Of a DNA stretch of 64,000 nt, positions 1 through 64,000 are shown one piece after another. A program made the translations under genes and the position numbers. The notes under the pieces are model-generated. The model was not told where the DNA came from and searched no databases. It was given only the letters and a program-made list of their open reading frames with translations. The stretch spans positions 14,446,001 to 14,510,000 of the forward strand of contig CM060731.1 of assembly GCA_030704615.1 (NCBI GenBank), in the 5' to 3' direction. Source of the DNA: Takakia lepidozioides (Eukaryota; Plantae; Bryophyta). How positions within the stretch are numbered: position 1 is the first letter of the stretch; each line of letters opens with the position of its first letter.

Positions 1-40
1 TATGCCACTAGGCATTCTTAGAGGTGAGGGTGTTTGGCAG

Positions 41-128
41 GTTGCAAACTATTTAGATCGGGCTGTAAGCGGACTGGGAAGACAGCCTTTGAAAGTCCTG
101 TTGCAAGTGAACACTAGTGGAGAGGATT
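41..128 (+). CDS. PLPBP: Internal exon of a PLP homeostasis protein (PLPBP/YggS/PROSC family); later exons not found in the window
   Basis: Acceptor ttggcag| at 40 and donor |gtaagt at 129. Translation VANYLDRAVSGLGRQPLKVLLQVNTSGED matches the family motif (LKVLVQVNTSGE). I could not find the expected next exon (SKSG...GLMTIG). Confidence 0.8.
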
Positions 129-1542
129 GTAAGTTTCACAGGCCCTCTTGTTCTTTCTTTGCCTGCTTGTTCCTAAGAATTTGTTGTCATCTTTAAGCAA
201 TTAGAGAGAGAAAGAGAAACATATACATGCCTTTGAAGATATATCAAATTTTGAGGATATGATTGTGAGAACTCATAGATATCTTCTAAACACTGGCCTC
301 CATGCATGTTAGGAAGAGAATACAGCCTACAAGTATTCCAAGATGGATAACAGGTGCCTACGACCACCTTCTTCAGAATACGATGAAGGAGATGGGCATG
401 ATACCTTCACTCCTCCACAAAGGGTGGTGTTGCCTTGCCAAGGACAGTCTTCAAGAATGCAATCAAATCTCTCCGCCAGTGCATCTCCAAGTCATCAAGG
501 TTCAAGGTATAGTGCAGAGACCGAGACATTTACACCTCCTCCAAGGGTGGCAGTGTTTCCATCCCCACTTCAGGGACGTGAGCAAGGATTTGCATTTCCT
601 CCCCAATTTGGGGGAGCTTCGAGAGGCAGACCAGCCGCAAGTGCTACACGTACTCGCCATTCACAAATCTTCAACCGGACTGTGTATCAATTACCAAGAG
701 GAACCATTTGGGTGCGCAAACAAGGTGGTACAGTACCCACAGTGGCTACTTGGCCATCTGATATTCCAGCAGTGGCCATGAGTTTATCATTAGAGACTCG
801 GTGGGCTGGTTGTGTGTACCCATCACCTTTCACACCCACCTCTGTGGAGTTCGCAATTGCAAATGCATTTGCGCAAGTCCCACGATATGCTCATACCACA
901 AGGCCAACCTACTCGGGAATATTCTACAAGAGATCAAAGAGGCTAGAGGGGGCAGGTTCACAACGGAGTTATTCACTCTTACCATTTGTGGCAAATCCTG
1001 GAAGCTTGTTTGGAATGGTTACATCCAACACGTATTTGGTGTATTGCCCAGAGCCTAGCATCCTACCAAAGGCTGCTGTTACTTCTTACATTGCAATGTT
1101 GCAAGGAGACATGCCTAATGATGAAGATGACAGTACACTGCCTTCACCATATGAAGACCAATTTCCTCCCTCATCATTTGTTGCATCATCATCAAGGGGA
1201 CCAACATCAATCCCATACCGCGCTGGACCTTCTACAGGTACACTATTCTTGATGCATTTTCATGAAATTGAACTTCCAAGTAGAGACCTCTCTGAATTAA
1301 TTCTGCAGGTACAGAAGTTTAAGCTCCATTAAGAAGGAATCTGTCTCTACCAATCTGGTCGTGAAGTGGTCTCTATATACCCCAATAATTTAGTGAACTG
1401 CAGCCTTGTGCCAAAAGTGATGGCACTTAGTGATACCCCATCCGTGGCAGGGAAGAAGCTTAGGGAGTATATGGTTGGGCAGAACAGAAATATTATGTGA
1501 CCATTTTAAAACTCACCAATCTCTGACAAAACAGAAGGTGGA

Positions 1543-1910
1543 TGTCACGGACATAGCCCAGAGGAACTTACCAGGAGTAAATACCAGAAGTTACAAAGTT
1601 ACCAAGTTACCGAAAGTTACCATGATCTACCATGATTTACCATTACTTACCAAGTTATCGAGAGTTTACCAAATTACCAAGAGTAACTTGGGAAACTGCT
1701 CAGGAAGCTTCATTTGGAGGAAATTTCTCCATCAAGATATCTCTTTTGTTTAAGGAAGCTTCTCCATCAAGAAACCTTTGTTTAATCTTGAAAACTTCTC
1801 CAGCAAGAAACCTCCATAGGGGAAGCTTCTTAGGGAAGCTTCTTAGTAGCCAGTATATATAGGAGACAAGACTGGATACTCTTCAGTCTCGCCAGCACCA
1901 GTTCAAGCTA
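1543..1910 (+). repeat. 5' LTR, truncated by a CACTA insertion
   Basis: Aligns to 5634-6009 with about 19 substitutions in ~355 bp (by-eye count) plus two short indels. TATA-like cagtatatatagg at ~1851-1863. Similarity stops at CACTACAA (1911). Confidence 0.9.
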
Positions 1911-3390
1911 CACTACAATACACCCTACGTAATTTCGACGATTTAGTTTGACGCTGGCGTTGACTATTGTCACTTTCGACTGTTCCAACCATTTTGCAGT
2001 CAAAATTTATATTAAAATATTCGAGGTGCTAAACAACCGCGAAAATTTTGACTGTAATGAGCGATTTTGACTACCTAAAATGAGCTGACTGAGACAACCA
2101 GTTAAGCAATGGCATGTGTAATCACAATATATAAACTATATATAGTAATATATACGTGGATAATAAGAAATAAAAACATTTAACTATTTTTTCACTGACC
2201 CAGCACATTAATAGTAAACTAATCGTGTGCTGGTTAAGGTTAGTGAAACAAAACAACTGAATTATCTGAACGAATGATAAACAATCACCTTGCTGGCAGC
2301 TATTGGATGAACGTATGAAAGGTTAGTGAAACAAAACAACTGAATTATCTGAACGAATGATAAACAAACGCATTGCTGGCAGCTGTTGGATGAACGTATG
2401 AAATATAATTTGTGTGTACTGGATGAACGTATGAATGAACGATAAAGCAAACGCTGGCAACTATTGGATGAACGGAAAATTAAATGGATGGATGGATAGA
2501 TTGATAGAAAACCCAAAATCCATCCATCTACGATACATTCATCCAAATAATTCATTTGGATTTAGGGTTGCGGGATTGCGTTCAGCGATGAGTAAATTAT
2601 GGGACTTGATCGTTTTGTTGTTTTTGCGTGGTAGGATCTGCTGGATATGCAATAGCTTGGGTGGACAACCGCAATCACAAGGTGTGGCTTTTCTTAATGT
2701 ACGATGTGAAGATGTTTGTCCATCCTGCAAATGTGGGCTCTTAGTACCATGATTTGGTATTCTTCCTGATATTTACGACGTTCTTGGGAGAGTCGGCTTG
2801 GTCTTAGCAGGCCGTGTTTCAATCTCCGCCCGCTCAGCTGCATCGTGGTGGTTCTCGCAGACCAATCCTCTCGCAGACCAATCCGACATTACCTGACTAT
2901 AGACACAAGCAGCACACACAAGAGGTGCTCAGTCAAATCCTCGATGGGTCATGACACAAGGTCGAGGACAATGTGGTGAGAGCACCTTCTTCGACGTTTT
3001 TCAACCTGTTTTGCCCGCTCATCAGACTCGGCCCTGAATTTGCAGCACGGAGCAGAGTAGACATGAATTTTGTAAAGATCCTTCACGATGGTGCGACAAC
3101 CGCAATCGCAAGGTGTGGTTTTTTCTTAATGTACGATGTGAAGAAGTTTGTCCATCATGTAAATGTGGGCTGTTGGCTCCTGTTAGTACCATGATTTGGT
3201 ATTCTTCCTGATGTTTACAAGGTTCTTGGGAGAGAGCTTGGTCTTAGCAGACCGTGTTTCAATATCTGCTCAGCTGCACCGTGGTTGTTCTTACAAACCA
3301 ATCCGACAGTTCCTGACGATGGACACAAGCAGCACACACAAGAGGATATTTGGGTTGATGGTCTGTCAAATCCTAAAGGCTGAAGTAGAC
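1911..3390. mobile_element. Truncated CACTA DNA transposon end nested in the 5' LTR
   Basis: CACTACAATA begins exactly where LTR homology ends. It is followed by short TTGAC/GTCAA subterminal-type motifs, ~50-bp direct repeats (2236-2285/2319-2370) and a ~260-bp direct repeat (~2661-2925/~3091-3345). No matching opposite end before pol resumes at ~3391. Confidence 0.65.
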
Positions 3391-5020
3391 ATTCACAACG
3401 GCTCCAATACTGGTACATGCAGACCCATCTAAACCATTTTTTTTGGAAGCAGATGCATTGGACTTTGCACTTGGCGTGATACTCTCTCAATACGGTACAG
3501 ATGGCCGACTTCACCCTGTTGGTTTTCGTTCTCGCAAATTTTCCGCTGCGGAGATCAATTATGAAATCCATGACAAAGAACTTCTAGCGATTATTGATGT
3601 TTTTGAGGAGTGACGTCATTTATTGGAGGAAGCTAAACATCAGGTTACAGTCTATACCGATCACAAAAATCTCGAGTATTTTATGAGTGCTCGTGTTTTG
3701 AATCGACGTCAAGCGAGATGGAGTATGTCACTAGCAATGTTTGATTTTGTTATTACCTACAGTCCCAGACATCTTCAAGGAAAACCAGATGCTCTTTTTC
3801 GACGATCGTATCTTGCGCCAAAAGAAGGGGATGCAGCTTTTGACCAACATAAATCCATCATCTTGAAACCAACAAATCTCCAAGTGAATATGTTATCCAT
3901 GTCTACCTGTGACGATGTAGAGATCATAAAGAAGATCCAGGAAGCACTGAAGAGCGACCAATTTGCCACGACACTACGAAGTCAACTAAATCGACCTCGA
4001 GTCAACCCACATGTTACAAACGACTTCAAATACAAAGATGACACATTTCATTCCATGTAATAAGACGGTTACCGGCGAGGAAACTGCAAGACTCTTCCTC
4101 AATAATATCTACCGCATTCATGGACTCCCGAATGACATCGTATCTGATCGAGGACCACGGTTCATATCAAATTTCTGGAGGGGATTATTTCACATATTGG
4201 ATATTAAGATCAACCTCTCTACAACTAATCATCCACAGACTGATGGTCAAACCGAACGTGTAAACCAAATTTTGGAGCAGTATCTTCGCTGTACGATAAA
4301 TTATCACCAAGATAATTGGACGGACCTTTTGTCATTGGCTGAGTTTGCCTACAACAACACTATACATTCTTCGACCAAACAAACTTCATTTTTCTCCAAT
4401 TATGGTCATCATCCTCGAGCAAACCCTTTCCAAATGAAGACTGTTGGAATCCCTACTGTAGAAAACCTTGTTATTCATCTTGCTATGATTCACAAGGAGC
4501 TTACATTCTACCTCGTAGAAGCTCAAAAACAATACAAGGAGTATGCAGATCAACGTCGCCAACTCCAACCCCAGTTCAAGGTCGGAGATCGTGTGTGGCT
4601 TCTTCGACGGGACATACAAACCTCGCGACCATCAAGGAAGTTGGATTATCAACGCCTGAGACCATTCAAAATTATTCGACAAATAAATCCGGTCAGTTTT
4701 CGGCTTGAACTCCAACGAAGTATGTACATCCATCCAGTCTTTCATGTTTCATTATTGGAGTTGTATCATCCATGGAATATTCCAGGGAGAGTCTCTGTAC
4801 CACCTCCACCAATCGAAGTCAATCAGGAAATTGAGTATGAAGTCGACGAAGTCCTAGACTCTCGCATCAAGTATAAACGTCTTGAGTATTTCGTACATTG
4901 GAAAGGTTACGACATCAGCGAATAAACGTGGGAACCTTCATCCAACCTCGCCAATGCATTTGACAAAGTCCAAGAGTTTCATCAATGATATCCAGCTAAG
5001 CCCCGAGCTACACGTCAATA
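3391..5020 (+). pseudogene. Degenerate pol: RNase H, integrase (N-terminal part deleted) and chromodomain
   Basis: [55 protein letters not shown]; HGLPNDIVSDRGPRF..HPQTDGQTERVNQILEQYLR; HPVFHVSLL; EYEVDEVLDSR..LEYFVHWKGY..TWEP. Stops at ~3611, 4923 and ~4986. Confidence 0.93.
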
Positions 5021-5176
5021 AGACGTCACAACGATGATGTCAGCCAAGTTAGCTTCAAGGTGAAGACTCCACATTCAATGTACTTGATATACACTAAGGA
5101 AGGAGGAACACCACACATCAGTATATATAGCTACACTTCCAGCACTTCTAGCACTCTTGCATCTTGTATTGGCAGT

Positions 5177-5578
5177 ATGGAGTCACAGGAACTAGATACT
5201 TTGGAGTTGTCGCTTACCCAACTACCAGATCAGCCGTTCCGACTCTCACGACCTTCAACATCACGTCGACGCTCTCGAGACGATGGGCCACCAATGCGAC
5301 GCGTACTTCCTCGTCTGGACCCTGTACGACGGCAAGTGGAACCTACTCGAAGTCTGATAATTCTGTTGGAGGTTGAGGCTTCGGACCTAGAGGGCAACGA
5401 AATCATGTTTGAAGACAACTTCGAAAATCAGAATGCTCAAATCACTGTGTGGTCCCAAGTTCAAGGTGTTGGACATTATCGATGGTTGCAGGGACCTATA
5501 AATCATTTGAGTCAAGAACGAAGAGCCGAATACTTGGCAAGTACCATTCGTCGGATTTTGGATTTTCTCCAACCCTAA
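5177..5578 (+). CDS. Extra ORF (133 aa, unknown function) between pol and the PPT of the chromovirus
   Basis: Open ATG-to-TAA frame (MESQELDTLE...RRILDFLQP) with a TATA-like cagtatatatagc at ~5119-5131 that resembles the LTR TATA. No recognisable domain. Confidence 0.55.
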   Translation: MESQELDTLELSLTQLPDQPFRLSRPSTSRRRSRDDGPPMRRVLPRLDPVRRQVEPTRSLIILLEVEASDLEGNEIMFEDNFENQNAQITVWSQVQGVGHYRWLQGPINHLSQERRAEYLASTIRRILDFLQP

Positions 5579-5633
5579 GCAAGTCCAAGATTTTACTGCT
5601 TCTCGAGGAACTCGGCGCTAGAGAAGGGGGTGA

Positions 5634-6251
5634 TGTCACGGACATAGCCCAGATGAACTTACCAGGAGTAAATACCAGAAGTTATCAAGTTACCAAGTTA
5701 CCGAAAGTTACCATGACTTACCGTAATTTATCATGATCTACCATGATTTACCATTACTTACTAAGTTACCGAGAGTATACCAAATTATCAAGAGTAACTT
5801 GGGAAACTGCTCAGGAAGCTTCTTTTGAAAGAAACTTCTCCATCAAGATATCTCTTTTGTTTAAGGAAGCTTCTCTATCAAGAAACCTTTGTTTAATCTT
5901 GGAAACTTCTCCAGCAAGAAACCTCCATAGGGGAAGCTTCTTAGTAGCCAGTATATATAGGAGGCGAGACTGGACAATCTTCAGTCTCGCCAACACCAGT
6001 TCCAGCTACTCTTGTTTCCAGTTTCCAGTACTCCAGTCCAGTATCCTAGCCCAGTTTCCAGTATCTGGTACTCGAGACCGGTTTCCAGCATTCCAGTATT
6101 CAAGTCGTGTTCCAATATATTGTACCATTGTTCATTGTTATAAAGATCGTTTTGATTCATATTTACTCATCGTGCATACGGCCACGCTGACCTTGACTTG
6201 CCTAATAGTCTGATATCTTGTTTGTGTTCAGTCATGTTCTCGTCCTTGACA
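5634..6251 (+). repeat. 3' LTR (complete, ~618 bp)
   Basis: TG...CA ends, preceded by the PPT and followed by the TSD; contains internal ttacc/aagttacc short repeats. Confidence 0.9.
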
Positions 6252-8252
6252 GTAGACCTCCCGCAATGCTAGGAGGCATCGATGATGTCTACATGTATCC
6301 AGATGATCGATTCTTGCGTGTTCCAGCATCTTCCAATCAAAGAGCTCGATTGTCTTTGTCACTTCCCTCCTCTGATGAAAGACCTTCTCAAACTTCGCGC
6401 ATGGATACCTCCTCCTATCCAGGTTCTCACATCACATACACATCTATTATATATTAGTATCTGTTTTAGAAATCCAAATCCAAATGCAATTGATCAAATA
6501 TGGAAGCGAGAAATTGCTGCTGATTCCTGATTTATGAATCGGAATGACTGGCCCGATCCAATATGGGGAGAACTTAGCAAAGCACCTGATGTAACTACAA
6601 TAGAAACATGAGAAGCCCTTGAGGGCTGTATCTGTAAAAGACGAGGGGCTGCCATGGTGAATATAGTTAGTGTACTGGCATGACCTATATGTACAAGGTG
6701 CTACTTGCCAAAAGACAACATGTGCTAAATTCCTCAAAACTTTGTACAGGTCCCCCGTCATTCCCCTATGTACAACTGAATCTCAATGCTTCCACAAGCG
6801 ACCAGTCACCCACATGACCAACATCTCTCTCTCCCTCTGAAAATCCTAATGATGGTTTTGATCACTTGGAGGATGTGGTCCAAGATGGACCTATGAACCA
6901 GCCTCTCATCATCAGTGACTCCAATGATGACTTCAAGATAGAATCCTTGTCAGAGTTGTGGATCTGTTCGTGCAAAGCTTACTTTGACGCCTTGGAGGAA
7001 CGTCACATCAAGGTTGGTTGGTTGCAAAGTGACAACAATGTTTCTGAAGAAAGAAGATCTAAAACATTTTGGATGGAGTCATTCGAAGATAAGGTTAGGG
7101 GAGATTCGTCTCTGGAGGAGGGGCTAAGACAAATTGGTCTGGAGCTATGCAATCGCAAAGACACGAGAGGGGTGGGATGTACCGAGCTTGAATCGGCAAA
7201 GGTGATCAGAGATGAGACCTTAGCCATGTTTGCACCAAACGACATTCGAAGGGAATTCAAATTTGTTGCTCTACCATATTGGAAAAAATGGGATGAGTTT
7301 GAGGCATGTGTTGCCCAAACTGAAGAGTGCGATGCCTTACAAGCAGCAAAGGCTCTTGTAGAAGCTTATGGCAAGGGCCTAGAAAGAGGACCATCATCAG
7401 ATCTTGAAGATGTGGACAAAATCTTGGAGATGCCCACATTCAACTCTTTTACAAGATCCCAATTGGACATTATGTGCCATCAAGCACATCAGCTCACCGA
7501 AGAAGACGAGTCAATCTTATTGGAAGCCCGTACACAGCCCGTACACAAGTGGATGAGGCACTCTTCGCCTATCAACACTTCTATGTAGAGAGGAAAGTGT
7601 TCAAGACCTACAACGACCACCTAAGCTCCTCCATGATCCAGGAGACTCGAATTAAGGTATAACAGAAAAAACCGCCACCCTGTTACCAGAATTGTGAAAG
7701 CCCAACATTGTTATTTACTATAAGAAAAGATTTACTATCACAAAGATTTGTTGTCATGGAGATTAAAATTACACATGCATATGACTACAAGCATATGCAT
7801 ATGATTTAACAAACTCTCATAAAAAAACATTGGAATTCTGTAGGTGCACCAAGGAAAAGATTTGCAGGCTTTTACAGAACAATGGTGCAAAATCTTGTTA
7901 TCCAAAGAAGCTTGGTACAAACCTAAGGTGGATTTCATACACGCAAGCGGGATCGCAGAAACAAACACATATGACGCTGACGGGTTGCGAGATGCGTGGC
8001 TTACCAATACATGGAAACAATTCTGGTCAATCCACTACGTGAGATTCCCTTTCACCTATAATATATGCCCAGCAGAGCAAAAATAAGTATCCAATTTTAG
8101 TTGACATAATTTGGGATAAGTTGGACTAACTTTGTGTTATTCTTGGCCCCAGAATTACAACCAGATATTTGAATATGTGGACAATATGCAAGGACAACTT
8201 TTACATGTCAAGCTCGATACCGAGGTCGTGCGTCCTGATATGCAACTAGACA

Positions 8253-8566
8253 CTGTAAATCCTCTATCCCTGCTCAAATCCAACACTCTAATTAACCACT
8301 CTCACATGTTGGCCAGACTTCTCGGGGCCACCTTGTATTGGTGGAGAGAGAGGGAGAGGAAAGGTTTGAGAGAGAGAGAAAGAGAGGTGGAATTAGTAGG
8401 CACTCCCCAATCTAGAGGGGGCAAGCATCTCTGGCCACAGGCGTCTCTGGGTGTGCCTCACACTTCGCCCACATCTTCCTCTTCAAAAACTGGTCTGTTT
8501 TTCAGTAAACACAATTAGTAGATTTCCTTCAATTGATTTCCACTGACTAATAGTCGAAAATTCTTA
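8253..8566. mobile_element. ~310-bp insertion in the HECT N-lobe coding region (possible degenerate solo LTR)
   Basis: HECT-like coding stops after MQLD and resumes at RMLGHLIF. The insert starts with TGT and contains a GA-rich tract. Flanks gacac/aacgc are at best a degenerate TSD. Confidence 0.35.
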
Positions 8567-9789
8567 AACGCGGGCCCGCATGCTCGGACATCTAATCTTC
8601 AAGCTGGCCTCTTATATGATTAAGGTCCCACACTTCTTTTCGTATGCAACCCTACTCATAATGTTGAACCAGATGCCAACGTCTCAAAACCTGGAGAAAG
8701 AGGTTGACCAAAAACTACGCACAGATTTAGAGAGAGATTTTAGGCTCGGATGGCCAAGCAAGTGGGCACTTCTTACGCGATTGACCAGATCTATTGAAGA
8801 TGCTACAGACCCGGTCAAGGAGCTGTCTACAGAGCAGATTGATGAAGGTCTTGGGTGGACATTCCGAAATTTTGAAGTGAAGGAGGAGAGTTGGGAGAGG
8901 GATGTGAAATCCAAAGTTGGAGCAATAATATACATCCACCTATTTGAGGGTCGAAGGGAAATAGGCCTTGCCATGCATGAAGGGTTTGTTCTGGGTATCG
9001 AGCATGCAAATGCATCTCCCCAAAAAAATCAGAAATGCGAGCTTGCTTGGATCTACTCACTCCAGAGACGCTAAGGGTGTTGTTCAACGGGACCTGTGTT
9101 ATTGAGGCGGCAGATTTCCTACGACACTGCGACTTCCACCACTCCATTGACCCCGTGCAATGCCATTGGTTCACGAGGTGTGTGAACAGGATGACCTATG
9201 CAGAAAGAACTCGTCTTGCCGTGTTTACGACAGGTCTGGAGTATTTTGGAGCGCGACGCATGAGCATCATGCTCCTAGACCGAAAAGATAACCCTTGCAT
9301 TCAGTCCTCTACCTGTGTGCAGACCCTTTATCTACCACCCTACAAAGACGAGCAAATGATGTTTCGAAGGATACAATACTCAATAATGGACACAAGTTAT
9401 GGGAGACCATGACAATATATGTGTACCTAGCTAGGAGACTGCGTGGAAGGACCTTGCATGTTGTAGACATGTCGGCATAGACATTGAGGAGTGGAATCTG
9501 CAAGTAACCAACAAATCCTTTTAGCAGAAAATTGAAGGTGAGGTGCAAACCAATTCAGAAGTATATCTAGGGACATCATCAGTGAGATTGACATCCTGAA
9601 AGAGACCATCAATTGACTGTGTGAACAAAATAGTGAACAATTGAACAGACTGTGTGAACAATTGACTGTTTACAATTTGTCAGAAACTGTGTGAACAAAA
9701 CAATTCATGCCTCTATGCCACTGAGCAATATAGATATAATGGAAGTCACATGTGTTGGGACACACAACTATTCTTGTGGGAGATGGGCC

Positions 9790-10351
9790 CAAAGTTGGGT
9801 ACAAACCAAAGCCCTTGGAAGAGCTGGGAGTGAGGCCATGTGGTTGCCCCTTAGCAACAGATGGGTGCAGGGTCTGCTCTTTGGTGAAGGACTCAGCCCC
9901 TGCCTGTGATGTTAGACCCACAGCACGCCCAACCCCTAATGCCATAGCAGCCTCAACACTTGTAGCCCTATTCGGTAAATTCTCATTCCATGTAGTGGCT
10001 GGTAGAGGCAGCCGCTGACCTCGGCCTACTCCCTGGCCAACATCAAGCGAATCCTTCAAGAGCTGCAATATTTGAACTTGGCAGCTCTCCAAAAAAATCC
10101 GAGCAATAGTTCCTTTCCAATGAATCATCGAGGGGATATTGTAACCAGGACACCTCTTGGATATTGTTGTTAGAGGGTGTTGGGGCTCTAGCAGCTGTCT
10201 CATTCACTACTGCTTCTAGCATGGAATCCTTGACAGGGGTGGGTGGCTTTGGCGGAACCAACACTTCTTCAGTTTCTTGCCCATTGGTCCAATGAGGGGA
10301 GTAGGTCAGCTGCCACTGTGATTTACTCCCTTTGCTGCTTTGGCCCTGCAT
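9790..10351 (-). pseudogene. Fragment of a phytochrome-interacting factor (PIF)-like gene, N-terminal region only, frameshifted
   Basis: MQGQSSK, EVSWLQYPLDDSLERNYCSDFFGELPSSN and, after a frameshift near 10070, QLLKDSL..RATSVEAAMALGVGRAVGL resemble N-terminal blocks I recall from bryophyte PIFs. No ELxxxxGQ core and no bHLH domain. Confidence 0.65.
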
Positions 10352-10467
10352 GTAAGGAAGGGACGCCAAACCCACATTGGCTGGTTTGGAGCATGCTGAC
10401 ATGCACTCCTTAAGCACCCCAACTTGAATGGATTCTAGAGACTTAGCCTGGTTGGAGTTATCAACCC

Positions 10468-10469
10468 AT

Positions 10470-10500
<31 letters not shown>
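10468..10500. repeat. Compound (TG)n(AG)n microsatellite
   Basis: tatgtgtgtgtgtgtgagagagagagagagag seen directly. Confidence 0.9.
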
Positions 10501-10502
<2 letters not shown>

Positions 10503-10689
10503 AGGGGAAGGTAGCAACGGTAGGCATGACTCCCAAGTTTCTAGAAAAATTTGGTCTAAAGGCATAAATGATGACAGTAACAGAGCATTCACGACCTGGT
10601 TGGAAGGCACAACCAAAGCAAGTGTAAGTCAGGGGCGGTGGCTTCAACCATCTGTAGTTTAAACAGAGAAGAAGGTACAGAAACTCATA

Positions 10690-13200
10690 CGGAACGTTTC
10701 TCCTTGCGGCGATGCTGTTCACTTGGATCTGCCTACACCTGATATGCAATATAGTAGAGTTGGTTGAGATTTGTCCAATCCAAGCACCAGTATATGTGAA
10801 CAAAAAGAGAATGAGTTACATGCCCATCCTCAGTGCAGGACGGTTCGGCGCAGGCATGCTCCGACCTGAACAAATCACCGGAAGTGCAAAAATAAGAGTC
10901 CATGTGCACTTCAGGCATCCCCCATTGAAACTATTCAACAGAAGTATACTTCTTGGCATAAATTCAAGCAATCCATCTAAAAAAAACACAGAGAAGCAAA
11001 ACTTACACGAAGGCCAAGCGCAAAAGATGGCCTCTTTTTTGATGGACAAAATCCCCTTTTTCCTTTCACCGCAGAAAAAAAAACAGTTTGTTGGAGTGAC
11101 CGCATCTAGTACTTTGCCACTTCTATCCCACTCTGGAGCACAAAGACTCATAATCTGCCAAAATTTCACCAAAAACTCATCAAACCCCTCCCGGGCATGG
11201 AGCTCTGGAATGAAACACTAATTCAAGCATCTACTTGACAAACATGTCCATAGAAAAATAACTTAGTTGGTGAGGCCAGTCAATGCAAGTCGACCCCCTC
11301 CAAAAGTTCCCAACCCAAGAGACATGACCAGATCTTCAAATAACTGGTAAAGAAGGTCACTTGCACCATCAACCTTCAAGGCACAGACTGGTATCAAGTA
11401 CAAGACACTGAACCTGTGATGTGCATATAAAAATACATCTGTCTGGCTGGTGAATCTTCGTGAAACACAAGGTCTGACATAAAGCAGAGCTGTCCCAACC
11501 TAGCTGAACAAAATCTTCTTGAAAAATGGATTATAATGAATCAGACACTCCAACATGGCAGTTGTTTTTCCTTTTACAGCCGTACCTCTTCAAACGTCGT
11601 ATTTGTTTAAAACAGCTTGAATGTTTGAAAGCATCTAAAAACCATCGGAGCACCAAATAAGGGACGCATATCCAGCAAAGAGGGGCCCTGACACTGGGAT
11701 TTGGATCGTCATCTTGAGATTCTTCCCAGAGCAAGCACAAGAACAATCTGCAAGACAGTCCTGCTAACACTTAGGATCTCCAGAGGTAGATTTGAGTGCC
11801 AATGTGTATCCTGAGTATCTCCTCTGCATTGATGCAGTTGCACAGAGCAGGCCTCTTGGCTTTCATTATGCAGAAAAGGCATGGAAAGCAAGGCACAGTG
11901 TGGAACTGAAGAAGGTGCTAAGAAACTTTTAAGCAATATCTTCTCAAGGAAGACAAACTGACACAATGCCAGCCAATAAGAACCACAAGTCACACAAATA
12001 AAGGAGACAAGCACAGTCTATCTGCAAGCTAGTCAGCTAGTCCTTCATTGCTGACATTTACTGATGTCAAACTTTTGAACTTTGGCCCTCAATTAAGATC
12101 CTCTGAGCACATAAAATCCTCCTTCGGAAACTAAGATGTACTTTGTGAGTCCATGCATGCACATAACACCAAGCACAGTCCTCCAGACCAAGAACTCAGA
12201 AGGAACTCATAAAATCCAAATCAGACAACTTTTGGATAAGCCAAGAAAGTTACCCTAGATGTGGATGAGGGAGCTCAGTTGTAGGACAAACTGTCCCCTA
12301 GATGATACTCCATCTCTAATCTTTCTCCCAACCGAACATAGCCCTATATGCAACTTAACGTACAGTTTTTGTATAGGGAGTGGCAACTCTTCACAGCTTT
12401 GACAAATGTTCAAAAGCGGGTTCCTAGAGTGTCAGAGTCCAGCGTCAACCAATGACGGACAACCGCAGACTTTCCTAATCTAAAGATATAAAAAATATGC
12501 ATATATGCAGATGTGAATTTTCATTGTCCTGACTGCCAAGGAGTACCTCGTCAGGCATTAATGGACAGAGGCCCTTGTGGCTCTGCCTATCAGAATCCAT
12601 TTCCAGTTCACCTTTGATCTGTCCCGTCCGAATGAACTGTGCTCTTTTTGACAGTGTACTCTCTGTCTGGAAATCCTAAACCCGCCACACACATAGCACA
12701 TGACAATTGCTGCCATACACAAATACATACTCTTTCCTCTCCTCCATGTCGGTTACAAATATCTTTTCTTCACTTCTCTTTCTTTACTTCTTATTAGAAA
12801 GAAACTGTGTGCGCCACAAAACATCATGTAGGCAAATCTTGTGTGGTAGCTTTGCCAACTGCCATATGCAAATAACAATTTGCAGAATACACAACAAGTC
12901 TTAGAGAGGTCCTATTTGCCTAAAATATGAGACGCAACAACACATGTTGGAGCTTTTCTTTGCACCTACCTCCTTGACCTCTGCCCTCCCTTCTGCATTC
13001 CCCAAAGTTGGAGGGATCTTGCGACTATCTCTTGTGACCGCTGCTTTCCCCTTTTCCACATAAACATTCCAGCAGCAGCTTAGCTTTTCCCTCCGCCTAT
13101 CTCCTTGACCTCTGCCGAACTGCTTGGGGGTATTTTGCAAGTATCTTTGGAGTCCTCAAGAGAGTCTGTCCTCATTTCGTAAGAGACATTTTACGAGATC
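10690..13200 (-). other. Putative spliced locus of unknown type (possibly a decayed gene)
   Basis: AG/GT-bounded blocks at ~11586-11747, 11328-11412, 11101-11154 and ~10829-10864 splice in frame (LFLCLLWEE..FKQIRRLKRFSVLYLIPVCALKVDGASDLLYQLFEDLIMSLCAPEWDRSGKVLDAVGACLRRTVLH*). Upstream blocks (12.25-12.48 kb) have stops in all frames, and no clean ATG was found. Confidence 0.3.
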
Positions 13201-14334
13201 CAACAAACAGGAAGGAAAACAGATGCTCAGTAAAAACGACGCCTTTGTTGTTTGGCGAGAGAGGCAGTGCTCTTGTACGCGAGACACCTAGAAAATACGC
13301 GATGTAGAATACCTGGTCGACGGATGAAAACTGCCTTATGTAAACCCATGGTTAAAGGGGTCAAGGAATATTCGTCTGGAATATTTCTGGGGTGTCTTCA
13401 TATCCCAGGGTAAAGAATCTTTCCTTGGGTCCAGGGAATATTTACCCAGGGCTAGCGAAACTTTCCCGGGCTTTCTAAGCCCGGGCCACTAAGGACGGGC
13501 AGCAGCCGAAATTTGTTCCCAATGAGTTCCCTGTATGGACTGGGTGCAGGACGTCCAGTCCCAGGCCCAGACCTGGCTTGGTCCATGGTCTAGACCCCGG
13601 GCAGCGCCCCAGGCCAGCCCAAAACTCTCATTTTTATGGCGTCCCGCAACACGGCCTCTTTGCTATTCCCTAATGCGTGTGAAAGGGCGCCCCCCAACAC
13701 GCACAGACGCGCTCTCACGTGCGCCCGTGCGCCGGAACTAGAACACGTGCTGAAATCCCTAGAAATGACAAGTGTAAGAAGAGGGGGTCGGGGCTCCTGA
13801 ACGTGCAAGAACCCATGCCGCGTGGAGCAACAGGACTCGTTGTAAGCTCGTAACTGTGGTCCTTTAAAACAAACCGCGGGACAATTACGAATAATTGATG
13901 TATATGCGGTCGATGACACGGCAAATTCATCGGCCGTATACCGACAGTGGGGCCCCTCAGACTAAGTCCCTAAGGCCCTGCTGCTGCGAGAGATATATAA
14001 GGGGTCTATCGAAGGCCCTGCTGCTCTCAGAGATATCACACACAGTTCGCTTCATGTTTCTCGGCCTTCCTTCCACAAGTGTGTTTGCTGTGGTGATTCT
14101 TGCACATAAGCTCACAATCTATTTTCTTTTGTTGTTGCACATTTGGATTCTTGCACATAAGCTCGCATCCGTGCTCAACGAGGTGGAATAGGCAGAGCGG
14201 ACAATTTGAAAGTTCATGTATACTGTTGTCTCTCACAAAAGGAGAGTTCAATCTTAGGGGATAGTAGAGTGGTACAAGAGAGAAACGGTGAGAAATCTCT
14301 TCCATTTCTGGAGATCTAGATTCTGGGAGCCAGC

Positions 14335-17300
14335 ATGGCGGTGCTGGAGCGTTCACCATTGATGACAAGTGGGCAGGGAGAGAAGGACGGAAGTAGCTGG
14401 TTGGGGTCTCTGCTGAGTTCCCTGGGGTGGTCCTATGCGGCCCTCTGGACTCTCAATCTTGAAAGGTTTTTTTCGCTCGCTATGTGTTGGTGTGCGCCTC
14501 TCGTGTCTCAGCGTCACACACATTTGCCCAAAAATCTACTTAGATGTACACATGGCGCAGCTCCTGCCTACATACGAGCGTTTGTTATAAGCCCAGGGTG
14601 CAGCGGATGCTTACATAAGATAGCATGTACATGTACATGTACACGTCCCCTTTGATTTTGAACAACGGTACCAGTTGAGCAATTGATATATGTCCTATAT
14701 GTCAGTTGGGCTTTCGAGACTGCCAGTCTCAGCTTCACATCAGTATATAATATACTTGACCTGACCAAACCAAATGGGTGCAGATCTGGACAGTCAATTC
14801 AAACATTTATAAGTGCCATGACTCTCGCTTGCAAAATCTCAGCTAGGACGGTGAGCCGCTGGCCAATGCCGATGTTTGATGCTGGACCCTGCTCAATGGG
14901 TTTTTCTTTGGCATTTGCAGGACCAAGCTTGTTTGGAAAGACGGGTGGTACAACTTGGACAATGTGGGCACAATCAAAGAGGTCTATAATGCAAAGCTCC
15001 TCTACTCCACCTACAAGTCGTGCTCTTTCACTCCTGGATTTGGGTAAGCTCTAACTAAAGTAACCACCTTTTCATGCGTTTCAAGCTGAGAACTATCTAG
15101 CTTGCCTGCTCTAGCTAGTGCAAGGGTTCTGGCGAATTGCATGACCACATGCAATGGCCCTATGCTCGCCCTATGAAACTGCTTCCGAATTATAGGCGGA
15201 CGACTAAGCACATTGCTCAAGGTGATTTGTTGTAAACTGTCTATTAAAAGTATACTATTCACCCAGGGCATATGACAAACCAGGAAAAGACAATTCAGCC
15301 TCGTATAAGAGTACTCACATTTCCCCTGATTTAGGGATTTTCACATCGCCCAATACGATGTACAGTCAGGTCCGGAATCATGACTGTTCCTTGTTCTCCT
15401 GAAGAAGAAAGAAAGAACAAAAACAAAGAGCGTAATCGAGAAGTGATTAGATAGTTAAAAGAGATCATACAAGCACGAAACTCATTCATGATTCGGCCCT
15501 TATTGTGTGGTTGCAGATTAGTAGGCTCTGCGTATTCCAAAAATAGACCGGACGTTTGGAGAAAGACCCAGGCGCAACCTTGCATGGGTATGGAACAGGA
15601 GCAGTTGCAGTTTTTGATGTCTGCTGACATACAGGTGTGCACAACGACAATCAAGGCTTCCCTTCTGATCTCTCTGCAACGTCTTATAAGTGGCATCTCC
15701 TTCTTCCAACTTTTTCAGCAAAATAAAAGTGAAATAGAAGCATTCAAGAGCTCCACAAGTTGACAACCTGTGGATTGTTCGTCCCCTCAGCTACAATGAG
15801 TGTCCAGTCTGACGCGTTCTAGGGACCTTGAAACTTGAAACGGCTCAAGCATGACATCTAGAGGGCAACACTTTGAACACTCAAGTGACGTTCCATGAAT
15901 CTACATGAATTTCTACTTCAGTTGAAAATGTAAAAGCCGAGACGCTTTAAATTCAAAGCTGAAAACAGACTTTGTTTCTTGAGACAAATGGATTGCTGGG
16001 ATGGCGGGAACAGACAATGCTTTTCATACCGATGGTGGGTCACGGCGTGCTTGAGCTCGGCACCGTTAACCTCGTAAGTCCCCAATTCCTTCATTTCATG
16101 TTTCCGTAGCAAGCTGGGGGCTGGAGCTGTAAATTATGCAAGAAAAGGAAGTGCCCAGCTGGTTTGCAAGGCAGAGAGTAAAAATGATTCAGTTCTCCGA
16201 TCTATCCATTGGTGATTGTGGAGACCAGGATGCTGTTTGTGCATGTCTAAGTTACCTTTTCGTTGATGTATGGCAGGTAGTAGAAGGCGACAGTATCCTG
16301 GAACAGATCCTGACATTTCTTTGTCATGAGTTAGCGCACACCGCAGTTGACTCTTTCGATACTGCAACAACGAGATCCCCCGAATCAGTAAGTCGGCAAG
16401 GGCTAATGAGTCCTCGGACCTTCTTCTCTGTGCCCAAGCTCAGTCTAAATCCTCCAACATTCCGGAATTCGGCAACTGCAGTCAGTTCCCTACTCCCACA
16501 GGATCAAAATCAGCGGCCCATCAATATGTGGGAGACAGATTGGAGGGCGCCACAGTCAGACGTGCAATCATCCTCAATGATGAGTCCCTGCCAGCACAGA
16601 TCTCACTCTGACACTCCTTCTTCAAGCCGTAGCTGCCAAGACCAGGACGATGCCTTCCAAACGTCTCGCCGGCATCATTCCTGTTCGCCTGAGCATCACA
16701 TGTCCCTCATGAAGGAGACCCGTCCGCACCACGATTCACCGGACTTCAGCCTACTGGCAAGAAGGTACACTTGCCGATAATTCCAGAATTGAACTTCCAG
16801 GCTCAAATCCTTGCTGTGTAGGTTTGCTTGGAGTTCCACCTCCAGGGGAGACTGGGAGTTGTGTGGAGGGTTTCTCTTGTCAGGTCTGCATAACAATGCA
16901 GCCCTGGAGCCTAACACCTCCACAGAGTTGAGCACCCATTCTCTTTTAAATCGTTTGAGTTTTCTGCTCTACAGTTTAGCTGTCAAAACGAAAGCCTGCC
17001 TTATGCCAACATTTCTATGTGTACTCCCTGTGACCCAGGTTTTATGTGCTCAGATCCATGACCGGCCTAGAGGTTCTTACAGACTCGAATAGAGGTACCT
17101 CCCTCCACCATCTACGAACAGCGTCACCTAACTGTGACAGTACTGGTTGTGGCATACATAATCTCATGCTGTCTGGCGGAGGCGAATGTCCACAGGAGGA
17201 TTGTGATCCATACACCACTATTCCCACTATTCACATAGTGACTGACGCCCAGCGGGGCACTCATCCGCCAGGTAGTGTGGGTCAATCCACGCTCGCACAA

Positions 17301-18412
17301 GCACTTGGTAGCACCAGACCATACACATCTGCTAGCGCACCAGGAGGATCCTTGTTGGGTCAGGACGAAGACGCCAAAGCAAAAAGGCGCCACACCATGG
17401 CTGAGCGCACCAGGAGAGAAACACAAAATAAGTTATTCGTTGCTTTGCGACAGCTTGTGCCCTTGAGTTCTAAGGTACATGCTCTCTCTATACACTGCAA
17501 GAATGCTGGGTTCCTCTTGGCAAGCACTGTAACAAGTTCATCAAGGAGTCTGCATTTTGTGTGCTTCGATTGTGACCCAGATGTCAGCAATGTTACTCAA
17601 CAAAATGTGTGGCTGTGTACTCGTTAATGGCAGCAAGCTCTCTAGAGCCTTTGAATCTTTGATGTTGATTGTCACTGAACATGGATAAGCTGAGAGTTGA
17701 ACCACTTGGGATATTGATAAATATATCCTTGGGTTTAGTGACTTGCACAGCACAATTCATATAGTTAGGACTCCGTATCTTCCAGCTCCAATTCTTCCTC
17801 CTGTACAATGTGTTTACATTCTTGTACTCATTTCTTTCGTCATATTGATGCCACACTGCAGCGAGACAAGGCCTCGACTCTGCGCGATACAATAGAGTAT
17901 GTGCGACAACAGCACGAGTACATCGAAGAGCTTGAAGCTAAGGTGGCTGCTTTCTCTCAGCCACATTTTCAAAGACTCTGAAACCCAGACACACTCTCTC
18001 CCTTTTGTCATACATTGAATTCATTGCTTGGCATCGATATGGAGCTAGTATAGAATAGGGTACAAAACCATGGGTGTAAGAAGAACAGACTGGTTGGCTG
18101 TGGATTCCGAATTTGGATTCCATCGTTCCTCATGTGGATAGGTAAGGACAACAGATAGTGTGAAAAAAATTTATACAGAATAAAGCTTCAGCCCAACTAA
18201 TCGCCCAACTAATCGGCAATTCAGGCCAGGTTGGGTAGCAAGCTGAAGTTGAATGACATTCCAATTCTCTTCTGTGTTTCTTGTTGTCAGTTTCAACACA
18301 CTGTGTCAGTGTACCGCTGTACATATCTATGTACACCCTTTGCTGCAAATTGAGGGGCACTTTCCTCTGCTCGCAGACACCTCCAATCCAGAGAAATGCA
18401 CTGGAGATATAG
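14335..18412 (+). CDS. bHLH transcription factor with a bHLH-MYC_N-type N-terminus (bHLH041/subfamily IVd-like)
   Basis: Exons ~14335-14465, 14921-15043, 15517-15634, 16014-16073, 16277-16764, 17054-17474, 17861-17942, 18377-18412. N-terminal WSYAALW/LVWKDGWY/SFTPGFGLVG/TMLFIPMVGHGVLELGT; bHLH RRHTMAERTRRETQNKLFVALRQLVP|RDKASTLRDTIEYV with the H-E-R motif. Confidence 0.88.
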
Positions 18413-19282
18413 CACTAGAAGAATTGTGATTGAGGTAGACAGCCGGGCCTTGCATGCATGTAGTCCTTCACACGTCTAGGACATGTGTGCTTAGAAATGC
18501 ATGACAACTTCGCCTGTCTAAATCATCGATCATGTCTTCTTAATTGCTCAGACATCCAGCTACAGAGACATGCTCTTCCCACAGGCCTTGTTAGAAGTCC
18601 AAGGACAGCAAACAACCAGATGTTTGTTGTCTCCGCAGGTCTTGTGCAGATGTCTGACCAGTCTTGATGCAGCTAGTTACATTAAGTAGCATAAAGGTAA
18701 CTTTCCCATCAGTAAATGCACCTCTTTAAAATGAGTGTTGTCATTCAGGCATATAACTGCCTGCTCAGCTATATAGCTACTGGCAGTAAACATGTTCATG
18801 CCTCCAGTTCCTATTCAATGCAAGAATAATTTTATTGGCTACAAGTCCCCCTTAAGGAACCATGTATTACAAACGTCTCTTTGTACACACAAATAAAACC
18901 GATCAAATGCTGTCTCTCCAGTTCACATCCTATCTGCAATGATGGCTGGGTTCAAGTACCAAAACATTGAACAGGACATTCCATGACATGGCTATTGCGG
19001 CCTGCCATTCCTAGGACCAACTTTGCCATGAACAAATTCGATAGTATCCAACTTCAAGATTGTTAAGTGGAAGCTACAACAGCTGAATGAGATCAGTATA
19101 ATCAAGAGTTTTTAGCATCTATTGTGACAAGAACTAGCTAAAAGCTGATGTACAGAATAGACCTTTGAGAGAAATCCTGCGCGGGGAGGCCCAGCCCTTG
19201 TTAGTGCTTCCACTGCGAGCAACTACAGCTAGGGCCATCTTGTCAAAAAAAGTGGAAATCAATGATTCAATTGTGGTAAGCA

Positions 19283-22200
19283 TCACGAAAATAACTTTGT
19301 CAAAAGCTCTGAGGTGATTATGATGCCAGCTGTTCCCATGACAAGGCCCAGAGTGAGACGGCCACCAGGTACAATTGGTGCAACTGCAGGGGGAAGGCAA
19401 TTCTCTGTGTACCTTTCCGACCAGGCCATGGCTGCTGGTAGTATTCCAAACAAAATCAACACTGGCCATGAATACCACCCCCCACAGCATTAGTCATTCA
19501 AAGCAAGACATGTGTCATTACTTCACTTTACCACAAATCAGGTATATACTATGAGTGGACCCTCTCTATGACACAGAAACAGCCTGCTAAAGATCACTGC
19601 ATGTAAACATGGAAGAAAATGGTCAAGCTCATTACCACCATATGTGCCGGCGAAATCTAGAGCCTCATAGAAGATGGTGGGTGACAGCACGGCAAGAGGA
19701 AGTGGGGGTATCACAGTTAATGTGTATGGTAGCAGCTGCTGACCTCGGCCCCCCGGCAGCTTCAGCACTGCATGCACCCAGACCAGTCTCACACGACAGC
19801 TCATATCTTGTGCTAGAAGCTTCGTGACAGGAAGATTATTGATTGCAAACAGATGATGTTGAGATATCTTCAAAGGACAAGATCCTCCAATTCGGAATGA
19901 TCACTTGGGTTCTCCTCTTGATGCAATTGAGAGGTCTTTAGCTCCTTGTCCAAACTCAATGAGTACATCATGACCTTCTGAAAGGGGGCCCGAAAGACCA
20001 AAGCTCACGTGCTTTCGAATATATCAACTTCACCTTGAAGTCGAAGTCTACTCAACAGCAGATTGTTACGCGAAGTCAACCGTCGAGTCACAGTCATCTC
20101 AAACTGACTGAAGGATAATGGGTTCCTCAGACATGGATTTTCACCATGTACAAGCTGTTTCATGCTAAGGGACATGACAGGATCCAGCACTTGAGACGAA
20201 GGCATCGACAGAAGAGACTGTAAACTAGCAACACAAAAAAAAATTACCTCCACAGCAGCCTTACCCCTGGATATGCATTTTCCACCACCGACAAATACTT
20301 CCATGGCCAAGTTTGTAAACACTGAATGTTGAGGTCTGAAGTTGAGATGTACTTACAATCGGCAAGGAAATCAGACAGGCCCAACACAAAGCCAATATAG
20401 GAGGTGGCTACAGCCAGCAAGGAAAATAACTCCACTGTTGGCTGCACAACCATGACAGCTTGCTTATTAGAAAGCCCAAAATTTCTAGGTACCTGATTAG
20501 CACAAGCTCTGCAATCAGCCCAACTAGTTCCTTCTGCTTATAGGAGCATATGACACTGATGATTAGAACACATAAGCATCTGTCATCCAAGACACTTAAA
20601 AGAGACAATAGCCCCTATAGCATATTTAATGCGAGTCTTCAACTTACTCCGACGATACCACTAGCAGATCGCAACCGCAGCAGTGGGTCACTTATCATTT
20701 GGACTGCTCCATTTACATCCACCACCGAGGATATTGTGCCGAGAATGACCGCATCCCATAATAGAAACATGACCAGTGGAATTGCTGTTCCAAGTACCAC
20801 TGCAGTTCTGTCCATCATATTATATCAGCACCAAATAAACAAGGAGATGACGAGCTAGATCAACAGAAAAGAACTTGATGAGAGGGAAAAGGAAGCTCAT
20901 TACCATTTAAGTTTTCAAATAAGAATTTTGAGGACTCAGGTTTCATGAAGGAAGAAACGTCATAGCCTTCACAGGGCCATGTGACAAAGTAGAACACCAA
21001 AGAAGAAAGAGAGAAGACAACAACAGAAGTTTTCCATCTAAAAGAAAAAAAGAAAAACGATAAAGAACTCATGAACAGTTTAATGTGACCTTTGTATTGA
21101 CATCCTTTGGGGACATATAGTTCTCTCCAGATCTAGCCAATTGTATGAGACTCACCCTCAGATTACCCCAGCAGTTGCTTACAGCCACCAACAAGCCATT
21201 AGGAACTGGATCCAATCAATCAGCTAGTATTGGCATCATACAAGAAAGCATGCGCTTGATTTGAGCACTGCTCATCTAGGCCTCTAACTCGCAACACACG
21301 TACCTCTGGTGTGAGAGAATGGGCAAAACAGAAAAGGAGAAGAGGAAAAAGAACATAAGACGTTGTCTGCCAACAAAGATGGAGAGAGAGGACACCTGAT
21401 TCTAGGAAGATCTCCCTCGAGACTAGTCGAAACCACTGGGACAACATTCTGCATAATGCTCACAACATTCCATCACTCATCTTGCTCATGATGAAGAAGC
21501 TTTTGTGCTGTACGTGGCAGTATTAAGTCAAACATGAAAAGAATCCCAGCTAGGAAGTTATCAACTTGAACAGACTTGAATATCTCACAAGTATATCCCG
21601 TACATTTACACTAAATAAAATGATTGTGCTATAGGGTGTCTCAGTTTGCATATACAGCTGCTGATTCTACTTCCAAAAATTCTTAATCTTGAAGCCTTCT
21701 GTCCAAAGTTCTGATCTTCATGAGGTCAACCTCTCTGAGATCCAGGCATAAGAGAGGCAAAATGAGACACCATTTCCAACTAAGACGTGTCATACCTGGT
21801 AAACAAAAGCCAGAGCAATCACTGGAACACTGTGTGGTACAGCCGCAAAATTGGCACGCAGCAGTGCACTGAAATCCAACCCTCCTGAGGCCAATCCCTG
21901 TGACAAAGGTAGAACCCAAAGAGCCCCAGCCCTCAGTTTTAACTTGCCAGTCAGCCAACCCTCCAGAGGATAGAGGCCCACTCTAGGAAGGCAGCTTTTA
22001 TTCAGCCTGATTCACTACCTCCTTAAATTGCCTTTCCCGTGTCCCAGCATTAAGATTGTAGCTTACAGTATGCCTACAGCCCCCACCTCCCTTTCTCATC
22101 CTATTTTAGTCTGTGATGCAACCTGCCTGCCTGCTGCTAGTAGTAGCTCCTACTACCTCATATATGCATGGGCTCTGGATCCTGTCAGTGAAATACTTCT

Positions 22201-25200
22201 ATGATATTATAACATTGTCTTGAGAGAGTGTTAACAAAGGTAGATGTTCTAAGCATACATTCAAGACTATGGCAAGAATATGATATTTCAGGCCCTAGTT
22301 ATCAATACAAGAGAGTGCCTTTATGGGTACTTTGTAACTAGCTGTTTCAACAAATCAAGATCAGTGGAATGACAAGTACCACAAGAATGGCAAAACTTGT
22401 GAGGATGCCAGCCACTAACACTCCGTTTATTATGCCTATCACCCGGTGGCTGGCCCAGAAAGCACAAAGTTGGAATATGTCAGAGAGTTGGGTGGGATTC
22501 AGGTACATACATTCCACTAGAGTATCTGTTCATCAGGGCCTTGTATCAAGCCACCTAAACTCCACATGATTCTAGGTCAAGTATTGCTGTGAGCATCAGA
22601 AGAGAAGAGGGCCCTGAAACTTGCATGCTTTCCAAACTGACATGCTTTCAGGACCTCTGTGGGAGGTACACCAGAAACAATTCACTCTCCATGACAACCG
22701 TTAAGGACAACACATTGATGGCAAGGAAAGAGAGATAGAAGAGGGAAAAGAGAACTCGTCACCTTGCAAAATAACACAAGCCTCCAAGAGTACCTGTGAA
22801 CAAAGCCGCACTCAGCCATCTGCCATCTCACAAAAAGTCAATGCTGTGCTCAATATAACCTTAACATCATGGGACGTGTTGTTCCCTAACGTGCTGCGAC
22901 AGAATTAGAGGCAACCCAAATCAGTTTGCTCTACCCCTGGAATATCTAAGCAGACTGACAAACTGCCAAGACATCCCTTTTTAGCTTCCTAATAGGTCCT
23001 TAGAATCTGCATTCTGACTGGCAGTGCAATTACAACCAGATGTATCACATCCTCGCTAGCCAGAGGGAAACATTCTGCACTTTCCTCTTTACAGCGTGAT
23101 GGCAGTGCAACTACAGCCCCATGCATCACATTTGTGTTGAGTAGAGGGCTACAGTCGTAGTCTGCACTCAGATAATGCTTTCTATTATGATGCCAGTGCC
23201 AGCCCTCAAGTCACTGATCAACACCCAGGTGGCATCAACAATCCCAGAATCCAAAAGGGTTAACAACCCAAAAGACCACCTGAGGCCACAGCCAGTGTTC
23301 AGAGCTGACCCTCACAGTGAGTATTGATAAATACATCTATCATTTTGAGTGAGAAGGACCTACAAAGGAGTGCCTAGAGTGTTTGTCACAATGTCGGACG
23401 AGCGTGCCACATATGCAACCAGCAAAGCATAGTGGATGAACAAATAGGCCACACTGCCACAACCAATTCAACACACTATTCACTGAGCTTTTTAAAGGCT
23501 ACAGCACTTGTTAGAGTGAAATATCCCCCTACTGTTCCATCGAGCTCAACATCTGCATGTAACTTTCACATGATTCAAACGCCAATGCCATGCTACTGGT
23601 GTATTGATAGGCCTCTGTGATACCTCATCTGTATTTGGTCCTTTCCTGGCAGATTATTGGAAATATGAAGCTTCTGAAAGGTAGCAAGGGGGCTGTATTC
23701 CCACAAAGTACAGGGGACCAAAATATGCATCCTTATTTACGTAATGTCTTTGTGAAGCGAGCTGCTGCATATTCCTAACACCATGTATATTGGCAATTTA
23801 CAGGTAAATAACACCAGTTAGCCCGTCAAGCTGGCAGTGGCTAGAAATCCCGTCTTTATGTGCATACAGTTGCCAACAGAATCAATGAAGCTGGGAAATG
23901 ATGGTTAGCAAGTTTCATAGAGATTTAACCTGGTGCAGACAAGCAGCACACCTTACCAGGCTACTCGTACACCCCCTACACCCAGCGTGCGTGATGCCAT
24001 TGAAACCTGTCCATCACAAAACCACATTCAGTGCTAACAAAAGGAGGGAGATGACCCGAGGGGAGAGTGGAGTGTTGGGAAGAGATTGTCACACAAACAA
24101 GGCTTAGTCAAATTGCATCCAGGCCTAAAGCAGAGGAGAACGTACGAGAGAGACGCCACCAGAGCCAAGCTCACACATGGTGTTCACATTGACCTCAGCA
24201 ACTAGCAACCCTGTTCCCACCTGCACTGTTCCATCAGCCCACCCTCATCACTTCACATCTGCTGCATGCACATCATCTGACCTTGCAATTTCTTAGCCAG
24301 GTTGTCACATGCAAATGTACATCTTCACTCAAAAAGCAAAGGTGAGTACCATGTAAAGCCAGCATAGCACACATGCCACTGATGATGCCAAGAAGCCAGC
24401 ATCTTGAGTGACTGCTGGGATGGCCAGAATCCCTGCGCCTACCTGCTCCAGCCCACCACCATGTACAGCACCTTATGTCATGCAGTGGTTACAATGAATC
24501 CGTTTGTCACTCCATGTCTCCATCCATCGACTGGCACCATCTGGTAGACTCTCCCCCTGTCAGATAGTTGTGCCCTTCTAACCAACAAGCTGTAACTCGG
24601 TTTGCAGGGAGATGTCAAGATTCCTCTGGTAATTTACATACTATTTTCTATAGATGTACCCATGTATTCATTACTTGAAGGAAAATTACCTATAGCTTAG
24701 TAGATCAGTTCCAATCACAGCTGTAAAACTTGCATAATACGTTCAATCCCTACTCTGCTGTCATGGAAAGCCTGTGTCACCTCCTATCTCTGTCATGTTT
24801 CTCTCGCCAGTCTCCAAGATTATTAACAACTGTGATGCACAGAAGACACTTAGCAGAAAGTGGTGAAAAGAGCGAGTAATAATATACCGTAGTGCCTGCA
24901 ATGAGAAGCACCGCGCTAGTTAGACTCCCTGTTTCGCCCCACACAAATGGTCAAGAAAGACGGCAAACAGATGGGTATTGAGCTTCATAGGCCCTTGATT
25001 TGGAGTGCTCACAAGTATCCTGCAGTGTTGCTGATACTTGTGGTTAATGCAGGTAAACATGGTCCCAAATGCACCATCCATCCTTACGTAATTCGAGCCC
25101 TGAGGATTTGGGGAAGGTGGATTTTCTGGGCCGTCGACAGTACTTTGATAGGTACCTGATACCAAGTTCACGCATATTGCTACTCCTACTGCTACTGCTA

Positions 25201-25759
25201 CTTAATATCTGCAATTCTCAGTATCGAAATCCACACATAAAGGAGATTAACAGATGTATAAAGAGGAGGCCGGAAAGCCCAACTAGATGGAATCGACGTG
25301 CCGCGCTTCATAGATTTTCTTAAGAAGACAAATCATTCCACCAGTTTTATAATGGATGTTCCGTCCAATTGTGTCTAGCAACCTATCGAAAGAAGAGAGG
25401 CATTTACCGGGCTCATGCTGAAGAGTGGCTTCGTTTACATTGGAGAAGAGACGCTCATAGCTGCCGGCATTGTTCTCTTTGGATCCTGAAGCAGGCAATG
25501 CAGCTGGTGCCTGGGTAGGAGTGGTTTTGGAATCCAATTTAGTGGACTGGGGGCTGGTAGGTTTCTGTCCAGCACTTCGAATTACCAGGGACTTCTTGTG
25601 AGAAGGAAGATGATGGGTGGCAGAGTTAGGCTTGCTTTGACCTGCAAAATGGCGTCTAAAAGGTAGGAAAGACATGAACTTGGACGGTAGGCCAAGAGAG
25701 GAGGTGGCTGCACAGGACACAGTGTGGAAAGGCACTGATGTGATCCTGCAGACGGACAT
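19283..25759 (-). CDS. Tryptophan/tyrosine permease family amino-acid transporter, probably plastid-targeted
   Basis: Ser/Thr-rich N-terminal extension, then spliced ERLFSNVNEATLQHEPG|SLTSAVLLIAGTT|VGAGILAIPAVTQDAGFL|..LLVAEVNVNTMCELGSGGVSL|VSMASRTLG|FIHYALLVAYVARSSDI...ATSYIGFVLGLSDFLAD...ALDFAGTYG|VLILFGILPAAMAWSERY..VPGGRLTL..LFS*. Confidence 0.9.
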
Positions 25760-26234
25760 TTTGGAAGCCCCTGCTCCTCACTAGCTCTCCCCTTCTTCTC
25801 TCTTTGTCTGGTCTTCTATTCGTTCCTGATCCAGTGACGTTCCCACTCACTACCCCCAAGGTTTTTTTTGCAGCTAACTTTTGCAATTGCTCATGTAGCT
25901 AGTTGCCTGCCAACTTGGCAGGTACTTTATAGTAAAGAAAGTATAGTTTGGTCTACAGACCTACAGACCCAGAGGTATTGTCGCCCATTTTCCATGAAGA
26001 GATACAAGCCATAATGGACAACAAATCAATGTTGAACTCCTCTACATATAAGCACAAGTTGATGCATTTCTGATGTGTGCCCAATCGCATTCTTTGAATG
26101 AAGCGTGATAACATAGGTATGCAAGCTGTAAGTATATACAGCGAGCATCATTTGTCTCGACTCTAAACAGTTTCTGGAAGCCAATACTTACCTAGAGATG
26201 ACTGTCTGTTAAGGAGGCAAGAGCTTGGCAAGCC
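25760..26234. promoter_or_regulatory. Probable shared (bidirectional) promoter region
   Basis: Only ~475 bp separate the divergent ATGs of the permease and Lin0512-family genes. Confidence 0.45.
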
Positions 26235-28390
26235 ATGGTTCTGCGCTTGCCATCGCTGGCGCCATCAGTGCCGCAGCCCTCATCGCTAGTATTGAAGCGG
26301 GTTTATGTACGCTGCCTGACTCCCTACCTGCTGCGGTCACGCCCGGCCTTGCACGGTGGCATACGCAAGACCATGGCTAGCTCCGCATTTCCCAGCACGG
26401 AGCCCGCATCGACTCCCGCCTCTGCTGTCACCCCCGCCTCAGAGCGATTCCGCCTCCTTTTTGTGGAAATGGGTACAGGCTACGATCAGCATGGGTGCGC
26501 TATCTTGGTCCCCACATTCTGATGTGGAGGAGTTCCTCGCTACTCGTGTTTCTTTAATTATTAGGCTTGCACCTTGGCTGCTAGTTCATTCCCAGTAGAA
26601 GGACTGGCTACACACAAAAACATTCCCACCAACCTTGATCTGGAGAAGCTTGACCCAGGTCTTCAGGTCAAGTTTGCTTCAAGTGTTTCTGTGCGAACTA
26701 GCCACTTCTCAGTTATTTCTTGAATTGTATGTTTGTGTGCATTTTGCGGAGGTGTCACTGGAATATCTGCATTTTCAACCAACAAAGAGACAAGTGATTT
26801 AAGCAGATGGGCATGTCGCTGTCGTTGCTTTTCAGAGACCCGAGGCCTGCTCCTGATTTTCAGAAGTTGGGCACTTCAGTCTCCGATCTCAATTGGTCAG
26901 TGACATGCCTGGTGGGAAGACTAATGGGTGCCCCTATGAAACGAAATCAAAACATCTGTTTGTGCACCTTATCAGCAAGTTGTATTCCTATTACAATTGG
27001 GTTCTGCGACTGACTTTTTTGTGAAGACAGTGCCCCACAATTTGAGTTCAGGTTTAGTCCGCAGAAATTTTCCAACTAATTGTGGTGACAAAGTCGCCCA
27101 TGGCAGGCAAGATATCACAGTGGCTGCCATGAGGGCATGCAAGAATGCTATCAGCTCCAACTCTATCCCTGCGTTCAGGACTGGTACCTAGTCCCACCAA
27201 CTGCTGTCCCCTTTACTGGTTGGCCGGGAGTCTTTTGGCAGTGCATCATTCTTTGGCTGTGACAGTGTGAATGTTGGCAGGTTGGGTTTAGCTTCTTGTC
27301 TCAAATTACGATAATAGACGAAGTTTGGTCATTTATTTTTATTTATATGCCCAGATGATGCACACTCTTTCTGGTGAACGCAAGTGCCTCAAAACAATCA
27401 GGTATCAATCTCATACATGGTGGGAGTTGGGGTAAGTTATTCACATTTTAGGTCTGGGGATTAAGATAATCTGTCACTCTAATCTTGTGTCTAACCTGTG
27501 TAGTAGCTGCAAGGGCGCCAGTGGGGAAGAGGCTCAGGGGGAGCCGTAGTCTGCCTTACAATGTGCCAGTTTCATGAAAAAGTCTTCACGTTCTTTGGCA
27601 AACCTTCAGAAGTAGTCTAAGAGTAGAATGATGGTGGCAGGGGCTCTTCCTGGTGTGAGCTGGCAACAGATGAAGCTAAAAGTAAAGCTGGGGGTACCCT
27701 CTTCCTTGCAAAGTAGTCTTGATCTTGATAAAGTAAAGGCTGTGTTCCCCTAGTAAGTTCTCACTCTGCTTCAACCTGTTGGACATTTTGTGTTTGTCCT
27801 CCTCATTTTGTGTATATGGGTTGCTTCTTTACCTTTTGTGTGAATTAGTTTATGTGTGTTGATTATCCATGTTGAGGGAAACCTAGCTTGAAGACAAGTT
27901 CAAATGTATCTCCATTATCTGTAGGTGTGCAAAAAAATTTGCCTTCTTGTGTGTGGCTTTATCAGAGCAGATATTTTGTTGTCTCACAAGTCTGGGTTGT
28001 CAATTCAGAGACTGCTCACACCCTGTGATCTTAAGAATATTGATGACTGCAGTTCTCCATTTTATATTTGGGAAAAAAGTGGGGCCAAGTTCCATGGGTA
28101 GAACAGTCTTGTGCTCATGATGACCGTTAGCTCAATGAAGGGCATTATTGTTATATCCTTGTACTGGTGTGGGCTGAGCTGCCTTGTATTGGAACACAAG
28201 TTTGACTCTACGTGGGTGTGCTTTGGTATATGATTCTGTGGGGGGTTGGGGGCACTAAAGCGGAGAGATACTAGAGACGGATGTTGTTGATGGTGGGCTC
28301 ATATGCTCAAGTGGTGTTGCCCTGGAGGCCATGGGCGACAAGAACGATGATTGCTACATAGTCAATGCTGCTATCTATGTGGGTTACTAG
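26235..28390 (+). CDS. Lin0512-family conserved hypothetical protein with a putative transit peptide
   Basis: Exons 26235-26494, 27107-27183, 27641-27752, 28261-28390: LLFVEMGTGYDQHG|QDITVAAMRACKNAISSNSIPAFRTG|ALPGV..MKLKVKLGVP..KVKAVFPY|GEI..VVDGGLICSSG..CYIVNAAIYVGY*. Confidence 0.92.
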
Positions 28391-29699
28391 TTCTCGGCAT
28401 CATCATAGTGACAAATGCACGGTGAGTTCTGTCTTCCCTGAGGCTGCCCAACTTTCCTTCTGCTTCCCTTTTTCTCTCTTCTCTATCACCCTTGCTCTAA
28501 ATCTGCAGCTCTCCTCCCATCCTCTACCTACCGGAGGTTGCAATTCCTGCTGTATTGAGAACCTTGTGAGCCTTCTTAGACAAGATAGCAGAATCAACCT
28601 CTAATGCTATATCTAGATATATGGAAGTGCCTAGGAGCCTCATTTGTTCACTTTCCTATGTGTGCATCAGCAGTGTGACTCAACTATTTAGGACTGGTTG
28701 AGTGAAAATTAGAGAACATTGATGGTCAACAGTGCATCCGGTGGTCACTGAGTATTTGTGTTACTGCAAAGATTTGCATTAAACTCAGCCAAGAAACAGT
28801 GGTGTTGTGGATTAAGAATTCTCTGTTACAGTACTAACATTGCAATGGCTGCTATCTGACCGTCTAAATGTTCACTTGGGCGTGCCGAATGTTCCTGCAT
28901 GGATTTCATGGAGCATCCAATTGTCCAAATTATCTTAGCAATACTAGCCTGTTGGAAGGTGGAACTGGTCATTTCTTTACCAGGAAGTGTCGGGCATGGG
29001 TTGCAAAGACTTCAGACATGTTCAAGCACACTTTAGTTACCAGGAAGCAGATTTCTAGTACTATGAGTTCCTTCTGTGGTCCAGGCTTGTTGACAACATT
29101 CTCACATCCAGTCCCTTACATAGCAGCAACACTTGGCATGGTTTATTTGCCTTAATGCCAATAACAACATCAACCTAGGTGCATCCAGGTCAAGCATTGC
29201 CACCACAACCCATGAGCAATTTTGATGTGGACGAATCCTGATGTGTTTGTCATTCCACAGGGAAGTGCAGCGCAAAGGACTATAAGGAGGATCTATCCTC
29301 GCGCAGAATTCATCTTGCACTTGAGGAGGCACCAGCCCATGTGCAAACTGGGTGTGCATTAATACATCATATACTGTTTTAAAAAATCCAGGCGATTGAC
29401 AGTGAAGCAACCTCATGCAGCTGTGATCTTCTTCCAGTTGGATTCAGTACAAAGGCCTACTGGCCAGATCTGTGACGTTGGGTTCAAGTCCAGACAGTCG
29501 ACAAGCATTCTAGAGGGTAGTTGAAGGGGTCCAACTTGCAGGGACATAGCAAAGGGCCCTACTGGAAACATTTTAGGACTGTAAAATCAAAAGCTAATGA
29601 AGAGATTGCAAGTCTCACGTTTGTCATCACAGAATTTTTGTCACCTACCAGAGTCCTTCACCCTATTGAAATACATGGCATGCCTTGCAATCACATCAC

Positions 29700-30250
29700 A
29701 CCAGTGTTACTGCTATACAGGGTCTAGCCGGATATCAACCTCTGCAGGTATTTACTTTATTAGGGGTAAGGACCGGACCCTTGCAATTGGCACTTCCAAT
29801 ACTTGGGTCGATAGTCCACCTAGGCCGGTATTCAACAACCATACACAAGGTATTGGTATCAACCAAGTAGTAGCATACGGAGCTAAACCACAAGAAGACT
29901 CGGCGGGAGGGTGACTCCTTCCGACCAGAAAATAAGTGGGATAGGCCACGCGGCGACAATAGCACATGGAAATCGAAGGGAGGGCCTTCACACGTCTAGG
30001 CGACACCCGGTGCTCCGAAAAGAAAATCAGGTGCGACGGCTTATGGCGGACAGAATGCGACCTTCAATGGAGTGTGCTTTAATTGTGGGGAGCCCGGGCA
30101 CATGGCTAAGAAGTGCGCGAAGCCCCGTCAATTGAACATGACTCGGGTGACCACGGAGCTGTCCGAAGATTCCATTAGCCACTTGGTGGAAGCGGTGGTC
30201 GCCAAGACTTGCAAGGTAGGCAACTACTCTTGTGAGTTGTACCAGGAGAC
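29700..30250 (+). pseudogene. Degenerate retroelement gag-like remnant with a CCHC zinc knuckle
   Basis: CFNCGEPGHMAKKC (CX2CX4HX4C) at ~30075-30116 within frameshifted sequence. No pol or LTR recognised. Confidence 0.5.
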
Positions 30251-31594
30251 TGGCCCCTTGCGTAATGGAAGTTTGTTGTGGATTCACAAAGGTGTCCACC
30301 TTCCTGTCGAAAGGCATCGGCCCATGGCTGAAGGGACACAAAAATTTTTATGCTTTCTTTGGGAGGCTCCATATACTATCATTATTACCATCGATATCAA
30401 CCAATGTTGGGTGGGTCCACATATCGGATCCAGCCTCAAGGGCGACTCCCCACCACTTTTTACCCCAAAAATGTTGGAATAGCATCGAGAAGGGGTATAC
30501 CTACCACATTAATGGCCGGCTATTGTGCCATAATTGCAAAGAGCTCCGCCCTAGCTACTCTTCCTCCCCTCCCCCTTTTGTTCTATTTTTTGGTTTGGTA
30601 TGAGGCTGATTGTATTATATGTTGTGAATAATATGAGGGACGATCGTGAGAGTGTTTCTTCACACCAAAGATAATAATCAAACAAAGCCAAATAAGACCA
30701 TGTGTGAATGCCTAGTCCACAAAACTACCTAATGCCACCAAGATCCACGTAATAGATAGTAATGAAACAAAAATAATAATGAAAGAGAAACTAGTGCCTC
30801 CAAGATCTAGGTAAAGATAATAATGAAACAAAGAAAAATATGACTATGCAATGTAATATATAATTTCAATGTCTATGACTAATAAAATGACATAATCAAT
30901 GTATAGCCTCTATGAAGTTCTCCATGATTCTCCAAGCAAGATAGATTCATTGGCCAAGAAGTGAAAAGAGGGGACAGCTGAATCTTGGGCATTTTTTATT
31001 TTTATTTATTTTTCCCAAGGGCATAAAGCCATTTGGTTTATTGTAGGGAAAAAATTAAACCCTGTGATACCATGAAGGTAAAAGACACATCCATTGGATG
31101 AGGGACGAGCCCAGTCCGATTACTAGAGAGACAGCTATATGGAATAGCGAGAGCCCAGAATTAACTAGAATAACCCGAGATCGCCGGGAAAGGGCATATG
31201 GGCGACCGTTACGGTCGAAGCCCATACCCCTCAATGATGATAAATTATGAATGCTGGAAATCGTATGCATGCAGAGCGAAAATGACCCTTGTATGTAACC
31301 GTCAGCCTACCCCCATTCCCCTGCTTGCGAGAAGTCAAAACAGTCGGAGAGAGAGGCGGAGCAGGGCGGTTGAATTACTTGTCGAGTCTGAGCTTGATGG
31401 AGCTCTTTCCTAGCTATGCTTACAATTAATATCTCGATCGAATTCAGTCATGGAACTTGAAGTGCACTCCTGGCCTCCCAACATCTTTATAACTACCTGC
31501 ACAAGTTCCGTTTTCGATTCCAAATGCTAATTTTAAAATAACAAAATGCTAATCACACCATACGCCCCTCCAGCTCCCAAGAAAGGCTATAGTT

Positions 31595-31791
31595 TGTCAT
31601 TTACCCTTTTACTATTTACCCTCCAAAAATATATATTTACCCGCGGGTAAAGGGTATGATGGATATTATTTACCCTTCAGATGGGTAAGGGTAAGGGTAA
31701 GGAAAATGGGCCAACCCGGGTAAATCATTTACCCTTACCTTGGTTTACCCGCCGGGTAAATCTGGGTAAATGATTTACCCGCACAACATTG
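31595..31791 (-). mobile_element. Terminus of a probable hAT-type DNA transposon
   Basis: Dense TTTACCC/GGGTAAA motifs in both orientations, ending in gcacaacattg (reverse complement CAATGTTGTGCGGGTAAATC, hAT-like TIR). Other end not confirmed. Confidence 0.5.
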
Positions 31792-32304
31792 GTCTACACT
31801 TTAGGATGTGGCTTACTTTAGGGTTTAGATCGAGTTTTGGGTTTAGGTCTGCACTGGAAAACAATTAAAGGTCGTCACTTGTCACATTGCTTTGCGCGTT
31901 GGAAGTTTTGTGAACCGATTTTGTTCTTTGTTTTACACAATCGCGGGTTCGTTCATGCGCGAACTCCGAATTATACAATGTACAAGCTGAACGTTACAAG
32001 TAAGCCCTTCTCGTTCTTCATCACGAAGCAGTAAGACAGTTTTAGCCTTCCTAGAATCAAAAACATGGGACCACCTTCACAGGACGTTGCTTCTCACACC
32101 TCTTGAAGTACTGGCTCTGCGACAGCCAGAGCCATTATGAATGATCACAATAGGACCTGTGATGTTGCAGTAGTGAGGTGAAGCAAAGCACATCTGCAAC
32201 GGAGGCTGCTCGTCAATTTCTCTTGATGAAAGTTTCATGTAAACAATTGGCTTGATGGGATGAGCAAGAGACAACCCGTACCTGTTGGAGGGTTTTCTAT
32301 TATT

Positions 32305-35014
32305 CTAATTCACGAGAACTCTTGCCGAGGACTTGGGGATTGGAGGGGGAGCAACAGAGATGGTGCCCTCTAGCATCTGGACTACTTGGCCCATCGACGG
32401 CCGAAGCGAGGCCTCATCCTGGATGCACCAAAATGCAATTTGGACTGTCCGGTCAACCTGATCAGTGTCCACTGCCCTGCCTTGCAGCCTCTCTTGCTGT
32501 TGAATCCAAACCACAAGGCCACCGTCCTGCATTTTGTGGTAAGCGTTCGCTACAAAGTTGTGCGTTTCAGATTCTGAGACTACAGGGTCAAGGGCCCTCC
32601 TCCCTAACACAATTTCCAGCAAAACCATGCCGAAGCTGAAGACATCTGTTTTGGCAGTCAGCGGCGCATTCCCCGCCCACTCAGGAGCCAGGTATCCCCT
32701 GGTCCCTCGAATTATGGAGACATTGCGTGCATGGCCCGGTAGACCTAAGAGCTTGGCCAATCCAAAGTCGGAGACCTTTGGAAAAAACCGGTCATCCAGC
32801 AATATGTTCTCTGGTTTGATGTCACAGTGGACTATGCAAATTCTGCACTCTTCATGGAGATATGTAATGCCCCTTGCGGTTCCAAGAGCAATCCCAAATC
32901 GAGTTTTCCAGTCAAGTTCTACCAGCTCATTACTAGATGTGCTGCTTCCCTGAAAGAGAAAATTGTCGAGTGAACCATTGCTCAAGTACTCGTACACAAG
33001 CAGCCGATGCAATCCTTCGGAACAGAATCCGTGTAGGCGCACCAGGTTCATGTGATGGGTGCTCCCAATGATGGCGACTTCTGTTCGAAACTGTCTCTCT
33101 CCTGCACATCAATCCATCCCCAGTGAGCTTGTCAGCTACAAGTGGAAGAGACAACACAGTTTCTCATCTCCTCTCTCCTCGTCCAAAGTCACGAACTCTT
33201 CTTTTCTTCTAGAGGCATAAGAGCTTCTACATTGGGGGAGTCATCATTGATCAATTTAAGCATGTCCTGGGGATTTTGCTCTTGAAAACTTTATGCTTAT
33301 CCTGGTGGGGACTACTTCAAGAGCTCAAGAAACATCTGGACACTGCCAAGCTAGTCATCTTTGATAACCAGTATTTTCAGTAACTCTCACCTTGCTCAAC
33401 CATGTCCTCCAGCTGCTTCACTGCCACGACCGTCTTGTCTGTCAGCACGCCCTTGTAGACGCTGCCAAATCCACCAGCGCCAAGCTTCTCACTGAAATTT
33501 CTAGTGGCCTGTTGCAACTCTTTAAAAGAGAACTTGATAGGGGCTCCTGGGACATACTCTTCCGAATTCGTGGTTGCGGACACGATCCGAAACTTGGGTT
33601 GGTGCTGGGAATAGTAGCACCACGCAAGAAGCGCAAGGAGCGATGCTGTAGAAGCAGCGAGAACTCCGATGACGATGCGTGAGGTAGAGTCTATGTGTGG
33701 GGAAGGGGCCACAGCTCCAACTGCTGTTGGCGAGGCGAGAGCTTGAGATTCACAAAGCTTGAGATAAGAGACACTCAGAACAGTTGGAGACTGGTAACCA
33801 CTGAGGTACTCAGTACGCTTCTCATAACAGTAGCCCGTCCCATCATTTTGAAAATTCGAAGCCATGCACGTACTGTCCAGGAAGCAGGTCTGATTGCAGT
33901 TGACGCTGTTTGCGTTGTTCTCAAGGAAGTCAGAGGTGGCTCCTAGGAGCATAGTGTTCTCCAAAGCAACCATCTTTATGCCAGCACTGCAGTTCAGGCG
34001 GAGTTGAAGCACACACCCTTGCGTGCTGTCTTTGGGATTGACAAGCTCATAACCTGGTAGGCAAGTGCATTGTGGCTGGGCTTGGGCATATACACACAGA
34101 CCGTTCTGCCCACAACGGCCATAGATTGTGCACTCATTGCTGATGGCCTGCCAGGTTGAGCTCCAATTTGATACAGACTCGTCCCAGCTGTAGGTCCGCA
34201 GATTCCCATCCGAGTCTATGGTTAGGCGCCTAACAGCGCTCTCCCCATAATCGCTACTAAACCATGATTCCACCACACCTGATGTATTTAGCAATTGAAA
34301 TGATCCTTCTGAGTTCAACTGTGCACTGCTTGGAATTGCAGTTGAGGGTCCCACAAATGTACCGCTCTGCCAGTAATTTGTGGTTGTGTTCCAGTACAAA
34401 GCCAGGTTGCCATCAGTGCCCAGAGATAGCCTGTAGCTGGACACTGGGGGGTTTGAAGATGCATCACCAGAGACAGTGAGAATGGAGCCCTGTAGCATTG
34501 TCTGCCCAGGTAAGAGAGTGTCGGAAGGGTAAGACCAACTCTCCCACACATAACCCCCGCTACTGTTAAGTAGAACGAAGTTCCCCGAGTCCAGAAGGGT
34601 GGCCCCGACTACCCCAACCTGGCTTGTCAGATTGCTGGACCAGACCTCAACTTGTGGAGAACCGGAGAGCAACGCGAGGTTACCATCCACGTTAAGCTCA
34701 AAAGTAGAGTTCGCTCCCACTGATATTGGATGCGATGCATTCAGTGTCCACACAACAGTTCGGAGAGGAAGCTGTGCGTACCAAATGCCAATTCTGTACG
34801 TGGAATTTCCCCCGTTGTGGACAGGATAGAACCCGAGTGCAAAGGTGCCATTAGGAGATGACTTCCAAGCTTGGTTCTGTCCAGGAACTAGGCTTGCACC
34901 CAGTTTGAGCTGGGTGTGATTGGTGGAGTCCAGAGCAGTTGCCTGCCTCCATTGCAACAGCGATACTGCACAAACTATCACCGTCACCACCACTTTCGTT
35001 CTCCAAACTGTCAT
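32305..35014 (-). CDS. G-type lectin S-domain receptor-like Ser/Thr kinase (SD-2 type)
   Basis: Exons 35014-33391 and 33101-32305. Signal peptide, B-lectin (SPNGTFALGF, LLDSGNFVL, WESWSYPSDTLLPGQ), S-locus/EGF (CTIYGRCGQNGLC), PAN-like region, TM helix, kinase (GAGGFGSVYKG, VAVK, HCDIKPENILLD, DFGLAKL, RGTRGYLAPEW). Confidence 0.95.
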
Positions 35015-37149
35015 CCTCGCCTACCTCTCATTTCCTGTACTCTTCAGCCTGTGATTACATACTCCAAGCTGCAAGCGCCTGCTGTTGTCCAACCCACTGG
35101 GATTTTCCAGCTGCTGCTCGCATACTTAAGCTAACAAGCTTCAAAAACTTGTCAATTCAAGTGCCAACCTTTGCGCACATCATCCCTGTCACAACGAGCC
35201 AAGTTCGGTTACAGCACCCGCCCAATCTGTCTGCCACCAGACTGGAGTTCCACAATCCGTTCTAGTTGCAAACCCGCAAAATCCTCAGGACTGACTTCCA
35301 ATCAGGGGTCCCTCTGCGAAATCAGCAAGCTTTACTAAGGGTCGCCATCCGATGCCTTGGTCGAATGCTGATCAAGCGTGTGAACATGACACGCTCTGGA
35401 ACACGCTCTGGAACACACATGACAATATCTTGGTCTTTGTCTCTCTACTTACTCTCTACCCTGGAAAGCACCGACTCCGTGGGGGTCGCAGTGCCCCAAC
35501 ACCCATACCGCTGTAAGGATGGTATCCGAGACTACTGGATGAGGGCTCATGAAGGTTGCAGGTGGGTTGGTCCAACCTACCTGGGACCCTTCTAGAAGCC
35601 CACCAACCCTTGAGACCCTTCTACCCCCGACCGCCCACCATGGGACCACCGCATCCACAAAGCAACTGGTATTACCGTTGCTGGACAACCATTTAGGCGA
35701 TAATTAATTCAAAATGAAAAGTGACTAATCAATTCTGTGAATTTTTCAGATTTTGGCCTAATTGTTGGGAAATTATGGGACCAAAGTGCCTAATGCCCAA
35801 AAATTCCACCAAAAAACTTGCAAGCCTCTTCTCATGTTGTTTGTAATAAGATCAAAATTTCTTTGAACAAAAATCAATACAAATATATGCGTGCGGACAT
35901 AACTAGCCTACCAGCCTACCACAACTCAAGAGTACCATTATGTAAGAGGTTTTACCATGCACCAGCATACCAATATGAAAACCAGTGTACCCGATGACCA
36001 ATGTACCAACGCTCTACCAATGTGCCTACACTAGTGTGGACTATCAATATTGAACTCACCTAAAGTGTGAGAGCGAAGGGAGAGCTTGCATATACTAGCT
36101 TGAGCCTGGGAGCACCGCGTACAACAAAGAGGGACATTTTTAGGGTTTCAAAGGAAATGAAAGGTAGTTGGAGCCTAGAAGGGCCCATGGGCATTGGGTG
36201 TCTATTTTGTAATTTTATTCTTAAGAAAATAAATGTTTTCTCTTCTCATGTGCCTGATTCTAAAAAATTATAGCATGAAGATGCCTAATCTGAGAAATTG
36301 TTTTCAAAACATGCCTAATTTTTTGATTGATTGATTTTATTATTAGGCGCAAAAATGCCTAAACGGCTGTCCGGGGATGGTATAACCGGTCGATCAACTT
36401 TCCAAGCGACCCGAGTTACAAAGAAAGAAGTTGGGACAAGGCACTGCCAACAAGTGAATGTAGAAGAGGTGCCTATCTAGGAAATTACTGGGGAAAGTTC
36501 CAAGATGTGTCAGTTTCTCGAGTCATTCCTGGAGAACACTAGAAATGACGTAAGATCTTAATGCACATGTGCAACATGTGCAACCAGGTTGTCAAGTCTT
36601 CCCCACCCTCTCTAAGTGGTACATGGAACTGAAACAGCGTAAACTCCAATCGGGGTTACACAATGGGGAGTGTAACTCCACTCCTTGTAACTCACACGCG
36701 GTCTCGAAATTTGACCAAGTCCAAATTTGGCTAAGTATAAAATGGAGTAAGAAAGTTACACACAAGACACAGCAGACTACTCCACGGTTACAAGGGGTTA
36801 CACCAATTGGGGTGCCTCAGGTTACACTACAATAGCCTCCCATCATGAATCAAACCTAAAACCTCACCGCGTGTAATCATCTTACCAACATGCTACTCAC
36901 CACTGCATGACACCCTTCTAGATTCTTAAGTATTAGGGTTACGCATTGCTCCGCACTGTTAGTGACGACTTTTGATAGCAATTTTCCAAGGGCTATCTCC
37001 CCTTTAACCAAAAAAGAAAAAAAAAAAAAATTGCTTTTGATTGGAAATATATTTCATGCAAAAAAACATTAGAGAATACTCCGGCCGAATCCGGTGTAAC
37101 TAGGAGCCACTTCGCCTTGCGGCTATCGCCCCCTTTCGGGGGTGGGCCC

Positions 37150-37950
37150 TTTTCTTTTCTTTTTTAATAACAGGGCGGTGGCCCTCAGAATTACATTGAA
37201 GATTATTATAAGGGAAAAAATTAAAACCTTACAAGCCCGGAGGCTGCCATGAGGCCTGAACACACGGAGACCATGTAGGAGATACCAGGAGAACTACACT
37301 GAGCACGAAGCAATAGACCTTCGGATAAACATGAAGGGAGGCAGTCGTCCTCGAAGAAGATGAATATTCAACTAGAGAGGGGTTGGCCCTCTATGAACCC
37401 TAGACCAGGGGGAACGTGCAAGACTAAGCAGAGAGCGGCCAGACCAGAATCCACAAAGAATAATTACATAGTTCATGTATGGAATAATAATTTAGATTTG
37501 ACTACAGTCCTAACATGCTTCCAATTGATATCAGATCTGTCAAAATAGGGGGAGGCCGAAAAGGGGTGTTTGCCGTTGTTGCCACAATGGGGTAAATAGC
37601 CCCTGGCCATGAGCATGAGGAGTCCGCACCGTTGCATGAGCAGATGAGTCTCCTATATCCCCAAGAAACCATGAAGGAGGCAAGGAGGCCAAGCCCACCT
37701 TTTGGGTGCCTATCATACTTTGCACCCAATTTTGCCCAAGCAAGTTTAGCAACTATGGTAAGATCATTGAAGAAGAATCTCAGTCCGGGAGGTGTTTTCA
37801 TTTTTCAAGGCCCAGCTGCGACGTGCTTTCCAAATTTGCCAGAGAGTATAAGCAGAGCGGAGAGCCTCCAACACTGGGCAGGTAAGAGCCCTAGATTTAT
37901 TGGCTTGATTGTAGTTCAACAGCAGAAAAGTATGACGCCTCCCAAAGGGA
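37150..37950 (-). mobile_element. Degenerate L1-type LINE 3' fragment
   Basis: Minus-strand AWAKLGAKYDRHPKGGLGLL (post-RT W..PK.GGLG motif), plus a T-rich tract at ~37150-37165 consistent with a minus-strand poly(A) end. Confidence 0.5.
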
Positions 37951-38024
37951 GCGTAACTTATGGTGTCACTTCACCACAAGGGCTACTACCTTCCAGTTGA
38001 AAGGTGGACACCTTCATGACATAC

Positions 38025-38090
38025 CAGACCGTGGTTTGAACCCACAACCACATCCAACGTGGTATGTGCCCATTACCGATGGGCTATATG
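38025..38090 (-). mobile_element. tRNA-derived SINE head (Pol III A and B boxes)
   Basis: Reverse complement TAGCCCATCGGTAA...GGGTTCAAACC has tRNA-like spacing but no full cloverleaf. A related copy lies at ~60983-61035. Confidence 0.45.
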
Positions 38091-38225
38091 TTGGTTGTCT
38101 CAGCAGCAGAACAAGTACAGGGTTAAGAGTGATGTATTCCCAGGCACTATAGAATTCCAAAACCAAGGGCCAAATGGCCAAGGGCATTAATTACACAGGA
38201 AAAAAAAAAAAAAAAAAAAAAAAAA

Positions 38226-39066
38226 CAGTGCTCCAGAGACTCAAGAATGTTGGCCGCACACAACAAGTGCAGAGAATAGGTCCCTAGAAATCTAGGAACT
38301 GGCCCACCTTAAGCAATCTGCCAAAGAAATGCACTAAGTTTAGACGGTTTTACCTTCTCCCAAATAAGGCCCTAGATGCATTTCTAGTTCTCCTCCTTGT
38401 AGAAGACATGACCCCACTTGTCATTCCATTTTTTAAATATATTTAGGGGTTCGGGTTGCAGAAAACTCTGTAAGTTTTTTTAACAGAATACTCGAAAAAA
38501 GAATGATTCAAGGATCCTTGGAAGTTCCACTGCCATTCTGTAGGATCAAGTTGCAGCTCACCAACTGGTTTCTCCCCTATCCAAACAAAGACATTCTCGT
38601 AAGCCAAGGAAGGATTGGTTGCCCGTGAGCTGGGAGGGAAGGGTTGAATTCCTTTGATTTGGAGGACCAGTGGCAAATGCAGGCGGGTAGTGGCGCCATC
38701 CCTGCCTGGATGGTGACTGCCTAAGAGGAGAGAAGTGACAAGGCTCCCTGAAAACGAATCAGCTAGAAAAGCAAAGCCATAAAGGAGTGGGAGGGGCACA
38801 TCTGTGATGTACAGAATCTGAAAGCTATAGAGGAGGCAGTCACCCACTGGTGATGAGAGGGAGTTTCCACCCCAAGCCTAAGAATGTCTCTCCACGAGTT
38901 TGGGACAGATTGAAGGATGTGAGTAATGTCTGAATGACCCTGCAGGAACCCAAGGCCTGCTGGAGCGATTGAGGGGTACGACCCCATGGGTGGGAGATCT
39001 GTCGCGAATCCTCCAGCTTCCCAGAACGCCCATCTCCAAGCTTAGCTTCTTTCCGAAGGTGAAGGC
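38226..39066 (-). mobile_element. Degenerate L1-type LINE ORF2 fragment (zf-RVT region)
   Basis: Minus-strand ILQSVPNSWRDIL, FFEYSVKKTY and IWEKVKPSKLSAFLWQIA (zf-RVT-like), with frameshifts. Bounded by an A-run at ~38199-38225 and a T-run at ~39068-39088. Confidence 0.6.
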
Positions 39067-39579
39067 CCTTTTTTTTTTTTTTTTTTTTAAGAAACAATGT
39101 ACAAATAAAGCGTATGCATATGATCTAATAGTATTTTTGCCTGATTTAAGCAGCGTAGGCTCCTCTGGCATGTTCCAGCTATTAAATCTCTCTCACTTTG
39201 TCTTACTGCAAATTCAATATTAAATACTTTAGAATGTGAGAGTTTGTCAGATAGTGATGAGTAGCTTTTTAGTAAGGTGATGGTAAATGGAGGCGATGAG
39301 GTGGAAAGCTTAATTCTTGATGGGAAGCAATGTCACCCTTGGCTTCTATGGTTTGTGTCACCCCTTTGTATTGTGTAACTCATCTTAGTCCATTTTAAAC
39401 TTAGCCAAATTTGGACTTGGTCAAAATTTGAGACCAAGTTCCCAACACTTCACTCTTGCACTGAATGGAATTATACTTCACGCCGTGTAAACCCATCTTA
39501 TAACCTTGACTGGGGTTTACACACTCTCTCTTTCTAATGTATTGTCATCCGTAATAAAACTACACTCCCTTCAATTCCA

Positions 39580-41712
39580 CTAGGGTATCCTGTGTCGTTG
39601 GCCCAAGTGTCCAGTGTAATTTAAGTCCAAGTGCATATAGACCCTCCTGTTTTGGAGATCTAGGCCTAGGGTAGCATGTGCCATTGGCCCATGTGTTAAG
39701 AATCAAAATGTAAGCTCAAGTGCAATCCCCTATGTATCCAAATGCGTCTCCTATGTTAAGGCCCATGTGCGAAAAATTGAAATCTAAGCCCATGTGCAAT
39801 CTCCTATGTATCCAAGTGCTTCTCCCATATAGAGGCCCAAGTGTAATCCCCCGTGCATCAAGAGACCCTGCAGTTTGGGAGATCTCATTGTCATTGTTCC
39901 AACAATGCCCATTTTGCTATTTTTGTTGTCGAGGTTTTATATATTGAGATATTCACTTTGCTATTTTTCACGAATTTCCAGCGACCAAAAGTACTTGAAA
40001 TTCCAAATCTCCCACATGAAGGGCCAATCACTGCTCCAAGAAAGCCCATTTTGCTATTTTTCGCGAATTTCCGGCGACCCAAAGTACTTGAAATTCCACA
40101 TCTCCCACACCGCGGGTCCAAAAATTATGAGACCAACCTGGTGCACCCCTCCTCATCGAGGGCTTTCCAACGGCACCAAGCACTAGGGTTGGGCCCCGCC
40201 GTTTGGGAGATCTCAACGACGCTACAAAACAAAACAAACAAATAAACAAACATCTCGCTTCATATATTGACTAGGGTCGCCTATGCCGTTGGCCCAAGTG
40301 TCCAATGTCATCTAAAGTCATCTAAGTCTATTCATTTTTTTTTCCACAGAGCCTACGACCAGATTTGAACCGGAGACCTTTCCCTTGATATCTCGCATGT
40401 CGAGGCTCCAATCATTGTCCAGGGACCAAACATACCATTTCTCATTATTATTTTTCCACGGAGCCTACGACCAAATTTGAACCGGAGACCTTTCCCTTGA
40501 TATCTCTCCTGTCGAGGCTCCAACCATTGTCCCAAGAATGCCCACTTTGCTATTTTTCCCAAATTTTCGACAACCCAAAGTACTTGAAAGTCCACATGAT
40601 CTCCCACACCGCAGGTCCAAAAATCATGAGACCAAGCCCGTGCACCCCTCCTCCTCAAGGGCTTTCCAACGGTACCAAGCATCAGCGCTGGGGCCTTGTG
40701 GTTTGGGACATCTCAACGTGACAAAACAAACAAAACAATACAAACGTCTCAATTCATATGTTGACTAGGGTAGCATGTGTCGTTGGCCCAAGTGTCCAGG
40801 GTCATGTAAGCCCAAGTGCAATCTCCTATGCATTCAAGTGCGTCTCCTATGTCTAGGCCCAAGTATGACCTCTAGAGTAGCTTGTGTCGTTGGCCCAAGT
40901 ATCCAATGTCATCTAAGTCATTCAAGTCTAATCATTTTTTTCCACGGAATCTACAACCTGATTTGAACCGGAGACCTTTTCCTTGATATCTCTCCCGTCG
41001 AGGCTCCGATCGTTGTGCCAGGAATGCCCACTTTGTTATTTTTCCTGAATTTCCAGCGACCCAAAGTACTTGAAATTCCACATCTCCCACACCACAGGTC
41101 CAAAAATCATGAGACCAAGCCCGTGTACCCCTCCTCGTTGAGGGCTTTCCAACACTAGATGTCACCCCCCCCCCCCCCCCCCATCTGTCTCATCCTCCTT
41201 ATTGCTGGTCCACAACCCCCCAGGAGCCCTTTCACCAACATATTGATAAAATCAGACAACTTCACAAGTCGGACAAATCTACCACTCTCCTCTCTTCTCT
41301 AAATGACGAGCACCCTGGAGCTGCCCTAAGAATGCTAGCTTTTGAGTGTCATTTGTATCCAAGTGCAATCCCCTATGTATCCAAAGACCCCACTGTTTGG
41401 GAGATCTGGGATAGCATGTGTCGTTGGCCCATGTGTGAAGAATTGAGATCTAAGCCCAAGTGCAATTTCCTATGTATCCATGTGCCTCTCCCATGTAGAG
41501 GCCCAAGTGCGACCTCTAGTGTCCAATATCACCTAAGTCCAAGTGCAATCCCAAAGCCCACTTTGCTATTTTTTTGCAAATTTCCAACGACCAAAAGTAC
41601 TTGGAATTCCAAATCTCCCACGTGAAGGGCCAATCGTTGCTCTAGTGTAGCCTGTGTCGTGGGCCTAAGTGTCATCTAAGCCCAAGTGTAAGATCTTCTA
41701 TGTATCCCAGTG
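39580..41712. repeat. Mosaic satellite-like repeat, left part (target of the CACTA insertion)
   Basis: Many copies of ggcccaagtg / gtgcaatc(t/c)cctatgtatccaa, plus ~180-bp modules (cgacccaaagtacttgaaattccacatctcccacacc...gggctttccaacgg) at ~40075, 40570 and 41057. Confidence 0.85.
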
Positions 41713-41849
41713 CACTACAGGAAAAGGGGGGCCTTTGCGACGCCCGCGCCACACCACGGCCACGCCGCAGCGTCGGGAAAACGCCCTTTTCGGGCACGCG
41801 GTAGGCGCAAAATTTGCGACGCCCGGCCGTCGCCCTGCAAGCCATAATC

Positions 41850-43663
41850 ACATCATCCATAGACAGATCACTTGTGTCAGGATGAAAAAGTAGGGAATAT
41901 CATCCGTGGCAGCGCCTTACCTCCATCTAGGTAATTCTATCATTCCTCACCAAACCATCCGGTATGGATAAAAAGAGTCAATAAAAGAGGAATGAAAAAT
42001 TATCATCCTGGTAGTTTTTCATCCGGTACGGATGGAAAAACATGATGTTGTTGGCAACCTTCATAGAGGTAATTCTTTTCTTCCATGGTGACTCATCCGG
42101 TATGGATGAGAGTCAATAAAGGAGGAATGAAAAGGCCAAAAGAACCATCCTAGAGGTAATTCAATGTCCAACCTGGTGGCTCATCCGGTATGGATGAAAA
42201 AGCCTGATAGAGGATGAGAAAACAAGAAGTCAACACTGATAGCAAACTGCCAATTCCCAGTAGAGAGGGAGAGAGAGGGAGAGAGGGGGCAACAATGAAA
42301 AAAAATGGGTTGGGGGGGGGGGGAGGTCAGATGGTGGGGTCAGCTGCAGCATATGTCCAACACCAGATATCCTAAGTTAATCGACTCTATATCTTGGAAA
42401 CGGGACCGCCCACCGATCTGTCAAACAGGCTAAGTCCTGGCAGAAGACAGTAGAAGAGATTCTCAAGGACCTGGACCTGGAACCGCAAGTCTTTACCCTG
42501 CTGGATAAATCTGACTTAGAGGCTGTAGTGTCCAACCATGTCTGTTGCCATGAGATTGTCTGATGAAAATGAAGTTAGGCAAAAAACATCCCTGAACTTG
42601 TTTCCAGTCAGTGACATGGGGGAGGACATCTTGGATGACCTCAAGGGTCTACCCACTCTCGACACTAGACTGAAATTTAAACTCAGGGCAGGAAGCCTAC
42701 CTTTGAACAGCAAACAAAAGCAGAGAGGAAAGGGAGAGTGCAATTGCCCGTTGTGTGGGCAATCTGAAGACAATACTCATTTTCTGATACATTGTCCGGG
42801 GTTCTCTCACCAAAGAGACGCTCTTTTCAAATCTATCAAGGGAATTGTGCATGTACCTCTGTTTACTAACTTTGAAAAAGTCGAGGCTGAGCCAAAAGCC
42901 CAGCCCCTTCTGAGGCCTAGTTTTTGGGCATCTCACACACAGAAGATTGATGCTTGTGTGAAGGGATTTGTAGAGGAAATCTGGAAAACCCGGATTAATT
43001 CTATATATGAAGGTAAGTCTTACTACCAACGTTAGCCCCTGATAGAGGTAGGATCTGTCCCTTTTGTTTCCCCAAGAGAGGGGGCAACAAAGAAAAACAG
43101 AGAATGTGTGGGGGGGGGGAGTGACTGAGCAGCAGCAGCTGCTCAGTCACTCCCCCCCCCCCCCACCTTCTTTTCTTCTCTTTGTTGCCCCCTGATGTCT
43201 CCCTCTCTCTCCCTCTCTCTCCCTCTGGAAACTGGGTTTATGGAATTGTCATCCCGACTTCCATCTTTGAGAAAATTGAAAAAATTGAAAAATTGGGTTG
43301 CAGGGAATTTTGGATGTTTTTTCATCCAAAATACAAATCTTTCCCTAGTGAAACATTTCTTCACTAAATACCTGTGAGGTGCAAAACTCCCGTCAGTCAA
43401 TCCAACCTGGATGAAAAAAAGACTTCATCTGACAAGACCTAAATACGGGGCAAGACGGGTATAAACCCCCGATGTTTTTCATCTAACCTAGATGAAATAC
43501 AGACTGCATCCGTGGAGTTCAAGACGGGATAAATGCACGATGTCTTTCATCTTCCGCAAATGAGAAACGGACAACGTCCATCGGGCGTACAGGCTGGCGG
43601 ATGTTTTTCATCCTGGGAAGGATGAATGACAGGCCAGATAGGGGAAAACCTTGCTCAACCCTA
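41850..43663. mobile_element. Nested insertion in the left CACTA arm: DNA-transposon-like remnant with CATCC-N5-GGATG palindromic repeats
   Basis: Repeated tcatccggtatggatga-type motifs at 41.85-42.22 kb and 43.30-43.63 kb. Ends gctcaacccta (reverse complement TAGGGTTGAGC, hAT-like). No partner TIR seen. Confidence 0.45.
42351..43075 (+). mobile_element. 3' fragment of a non-LTR retrotransposon with a C-terminal CCHC finger (RTE-X/L2-like)
   Basis: MSNTRYPKL..SWQKTVEEILKDL, then RLKFKLRAGSLPLN..CPLCGQSEDNTHFLIHCPGFSHQRDALF..FVEEIWKTR, ending at the stop at 43035. Confidence 0.7.
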
Positions 43664-45093
43664 ATGTCTTTCGTTTTGCGCTGCAAGAGCGCGCGCGATG
43701 GCAGCTTGGGAGGAGCAATGGTGCTCGTGCTGCAGATACCTTGAGCTGCCAATCCTTGAGTGTTTATGGCTCCTGTGAGCGCCGCCTAGGCGGGCTCTTT
43801 AAGGCGATGGCGGTGGCTTAGAGATGAGGGAAGATTCATTGTCTCAATTGTCTATTTTTTTGCTGCACAAGGGAACCACGGCAGTGATGGCGGAGGTACC
43901 ACCTGCATGCTTATGACGTTTCCCTAGGAGCCCTCCTCTGGATCTTTGATGAATGGCAACGTCTTGGTAGAAAAATGAAGTCTCTCTCCCTCCCTTTATA
44001 AACCCTACCTTTTGAGACCAAGCTCTTTTTTCTTGTGCTTGGCAAGACTTTGCTTTGGTTAAGGTAGCAGTGTTGTGGTGCTGGCGGAGTCCTCCCTGCA
44101 CGGTTAGGCTTGTGGAGAGATGACGACTCTCCCCCAAACAGTAAAAAAGGTTCTTTTTTTCTGTTTAATTTGCTTCCCTGCTTTCTTTGGCATTCTATGC
44201 GCTTAGATTGAAATGTATTTGACCTCGATAGCAAGTGTGGAAGCCTACTACTCACCTCGTGCATCCTCACTAACTCACAACGCGTTATGGTTGTTTTTGG
44301 GACGGGCATAGGTGAGGGCTTCCACTTAATATTCTGATGTCTAGGTGCTGCTGGATGCCAAGTGGGATTGCAGAGCCGAGGAAGGAATTGCTTGCCAGGG
44401 ACTCATCTTAAAATGCTGAAAAACTAAACTACTCTATGGTTTTTCTTGATCCTACCTCTTTCATTCCTTGATTTTTCAAGAACAAGTGTAATGTAAAAAT
44501 GAAGATTGTGACGGCTGACCGTCATTTCTTGCGACCCCTGGCCCCATAAATAAAAAAACACGTCGCCCCGTGCGACGGCTGTCCGTCGCGGGGTGCGACC
44601 CCCAGGTAAAGAATATAAAAAAAATCGTCGTCCAATGCGACGCCAGGGTGTCGCAGGAGGCAACGGCCGGCCTTTCTAGATTCAGGGTTTAGGGCCTTTT
44701 GGGTTTCTTAGTTTTTTTTTTTTTTTTTTTTTTTTTTCCCATATGGTACTGGGTTAGGGTGTTTGCTTTTCTTTATGGTGCTGGGTTTTGGATTGGCGGT
44801 TTTGGTTGTGGGTCTTGGGGTTAAAAGGATAAACGGTGTAATTAGGATTCACATACCCAAAATGTGGTTCAATCTGATAATCGCAAAGCGCTGGGTCTCA
44901 ACAAATTTTTCCATAGTGTGAGCATCCTGAAGATAGAACGAGAGGAAGGATTTATTGTCTTGGGCTCTAGAACCATAGGTATGCTCCGCCTTTGGTTATC
45001 AATTTTGAAAGCCCCGAGGCTGAGGCATAGGGTTTTTTTGCCAACGGTTTTTGAGAAATGAAAGTGTTGGTGGTGTGTGTTAATTGGGATGGG

Positions 45094-48000
45094 ATGGTGA
45101 GGAAACATTGACCCGTCTCCCTCGAGGATGGGGAGGTAGTACCACATATCGATTGTGGCCCTAGAGCGACCATTTTTCATGGCGAGGAGGCACCCATTGC
45201 ACCTGATCCAATACAGGCTGCCGGGCACAATCGTAAAAGGGACCGGGGCCAAATTTCAGGTGATGCGGAGGATGTTGACACTCCGGGATCGAGTCGGGCG
45301 CGCCGCGGGTTGCCCCTCGCGGGCCACCCCGTCCAACCACATCCATCTTTGACCCCCCGACAGGATTGAGTGTTAGTGCACTAAGTGTTGGGAATGGATA
45401 CCGCCGGGCGGCACCAGACCACCGAGGCGGCGACCGCATGTTGTCGAAAAACATTACAAGAAGAACAAGATTGCGGATGCGGCAACGGTGAATGTTCTTC
45501 CCACCCCTCTCATTAACATTCATTTAAGGTACATTTAGGTTTATCTAATAATATAGTATGATTGGTAAGTATACATGAATCAAAATTACGACATAAGTAT
45601 TGATGCGTCGTTCACTACGCACATTGCAGCCACGACTTGATGCCCAAGCTCGCAATCACATTGCACATGAGGCATTTCGCGCCGGTCTACTTGCAGAATT
45701 TGTGCCAGAGCATGTGCCCGATGTGACCAGTTGGTTCCCCCAGCAGCACGTAGATGAGATGCGTAGGGTCGAGGGGTATCATAGGTGTCGTAGGCGTTAT
45801 GGTCGGCGACGAGTAAGCCCACCCCCCCCTCCAGTTTCCTCAGGCGCCCCCCCTGATTGTGGCCTCCCCCCCCCCCCGTCTGTTTCTTTGCCTAATCCAC
45901 CTCCGGTTGTATCTGATCCGGACGTTGTACCCCCGGCTGCACCTCCGACATTACATCCTCAACCACCTCCACTTTCATCTCCTCTGCCTACAGTACCACC
46001 TCCACCACCACCTCCACCTCCACCTCCACGTGCATGTGCCCCCCAAACCCCTAGGAGGGGTTGGCTACGCCCTAGGTTTCCTCCCCTTCGGCTTGGGCGG
46101 CCTGAGCCGGATTCTCGTCCCCGATGGGAAGCGCATATTACTATGTTATTGAGGACCGTCCAGCCTCGTTGTTGGGGGAATCATCTCGACCCTCCCACCC
46201 CCATCCGAGAAAATGTGGAGTTCGAGTATTGGGGGAGACGGTATGTTATGAGAACCGCTACAGACCTTGGTTTATTCACGGTCAATGATATTGTGGTTCC
46301 TCCTCGGAGAAACAACATGGTGGACTTGTTTCCCTACTACGGTCCATACTACACCTCCGCGGAGTTCCGTACATTACGCCTCGAAGCCCCATACATCCTA
46401 CCCTACATTTTGTGTGTCAACGGACAGGATGTACGTAGACGGGGGTTGTCTCCCATTGAGATCAGATTTTTTGATGGTGACCCCAGCATCTTCGGCAATG
46501 TTGCTGGGCTGGTCAATAGTTCTTTTGGTCATCCTAGGAGAACCAATGTAGTATGGGACGAGCGAAGCGATGGGCATGAGAGCTTTTGTGGTCATACGTC
46601 AGTATACTGTGAGGGGATGCACATGTTTGTGATGACATGTGCTAGTAGGACTATTAGGGCTGGCAGCGAACTATTTGCATCATACAAGTTCTCCCGGGAT
46701 GATTGGGACCTCCAATTACAGCGTGAGTGGGATGTGTATGATAGAAATAGGGTTCTTTTGAGACAAGGATTGCGTAGAGGGGCATTGTAGATATTCTCAT
46801 GATGTACTTTGTATTCATCCGATTAATCGATTGGTGTAAATTTTCTCTTGCTGCTCGTGTGGGTTGCAACTTTGCATATGTGATCTAAACATACTTATGC
46901 ACATGTGGACCAAATATGAGCTTGAACCAAGTTGATTCAATGGGTCATTCTAGTGTTGAATGCAGCTACGTGTCATAGAGACGGAAAATTGTGTTTCGCC
47001 TGCAGATGATTTTTTTTTTAATTCCATTTTCAAGCCATATGCTTAATGATAGCATATGCAATGTGCGTGCAAAACTTGGGAGTAAACAAAAGTCATTTGG
47101 ACCCATAACCAGATTTTGTTCTCTCATTTATACTCCAAAGTTCAACTTCATGCACTCTTTATAGAGAGTTCTGCAAAAGTGACCCTAGAAACACACTTTT
47201 TTTTTTCCATTTTTTTTTTGGTCCCATTTTTTGCATGGATGTAGTGGTGCAAAGCCCGATGTCACAGAACAAATAGAGCTAAAAATAAAATCATTACGCC
47301 CCTCAAAACCGCATATATTTTCTAAATGCAAATATTTATTTTAAATTCATTTAAATTCGATTTAATTCAAAATTGGTGCAAGGGTGAGTGCGTCGTTGGG
47401 GAGGCAATTTTTTTTTTTTTCCTGCTGGATCTTTGTACAGGTGTTGCACACATATTTAAGCACATGTAGGAAAAAATGAAGCTTGAGCCACATCCGTTTG
47501 TTGGGTGCAATGGCATGAGAGGATTTTCTTTCACATTAATAAACAAAAATTGGTTGATAGGGTGAATGCGTCATGGGGGGGGGCAAATGATTTTGTTTGG
47601 GTTTGAAACTTTGCATGCGTGTACGTTGCGCATATACATGTAATTATTGAATGACATATTTGATGCACACACACATTGAAGGTTGTTGTTTGCATTTCGC
47701 TTATAATGAAGTGTATGGTTGCAATGACACATTATAATATATGTCTCTATGTTCATTTGTTCGTATCAGGACTTTGTCCATCCCTTCCCGGTCTTTTCTC
47801 TTGGCATCCCATCCGAAAACAACCCAAGTACATCAGGCGGGAGCCGTGGGCGAGACGCCGCCCCCACGGTACCGGACGATGATGACGATGACAGTGATAG
47901 TGATAATGACAACAACAATGAGCATGGAATTAACCAGGAGGATGTGCAAACCATGGAGGATCTCTTAATGCATCATGTGGGCGCTGATGCATCCCATGAA

Positions 48001-51000
48001 GAGGGAACCCGACCAATCGATGATCCTGAAATGGCCCCCTCAAATGACATGGAGAGGGAGGCGAGAACTCCCTTGTACGAAGGGGCGAAAGTGAGTCGAC
48101 TTTCAACAATCTTACTTTTGCTCAATCTTTAAATTCGATTTGGCATAAGTAATGTTGGGATGTCTGCCATAATGCGAACTATTGCAGACTATATCCTTGC
48201 TCCACACTTGAAACCCAAGATGCCATGCTCGCGGAAAGAGGCGCGCGAAGTCTTGGACTCTGTGGGGATGGGCTATAAGATTTTTCATGCATGTCCATGT
48301 GATAAAACCTTATACTACGGAGAGGATTCGCATCTCACCAAGTGCCCAAAGTGCAAGAAAAACCGATATCGGGATGATGTCCAAGGGAAAAAAGTACCAC
48401 GCAAGGTATAAGCGTCATTCTCCCTCGCATGGAGATTATTTTCTTTAATCTTCTCAATGTATGTAAAGTGTATTCCACAAAGTTTAGGGTTTAGAGAGTA
48501 GTACTCATGCAAGATCTGATTGTGGTTTTGGAAGGAGTGAGTGAGGAGTGGAAAGAACGACGTTTGGTTTTGACCATTCACACCCAAATGAGGGAGAGGC
48601 TGCATAAAGGGAAAGACATAAGGGTGTTGTATTATGTGTGCTAATGGGATGATTACATGTGGGGGGCGTGGGGTATTTTATCCTAGAAAATGCATTACTT
48701 TCCGATCATCCCGCGATTGAGGGCGCAGTACCGAAGCCCCGAATTGGCCAGACTCATGAGATGACACGCCTCGCATCGGAGCCCCCCGGGAAAGGTGTGC
48801 GGGCCACAAGATTCACAAGCATGGAGGCATATTGAAGAGATATGGTCTTTTCTCTTGGAGGACCCACGACATGTCCACCTCGGCTTCTCCTCAGATGGGG
48901 TCAACCCATTCTCTGTCCAGTCATGTAGTCATTCCACTTGGCCGGTGACCATGGTGAATTACAACATCCCTCCGTATCTTCAATTAAAAAAGGCCATATC
49001 ATGTTGGCTGCCATTGTGCCAGGTGAGTGTACTCATTTCATGTTTATTATTGCTTTCAACTTTATATTAAACTTCTGATCTCTGACGCAATTCGGATGCA
49101 AGATTGATGAGTGACATAATCATGGAGTAAGACGTGTAATTCATTTTGTAGTATAATTTGCATATTGGTGAAGCATTGAAACAATGATGTGAATGTCTCA
49201 TAGGGAAAAAACAAGTGACAAACATGGACACGTACTTGCGACCTCTTGTTGATGAACTTAAAGAGCTATGGAGGGGGGCCCCGGCATTGGATGCTTCACT
49301 TGACCCTATGGCCGGACAATCTTTTCAGATGAGAGACATCTTGCTTTGGACAATGCATGATTATCCAGGTATATTATGTTCCCCATGAACAACCCGCGTA
49401 CATTCACTTGTCAATGTCGGATAATATCGATGAGGATTGGGATTGATTGAAGTAGCGGCGACAGTCTTGTGCACCGTAGTGGGGTAGATGGCATTATGGG
49501 CCATGCACATGACAACTTTTGTTTTTGCTAATGTGGCGGGATGTGTTGTACAAGACTAACTGTTTGCTCGGGGCTAAGCACCAAAGGGTACCATGCATGC
49601 TTGCATTGTGGCGATGATCTTGATGCACATAGCTCCCGCCATCTTCACAAGATGATGTATCCCAACTACCGCAAATTTCTTCCTATGAGCCATCGATGGA
49701 GAAGAAGAGAGAAACACTTGTTTGATGGCAAAGAGGAAGTACCCCCCCCCCCCCCCTATGACACCGTCCGGGCAGTTTTGGGAGGACCGATGGAAGGAGG
49801 CCCATGCGGGCACGGACGGTGAAGTGGACGTGCCCGACATGAAACGATTTTCAATCTTCTACGAGTTGCCATATTGGGCAGTACATATTCCACAAAAACA
49901 CTGTCAATATCCCTATGCATGCATGTGATATTGCACATTTGGTATGCGTTGCATTGTCACTTTCACGTAAAAGAATTTGTGTAAGTCTTTGTGGGTGGGG
50001 ATATATGTAGGACCTGAAGATTCGCCATCTTCTAGATCCCATGCATATTGAGAAGAATGTCTGTCGAGCTCAACGGAACGAGGGGGTGTCCAAGGGACAA
50101 ATTGCTGATTCCCCGGGGTAGCGCCTGCTGCGGGGTCGCATGCGCCATCTATGGGCCGAACAAAATGGTGTGGACCCAAAGGGTGTTGTACGGTGGAAGT
50201 ATAGAAGCGCACCTTGGCAATGGACAAAGGAGGAATACAAGAAAGTGATAGCCATCATAAGTGCTGTCCGAACACCAACTGGTTATGGGTCATCCCTCCG
50301 TACGAAGTTCAGCGAAGAAGATGGGGTCCATGGTTTGAAGTTTCATGACTACCACAATCTATTGCAAGACATCTTGCCCATTGCAGTACGTGGGACATTG
50401 ATTCCCGAGGTTCGTGAGACAATCTATAGATTGGGAGGCTTGTTCTGGTGGATTTGCTCCAAAGAGTTGGAAGAAGTAGATTTTCCACGTATGAAGAAGG
50501 AGGCGGCGGAGGTAATGTGTATGTTGGAGATGCACCTTCCTCCCTCCTTCTTTGACATCCAAGTGCACTTGGTAGTGCACTTAGTGGAAGAGGCTTCGAT
50601 TGCCAGCCCCATTCATTCTCGGTGGATGTACTTCCTTGAGCGTTATATGAAGACTTTGAAAGGATTTGTAAGACAAATGACGCACCATGTAGCATGGTGG
50701 AGGGGTATACGTTGCAAGAAGCTATGTTCTATTGCACGGAGTACATGACAAAGGTGGATGAGGAAGCCCCTCGGACGTGGAAGGAAGAGGAGGATGCACG
50801 AACCAATGACATCGTTTTGCCCAAAAAATCGAAGAGGGTAAAATTGCCGACCTTGGTGATTGAGCAAACGCATGACTTCATACTGAAGAACACCCCATCC
50901 ATACATGAGTGGGAGAAAGATACAATAATCTAGTTCAACAACGAGAGGAGGAGACGTTTGCATGGAGGCGGAACCATCCAAGGCCGGTTACTAGACGCCC

Positions 51001-51952
51001 ACGACGAGGAGCGGGCCGCCGGCATGTTCCTTCACAAAATTTGCCCATGGAATTGCCGCCTATAAGTTCATTCCAACAGTGGTTTCGGACTTCAGTTTAT
51101 GACGCCGTTGCTCAAGGAGAGGTGATTTCAGATTCGGTGCAAGACATTGCAAGGGGCCCATCTCAATTCGCGACCTCATACACGGCGGTTTGGATTCACG
51201 GTCGTCATTTCCACATTCATGCTCTTGATATGAAGCGTAAAACAACCTTTGATTCTGGCTTGTGTGCCACATATTGGCAAGACTCTGTGTGGAGCAAGGG
51301 AGATACACGACCTGCTATGAGCAAACATGAGTACATTGGAGAGCTTGAGAGCATACTCCAACTTCAGTATACAAGGTACCGGCCTCTTCTCTTCAAGGGA
51401 AGGTGGTTTCAGCCACATCTTGTGGGGCCCTCCGCAACACTAGTGCAAGATGATTGTGGTTTCATGCGCGTCAATGCAGATAGACTCAACCCTACTCATC
51501 GTCCCTCCGATGAGCCTTTTTCACGGCCTTCAGACATGGAGCAAGTTTTCTTTTCCGATGACAAAACAAGAGGGGGGAATTGGAAGGTGGATGTGCATGC
51601 TCAGCCAAGAGGAAGACGTATCTATCATGGTCTCGGATCTCCATGGGGTGAGGCAATTGCGGTGGATGGAGAAATTGGTCATAATGATGCTGATGATGGA
51701 GGTTGGGTAGAGAGGGTAGAAGAGGATGATGACGCCCCAGACAATGCATCCTGGACCCTATATGATGAAGCTCTAGAAGATACGGATGTTGGGGAGGGAG
51801 ACGAAGACACGGCCATTGACAACGAGGTGGAGAATGATTCGGAGGTGCCTTTTGAGGGTCGGGCCATTTATGACGATGACACCGATGACCAAGAAGACTT
51901 GCAGCTTGATGAGGATGAAGAGGCGCCGGATGATGATGTTCAAGTTGATTAG
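45094..51952 (+). pseudogene. CACTA transposase (TnpD/Tnp2 type: transposase-associated Zn motif, Transposase_21, DUF4218, DUF4216), decayed
   Basis: Exon 1 ~45094-45487 (EC*CTKC..VEKH); 47770-48405 (ARTPLYEG, HACPCDKTLY, CPKC); ~48686-49022 (YFPIIPRL, LGFSSDGVNPF, STWPV); 49204-49368 (MDTYLRPLVDELKELW, WTMHDYP); then GYHACLHC, SIFYELPYW, LDPMHIEKNV, GLKFHDYH, PPSFFDIQVHLVVHL, RWMYFLERYM, LFKGRWF, DEPF..MEQVFF and an acidic tail. Several stops and frameshifts. Confidence 0.92.
45603..46790 (+). CDS. Intact SET-domain protein (putative lysine methyltransferase) with a basic N-terminus and Pro-rich linker, inside the CACTA
   Basis: Uninterrupted 395-aa ORF. SET motifs in canonical order: DLGLFTVNDI (~46263), YYGPYY, FFDGDPSIFGNVAGLVNSS (~46494-46523; NHS changed to NSS), ASRTIRAGSELFASY (~46641-46685; terminal Tyr kept). 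No post-SET Cys cluster. Confidence 0.8.
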   Translation: MRRSLRTLQPRLDAQARNHIAHEAFRAGLLAEFVPEHVPDVTSWFPQQHVDEMRRVEGYHRCRRRYGRRRVSPPPPPVSSGAPPDCGLPPPPSVSLPNPPPVVSDPDVVPPAAPPTLHPQPPPLSSPLPTVPPPPPPPPPPPRACAPQTPRRGWLRPRFPPLRLGRPEPDSRPRWEAHITMLLRTVQPRCWGNHLDPPTPIRENVEFEYWGRRYVMRTATDLGLFTVNDIVVPPRRNNMVDLFPYYGPYYTSAEFRTLRLEAPYILPYILCVNGQDVRRRGLSPIEIRFFDGDPSIFGNVAGLVNSSFGHPRRTNVVWDERSDGHESFCGHTSVYCEGMHMFVMTCASRTIRAGSELFASYKFSRDDWDLQLQREWDVYDRNRVLLRQGLRRGAL

Positions 51953-52194
51953 ACACAAAATCAAAGCTACATAACAATTCTCACACCGAACTGGACCCAT
52001 CCCTTCGATTGATTGTACATGTACATCCATATTGTACTTTATTTCTATGATTCATCAAATATGGCTGTGGCTGGTAGTTTTTCAAGAAAGAAGGCAGAAG
52101 CAATGAATATGTTGGAGCAACATATACAGATGTGGTATCAAGAGAATTATCAAAATGAATGTCACAATCTACAAGAAGGTCCACAACAACAAGC

Positions 52195-52896
52195 TAAACC
52201 ATAAAGAAAAACAAACACCCTACCCCAGTACCATATGAAAAAAAAAAAAAAAAAAAACTAAGAACCCCTAAATGCCCTAAACCTAAACCTAGAAAGCCCT
52301 GCCGCCGCTGCCTGCGACCCCCACGCGTCGCAAACGGCGACGACCAACCGTCGCTATCTGCGACCTGTTTTTTTGAATGGATTTATGAGGCCGGGGGTCG
52401 CACACGGCGACGGCCAGCCGTCGCAAACTGTGACCCATTTTTTTTTTTTTGCAAGAATAGGGTAGCCGGGCAGTTTGCGACGCCCGGCCGTCGCAGGGGC
52501 CTTTTGCCCTTCATGCCACCATGCGACGGCCTGGCATCGCAAGAAAGGGCTGCGATGAAAGAAATGGCAAGAAAGGGTTTTTTTTTTTTTTTTTTTTCCT
52601 TTTTCCGGCGTGCGACGAGCGGCCGTCGCCAGAAAGGGCTGCCTTCTGCCCTTCGCTGGGGGCGACGTTTGGGCGTCGCACGGAAGGGCTGCCATTTGCC
52701 CTTCATCACTCTGTGCAACGGCCAGGCGTCGCCGCCTGGCCCCGGCGCTAGGTGGCGACCCGCGGGGTTTGGCTGCGACGGCCCGACGTTGCAAACACGC
52801 TCCGCGGGGTTGGTGTCGCACGCTCGGCGCCACGCGGGGCGTGGGGGTGCGGCTGGCGTCGCAACCCCCCCCCCCCCCCCCCCATTTGTTGTAGTG
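52195..52896. repeat. Right long inverted terminal region of the CACTA
   Basis: 52195-52345 (ccataaagaaaaacaaacaccctaccccagtaccatatg-polyA-ctaagaacccctaaatgccctaaacc...gcgac) is the reverse complement of ~44625-44780. TGCGAC/GTCGCA repeats continue to the TIR. Confidence 0.85.
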
Positions 52897-52899
52897 GTG

Positions 52900-54230
52900 C
52901 GTCTATGTCGAGGCCCAAGTGTGACCTCTAGGGTAGCCTGTACCCTTGGCCCATATGTGAAGAATTTAGATCTAAGACCAAGTGCAATTTCCTATGTATC
53001 CCAATGCGTCTCCTACATCGTCGAGGCCCATCTAAGCCCAAGTGAAATCTTCTATTCATGTATCCAAGTGTATCTCCCATGTAAAGGCCCAAGTGTCTAG
53101 TAGTGTCATCTAAACCCAAGTGCAATCTCCTATGTAGCCAAATACGTCTCCGATGTCAAGGCCGATTTATTTTTTCCCATGAGTTATTGAGTATTAATAT
53201 ATCATTATTGATATATCTCCCGTCAAGGCTCCAATCATTGGGTAGCCTATGCCGTTGGCCCAAGTGTCCAATGTCATCTAAGTCCAAGTGCATCAATATA
53301 TGAAGCAAGCCATATCTAATCATTTTTTTTCCACAAAGCCTACGACCAGATTTGAACCGGAGGCCTTTCCCTTTATATCTCTCCTGTCGAGGCTCCAACC
53401 ATTGTCCCATGAATTTCCACTTTGCTATTTTTCGGGAATTTCCAGCGACCCAAAGTACTTGAAATTCCACATCTCCCACACCGTAGGTCCAAAAATCATG
53501 AGACCAAGCCCGTGCACCCCTCCTCGTCGAGGGCTTTCCAATGGTACCAAGCACCAGGGCTGGGGCCTCGAGGTTTTGCACATCTCAGCGTGACAAAACA
53601 AACAAACATCTCGTTTCATATATTGACTAGGGTAGCCTATGCCGTTGGCCCAAGTATCCAGTGTCATTTAAGTGCAATCCTCTATGTATCCAAATGAGTC
53701 TCATGTGTCGAGGCCCATGTGTGAAGAATTGAAATATGAGGCCAAGTGCAATTTCCTATGTATCCAAGTGCGTCTCCTATGTTAAGGCCCATCTAAGCCT
53801 AAGTGCAATCTCCTATGTATCCAAATACTTCTCCCACATAGAGGCCCAAGTGCGACCTCCAGTGTCCAGTGACATCTAAGTCCAAGTGCAATCCCATATG
53901 TATCCAGAGACCCTCCTGTTTGGGAGATCTAGGCCTAGGGTAGCATGTGCCGTTGGCCCAAGTGTCCACTGTCATCTAAGTCCAAGTGCAATCCCCTATA
54001 TATCCAAAGACCCTCATGTTTGGGAGATCTAGGCCTGGGTAGCCTATGCCAATGGCCCATGTGTGAAGAATTGAAATTTAAGCCCAAGTGCAATCTCCCA
54101 TGTATCCATGCGCCACGTCTCCATGTAGAGGCCCAAGTGCGACCTCCAGTGTTCAATGTCATCTAAGTCCATGTGCAATCGCCTATGCATCTTGAGACCT
54201 TGCACTTTGGGAGATCTCCACGTCATTGTT
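52900..54230. repeat. Mosaic satellite-like repeat, right part
   Basis: Same ggcccaagtg/gtgcaatc motifs and the ~180-bp module (~53445-53620) as in 39580-41712. Confidence 0.85.
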
Positions 54231-57200
54231 AATGATCACATTTGTAGAGCTCATGACTCACAACTGTACTATGCCAAATCATAAAAGAGAAGAGAAAAAG
54301 GAGGACAAACAGTATAGTATATGCATATTAGTTTCCTCACAAGCCCGGGCCCTCGGGCTTTTAATGTGTTTTCATATTGACATGCCTGGGCTCTCGTAGG
54401 TCATGCCCTTAGTGACATTCCCGCCCCATACTCCTCCATTCCCCTAGCCTTTACCTTTACTTCCATAGATGAGTTCGGCGGGGGAGAGACGAGGTTAGGC
54501 TGGCTAAGGTGGTGGCCGCTACTTTTGCATGGCTCAACTTTGTTTGCAAGTAACACTGTGGATTAGTGAGTGAATTAGTGGACGAGGTTATGTGTGGATT
54601 AGTGAGATAAGCTTGTGGATCACTAAATGCTTGATGTGACTTGTTGGGTGTAGGCCGCTTAGTGAAACTTCGAGATTTCCATAACCACCACTTTACTTGC
54701 TTACATATAATCTTGTAGAAACCATAGTCAGGTTTCCCTAAGCATGTACCCTTTAAATGGTATACTTGCATACGGATGATCTGGTGGAAATTGCGGTCTA
54801 GAGTTTTTTGAGCATGCACCACTTAAAACCACTTCATTTACATATCGTCTAGTGGAAATCACCATTGAGGTTTCCCTAATCATCCACCGCTTAAATATAT
54901 TTCAAATTGCACGCTCAAGCGACCACCGCCCTAAATTCAAAAGTTAGTGATAGAGAATCAGGGTTCTCTTAGTAGTTAACTTTCTATGTCAACTCTCTTC
55001 GCAGTTTGAAAGATCAAACGACAACCAATCTGGTTCCAGACCTGCTTCTCACCGCTCTCGATGCAGAGAACTCACGCCCGTATCGTCAGGCAGACTGCTT
55101 AAGGGCATACAGAAAACTAGACGGGAGACACAGTCAGCAGGCAAGACCCTCCATGGTGTTGCAATCTAAACATCCACAAATGCAAATCAATCATCGACCC
55201 CCACCCTACATATCTAGAAATCATGACATAGCTACAACCGAAATTGCCTCACAACACTGCAGGATGACCGCCCCTCCTAGAAAACCGGTGTCATGTCTCG
55301 TTGCAGATTCCAGTCGGAAACGCTCGTTCTACATTTAACCTTACAAACCACGGACTACCGCAAGTCCTAACCGACACAGCGCTCGCAACAAGCATTCATC
55401 GAGCGACCCTTGAGGGCACTCATAACTCAACTATTTCCAGATATAACAACCACACTTCTTCCCCTCTAGGAATGCCATCGCGATCGGCCAAGGAAGAGAG
55501 CAGAGAGACGAGCAACGGCTTATTCTAAACCCTAATATTGTTGCAGACGTGGTGCTGATGTGGCAGGTAATTCACTGCGTGGCAGCAGATTATGTGTCAT
55601 TTTCATGACTAATTTGACGGACTCAGCAGACGTCAAGTTGCCACGAGGGCAAACTATTATTTGTAAAACTAATAAGTTTCAGTTGTATTTTTGTTACTGT
55701 AATTGATAAGAGGGAGAGTCTTTCTCACATCGTTTTTCTTGAAGAGAGAATTTCTCGAGAGGGAAGTTTCTCACGGATTGCAAGTTTTGTTGGGGAGGAA
55801 TTTAACGATTGCTACTGTTTAAGGGGGGCGAGGAATGCTTCACTTACAACCGATTGAATCCTGTTTGGCGACAACAAGTGAGGGCGATTCGTAATCTTTT
55901 GTAAGCTTCTCTCCCGTTTTTAACCAGCCATAGGTTTCATAATGTGGACGTCGATTTAGTGAGCAATTTTCCTTCGTTCGGGAATTCAATGATGTGTACA
56001 TGTGCATCTTTACACGGTATCCTTTCGCCATCCCCGTTTGATTTTGTGTAAAAATAATTTAGCCTCATGATGGCGAAATGCGGGGCTTCTTCTGAAGCAT
56101 ATCCGACACTGGAATATTAGAACTAATAAATGCCGGTAGAATTCAGTTATGCTAATTGGTCATTTTTACTTGGTCTCTACATACCAGATCTGCAATCAAT
56201 GTTGCTGATCATATCACCACCTTTTGGATGCAAGAGATGGATCGAGTTCACTTTGACACGTTGTGATTGTAGTTGCTTCTCACATTCAGCAGGTGCCTTG
56301 GTTCCGTTTACCATGGCTAGGGCATATCCACAAACATGGCTATTTCCAGCAGCATATGTTTTACAAATGTTTAGGAGATTTCCTCCATGAATTTGTGTTG
56401 GTGACTTTGTGTTTGGAGATGCCACTGGTTCAGCGATGTTAATAAGACGAGTATCAAGATTAGGTCAAGTGAAGACTTACTGTCAATGTTCTCAATATAT
56501 ATTAATGCCTTTTGTTGGAGGTGTCAGCCTTTCAATTATCGAGTATTGTACAGCTGCATAGTCAGCAAATAGATATTTCGGAAGGTTTCAAAGTTTATCA
56601 GGGATTTGAATGCCCAAACCTTATGTTTGACAATGACTGATCCATTCTAGACTATGAAGTATTGGTCAATTGCCAGGTCTGATTGCCAGAGCATGTTTCC
56701 AACAGTGATTTTATTTGTGGGAAGATCTCTGGCCAAGCAGGCTTTAGTGCCAAGGAGTGGGGTCTTGCAACAAAACCTGAGGGTACCAGCATATAGCAGT
56801 ACAACACAATTGCAAAGTCTCTTAAGTAAAATTCCGTTAACGTAAGGCACAAGTCCTCGGCTCGTTATTGACTGCGGTCTGTTAAAGCCTTTTTTTGTCT
56901 TATGCAAAGATGGAAATCACCATGGGAGTAAGTTTTGTCCTCGGAGTTCCCAATGTGGCAGAATGTGAATAAGCATGCTTTTTATCAAAGATGTAGTCCT
57001 GAAGCAATTTTCACGCGCTCATGAAAGTAATTGCTTGCAGTGAAGCTCTGCCTCTAACTCACGACAGAGGAACCCTGCAGGGATAGAGTCTAATAATAGC
57101 ATGCTTTGCTACATGGATACAGATTCACCCGAGTAGTTGTTTCCTCATGTGAATTTAGCTAAGCTACGTGCTGGCAGTGCACACCCTCAGCTCTGCAGGG

Positions 57201-57597
57201 TGCACTTTTGCCCTGGAGGTGCCCGAGACTGGGAACAACATAGGTGTGATGTGAGGGAGAGGAAGGAGAGGTGGCCAGAAAAGCTTGTTTTGATTAGTGC
57301 TCCAATACACAGAAATAAAACTTGATGAGTGTCAAGCCTGATATGGATTGGCGGTTGTTTGGGCAGGAAATTGGGAAGTTGGTGTAGTCAAAGCCTACCT
57401 CAGTGCTTGCTTGAGAGTATTCTCAGGAGAGCCTTACCAGGTTTTTGGGATCCAGAAATTGTCTCCAAGGAGAAGGGCTGGCATTACAGGGGTTTAATCG
57501 TATGCTATTGAAATTAAAGGTAGTTGTTGCAGCAGTGTTCTAGGCCACAAGCCAGGTAACCACGTGTAGAACCTAAAGCACACTCCTTCCAGTAATA

Positions 57598-60500
57598 ATG
57601 ATAACATCAGAGAACCAAGATTTGGTACGATGGGGTCTCCATTTGCTTGATGGCAGTACAGCCGTGATACATGATACAGGGGGAACTGACGAGAACTCCT
57701 CAGTAAATGAGGCGCCTGGAGTGGGTTTGGAACTTGAGGCTGACCCCTCTAGTTGCATGGCACCCCCACAGCGCCGTTCCAGCACAGTTGCGAATGATGC
57801 GATCATTGCACAGGCATTGCAAGAGGAGTTTGAACGGCTAGCTGCTGTTGAAGCTGCTGAAGCCAGTCATGTGACTGCCCGTGATAACAAGAAGTTGCAG
57901 GTACAGTTTTGGTTTTAGCCTCAGCATTTGCTTCAGTTTTATGAGATGAAAATGATGTATGTAAATTGAATGGATATTTGGTTTAGAGGGGTAGGAGTCC
58001 TTGTTTGCTTACGTAAGTTCGGTGCTTTCACATAACTTTAGGAAGTGATGTGTAAGATGCATCTGGAGGACTGATCTTTGATGTACGTGAGCTTTGTAAG
58101 CTATGTCTCACTCCTTGGACCTTTCTGAGGCACGAAGTGGTATGTTCTCAGTCCTGATACCATCCACTGGAGAAGGTAGTTCTCCTTATCCAACATCAAT
58201 GTCCAGGTATCCTAGATCACAGTAATCAGACCTGTACACATCATACTGTGACTTCAAGATTGGGAATCGACTTATCTTAGGTTTATGTTTCTCATATCCC
58301 ATCTCAGCGGTGTACCGATGCTGTGATGACTCCATGGGTAAGTTTAGCTTTCTGATAAGTTGTGAACTGATGCCGTTATGTGTAGAGCATGTATCAAAAA
58401 GCACACTGACCTCCTCAACTGCTACTTCTCACATTCTCCCCTGTCAAGAAGCTTAACTTACCCATGGAGCCACAGTAGTATCAGTACACAGTTGATAGCA
58501 GACAGGAAAGGAGGGGAGACCTGAGATAAGCGAATTCCCAGTCTCAAATAATCTATTTCAAGTCTAATCTTTGGTCCTAAGCAAACCTTCCCAAAACTGG
58601 AAGGTGACATCTTCTCCCCCTTTAAGATTCAGATGTATAGTCTACAATCTGTAATTCAAAAACCTGCAGATTTCAGATTAGCTAGTAGCTTCTTTCAGGT
58701 GTCTTGCTTTAGGCTGGGACTAAAAAGGAGCAAACTCACTAGTTGAGAATCCTCACAACCATAAGATGATGCTAGCCTCATTCCTTGCACATGATTGGGT
58801 GTAGAAGGTATGTGGACTACGGAAGGATGGTGTCCAGAAAACATAGTAGAGAGATAGGGTGTTACATACTCGAATAACAGGACAGGAACCACATTGGGGG
58901 AAATGGACTCTGGCCAGGTGACCATCCGCATGTGCGATCACACGAATGAGGAGATGGAGTGGCAACAATGGTCCGGAGCCCCTTCAAGCTCAACTCATCA
59001 GACTTCTCCATATCAATTCGATGACGAGGACCGACAAGTTGTGTTGGCACTCTCTGAGGACTTTCCACAAGTTGATAAGGAGGTGGCAAGGCGTCTGATC
59101 ACCCTCGACTCTATACCAGTGAGTGGTTTTTGCTCACTTGTGCTACAGGCGTTTTCTCCAGTTACCCAGATTTGATGTTTGTTGGATCAATAGTTTCATT
59201 CTGTCTCCAGAGCTTTCAGGATGTAAAGGCAAGTTTGATTTCAAATGATTGTGACCGTGATTTTGATGATTGTTGAAACTGTTGAGATGTGTGTGATGCA
59301 CTCTGTAGCATATCCCAAGGATGAATGGAGTTATTCCCACAATGAATGATGCATCAGTAGACCACCAACGGTTGCTGGACAGGTGACAGAAACTTGACAT
59401 CTACCCTTATGTTTTAAGAGTCTAAATGTGACAACGCTCTCCTTCACAAACTCTTGCCAACAATATTAGAAACCAACACCGCATGCTGGGTTTGTAGTGG
59501 CAGCAGACTCCTGTAGCTCTGCATTTAAACCACATAGCAGCTGCTTGCAATGAGAGGAAGCATCATCTGCTGTGTGGGATGGGTTGGAATCAGATTGCGT
59601 CTGTATGGGTTGACTGAGCAGAAAATCAAAGGTGATGGCAATTGTCAGGTTAGGCCTCTCCGTCCTGCTGTCTCATTAATTCTACTGCTACAGTTGCTTG
59701 CTAAGAGGTGACAATTTTACTCGTTAAAACTGGGGTGGTGACCTCCTTCCCGATGAGTAATTTGGCCCAACTGGAAAATACTTCATAAGTATGCCATATT
59801 TGATGATCTGGTAGTTTCCATACAAACGCTTCAGCAAATACACAAGAATAGGTGGAAAGTTTCGGAAACACTCGACAGATAAAAATAGAGTAGCCATAAC
59901 CAAATTTTCTGGTGGTAATGCCATTATGCTGTTACTTATCAAGCACTACAAAGTAGAAAAAGTTTTATATCGTCCCTGAAGTTGCGGAGAGCCTATGAAA
60001 CACAAGAATGGCAGTAAGAGACAAAGATGAAAAAGAAAGCGGCTGTATAACATCCAGGAGTGGATTGTTTTTTTACACATGAGAACAGTGTCCTTCTCAT
60101 TTTCTCACCTACTCCAGAGTTGGTTCTCTTTTCTTCATTTAGATCTGTGGGCGGCCCAAAAGAGCCCAAGGGACACATGTAGAAAACAAAGAGAAATGAA
60201 GTGATACCTCATCTTCTACGGAAAGCCCAAAGAGCTTATGGGACAAGAGAGAGTGGGGCACTGCACGAGCAGCCCAAAAACAACTGTTGATCAAGAGTGC
60301 ATACCTCATATAGTTCTGCTGCTAAGCATTGCTCTCGTAATGGAACCTCTGTGAGAGATTGGGTATCTCGGAATAGACAATAGTGTCTTCCACCGATCTC
60401 ATAGTAGAAAGGACAGTGAAGAAATTTTCTTCACTTTCGATTTCCCTCCTGTTCTCCCTGGCTCAAGTGCGGCACAGGTGGTCCTCACTATGTAGGTTGT

Positions 60501-63500
60501 CCGGTCTCCAGTCTCTATCCGCAGACTGGGAGCCACCCTAAACGTCCCCAGAGAGAGAGATTGCCAAGGCTGTGTTCAAGTCTTTGACGTTTTTTATTTG
60601 AAGTTAGATCCTTGCAAGAACGAATAAAAAAGGTGAGAGAATCAACTTCTATGTTTGTGGTGCTATCCTGAAGATGCCCATGGCTATCATTAGGGAATTA
60701 CAAGTAGTACCATCAAAAGTCTCATTTCCACCTTTTTCTCTCTCAGGGCCCTTGTGGACGTTAGCGCAGAGCCTTCGCAAAGGGCCTGACAAGTGCAGTG
60801 TATTGAATGGAAGAAAGGTGGACCATGCAGTGTGGCTTCATCCTAAAGGGCTACTGCTTTCCAAGAGCCGTAAACGGAGCAATCTTCTCCCAAAGACTTG
60901 AAAGACCCGACATATTAGGGGTGGTTGAACCAGTGAGTTATAGCTGCATGGCTATAACAGGTGATGTCCAGTAGACAACTATCTGGTTTTCAACCCATGA
61001 CCACTTGTGGCCTTGTGCCCCAACCACTGAGCCATTTGTTGGATGCTATGTACTGGGAGCAAGTTTACATTAGGGGCCAATCTGGGCAGGGACGGAAATC
61101 CCCGTGCTCCTGCTGGCCAGTTTTGCATCTTAGCTCAACTTGGCCTGACACTTGGTCAATGGTTTTATTATATTTGGTGCATACATTGCACTGACTTGGG
61201 GCCAAGACTTGAGCCAACTTCCCATCGCTGCAATACAAGTTATCAGGAAGGTGTTTTTTAGACACAGGGCAGCTACAGCTTCCCTTCATAGGATTGCTCC
61301 TCAATGTAGGTTCTTCGTGCCTTGAGTCTCTTGCTGGCAAGGGCAGCAATGCAAACTTTTTTTTGAGGTTTTGGCTTGTCATTTGATCCCTTGTCACTTT
61401 ACACTTAGCAGCCAAAGCATTAGTTTATTTTGAAGTTTAGGGCCAAGGTGGGCCCGGCAAGGCCTACCCATCTTGGCACAGGCAATTCCCCTAATCAAAA
61501 GTGGCCCTAAGGAGGTTAAGTTCGAGTCGTGCTGATGTGTCCCATTAGCCTTCCTCTAGGCCTCCAATGGACTCAAATTTGTCACATATTGTGTATACAA
61601 ATATAAATAACATGTGGGGCATTCACTTTTGGGCTGGATGGATGGACAGTTTCGGGCACTGTCAGACCAGCTGTATCGCTCGCCTGAGCATCATAAGTTC
61701 GTCAGGAAGTCAGTGGTGAATCAGGTTTTTTTCCTTCTCAAATCCCCTCCAATATCTGTCTAACAGTCACTTTGTTTCTTAAGTGGACAATGCTTGCAGG
61801 TGATAGGTATAAGTTTCAACTTCCATTCTGATTGGATGAAGTCTGACGCTGAAAACTGGATCCTCTCTAAAAGGTGTCAGGGATCGTCAATAGGGTGGGT
61901 GCTCTGCTGGAAGGCAACTGCTCGTTCTAAGCATAGGAAATAATAGCATCTACAACGTAACATCACAAGGAACACTTACCTGCAGGTGTATTTTTGTGGT
62001 GAGGGGTGGGGACAGTTACAGGCAAAACCTGATGTATACTCGAGTTACATGCCAATGAACTACAGCGATTATCTGACGAAGATTGCCAGGTCTGCTGTCC
62101 ATAACCCTTTCCTTCCTTTGAGATTGCTGTCTGTGACTTCCATTTCAAGGTCTGTGCATCACAATTAAATCAAGTGGAAATGTATGCATTGCAGGAATGG
62201 TGAATGGGGTGACCATGTTACACTGCAAGCTGCTGCTGATTGCGTACTCTCTCCCCTTTGCATAATCTCTCACTGAAGTCTTCCACTATGAGGATCAGAA
62301 ATGCTTGGCAGCTTACCTGCACGAGCCTTCACCCTTAGACAATCACTTGAGCAATAGTTTTTATTTTTGGCTCTGGTTTTGTTTCCTCTCTCGTGTTTTC
62401 TTCCATTTTGTCCCATAAGCTCTATGAGCTTTCCGCGGACGTTATAAAGCACCACTTCATTCCATTCCCCCTTTGCAGAATGTGGCACTGATGTCTTTGC
62501 TCTATCCCTCTATTGTACCAATCAAATCTGCAAGAAAAAGGGGCAACACCCCAGATCAGATCTGTCTTTCTCTCTCTCTCTCCCCAGCCCTGATTGCTCA
62601 GTGACTTAGTGCTATCATAGCACGTGGCACATCTACCCAAGCCAGAGGCTCCATACTGCCTTTTACTTCTGTGTCAAGCCAGACTGCCTTCCAGTATGAT
62701 GCCACTGCCACACCATATGACTAATCAATACTCTGTATCACTAGTTGTCATGCACAGTGTTGAGCATCATGGCAAGCAGGCTGATGTCTATATCCTGGCG
62801 ACTAGCTGCTGGAATGTTGTATTGGAGAGTTGATGAAGGAGTGAGTACAAGAGGGATTTAGGTGAAGACAGAAGTGTGCTGGTGTTTGTAGTGAAAAATA
62901 AATAGCCAGTGGAGGGAAGATGGAACATGTCACCAACAGAACAGATGGATAACTTATGCTGCAAGCGGGGTGATGTGCAGTATGGTGTGAAAATATGCGT
63001 GATGACCTCCTTCAAAGACACATGCTTTATCGAAATTGCCCCTGCTGAGCTGAAGACCAAACGAGGTTTGCTACTGGGGCCTTCTTCATGGGCTGAAGTT
63101 CTAATGGCAGGCATTCTCTTCACTGGCATATATATCTTGCCAAGAATAACTTGTTTGCCACTGCCTCCCCCTGAAGATTGAGGGAAGCATATCATAGGCA
63201 TTGTTTATTTATCACTCTTGTCCACCTCTCAGGGGCCACCACGCAGTCATTCTTGAATTACAATAATATGGCGAACTTTGCACCGGGCTTCTGTCCTAAT
63301 ATGCCATGCCCATAAAGAACGTGCTTTAGGGTGTACAATTTGTGTTCTCTTTTTCTAAAATACACATCCAATTAGCCCAACCAATCTATTTCAACTTGCT
63401 TTTTCTTGATGTGTGTACTCGGAGATTCGTGCAGAGCTTTATCTCAGCTTCTGGGCAGAGGTCCACTACAATTCAATTTACCCAATTGGAGGTAATTTTC

Positions 63501-63974
63501 TCTTTGGGCTTCCTCTCTCAGTAAGTACTGGATTCATCAAGATCTACTAGTGGACTGGACAGGATCGTATAGAGATGGGTGACTTCTCCAGCCATTGCTG
63601 AGTGACTGAGGTTGTCCCAACATCATATACTTTGAATCAAGAAAATGCATTGGAACAGCAGTCTGCTGTGGAATAGTTGTTTAGATCTATTTTTATGGGC
63701 TACAAGTTTAAGCTCATGCGAGTTCCATCCTACTAAAAATGTTCTCAGGCTCAAAGGTAGGCCAGTCCAACTCCCCACCTCCTTCCTTCGGAGACAATGG
63801 CTATGTGAATGTTGACAACTACTCAAGTCAGGAGCCCACAAGGGCAGGCCCTCCATCTAGGGAATGAGGTTTGTAGTTCTCTGTCTGCCTAACACACACT
63901 TGCTCCTTCACCCAGAATTACCAGGATATTTGGAGGATGACTATGCCTGGGGCGCTCCTGACACGAATCTCTAG
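57598..63974 (+). CDS. OTU-domain deubiquitinase (plant OTU9-OTU12 group)
   Basis: DLVRWGLHLL..VANDAIIAQALQEEF | DKEVARRL..SIP | HIPRMNGVIP..DHQRLLDR | LRLYGLTEQKIKGDGNCQ | FRALSDQLYRSPEHHKFVR | GEWGDHVTLQAAAD | YGVKICVMTSFKDTCFIEI | ELYLSFWAEVHYNSIYP, each in GT-AG exons. Last exon 63916-63974 is less certain. Confidence 0.92.
58186..58425 (-). pseudogene. Ty3/gypsy retropepsin fragment in an OTU intron
   Basis: VSVLFDTCSTHNGISSQLIRKLNLP resembles the LxDSGATHNFI protease motif. Confidence 0.55.
60983..61035 (-). mobile_element. tRNA-derived SINE head in an OTU intron
   Basis: Reverse complement TGGCTCAGTGGTTGGGGCACA..CCAC..GTGGTCATGGGTTGAAAACC: a good A box and a degenerate B box; similar to 38025-38090. 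Confidence 0.45.
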
Positions 63975-64000
63975 TGAGTTGACTTTCCTCCTTCCTTGGT

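Follow-up and report, generated by a model that had tools for sequence, protein, structure and literature searches.

The window, a 64,000-nucleotide stretch of the Takakia lepidozioides genome, contains a broken copy of a CACTA (En/Spm) element whose forward strand carries, in order, a Cys/His exon, a SET exon and a transposase body. The features referred to throughout are listed here by their positions in the window.

41713..52896, + strand: CACTA (En/Spm) element, broken copy, 11.2 kb, with ends CACTACA...TGTAGTG
41710-41712 and 52897-52899: 3-bp target-site duplication GTG, on both flanks of the CACTA element
44503..44779, no strand assigned: inner 5' subterminal region, an inverted match to 52198-52451 with GCGAC/GTCGC-rich repeats
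44980..45087, + strand: possible 5'-UTR intron ahead of exon 1 (a hint only), with a donor-like AG/GTATGC at 44979/44980
45094..45487, + strand: exon 1, coding but disrupted in the window copy, with a C-x-C-x2-C...H motif whose first Cys is at 45371
45488..45629, + strand: phase-0 GT-AG intron, 142 nt, 66% A+T, skipped in contigs of related copies
45630..46790, + strand: SET exon, terminal, with a Pro-rich linker followed by the SET core (~46190-46695)
45488..47769, + strand: putative first intron of the transposase isoform, 2282 nt long, with the SET exon inside it
47770..51952, + strand: transposase body, broken, with Transposase_21, DUF4218 and DUF4216
~47770-48405, 48687-49022, 49204-49368, 49553-49880 and 50011-51952, + strand: predicted transposase exons, approximate, with boundaries taken from the sequence
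52198..52896, no strand assigned: 3' subterminal repeats and terminal inverted repeat

The CACTA...TAGTG terminal inverted repeats are present at 41713 and 52896, and the 41713-52896 element carries the subterminal repeats expected of the CACTA superfamily: the two subterminal regions (44503-44779 and 52198-52451) match each other in inverted orientation at 81% over 155 nt, and GCGAC/GTCGC words number 20 in 52191-52896 versus 7 in the 7.4-kb interior. A local repeat family with units of 40-220 nt lies on both flanks (39549-41703 and 52893-54226). For evidence beyond the window we used contigs from two public runs (X1 and X2), the RNA nature of which is the tool's guess and which cover small shares of the window; among the joints listed, contigs bridge the approximate empty site from 41712/41713 to 52903, indicating that the CACTA element was inserted into another repeat. 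The segment at 41840-44500 (2.6 kb), which separates the 5' terminus from the inner subterminal region, is free of GCGAC/GTCGC words, has short ATCCGGTATGGATG-type repeats, and likely consists of nested insertions by which the 5' subterminal region was interrupted. An insert of ~960 bp at 42264-43226 is bounded by inverted repeats of 31 nt and contains a hairpin (43079-43193) as well as an ORF that weakly resembles zf-RVT (E 0.035). The contigs of greatest depth in X1 and in X2 match this insert, which may be a small TIR element carrying a LINE 3' fragment; deep, diverged contigs of both X1 and X2 also match 43846-44246. Elsewhere in the window, two similar exon-like ORFs (57577-57918 and 58858-59175) share an A-x-A-L-x-E motif, which we take to be one seen in plant OTU-family proteins, and had no match in Pfam.

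The transposase body matched Transposase_21 (E 1.5e-21), DUF4218 (7e-23) and DUF4216 (6.4e-5, under the cut-off) in Pfam and is interrupted by several stops and frameshifts between 47770 and 51952. The copy in the window is itself broken, and the model developed below concerns the family's relatives. The interval from the transposase stop to the 3' repeats of the element leaves no room for a TnpA-like gene, and the two ORFs in the element's 5' 2.6 kb gave no Pfam match of note; the SET product is therefore the sole second product that we found.

The initial annotation of this DNA had proposed that a single Cys/His first exon is spliced from one donor to either the SET exon or the transposase, and the splice sites that it named were recovered at the positions claimed. 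The donor (ACG/GTGAAT at 45487/45488) is in phase 0 with respect to the C-x-C-x2-C frame. The near acceptor (cacattgcag/CCA at 45629/45630), also in phase 0, reads into PRLDAQ and 386 open codons up to the TAG at 46788-46790, and the far acceptor (cgtatcag/GAC at 47769/47770), again in phase 0, is followed by 120 open codons until a premature stop. The short intron has both the length and the A+T richness attributed to it. The ATG at 45094 is only a candidate start codon for exon 1. Exon 1 had been described as carrying stops and a frameshift, and it does have stops and a broken frame; the single net frameshift, however, is probably the result of two slips, since contigs of relatives have one extra base each at 45312 and 45352 compared with the window. 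One of the stops (45374-45376) falls on the x of C-x-C, and the Cys-to-His loop is 21 residues long in the window versus 13 in relatives. Against an HMM built from the exon 1 of four relatives, exon 1 of the window scored 12.7 bits, as high a score being reached by none of 200 shuffles. Downstream, four pyrimidine-preceded YAG sites lie between the SET stop and 47900, only one of which (47769) opens a long phase-0 frame. Two strong donors are present in 46791-47700 and neither closes an ATG-started exon, which rules out another coding first exon in that interval.

Contigs aligned to 45050-48050 derive from related copies and not from the window copy, and they include three joints. In an X2 contig, 45485 is joined to 45628 with 142 letters skipped and 58 letters on the short side; moved two places to the right, this joint is the predicted GT..AG intron, the exon of that copy ending in AG instead of CG. 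A second variant, found in X1 and X2, departs from the window at 45455, continues through 30 diverged letters (the same count as the exon letters replaced) and rejoins at 45628. Two sequence variants from two studies thus use the exon 1-SET junction (45487-45630), and placement of the 45629 acceptor by chance is ruled out by its presence in these contigs. The third joint, from 45293 to 45347, is a 53-letter skip that lacks splice ends. One X1 contig (45362-45716) traverses the intron and has small deletions over the exon 1 donor; the related copy behind it has lost the donor and keeps the intron.

The metagenome scan for the SET family returned three loci, of which L002 has a short upstream sequence and L003 is a bacterial-type SET. 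L001, which is 45% identical to the SET query P0011, shows an ATG at 650 and an exon of 78 codons containing C-H-C-T-K-C-x13-H; next comes a phase-0 GT-AG intron of 111 nt with stops inside, followed by a SET frame (Pfam SET 1.4e-5) that stops soon after the terminal Tyr. The locus ends 5' of any transposase, and its DNA is too diverged from the window for the alignment to be of use. The exon 1-SET intron is therefore old: the near acceptor is used in relatives and its intron is kept in this distant locus, so that the contrary outcome considered in the initial annotation, an acceptor at 45629 that is not conserved or used, can be set aside. Among 74 proteins bearing the SET motif, the Cys/His motif and SET are found in one chain in four, of which three are Riccia sorocarpa gene models and the fourth derives from a Logan contig. 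Most of the others start 3' of the Cys/His motif, which is what gene calls on unspliced DNA would give.

SET domains are recognized by the motifs G-x-G, Y-x-G, N-H-S and G-E-E-L-x-x-x-Y. The SET of the window was below the Pfam cut-off (E 0.044), and its relatives P0001, P0016, P0066 and L001 passed it. An AlphaFold2 model of the SET core, made with 36 sequences, had a pLDDT of 80.9; its best Foldseek matches were SET8 and SET7/9 (E about 1e-5), the ESM Atlas match for the core was to SET clusters (0.95), and a family profile search placed LegAS4 first, with EZH2, MLL and SET8 matched more weakly. The family's terminal exon is accordingly modeled as a predicted SET fold, and we have not filed its product as TnpA. 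Across the 36 sequences, the second Gly of G-x-G, Y-x-G, N-x-A-G-x-x-N-S, G-x-E-L and the terminal Tyr are kept, and the family retains the Gly, Tyr and Asn positions that SAM binding and catalysis would require. A lysine methyltransferase serving the element is the likeliest role for the SET product. The window copy may itself be dead, given the ~6 residues that its sequence lacks from motif I, including the first Gly of G-x-G; seven of the nine listed SET-core differences from one relative change the residue, as expected for a decayed copy, and give no sign of selection. A single-sequence fold of the full-length relative P0003 had a pLDDT of 33 and was discarded.

Of the 60 SET relatives, 30 were looked up, and every one of these that carried a species name was a Riccia sorocarpa model, apart from a single Ginkgo model. 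Six of the Riccia models (P0001, P0002, P0034, P0052, P0066 and P0115) are named "SET domain-containing protein" and are likely CACTA parts and not host genes, a warning for annotation, as many such Riccia gene models are likely transposon parts. The Ginkgo biloba protein (P0054, Gb_21150) is a member of the SET family in a gymnosperm, has a Cys/His-rich N-terminal half of another kind, and may be a domesticated or still mobile copy.

Exon 1 of the relatives reads C-x-C-x2-C-x13-H, which agrees up to the His with the C-x-C-x2-C-x13-H-x4-G pattern looked for and has the same spacing as a Citrus CACTA transposase with PF13963 at residues 3-75. We scored the relatives against three flowering-plant-type blocks with the Cys columns excluded, and all four exceeded every one of the 17 control C-x-C-x2-C sites; shuffles with Cys fixed equaled their scores 2, 94, 113 and 185 times of 5000. 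The window's own block, in the ungapped test, was equaled or bettered by 2240 of 5000 shuffles because its loop is eight residues longer. An hhalign comparison of exon 1 with the PF13963-type domain gave E 3.5e-4 and a probability of 37%, with profiles of four versus three sequences. The match to Pfam Transpos_assoc (PF13963) for which the initial annotation had suggested a scan did not materialize for exon 1 of the window (in two readings), L001, P0003, P0010 or P0034, and the control P0095 matched at 1.4e-21. ESM Atlas gave no usable match for the exon-1 domain of one relative. Exon 2 of the window aligns to the Citrus transposase only from residue 114, leaving the transposase body of the window without an N-terminal domain, and exon 1 is the only C-x-C-x2-C-type motif upstream of exon 2 on the + strand outside the nested insert.

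We looked for further transposase N-termini in several collections. A DUF4218 query returned 32 proteins, of which four, all Citrus models, reached the N-terminus, and none of the 32 had an N-terminus of bryophyte type. A search of genome contigs gave five transposase loci (L004-L008), two of which have the N-terminal motif, look flowering-plant-type and were used for comparison; these five loci are plant CACTA transposase DNA within five bacterial genome assemblies and are probably host contamination. Word-based searches for longer proteins with the SET core or with exon 2 returned nothing at E 0.001, and there was no match in the viral collections searched.

Taking motif spacing, position and phase together with the lack of another coding first exon, exon 1 is likely also joined to 47770, and it is in this sense that we infer the label "transposase exon 1." No contig joins 45487 to 47770; X1 and X2 have no coverage of 47777-47978, and this is a blank and not a result. 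Among the joints listed, one X1 contig that starts at the exon 3 acceptor (48685) carries 208 further unplaced letters, a hint of spliced transposase RNA.

If exon 1 instead belonged to the SET gene only, transposase transcripts would come from a promoter of their own or begin with a non-coding exon further upstream, with a splice to 47770; translation would start at an internal ATG and leave out the Cys/His domain, and the two products would share just a leader or be tandem genes, as in several Arabidopsis EN/SPM families. The contigs of both runs, which begin at 45087-45088 with unplaced 5' letters, would fit such an arrangement, as would the AG at 45086-45087 of one relative, the donor-like site at 44979/44980 and a similar one upstream of the L001 ATG; a 15-nt motif from the contigs' loose 5' letters had no above-chance match in the window. 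In-frame ATGs do precede the conserved part of exon 2, and split-gene layouts are described in the available part of PMC13547354. We nevertheless regard this arrangement as improbable, because the flowering-plant transposases examined (P0095, L005 and L007) begin with a Cys/His N-terminal domain, because 47769 shares the phase of the exon 1 donor and the first in-frame ATG comes only after ~55 open codons, and because a Riccia model that reads ...LQ/GFDPP at the start of exon 2 hints, from the protein alone, at phase 0 there too.

Five Riccia sorocarpa models (P0002, P0029, P0051, P0066 and P0113) run from SET into transposase exon 2, and could be taken to mean that the SET exon is a cassette with an internal donor to exon 2, giving an exon 1-SET-transposase fusion of the SETMAR kind. 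The joins are made at three different places, however, and all of them cut before the SET terminal Tyr, a frequent fault of ab initio models; the remaining SET homologues in the alignment and L001 stop soon after this Tyr (two homologues stop short of it), and the window has no donor-like phase-0 site 3' of the SET core. We therefore read the five models as gene order, SET then transposase, that has been kept in Riccia, and consider a fusion very unlikely. A different objection concerns the function of the SET exon, which might be a passenger picked up by the element or a scaffold without catalytic activity, spliced yet bringing the element no enzymatic benefit. The His of N-H-S is absent from the family, and part of motif I is missing from the window copy. 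Yet 60 representatives with <50% mutual identity keep the SAM-binding and catalytic columns, LegAS4, the best PDB sequence match and an active histone methyltransferase, likewise lacks the His, and the intron and its phase are kept in the distant locus L001; this makes a useless SET exon unlikely.

The layout that we consider probable is thus one in which the Cys/His exon 1 is joined to the SET exon or, skipping the SET exon, to the transposase. Of the original claim that SET is a second product made by alternative splicing, the exon 1-SET half was observed in relatives, and the exon 1-transposase half we infer. A single transcription unit would start, probably, near the inner 5' subterminal region (44503-44779). 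Use of the near acceptor (45629) would give a short mRNA ending inside transposase intron 1, where AATAAA occurs at 47284 and 47538 as candidate signals, and this mRNA would encode a protein of ~517 residues composed of the Cys/His domain, the Pro-rich linker and SET. Splicing to the far acceptor (47769) would instead produce a long mRNA for the full transposase. The shortness of the near intron may lead to an excess of accessory over transposase mRNA, as in maize. The SET product would most plausibly write a mark that counters silencing of the element, and the domain encoded by exon 1 would recruit it to the element or to the transposase. We hold this anti-silencing role as a possibility a little short of even. 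More doubtful is the broader proposal that, in CACTA elements of non-flowering land plants, the transposase N-terminal domain and a captured minimal SET of non-plant class form a self-targeted histone writer replacing TnpA, with acceptor choice deciding how much the element is marked and how much it jumps. That proposal would also give the uncharacterized transposase-associated domain a role in targeting. If the layout is correct, it would point to a function for the N-terminal Cys/His domain of plant CACTA transposases. TnpA-like proteins or domains are confined to flowering plants according to the available parts of PMC13547354 and 10.64898/2026.08.24.746577, and a SET protein built on the transposase first exon is a concrete candidate for the means by which CACTA elements of other land plants handle host silencing.

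SET cargo on transposons and alternative splicing of CACTA units are both already known, and a coding exon common to SET and the transposase was not found in the literature searched; we found no land-plant CACTA element with a SET exon that shares the transposase first exon, and Repbase or preprint supplements may hold such elements. In the available part of PMC4158355 there was no word match for moss, Physcomitrella or Selaginella. Helitrons and HarbingerS carrying SET are cited in the available part of the red-algal (Bostrychia) preprint 10.1101/2025.02.11.637652, and Phytophthora HarbingerS and MuDR families that carry SET genes in that of PMC12730594. Like the present element with its predicted SET fold, these are DNA transposons carrying a gene for a SET lysine methyltransferase, but, as far as these sources describe them, they belong to other superfamilies and hosts, and their SET genes are accessory genes and not an alternative transposase exon. 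Closer in superfamily is Plavaka PAG2 of red algae (EnSpm/CACTA), which also has SET and is proposed to be a chromatin modulator (10.1101/2025.02.11.637652). It is set apart, by its description in the available part of that preprint, as an accessory gene of its own that combines an N6-adenine methylase with SET in a three-gene cassette, with no mention there of a shared exon, whereas no Pfam methylase family was found in the window ORF or in full-length relatives. At the level of the domain, the minimal SET proteins SET8/KMT5A, SET7/9 and LegAS4 are the best fold or profile matches and, as here, have no pre-SET or Cys-rich post-SET; identity to them is 12-18%, and the substrate is not readable from these matches.

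On the layout proposed here, the element would also resemble maize En/Spm and Arabidopsis EN/SPM3 and EN/SPM7, in which, according to the parts of the sources available, a CACTA transposase and an accessory protein come from one unit by alternative splicing, and the TnpA-like accessory proteins act against the silencing of the family to which they belong; both alternatively spliced CACTA units and variants with split genes have been published (PMC13547354; 10.64898/2026.08.24.746577). The analogy with maize En/Spm drawn in the initial annotation would hold for the production of two proteins by splicing, but the nesting is reversed: in maize Spm, the transposase ORF lies inside TnpA intron 1, and accessory transcripts outnumber those of the transposase about 100-fold (PMC2613891, in part), whereas here the SET-fold accessory exon lies inside the presumed intron 1 of the transposase. 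Maize TnpA binds DNA via tandem HTH motifs (10.64898/2026.08.24.746577, in part) and not via a Cys/His domain like the one seen here, and the accessory product of the present element, unlike that of En/Spm, takes a coding exon that resembles the transposase N-terminal domain.

Follow-up and report, generated by a model that had tools for sequence, protein, structure and literature searches.

The window, the whole 64,000-nt stretch of Takakia lepidozioides DNA that was analysed, contains an 11.2-kb CACTA element (positions 41713–52896) that encloses a 395-codon open frame on the plus strand (45603–46790). The left end of the element, CACTACAGGAAAAGG, has its first base at 41713 and forms a plus-strand terminal inverted repeat (41713–41731) beginning CACTACAGG, while end comparison located the right repeat, CACTACAACAAATGG on the minus strand, at 52878–52896; the two inverted termini were identical at 16 of 19 positions. 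GTG target-site duplications lie at 41710–41712 and 52897–52899, and an adjacent paralogous repeat unit aligned continuously across the reconstituted empty site, so that the two CACTA ends and the duplication proposed in an initial sequence-only reading of this DNA held up. An exact-pattern search of the window found no second empty site. Motif mapping placed the outer part of the left subterminal repeat arm, carrying TGCGAC/GTCGCA motifs, at 41713–41850, and a right arm with 13 such motifs at 52290–52877. The inner part of the left arm (44500–44665), which is inverted relative to 52290–52451, is divided from the outer part by a 2.6-kb foreign insertion recognised by repeat and motif comparison (41851–44499, borders approximate), within which a 165-aa ORF with a LINE-like Cys/His knuckle (42538–43035) had no Pfam match. 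The element holds 22 TGCGAC/GTCGCA motifs, 20 of them inside the two arms, compared with a background of 0.3 per kb. Its termini, 3-bp target-site duplication, TnpD-type transposase and subterminal arrays identify the element as a member of the CACTA/En-Spm superfamily.

The transposase gene lies downstream of the open frame on the same strand. Pfam pieces and spliced contigs delimited TnpD-type exons at 47770–51952, with Transposase_21 pieces at 48765–49819, DUF4218 at 50140–50748 and DUF4216 at 50909–51952; the Pfam search of this region returned three PF02992 pieces (1.5e-21, 2.1e-12 and 1.7e-13), PF13960 at 6.6e-23 and PF13952 at 6.4e-5, the last under its own cut-off. Two transposase introns, 48404–48684 and about 48953–49202 (both GT..AG), were skipped in contigs of one public run (X1). 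At its 5′ side the transposase coding sequence probably resumes at a phase-0 acceptor (47769/47770), downstream of which the peptide reads DFVHP, analogous to NQFVQP in a homologous metagenome locus (L005). The stretch 46791–47769 on the plus strand, which ends TATCAG, would be the remainder of an inferred transposase intron 1. An ATG is also present seven codons upstream of this acceptor.

The open frame itself (45600–46790, plus strand) opens with TTG and, counted from the ATG at 45603, encodes 395 aa. The basic patch, proline-rich stretch and SET motif strings named in the sequence-only reading were all found in it: DLGLFT..DI, YYGPYY, GNVAGLVNSS and RTIRAGSELFASY. The SET domain proper, delimited by profile, model and alignment, spans ORF residues about 205–362 (46215–46688, plus strand). 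On its own the studied copy scored 12.9 bits against Pfam SET (PF00856), under the cut-off of 22.4 (E 0.15). In contrast, 28 of 38 aligned family members matched Pfam SET at E≤0.01, the best at 6.5e-9, and the ORF of Riccia locus L001 scored 25 bits. HMMER collected 60 relatives at 28–45% identity, and the family profile, searched against solved structures, aligned with LegAS4 across the whole domain (E 3e-4). An AlphaFold model built with the 38-row alignment reached pLDDT 83.8 and pTM 0.78, compared with pLDDT 30 from the single sequence. Foldseek of this model against the PDB gave 167 matches at E≤1e-3 (top 5.8e-6), the best 50 of which were all SET-domain lysine methyltransferases, in agreement with the domain identity first proposed. 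VIA-align of the model gave Z 12.3 (rmsd 2.5 Å, 124 residues), the best ESM Atlas cluster was a Streptophyta SET cluster (TM 0.64), and SET clusters made up 24 of 30 matches by language-model features. The single domain, used as query in a word-indexed search for homologues, had no matches. A phmmer search against the PDB returned one match, which was proline-rich and judged to be chance. Because the relatives match Pfam SET and the model and Foldseek agree, we conclude on the predicted structure that the ORF encodes a genuine SET fold despite the sub-threshold score of this copy. In the Pfam searches of the ORF and its relatives, SET was the sole domain found and an N6-adenine DNA methylase domain was absent.

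Upstream of the frame lies a remnant of exon 1 on the plus strand (45094–45487, start uncertain), defined by contigs and comparison with sister copies and ending in a phase-0 GT donor. It is open only piecewise: it carries TGA at 45109–45111 and TAG at 45374–45376, and relative to sister copies it lacks one C after 45312 and another after 45352. The TAG occupies the x of CxC in the CxCxxC motif of homologues (45371–45388, plus strand). Exons were searched one at a time, exon 1 as found and unrepaired; the 37-aa piece of exon 1 from the studied copy had no Pfam match, Transpos_assoc included, and exon 1 of two homologues matched Transpos_assoc weakly (E 0.045 and 0.1). Between exon 1 and the SET exon (45630–46790, plus strand, 386 codons plus TAG, delimited from the ORF and contigs and running from the proline-rich linker into the SET domain) we placed a 142-nt GT..AG intron, 45488–45629 on the plus strand, after a base-level check of contig joints. 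These joints (45485 to 45628) occur in Logan contigs of two public runs, one base off the GT-AG prediction. The RNA library type of these two runs is only guessed, and none of the runs recorded as RNA contains the studied stretch, so that the case for expression depends on contigs whose library type is uncertain. An unspliced contig is also present (run X1, record 2), and in principle the joints between exon 1 and the SET exon could be DNA deletion variants.

Homologues informed the reading of this intron. An intron at the identical position and phase occurs in Riccia locus L004 (135 nt) and in L005 (130 nt), and a single CxCxxC per locus lies upstream of the SET exon in the studied element, L002, L004 and L005. 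The intron is not universal, since the Riccia subfamily of L001, L003 and L006 carries the Cys motif and SET domain in one continuous exon; the CxCxxC search itself found none in L001 or L003. A short in-frame intron considered for L003 was rejected because the same stretch is kept as protein in L001. In homologous proteins the Cys motif is N-terminal to SET within a single polypeptide. The ATG at 45603 probably falls inside this intron and would then not be the true start of the SET gene. The uninterrupted 395-aa ORF described at the outset does exist as an open frame; its first codons are most likely intronic, and the exon upstream of it is broken.

If the joints were instead DNA deletion variants, the SET ORF could be an independent gene that starts at 45603 and is unconnected with the transposase. 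The frame is indeed open from that ATG, the runs are not recorded as RNA, the unspliced contig exists, and the ATG ahead of the transposase acceptor could serve as a separate start for that gene. However, the skipped stretch has GT..AG borders, and the join across it is in phase with both exons. Riccia L004 and the metagenome locus L005 have annotated or readable introns at the equivalent position and in the same phase. Homologues unite Cys motif and SET in one polypeptide, and the run in question also skips further GT..AG introns. We therefore regard an independent gene as quite improbable.

The same gene order recurs outside Takakia. Among eight loci from other organisms with flanking sequence, seven had the SET gene just upstream of a same-strand CACTA transposase: L001, L003, L004, L007 and L008 from Riccia sorocarpa, and L005 (JGI) and L009 (ENA), two fern-like metagenome contigs. 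Their proteins share 26–35% identity with the studied copy, and family members were also found in Ceratopteris, Adiantum and Ginkgo. The linkage to CACTA transposases that was to be expected of genuine cargo is thus borne out. Between old subfamilies pN was 0.29–0.54 compared with a mostly saturated pS of 0.63–0.85, and the SET exon was open in all nine cases compared. Young paralogue pairs gave dN/dS of 0.56–0.81, near neutral, as expected after insertion; the suggested dN/dS comparison accordingly points to constraint between old subfamilies and not between young pairs. An exact look-up of the 395-aa ORF in public assemblies did not find it, and tblastn against the window detected no second copy.

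These comparisons bear on the view that a fragment of an ordinary host SET gene was captured just once, in the style of a Pack-CACTA, and is evolving neutrally. Decay of the studied copy (G221D and a broken exon 1) and the young-pair ratios near 1 would fit such a history, which is nevertheless extremely improbable given the SET-then-transposase order in seven of eight loci at 26–35% identity, pN far under pS between subfamilies, and the failure of any canonical plant SET class to emerge as donor. Because that order is shared by a liverwort, fern-like contigs and Takakia lepidozioides, the SET gene is, as far as gene order and divergence can tell, a long-standing component of this CACTA lineage.

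The domain keeps most, but not all, of its expected catalytic signature. The GxG SAM-binding motif reads G-L-G across the family (its glycines conserved at 95% and 97%) and D-L-G in the studied copy, corresponding to G221D. At the NHS(C) position the studied copy reads N-S-S, with S306 in 97% of aligned members, so the NHS-to-NSS change noted from the sequence is a family trait. The ELxxxY motif is present as SELFASY (E356 in 100% and Y361 in 97% of the family). Amid about 30% identity, GxG, the YxG-type tyrosine, the PN-type asparagine, E356 and Y361 were kept at 95–100%. The Cys-rich post-SET region is absent, as had been noted, and most members stop about 10 residues past the ELxxxY tyrosine. 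With the NHS histidine missing throughout the family and no post-SET region present, catalysis is not assured. LegAS4 reads NFS where canonical SET domains have NHS and is an active histone methyltransferase, and viral vSET is a minimal SET without post-SET that is nonetheless active. By this analogy, NSS alone would be no argument for inactivity of the predicted enzyme, which weakens the original suggestion that a protein with NSS and no post-SET region may act only as a binder.

A catalytically dead SET-fold binder, acting as decoy or adaptor on histone tails or host methyltransferase partners, would nonetheless account for NSS in 97% of members, for the truncated C-terminus lacking post-SET cysteines and for a copy that stays under the Pfam SET threshold. 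Against it stand the near-complete retention of the remaining catalytic and SAM-site positions at such low overall identity and the activity of both LegAS4 with its NFS and the minimal vSET. We consider a dead binder unlikely.

For the studied copy itself, the lesions are the TAG in the Cys motif, two single-C indels, G221D and the 2.6-kb left-arm insertion. The gene had been called intact; exon 1, with its stop and frameshifts, and the aspartate at a GxG glycine conserved in 95% of members contradict this. Judging by the exon 1 stops and frameshifts, G221D and the split left arm, this copy probably yields no functional SET protein, and it is by its lesions a partly decayed member of the CACTA lineage.

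Taken together, we favour, as a reasonably likely reading, a partly decayed land-plant CACTA copy in which a divergent SET exon sits in intron 1 of the transposase gene and shares exon 1 with it. Exon 1, with its CxCxxC..H motif weakly like the transposase-associated domain, would have two alternative splice partners, the SET exon at 45630 and transposase exon 2 at 47770. Both candidate acceptors are in phase 0 with the exon 1 donor, and exon 2 is compatible in frame with the donor of the Cys-motif exon; the join of exon 1 to transposase exon 2 was absent from all contigs inspected. A single promoter could in this way give rise to two proteins with a common N-terminal module, comparable to TnpA and TnpD of En/Spm. 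The SET protein of intact sister copies may bind SAM and methylate a lysine of a histone or of some other nuclear protein. To the benefit of the element, the common module may steer this protein either to the transposition complex or to the subterminal TGCGAC repeats of the element itself. The full chain is speculative and, to our minds, has a minor chance of being correct: an alternatively spliced zinc module, common to the SET protein and transposase, would read the TGCGAC repeats, bring the putative methyltransferase to the element's own ends or transposition complex, and have it deposit a mark by which the family stays expressed or mobile.

To our knowledge, transposon-encoded epigenetic enzymes are rare, and a mechanism has been demonstrated only for VANC of VANDAL. 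Bryophytes and ferns silence transposons through both H3K9 and H3K27 methylation. A SET gene kept in a plant CACTA across deep land-plant divergences would make possible manipulation of lysine methylation by a mobile element tractable to study, and the interest is increased if, as we infer, the SET exon draws on the transposase's own exon 1. If the proposal is true, the family would represent a self-targeted transposon-encoded chromatin writer conserved among non-flowering land plants, liverworts and ferns included. There is also a consequence for annotation, as family proteins, for example in Riccia and Ceratopteris, are now labelled ordinary 'SET domain-containing' host genes.

SET, which the sequence-only reading did not know as standard CACTA cargo, is published as cargo of other transposons, namely HarbingerS, Phytophthora MuDR, Helitrons and red-algal Plavaka; the literature searched, Repbase Reports lying outside that search, describes no such gene in CACTA elements of land plants. 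Families of HarbingerS and Phytophthora MuDR that encode SET proteins (Kojima and Jurka 2014, Repbase Reports, via PMC12730594) are likewise, as far as that secondary account goes, autonomous DNA transposons whose accessory gene resembles SET histone methyltransferases; they belong to the PIF/Harbinger and Mutator superfamilies in different hosts, and the same account of them includes no shared-exon arrangement. Red-algal Plavaka of the EnSpm/CACTA superfamily carries SET in the accessory gene PAG2, and the authors of that study propose that such cargo has a role in modifying the element's own chromatin (bioRxiv 10.1101/2025.02.11.637652). Plavaka and the studied element are both CACTA-superfamily DNA transposons with long-term SET cargo. 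However, PAG2 fuses an N6-adenine DNA methylase to SET within a three-gene cassette that includes a ParB/2OG-oxygenase gene, whereas the studied family, set apart by its domain description, comprises a Cys motif, a Pro-rich linker and SET with no methylase, and its SET exon appears nested in intron 1 of a plant-type Transposase_21 gene.

Legionella LegAS4/RomA (PDB 5czy, 8sr6) is the best profile match among solved structures (E 3e-4), with NFS and a structural Z of 11.4–11.6, but these are secreted bacterial effectors with ankyrin repeats, about 19–20% identity and no transposon context. Primate SETMAR likewise joins SET and a mariner transposase by splicing at one locus; it is a host gene with a captured dead transposase, whereas the studied element carries SET inside its own terminal repeats. 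VANC of VANDAL Mutator elements is alike by idea only, as an element-encoded factor acting on its own epigenetic state, and differs in having no SET fold and belonging to another superfamily. The model proposed here resembles maize En/Spm, in which TnpA and TnpD derive from one alternatively spliced transcript and the subterminal repeats are protein-binding sites: one promoter, a common first exon and two alternatively spliced proteins. Unlike En/Spm, the studied element has no TnpA-like gene after the transposase, its accessory protein being an enzyme-like SET domain, and the nesting would be reversed, the TnpD ORFs of En/Spm lying within intron 1 of tnpA and the SET exon here within intron 1 of a TnpD-type gene.

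The SET gene carried within the CACTA transposon at 41713–52896 is a real feature, and this copy is a degraded example of its family. The left end of the element, CACTACAGG, begins at 41713, the right end, CACTACAAC, lies on the minus strand with its last base at 52896, and the two termini match each other at 16 of 19 positions. The borders and the GTG target-site duplication on both flanks (41710–41712 and 52897–52899) were confirmed because a neighbouring unit of the local repeat continues uninterrupted through the reconstituted empty site. Arrays of TGCGAC/GTCGCA occupy both arms, which hold 20 of the 22 in-element hexamers, and the density outside is 0.3 per kb. Borders, duplication and arms thus bore out the placement of the ORF in a CACTA element with both ends and a GTG duplication. 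Downstream of the SET ORF and on the same strand we found Transposase_21 pieces, DUF4218 and DUF4216, all collinear with a related transposase.

The element is inserted in a local array of roughly 230-bp units of the GGCCCAAGTG.GACCTCTAG type (41410–41712 and 52900–52990), a neighbouring unit of which represents a paralogous empty site. A foreign insert of about 2.65 kb (41851–44499) interrupts its left subterminal arm, containing short direct repeats of the TCATCCGGTATGGATG type, long G-run/C-run inverted repeats (42264–42323 versus 43153–43226) and a 165-aa ORF (42538–43035) with a LINE-like CxxC..HxxxC knuckle; a Pfam search of this insertion returned no match. Elsewhere in the window, a host-type G-type lectin S-receptor-like kinase gene with B_lectin, S_locus_glycop and Pkinase domains occupies 32305–35014 (minus strand) as two long ORFs, and an ORF at 4011–4925, which encodes a chromodomain together with an integrase SH3 domain of Tf2 type, resembles the 3′ portion of a Ty3 retrotransposon of the chromovirus type.

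ORF listing returned a single long open frame in the SET region (45600..46790, plus strand; 395 aa from ATG 45603), in which all motifs quoted in the sequence-only reading were found. Evidence for a SET domain from this copy by itself was weak: Pfam SET gave E 0.15 and 12.9 bits versus the 22.4-bit cut-off, PDB sequence and word-index homologue searches with this copy found no match, and structure prediction from its single sequence was unsuccessful. An exhaustive HMMER search with residues 169–395 recovered 60 relatives of 28–45% identity (best E 8e-19, 41% identity). Pfam SET matched 28 of 38 aligned members (best 6.5e-9), and the family profile aligned with Legionella LegAS4 across the whole domain (E 3e-4). 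Foldseek comparison of an AlphaFold model built from the family alignment (pLDDT 83.8, pTM 0.78) with the PDB gave 167 matches at E≤1e-3; among the matches listed, all were SET enzymes, including SETD8, SET7/9, MLL, ATXR5 and LegAS4. No SET subfamily stood out, because the best structures in VIA-align (Z 12.3, rmsd 2.5 Å across 124 residues) were tied: Set1, SETD8, ASH1L, MLL, EZH2, LegAS4, SUVH6 and PRDM5. The ESM Atlas agreed with SET both by shape and by language-model features. Family profile, predicted model and Foldseek all pointed to SET enzymes, and the modelled fold of the family is that of a SET domain.

The catalytic-site residues are conserved in the family: the two G-L-G glycines (95% and 97%), the Tyr of PY.GP.Y (100%), the GN.AG motif, the Asn of the PN-type position (100%), and the E and Y of E-L-x-x-x-Y (100% and 97%). 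Replacement of NHS by N-S-S (first serine 97% conserved) proved to be family-wide, and a Cys-rich post-SET region is lacking; both features had been noted earlier for this copy.

In homologous proteins, a CxCxxC..H motif precedes the linker and the SET domain on the N-terminal side. Among six scanned loci, CxCxxC was present in four (this element, L002, L004 and L005), exactly once in each and upstream of the SET exon; L001 and L003 lacked it. The motif of the window copy (45371–45388) lies in a frame ending at 45487, before GTGAAT. In assembled contigs of two public sequencing runs from one organism (X1 and X2), 45485 was joined to 45628, and the joined sequence departs from the GT-AG prediction (45487 to 45630) at one base only, C>A at 45486; the join is therefore explained by a canonical 142-nt intron. 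The SET frame begins at 45630 in phase 0, and ATG 45603, previously taken as the start, probably falls inside this intron. The same intron place and phase were found in the annotated model of Riccia sorocarpa L004 (135 nt) and in L005 (130 nt, GT..AG). In the Riccia subfamily of L001, L003 and L006, the Cys motif (here HC..C) and SET form one continuous exon, so the intron is not universal in the family. Two more GT..AG introns, both within the transposase, are skipped in X1, suggesting that this run, whose library record is silent on type, is RNA.

The predicted second transposase exon starts at 47770 after TATCAG, in phase 0, with DFVHP as its first residues; the analogous acceptor in L005 is followed by NQFVQP. 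When exons were searched separately, one by one, the exon-1 peptides of two homologues gave weak Pfam Transpos_assoc matches (E 0.045 and 0.1), which fall at the CxC..C..H region of that domain. The most economical model is one first exon with two alternative acceptors (45630 and 47770), by which a Zn-linker-SET protein and the transposase would share exon 1; read support is limited to the join of exon 1 to the SET exon. In-frame ATGs at 45603 and 47749 lie 9 and 7 codons upstream of the acceptors (45629/45630 and 47769/47770), so intron-retaining transcripts could still yield SET or transposase without exon 1, and these ATGs may be a coincidence.

The description of the SET gene as intact did not survive closer reading. 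A TAG (45374–45376) occupies the x of CxC, in the frame joined to the SET exon, and the stretch from this stop to the donor contains no ATG. The sister contigs in X1 and X2 have one extra C after 45312 and another after 45352, and frame-by-frame reading showed the open frame jumping exactly there, which indicates two frameshifts in the window copy, or homopolymer assembly errors. The candidate start at 45094 meets a TGA five codons later. The first GxG glycine (95% conserved) is an aspartate (G221D), and a serine conserved at 92% is an alanine. Together with the split left arm, these changes make recent inactivation the best reading of this copy, whose long SET exon has simply not yet been struck by a stop. 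Contigs of X1 and X2 also contain a 76-bp SET-exon piece from just before the conserved WGRR motif (46178–46253), flanked left and right by unrelated sequence that forms loose ends, at a depth of about 39; this piece may be a family fragment embedded elsewhere.

The SET gene is nested in the element. Eight loci encoding relatives were fetched, and in seven of them a CACTA transposase of the same orientation follows the SET gene directly downstream, the kind of linkage for which the earlier proposal had asked to test. These seven are R. sorocarpa L001, L003, L004, L007 and L008, JGI metagenome contig L005 and ENA contig L009; no transposase was annotated in L006. Profile search added members from Ceratopteris richardii, Adiantum nelumboides and Ginkgo (model Gb_21150), and one Adiantum gene model combines the Cys motif, a partial SET and DUF4218. 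Between old subfamilies, pN (0.29–0.54) was well below pS (0.63–0.85, mostly saturated). Young SET pairs were near neutral (dN/dS 0.81 and 0.56), as expected because copies decay after insertion, and the SET exons were open in 9 of 9 compared. The linkage in other loci and pN below pS therefore reject a neutral one-off capture, one of the outcomes named earlier as refuting the proposal. On the opposite strand of L001, 5 kb from the SET/transposase pair, lies a 1165-aa ORF (16473–19973) that encodes RING and Ulp1-protease domains and may represent additional cargo of a transposon.

We infer that one promoter would drive both the SET protein and the transposase, that the SET protein of intact members would perform SAM-dependent lysine methylation, and that the shared zinc module may bring the products to the subterminal repeats. 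A mark written in this way might serve anti-silencing, the choice of targets or control of the transposase. Our literature search, with Repbase Reports outside its scope, found no description of SET in the Transposase_21 CACTA elements of land plants, and none of a nested layout with a shared exon. SET genes have been published for Helitrons. They are also known in HarbingerS and Phytophthora MuDR (Kojima and Jurka 2014, as cited in PMC12730594). Within the CACTA superfamily, red-algal elements of the Plavaka lineage carry a SET gene, and there the accessory gene PAG2 encodes a DNA methylase fused to SET (10.1101/2025.02.11.637652).
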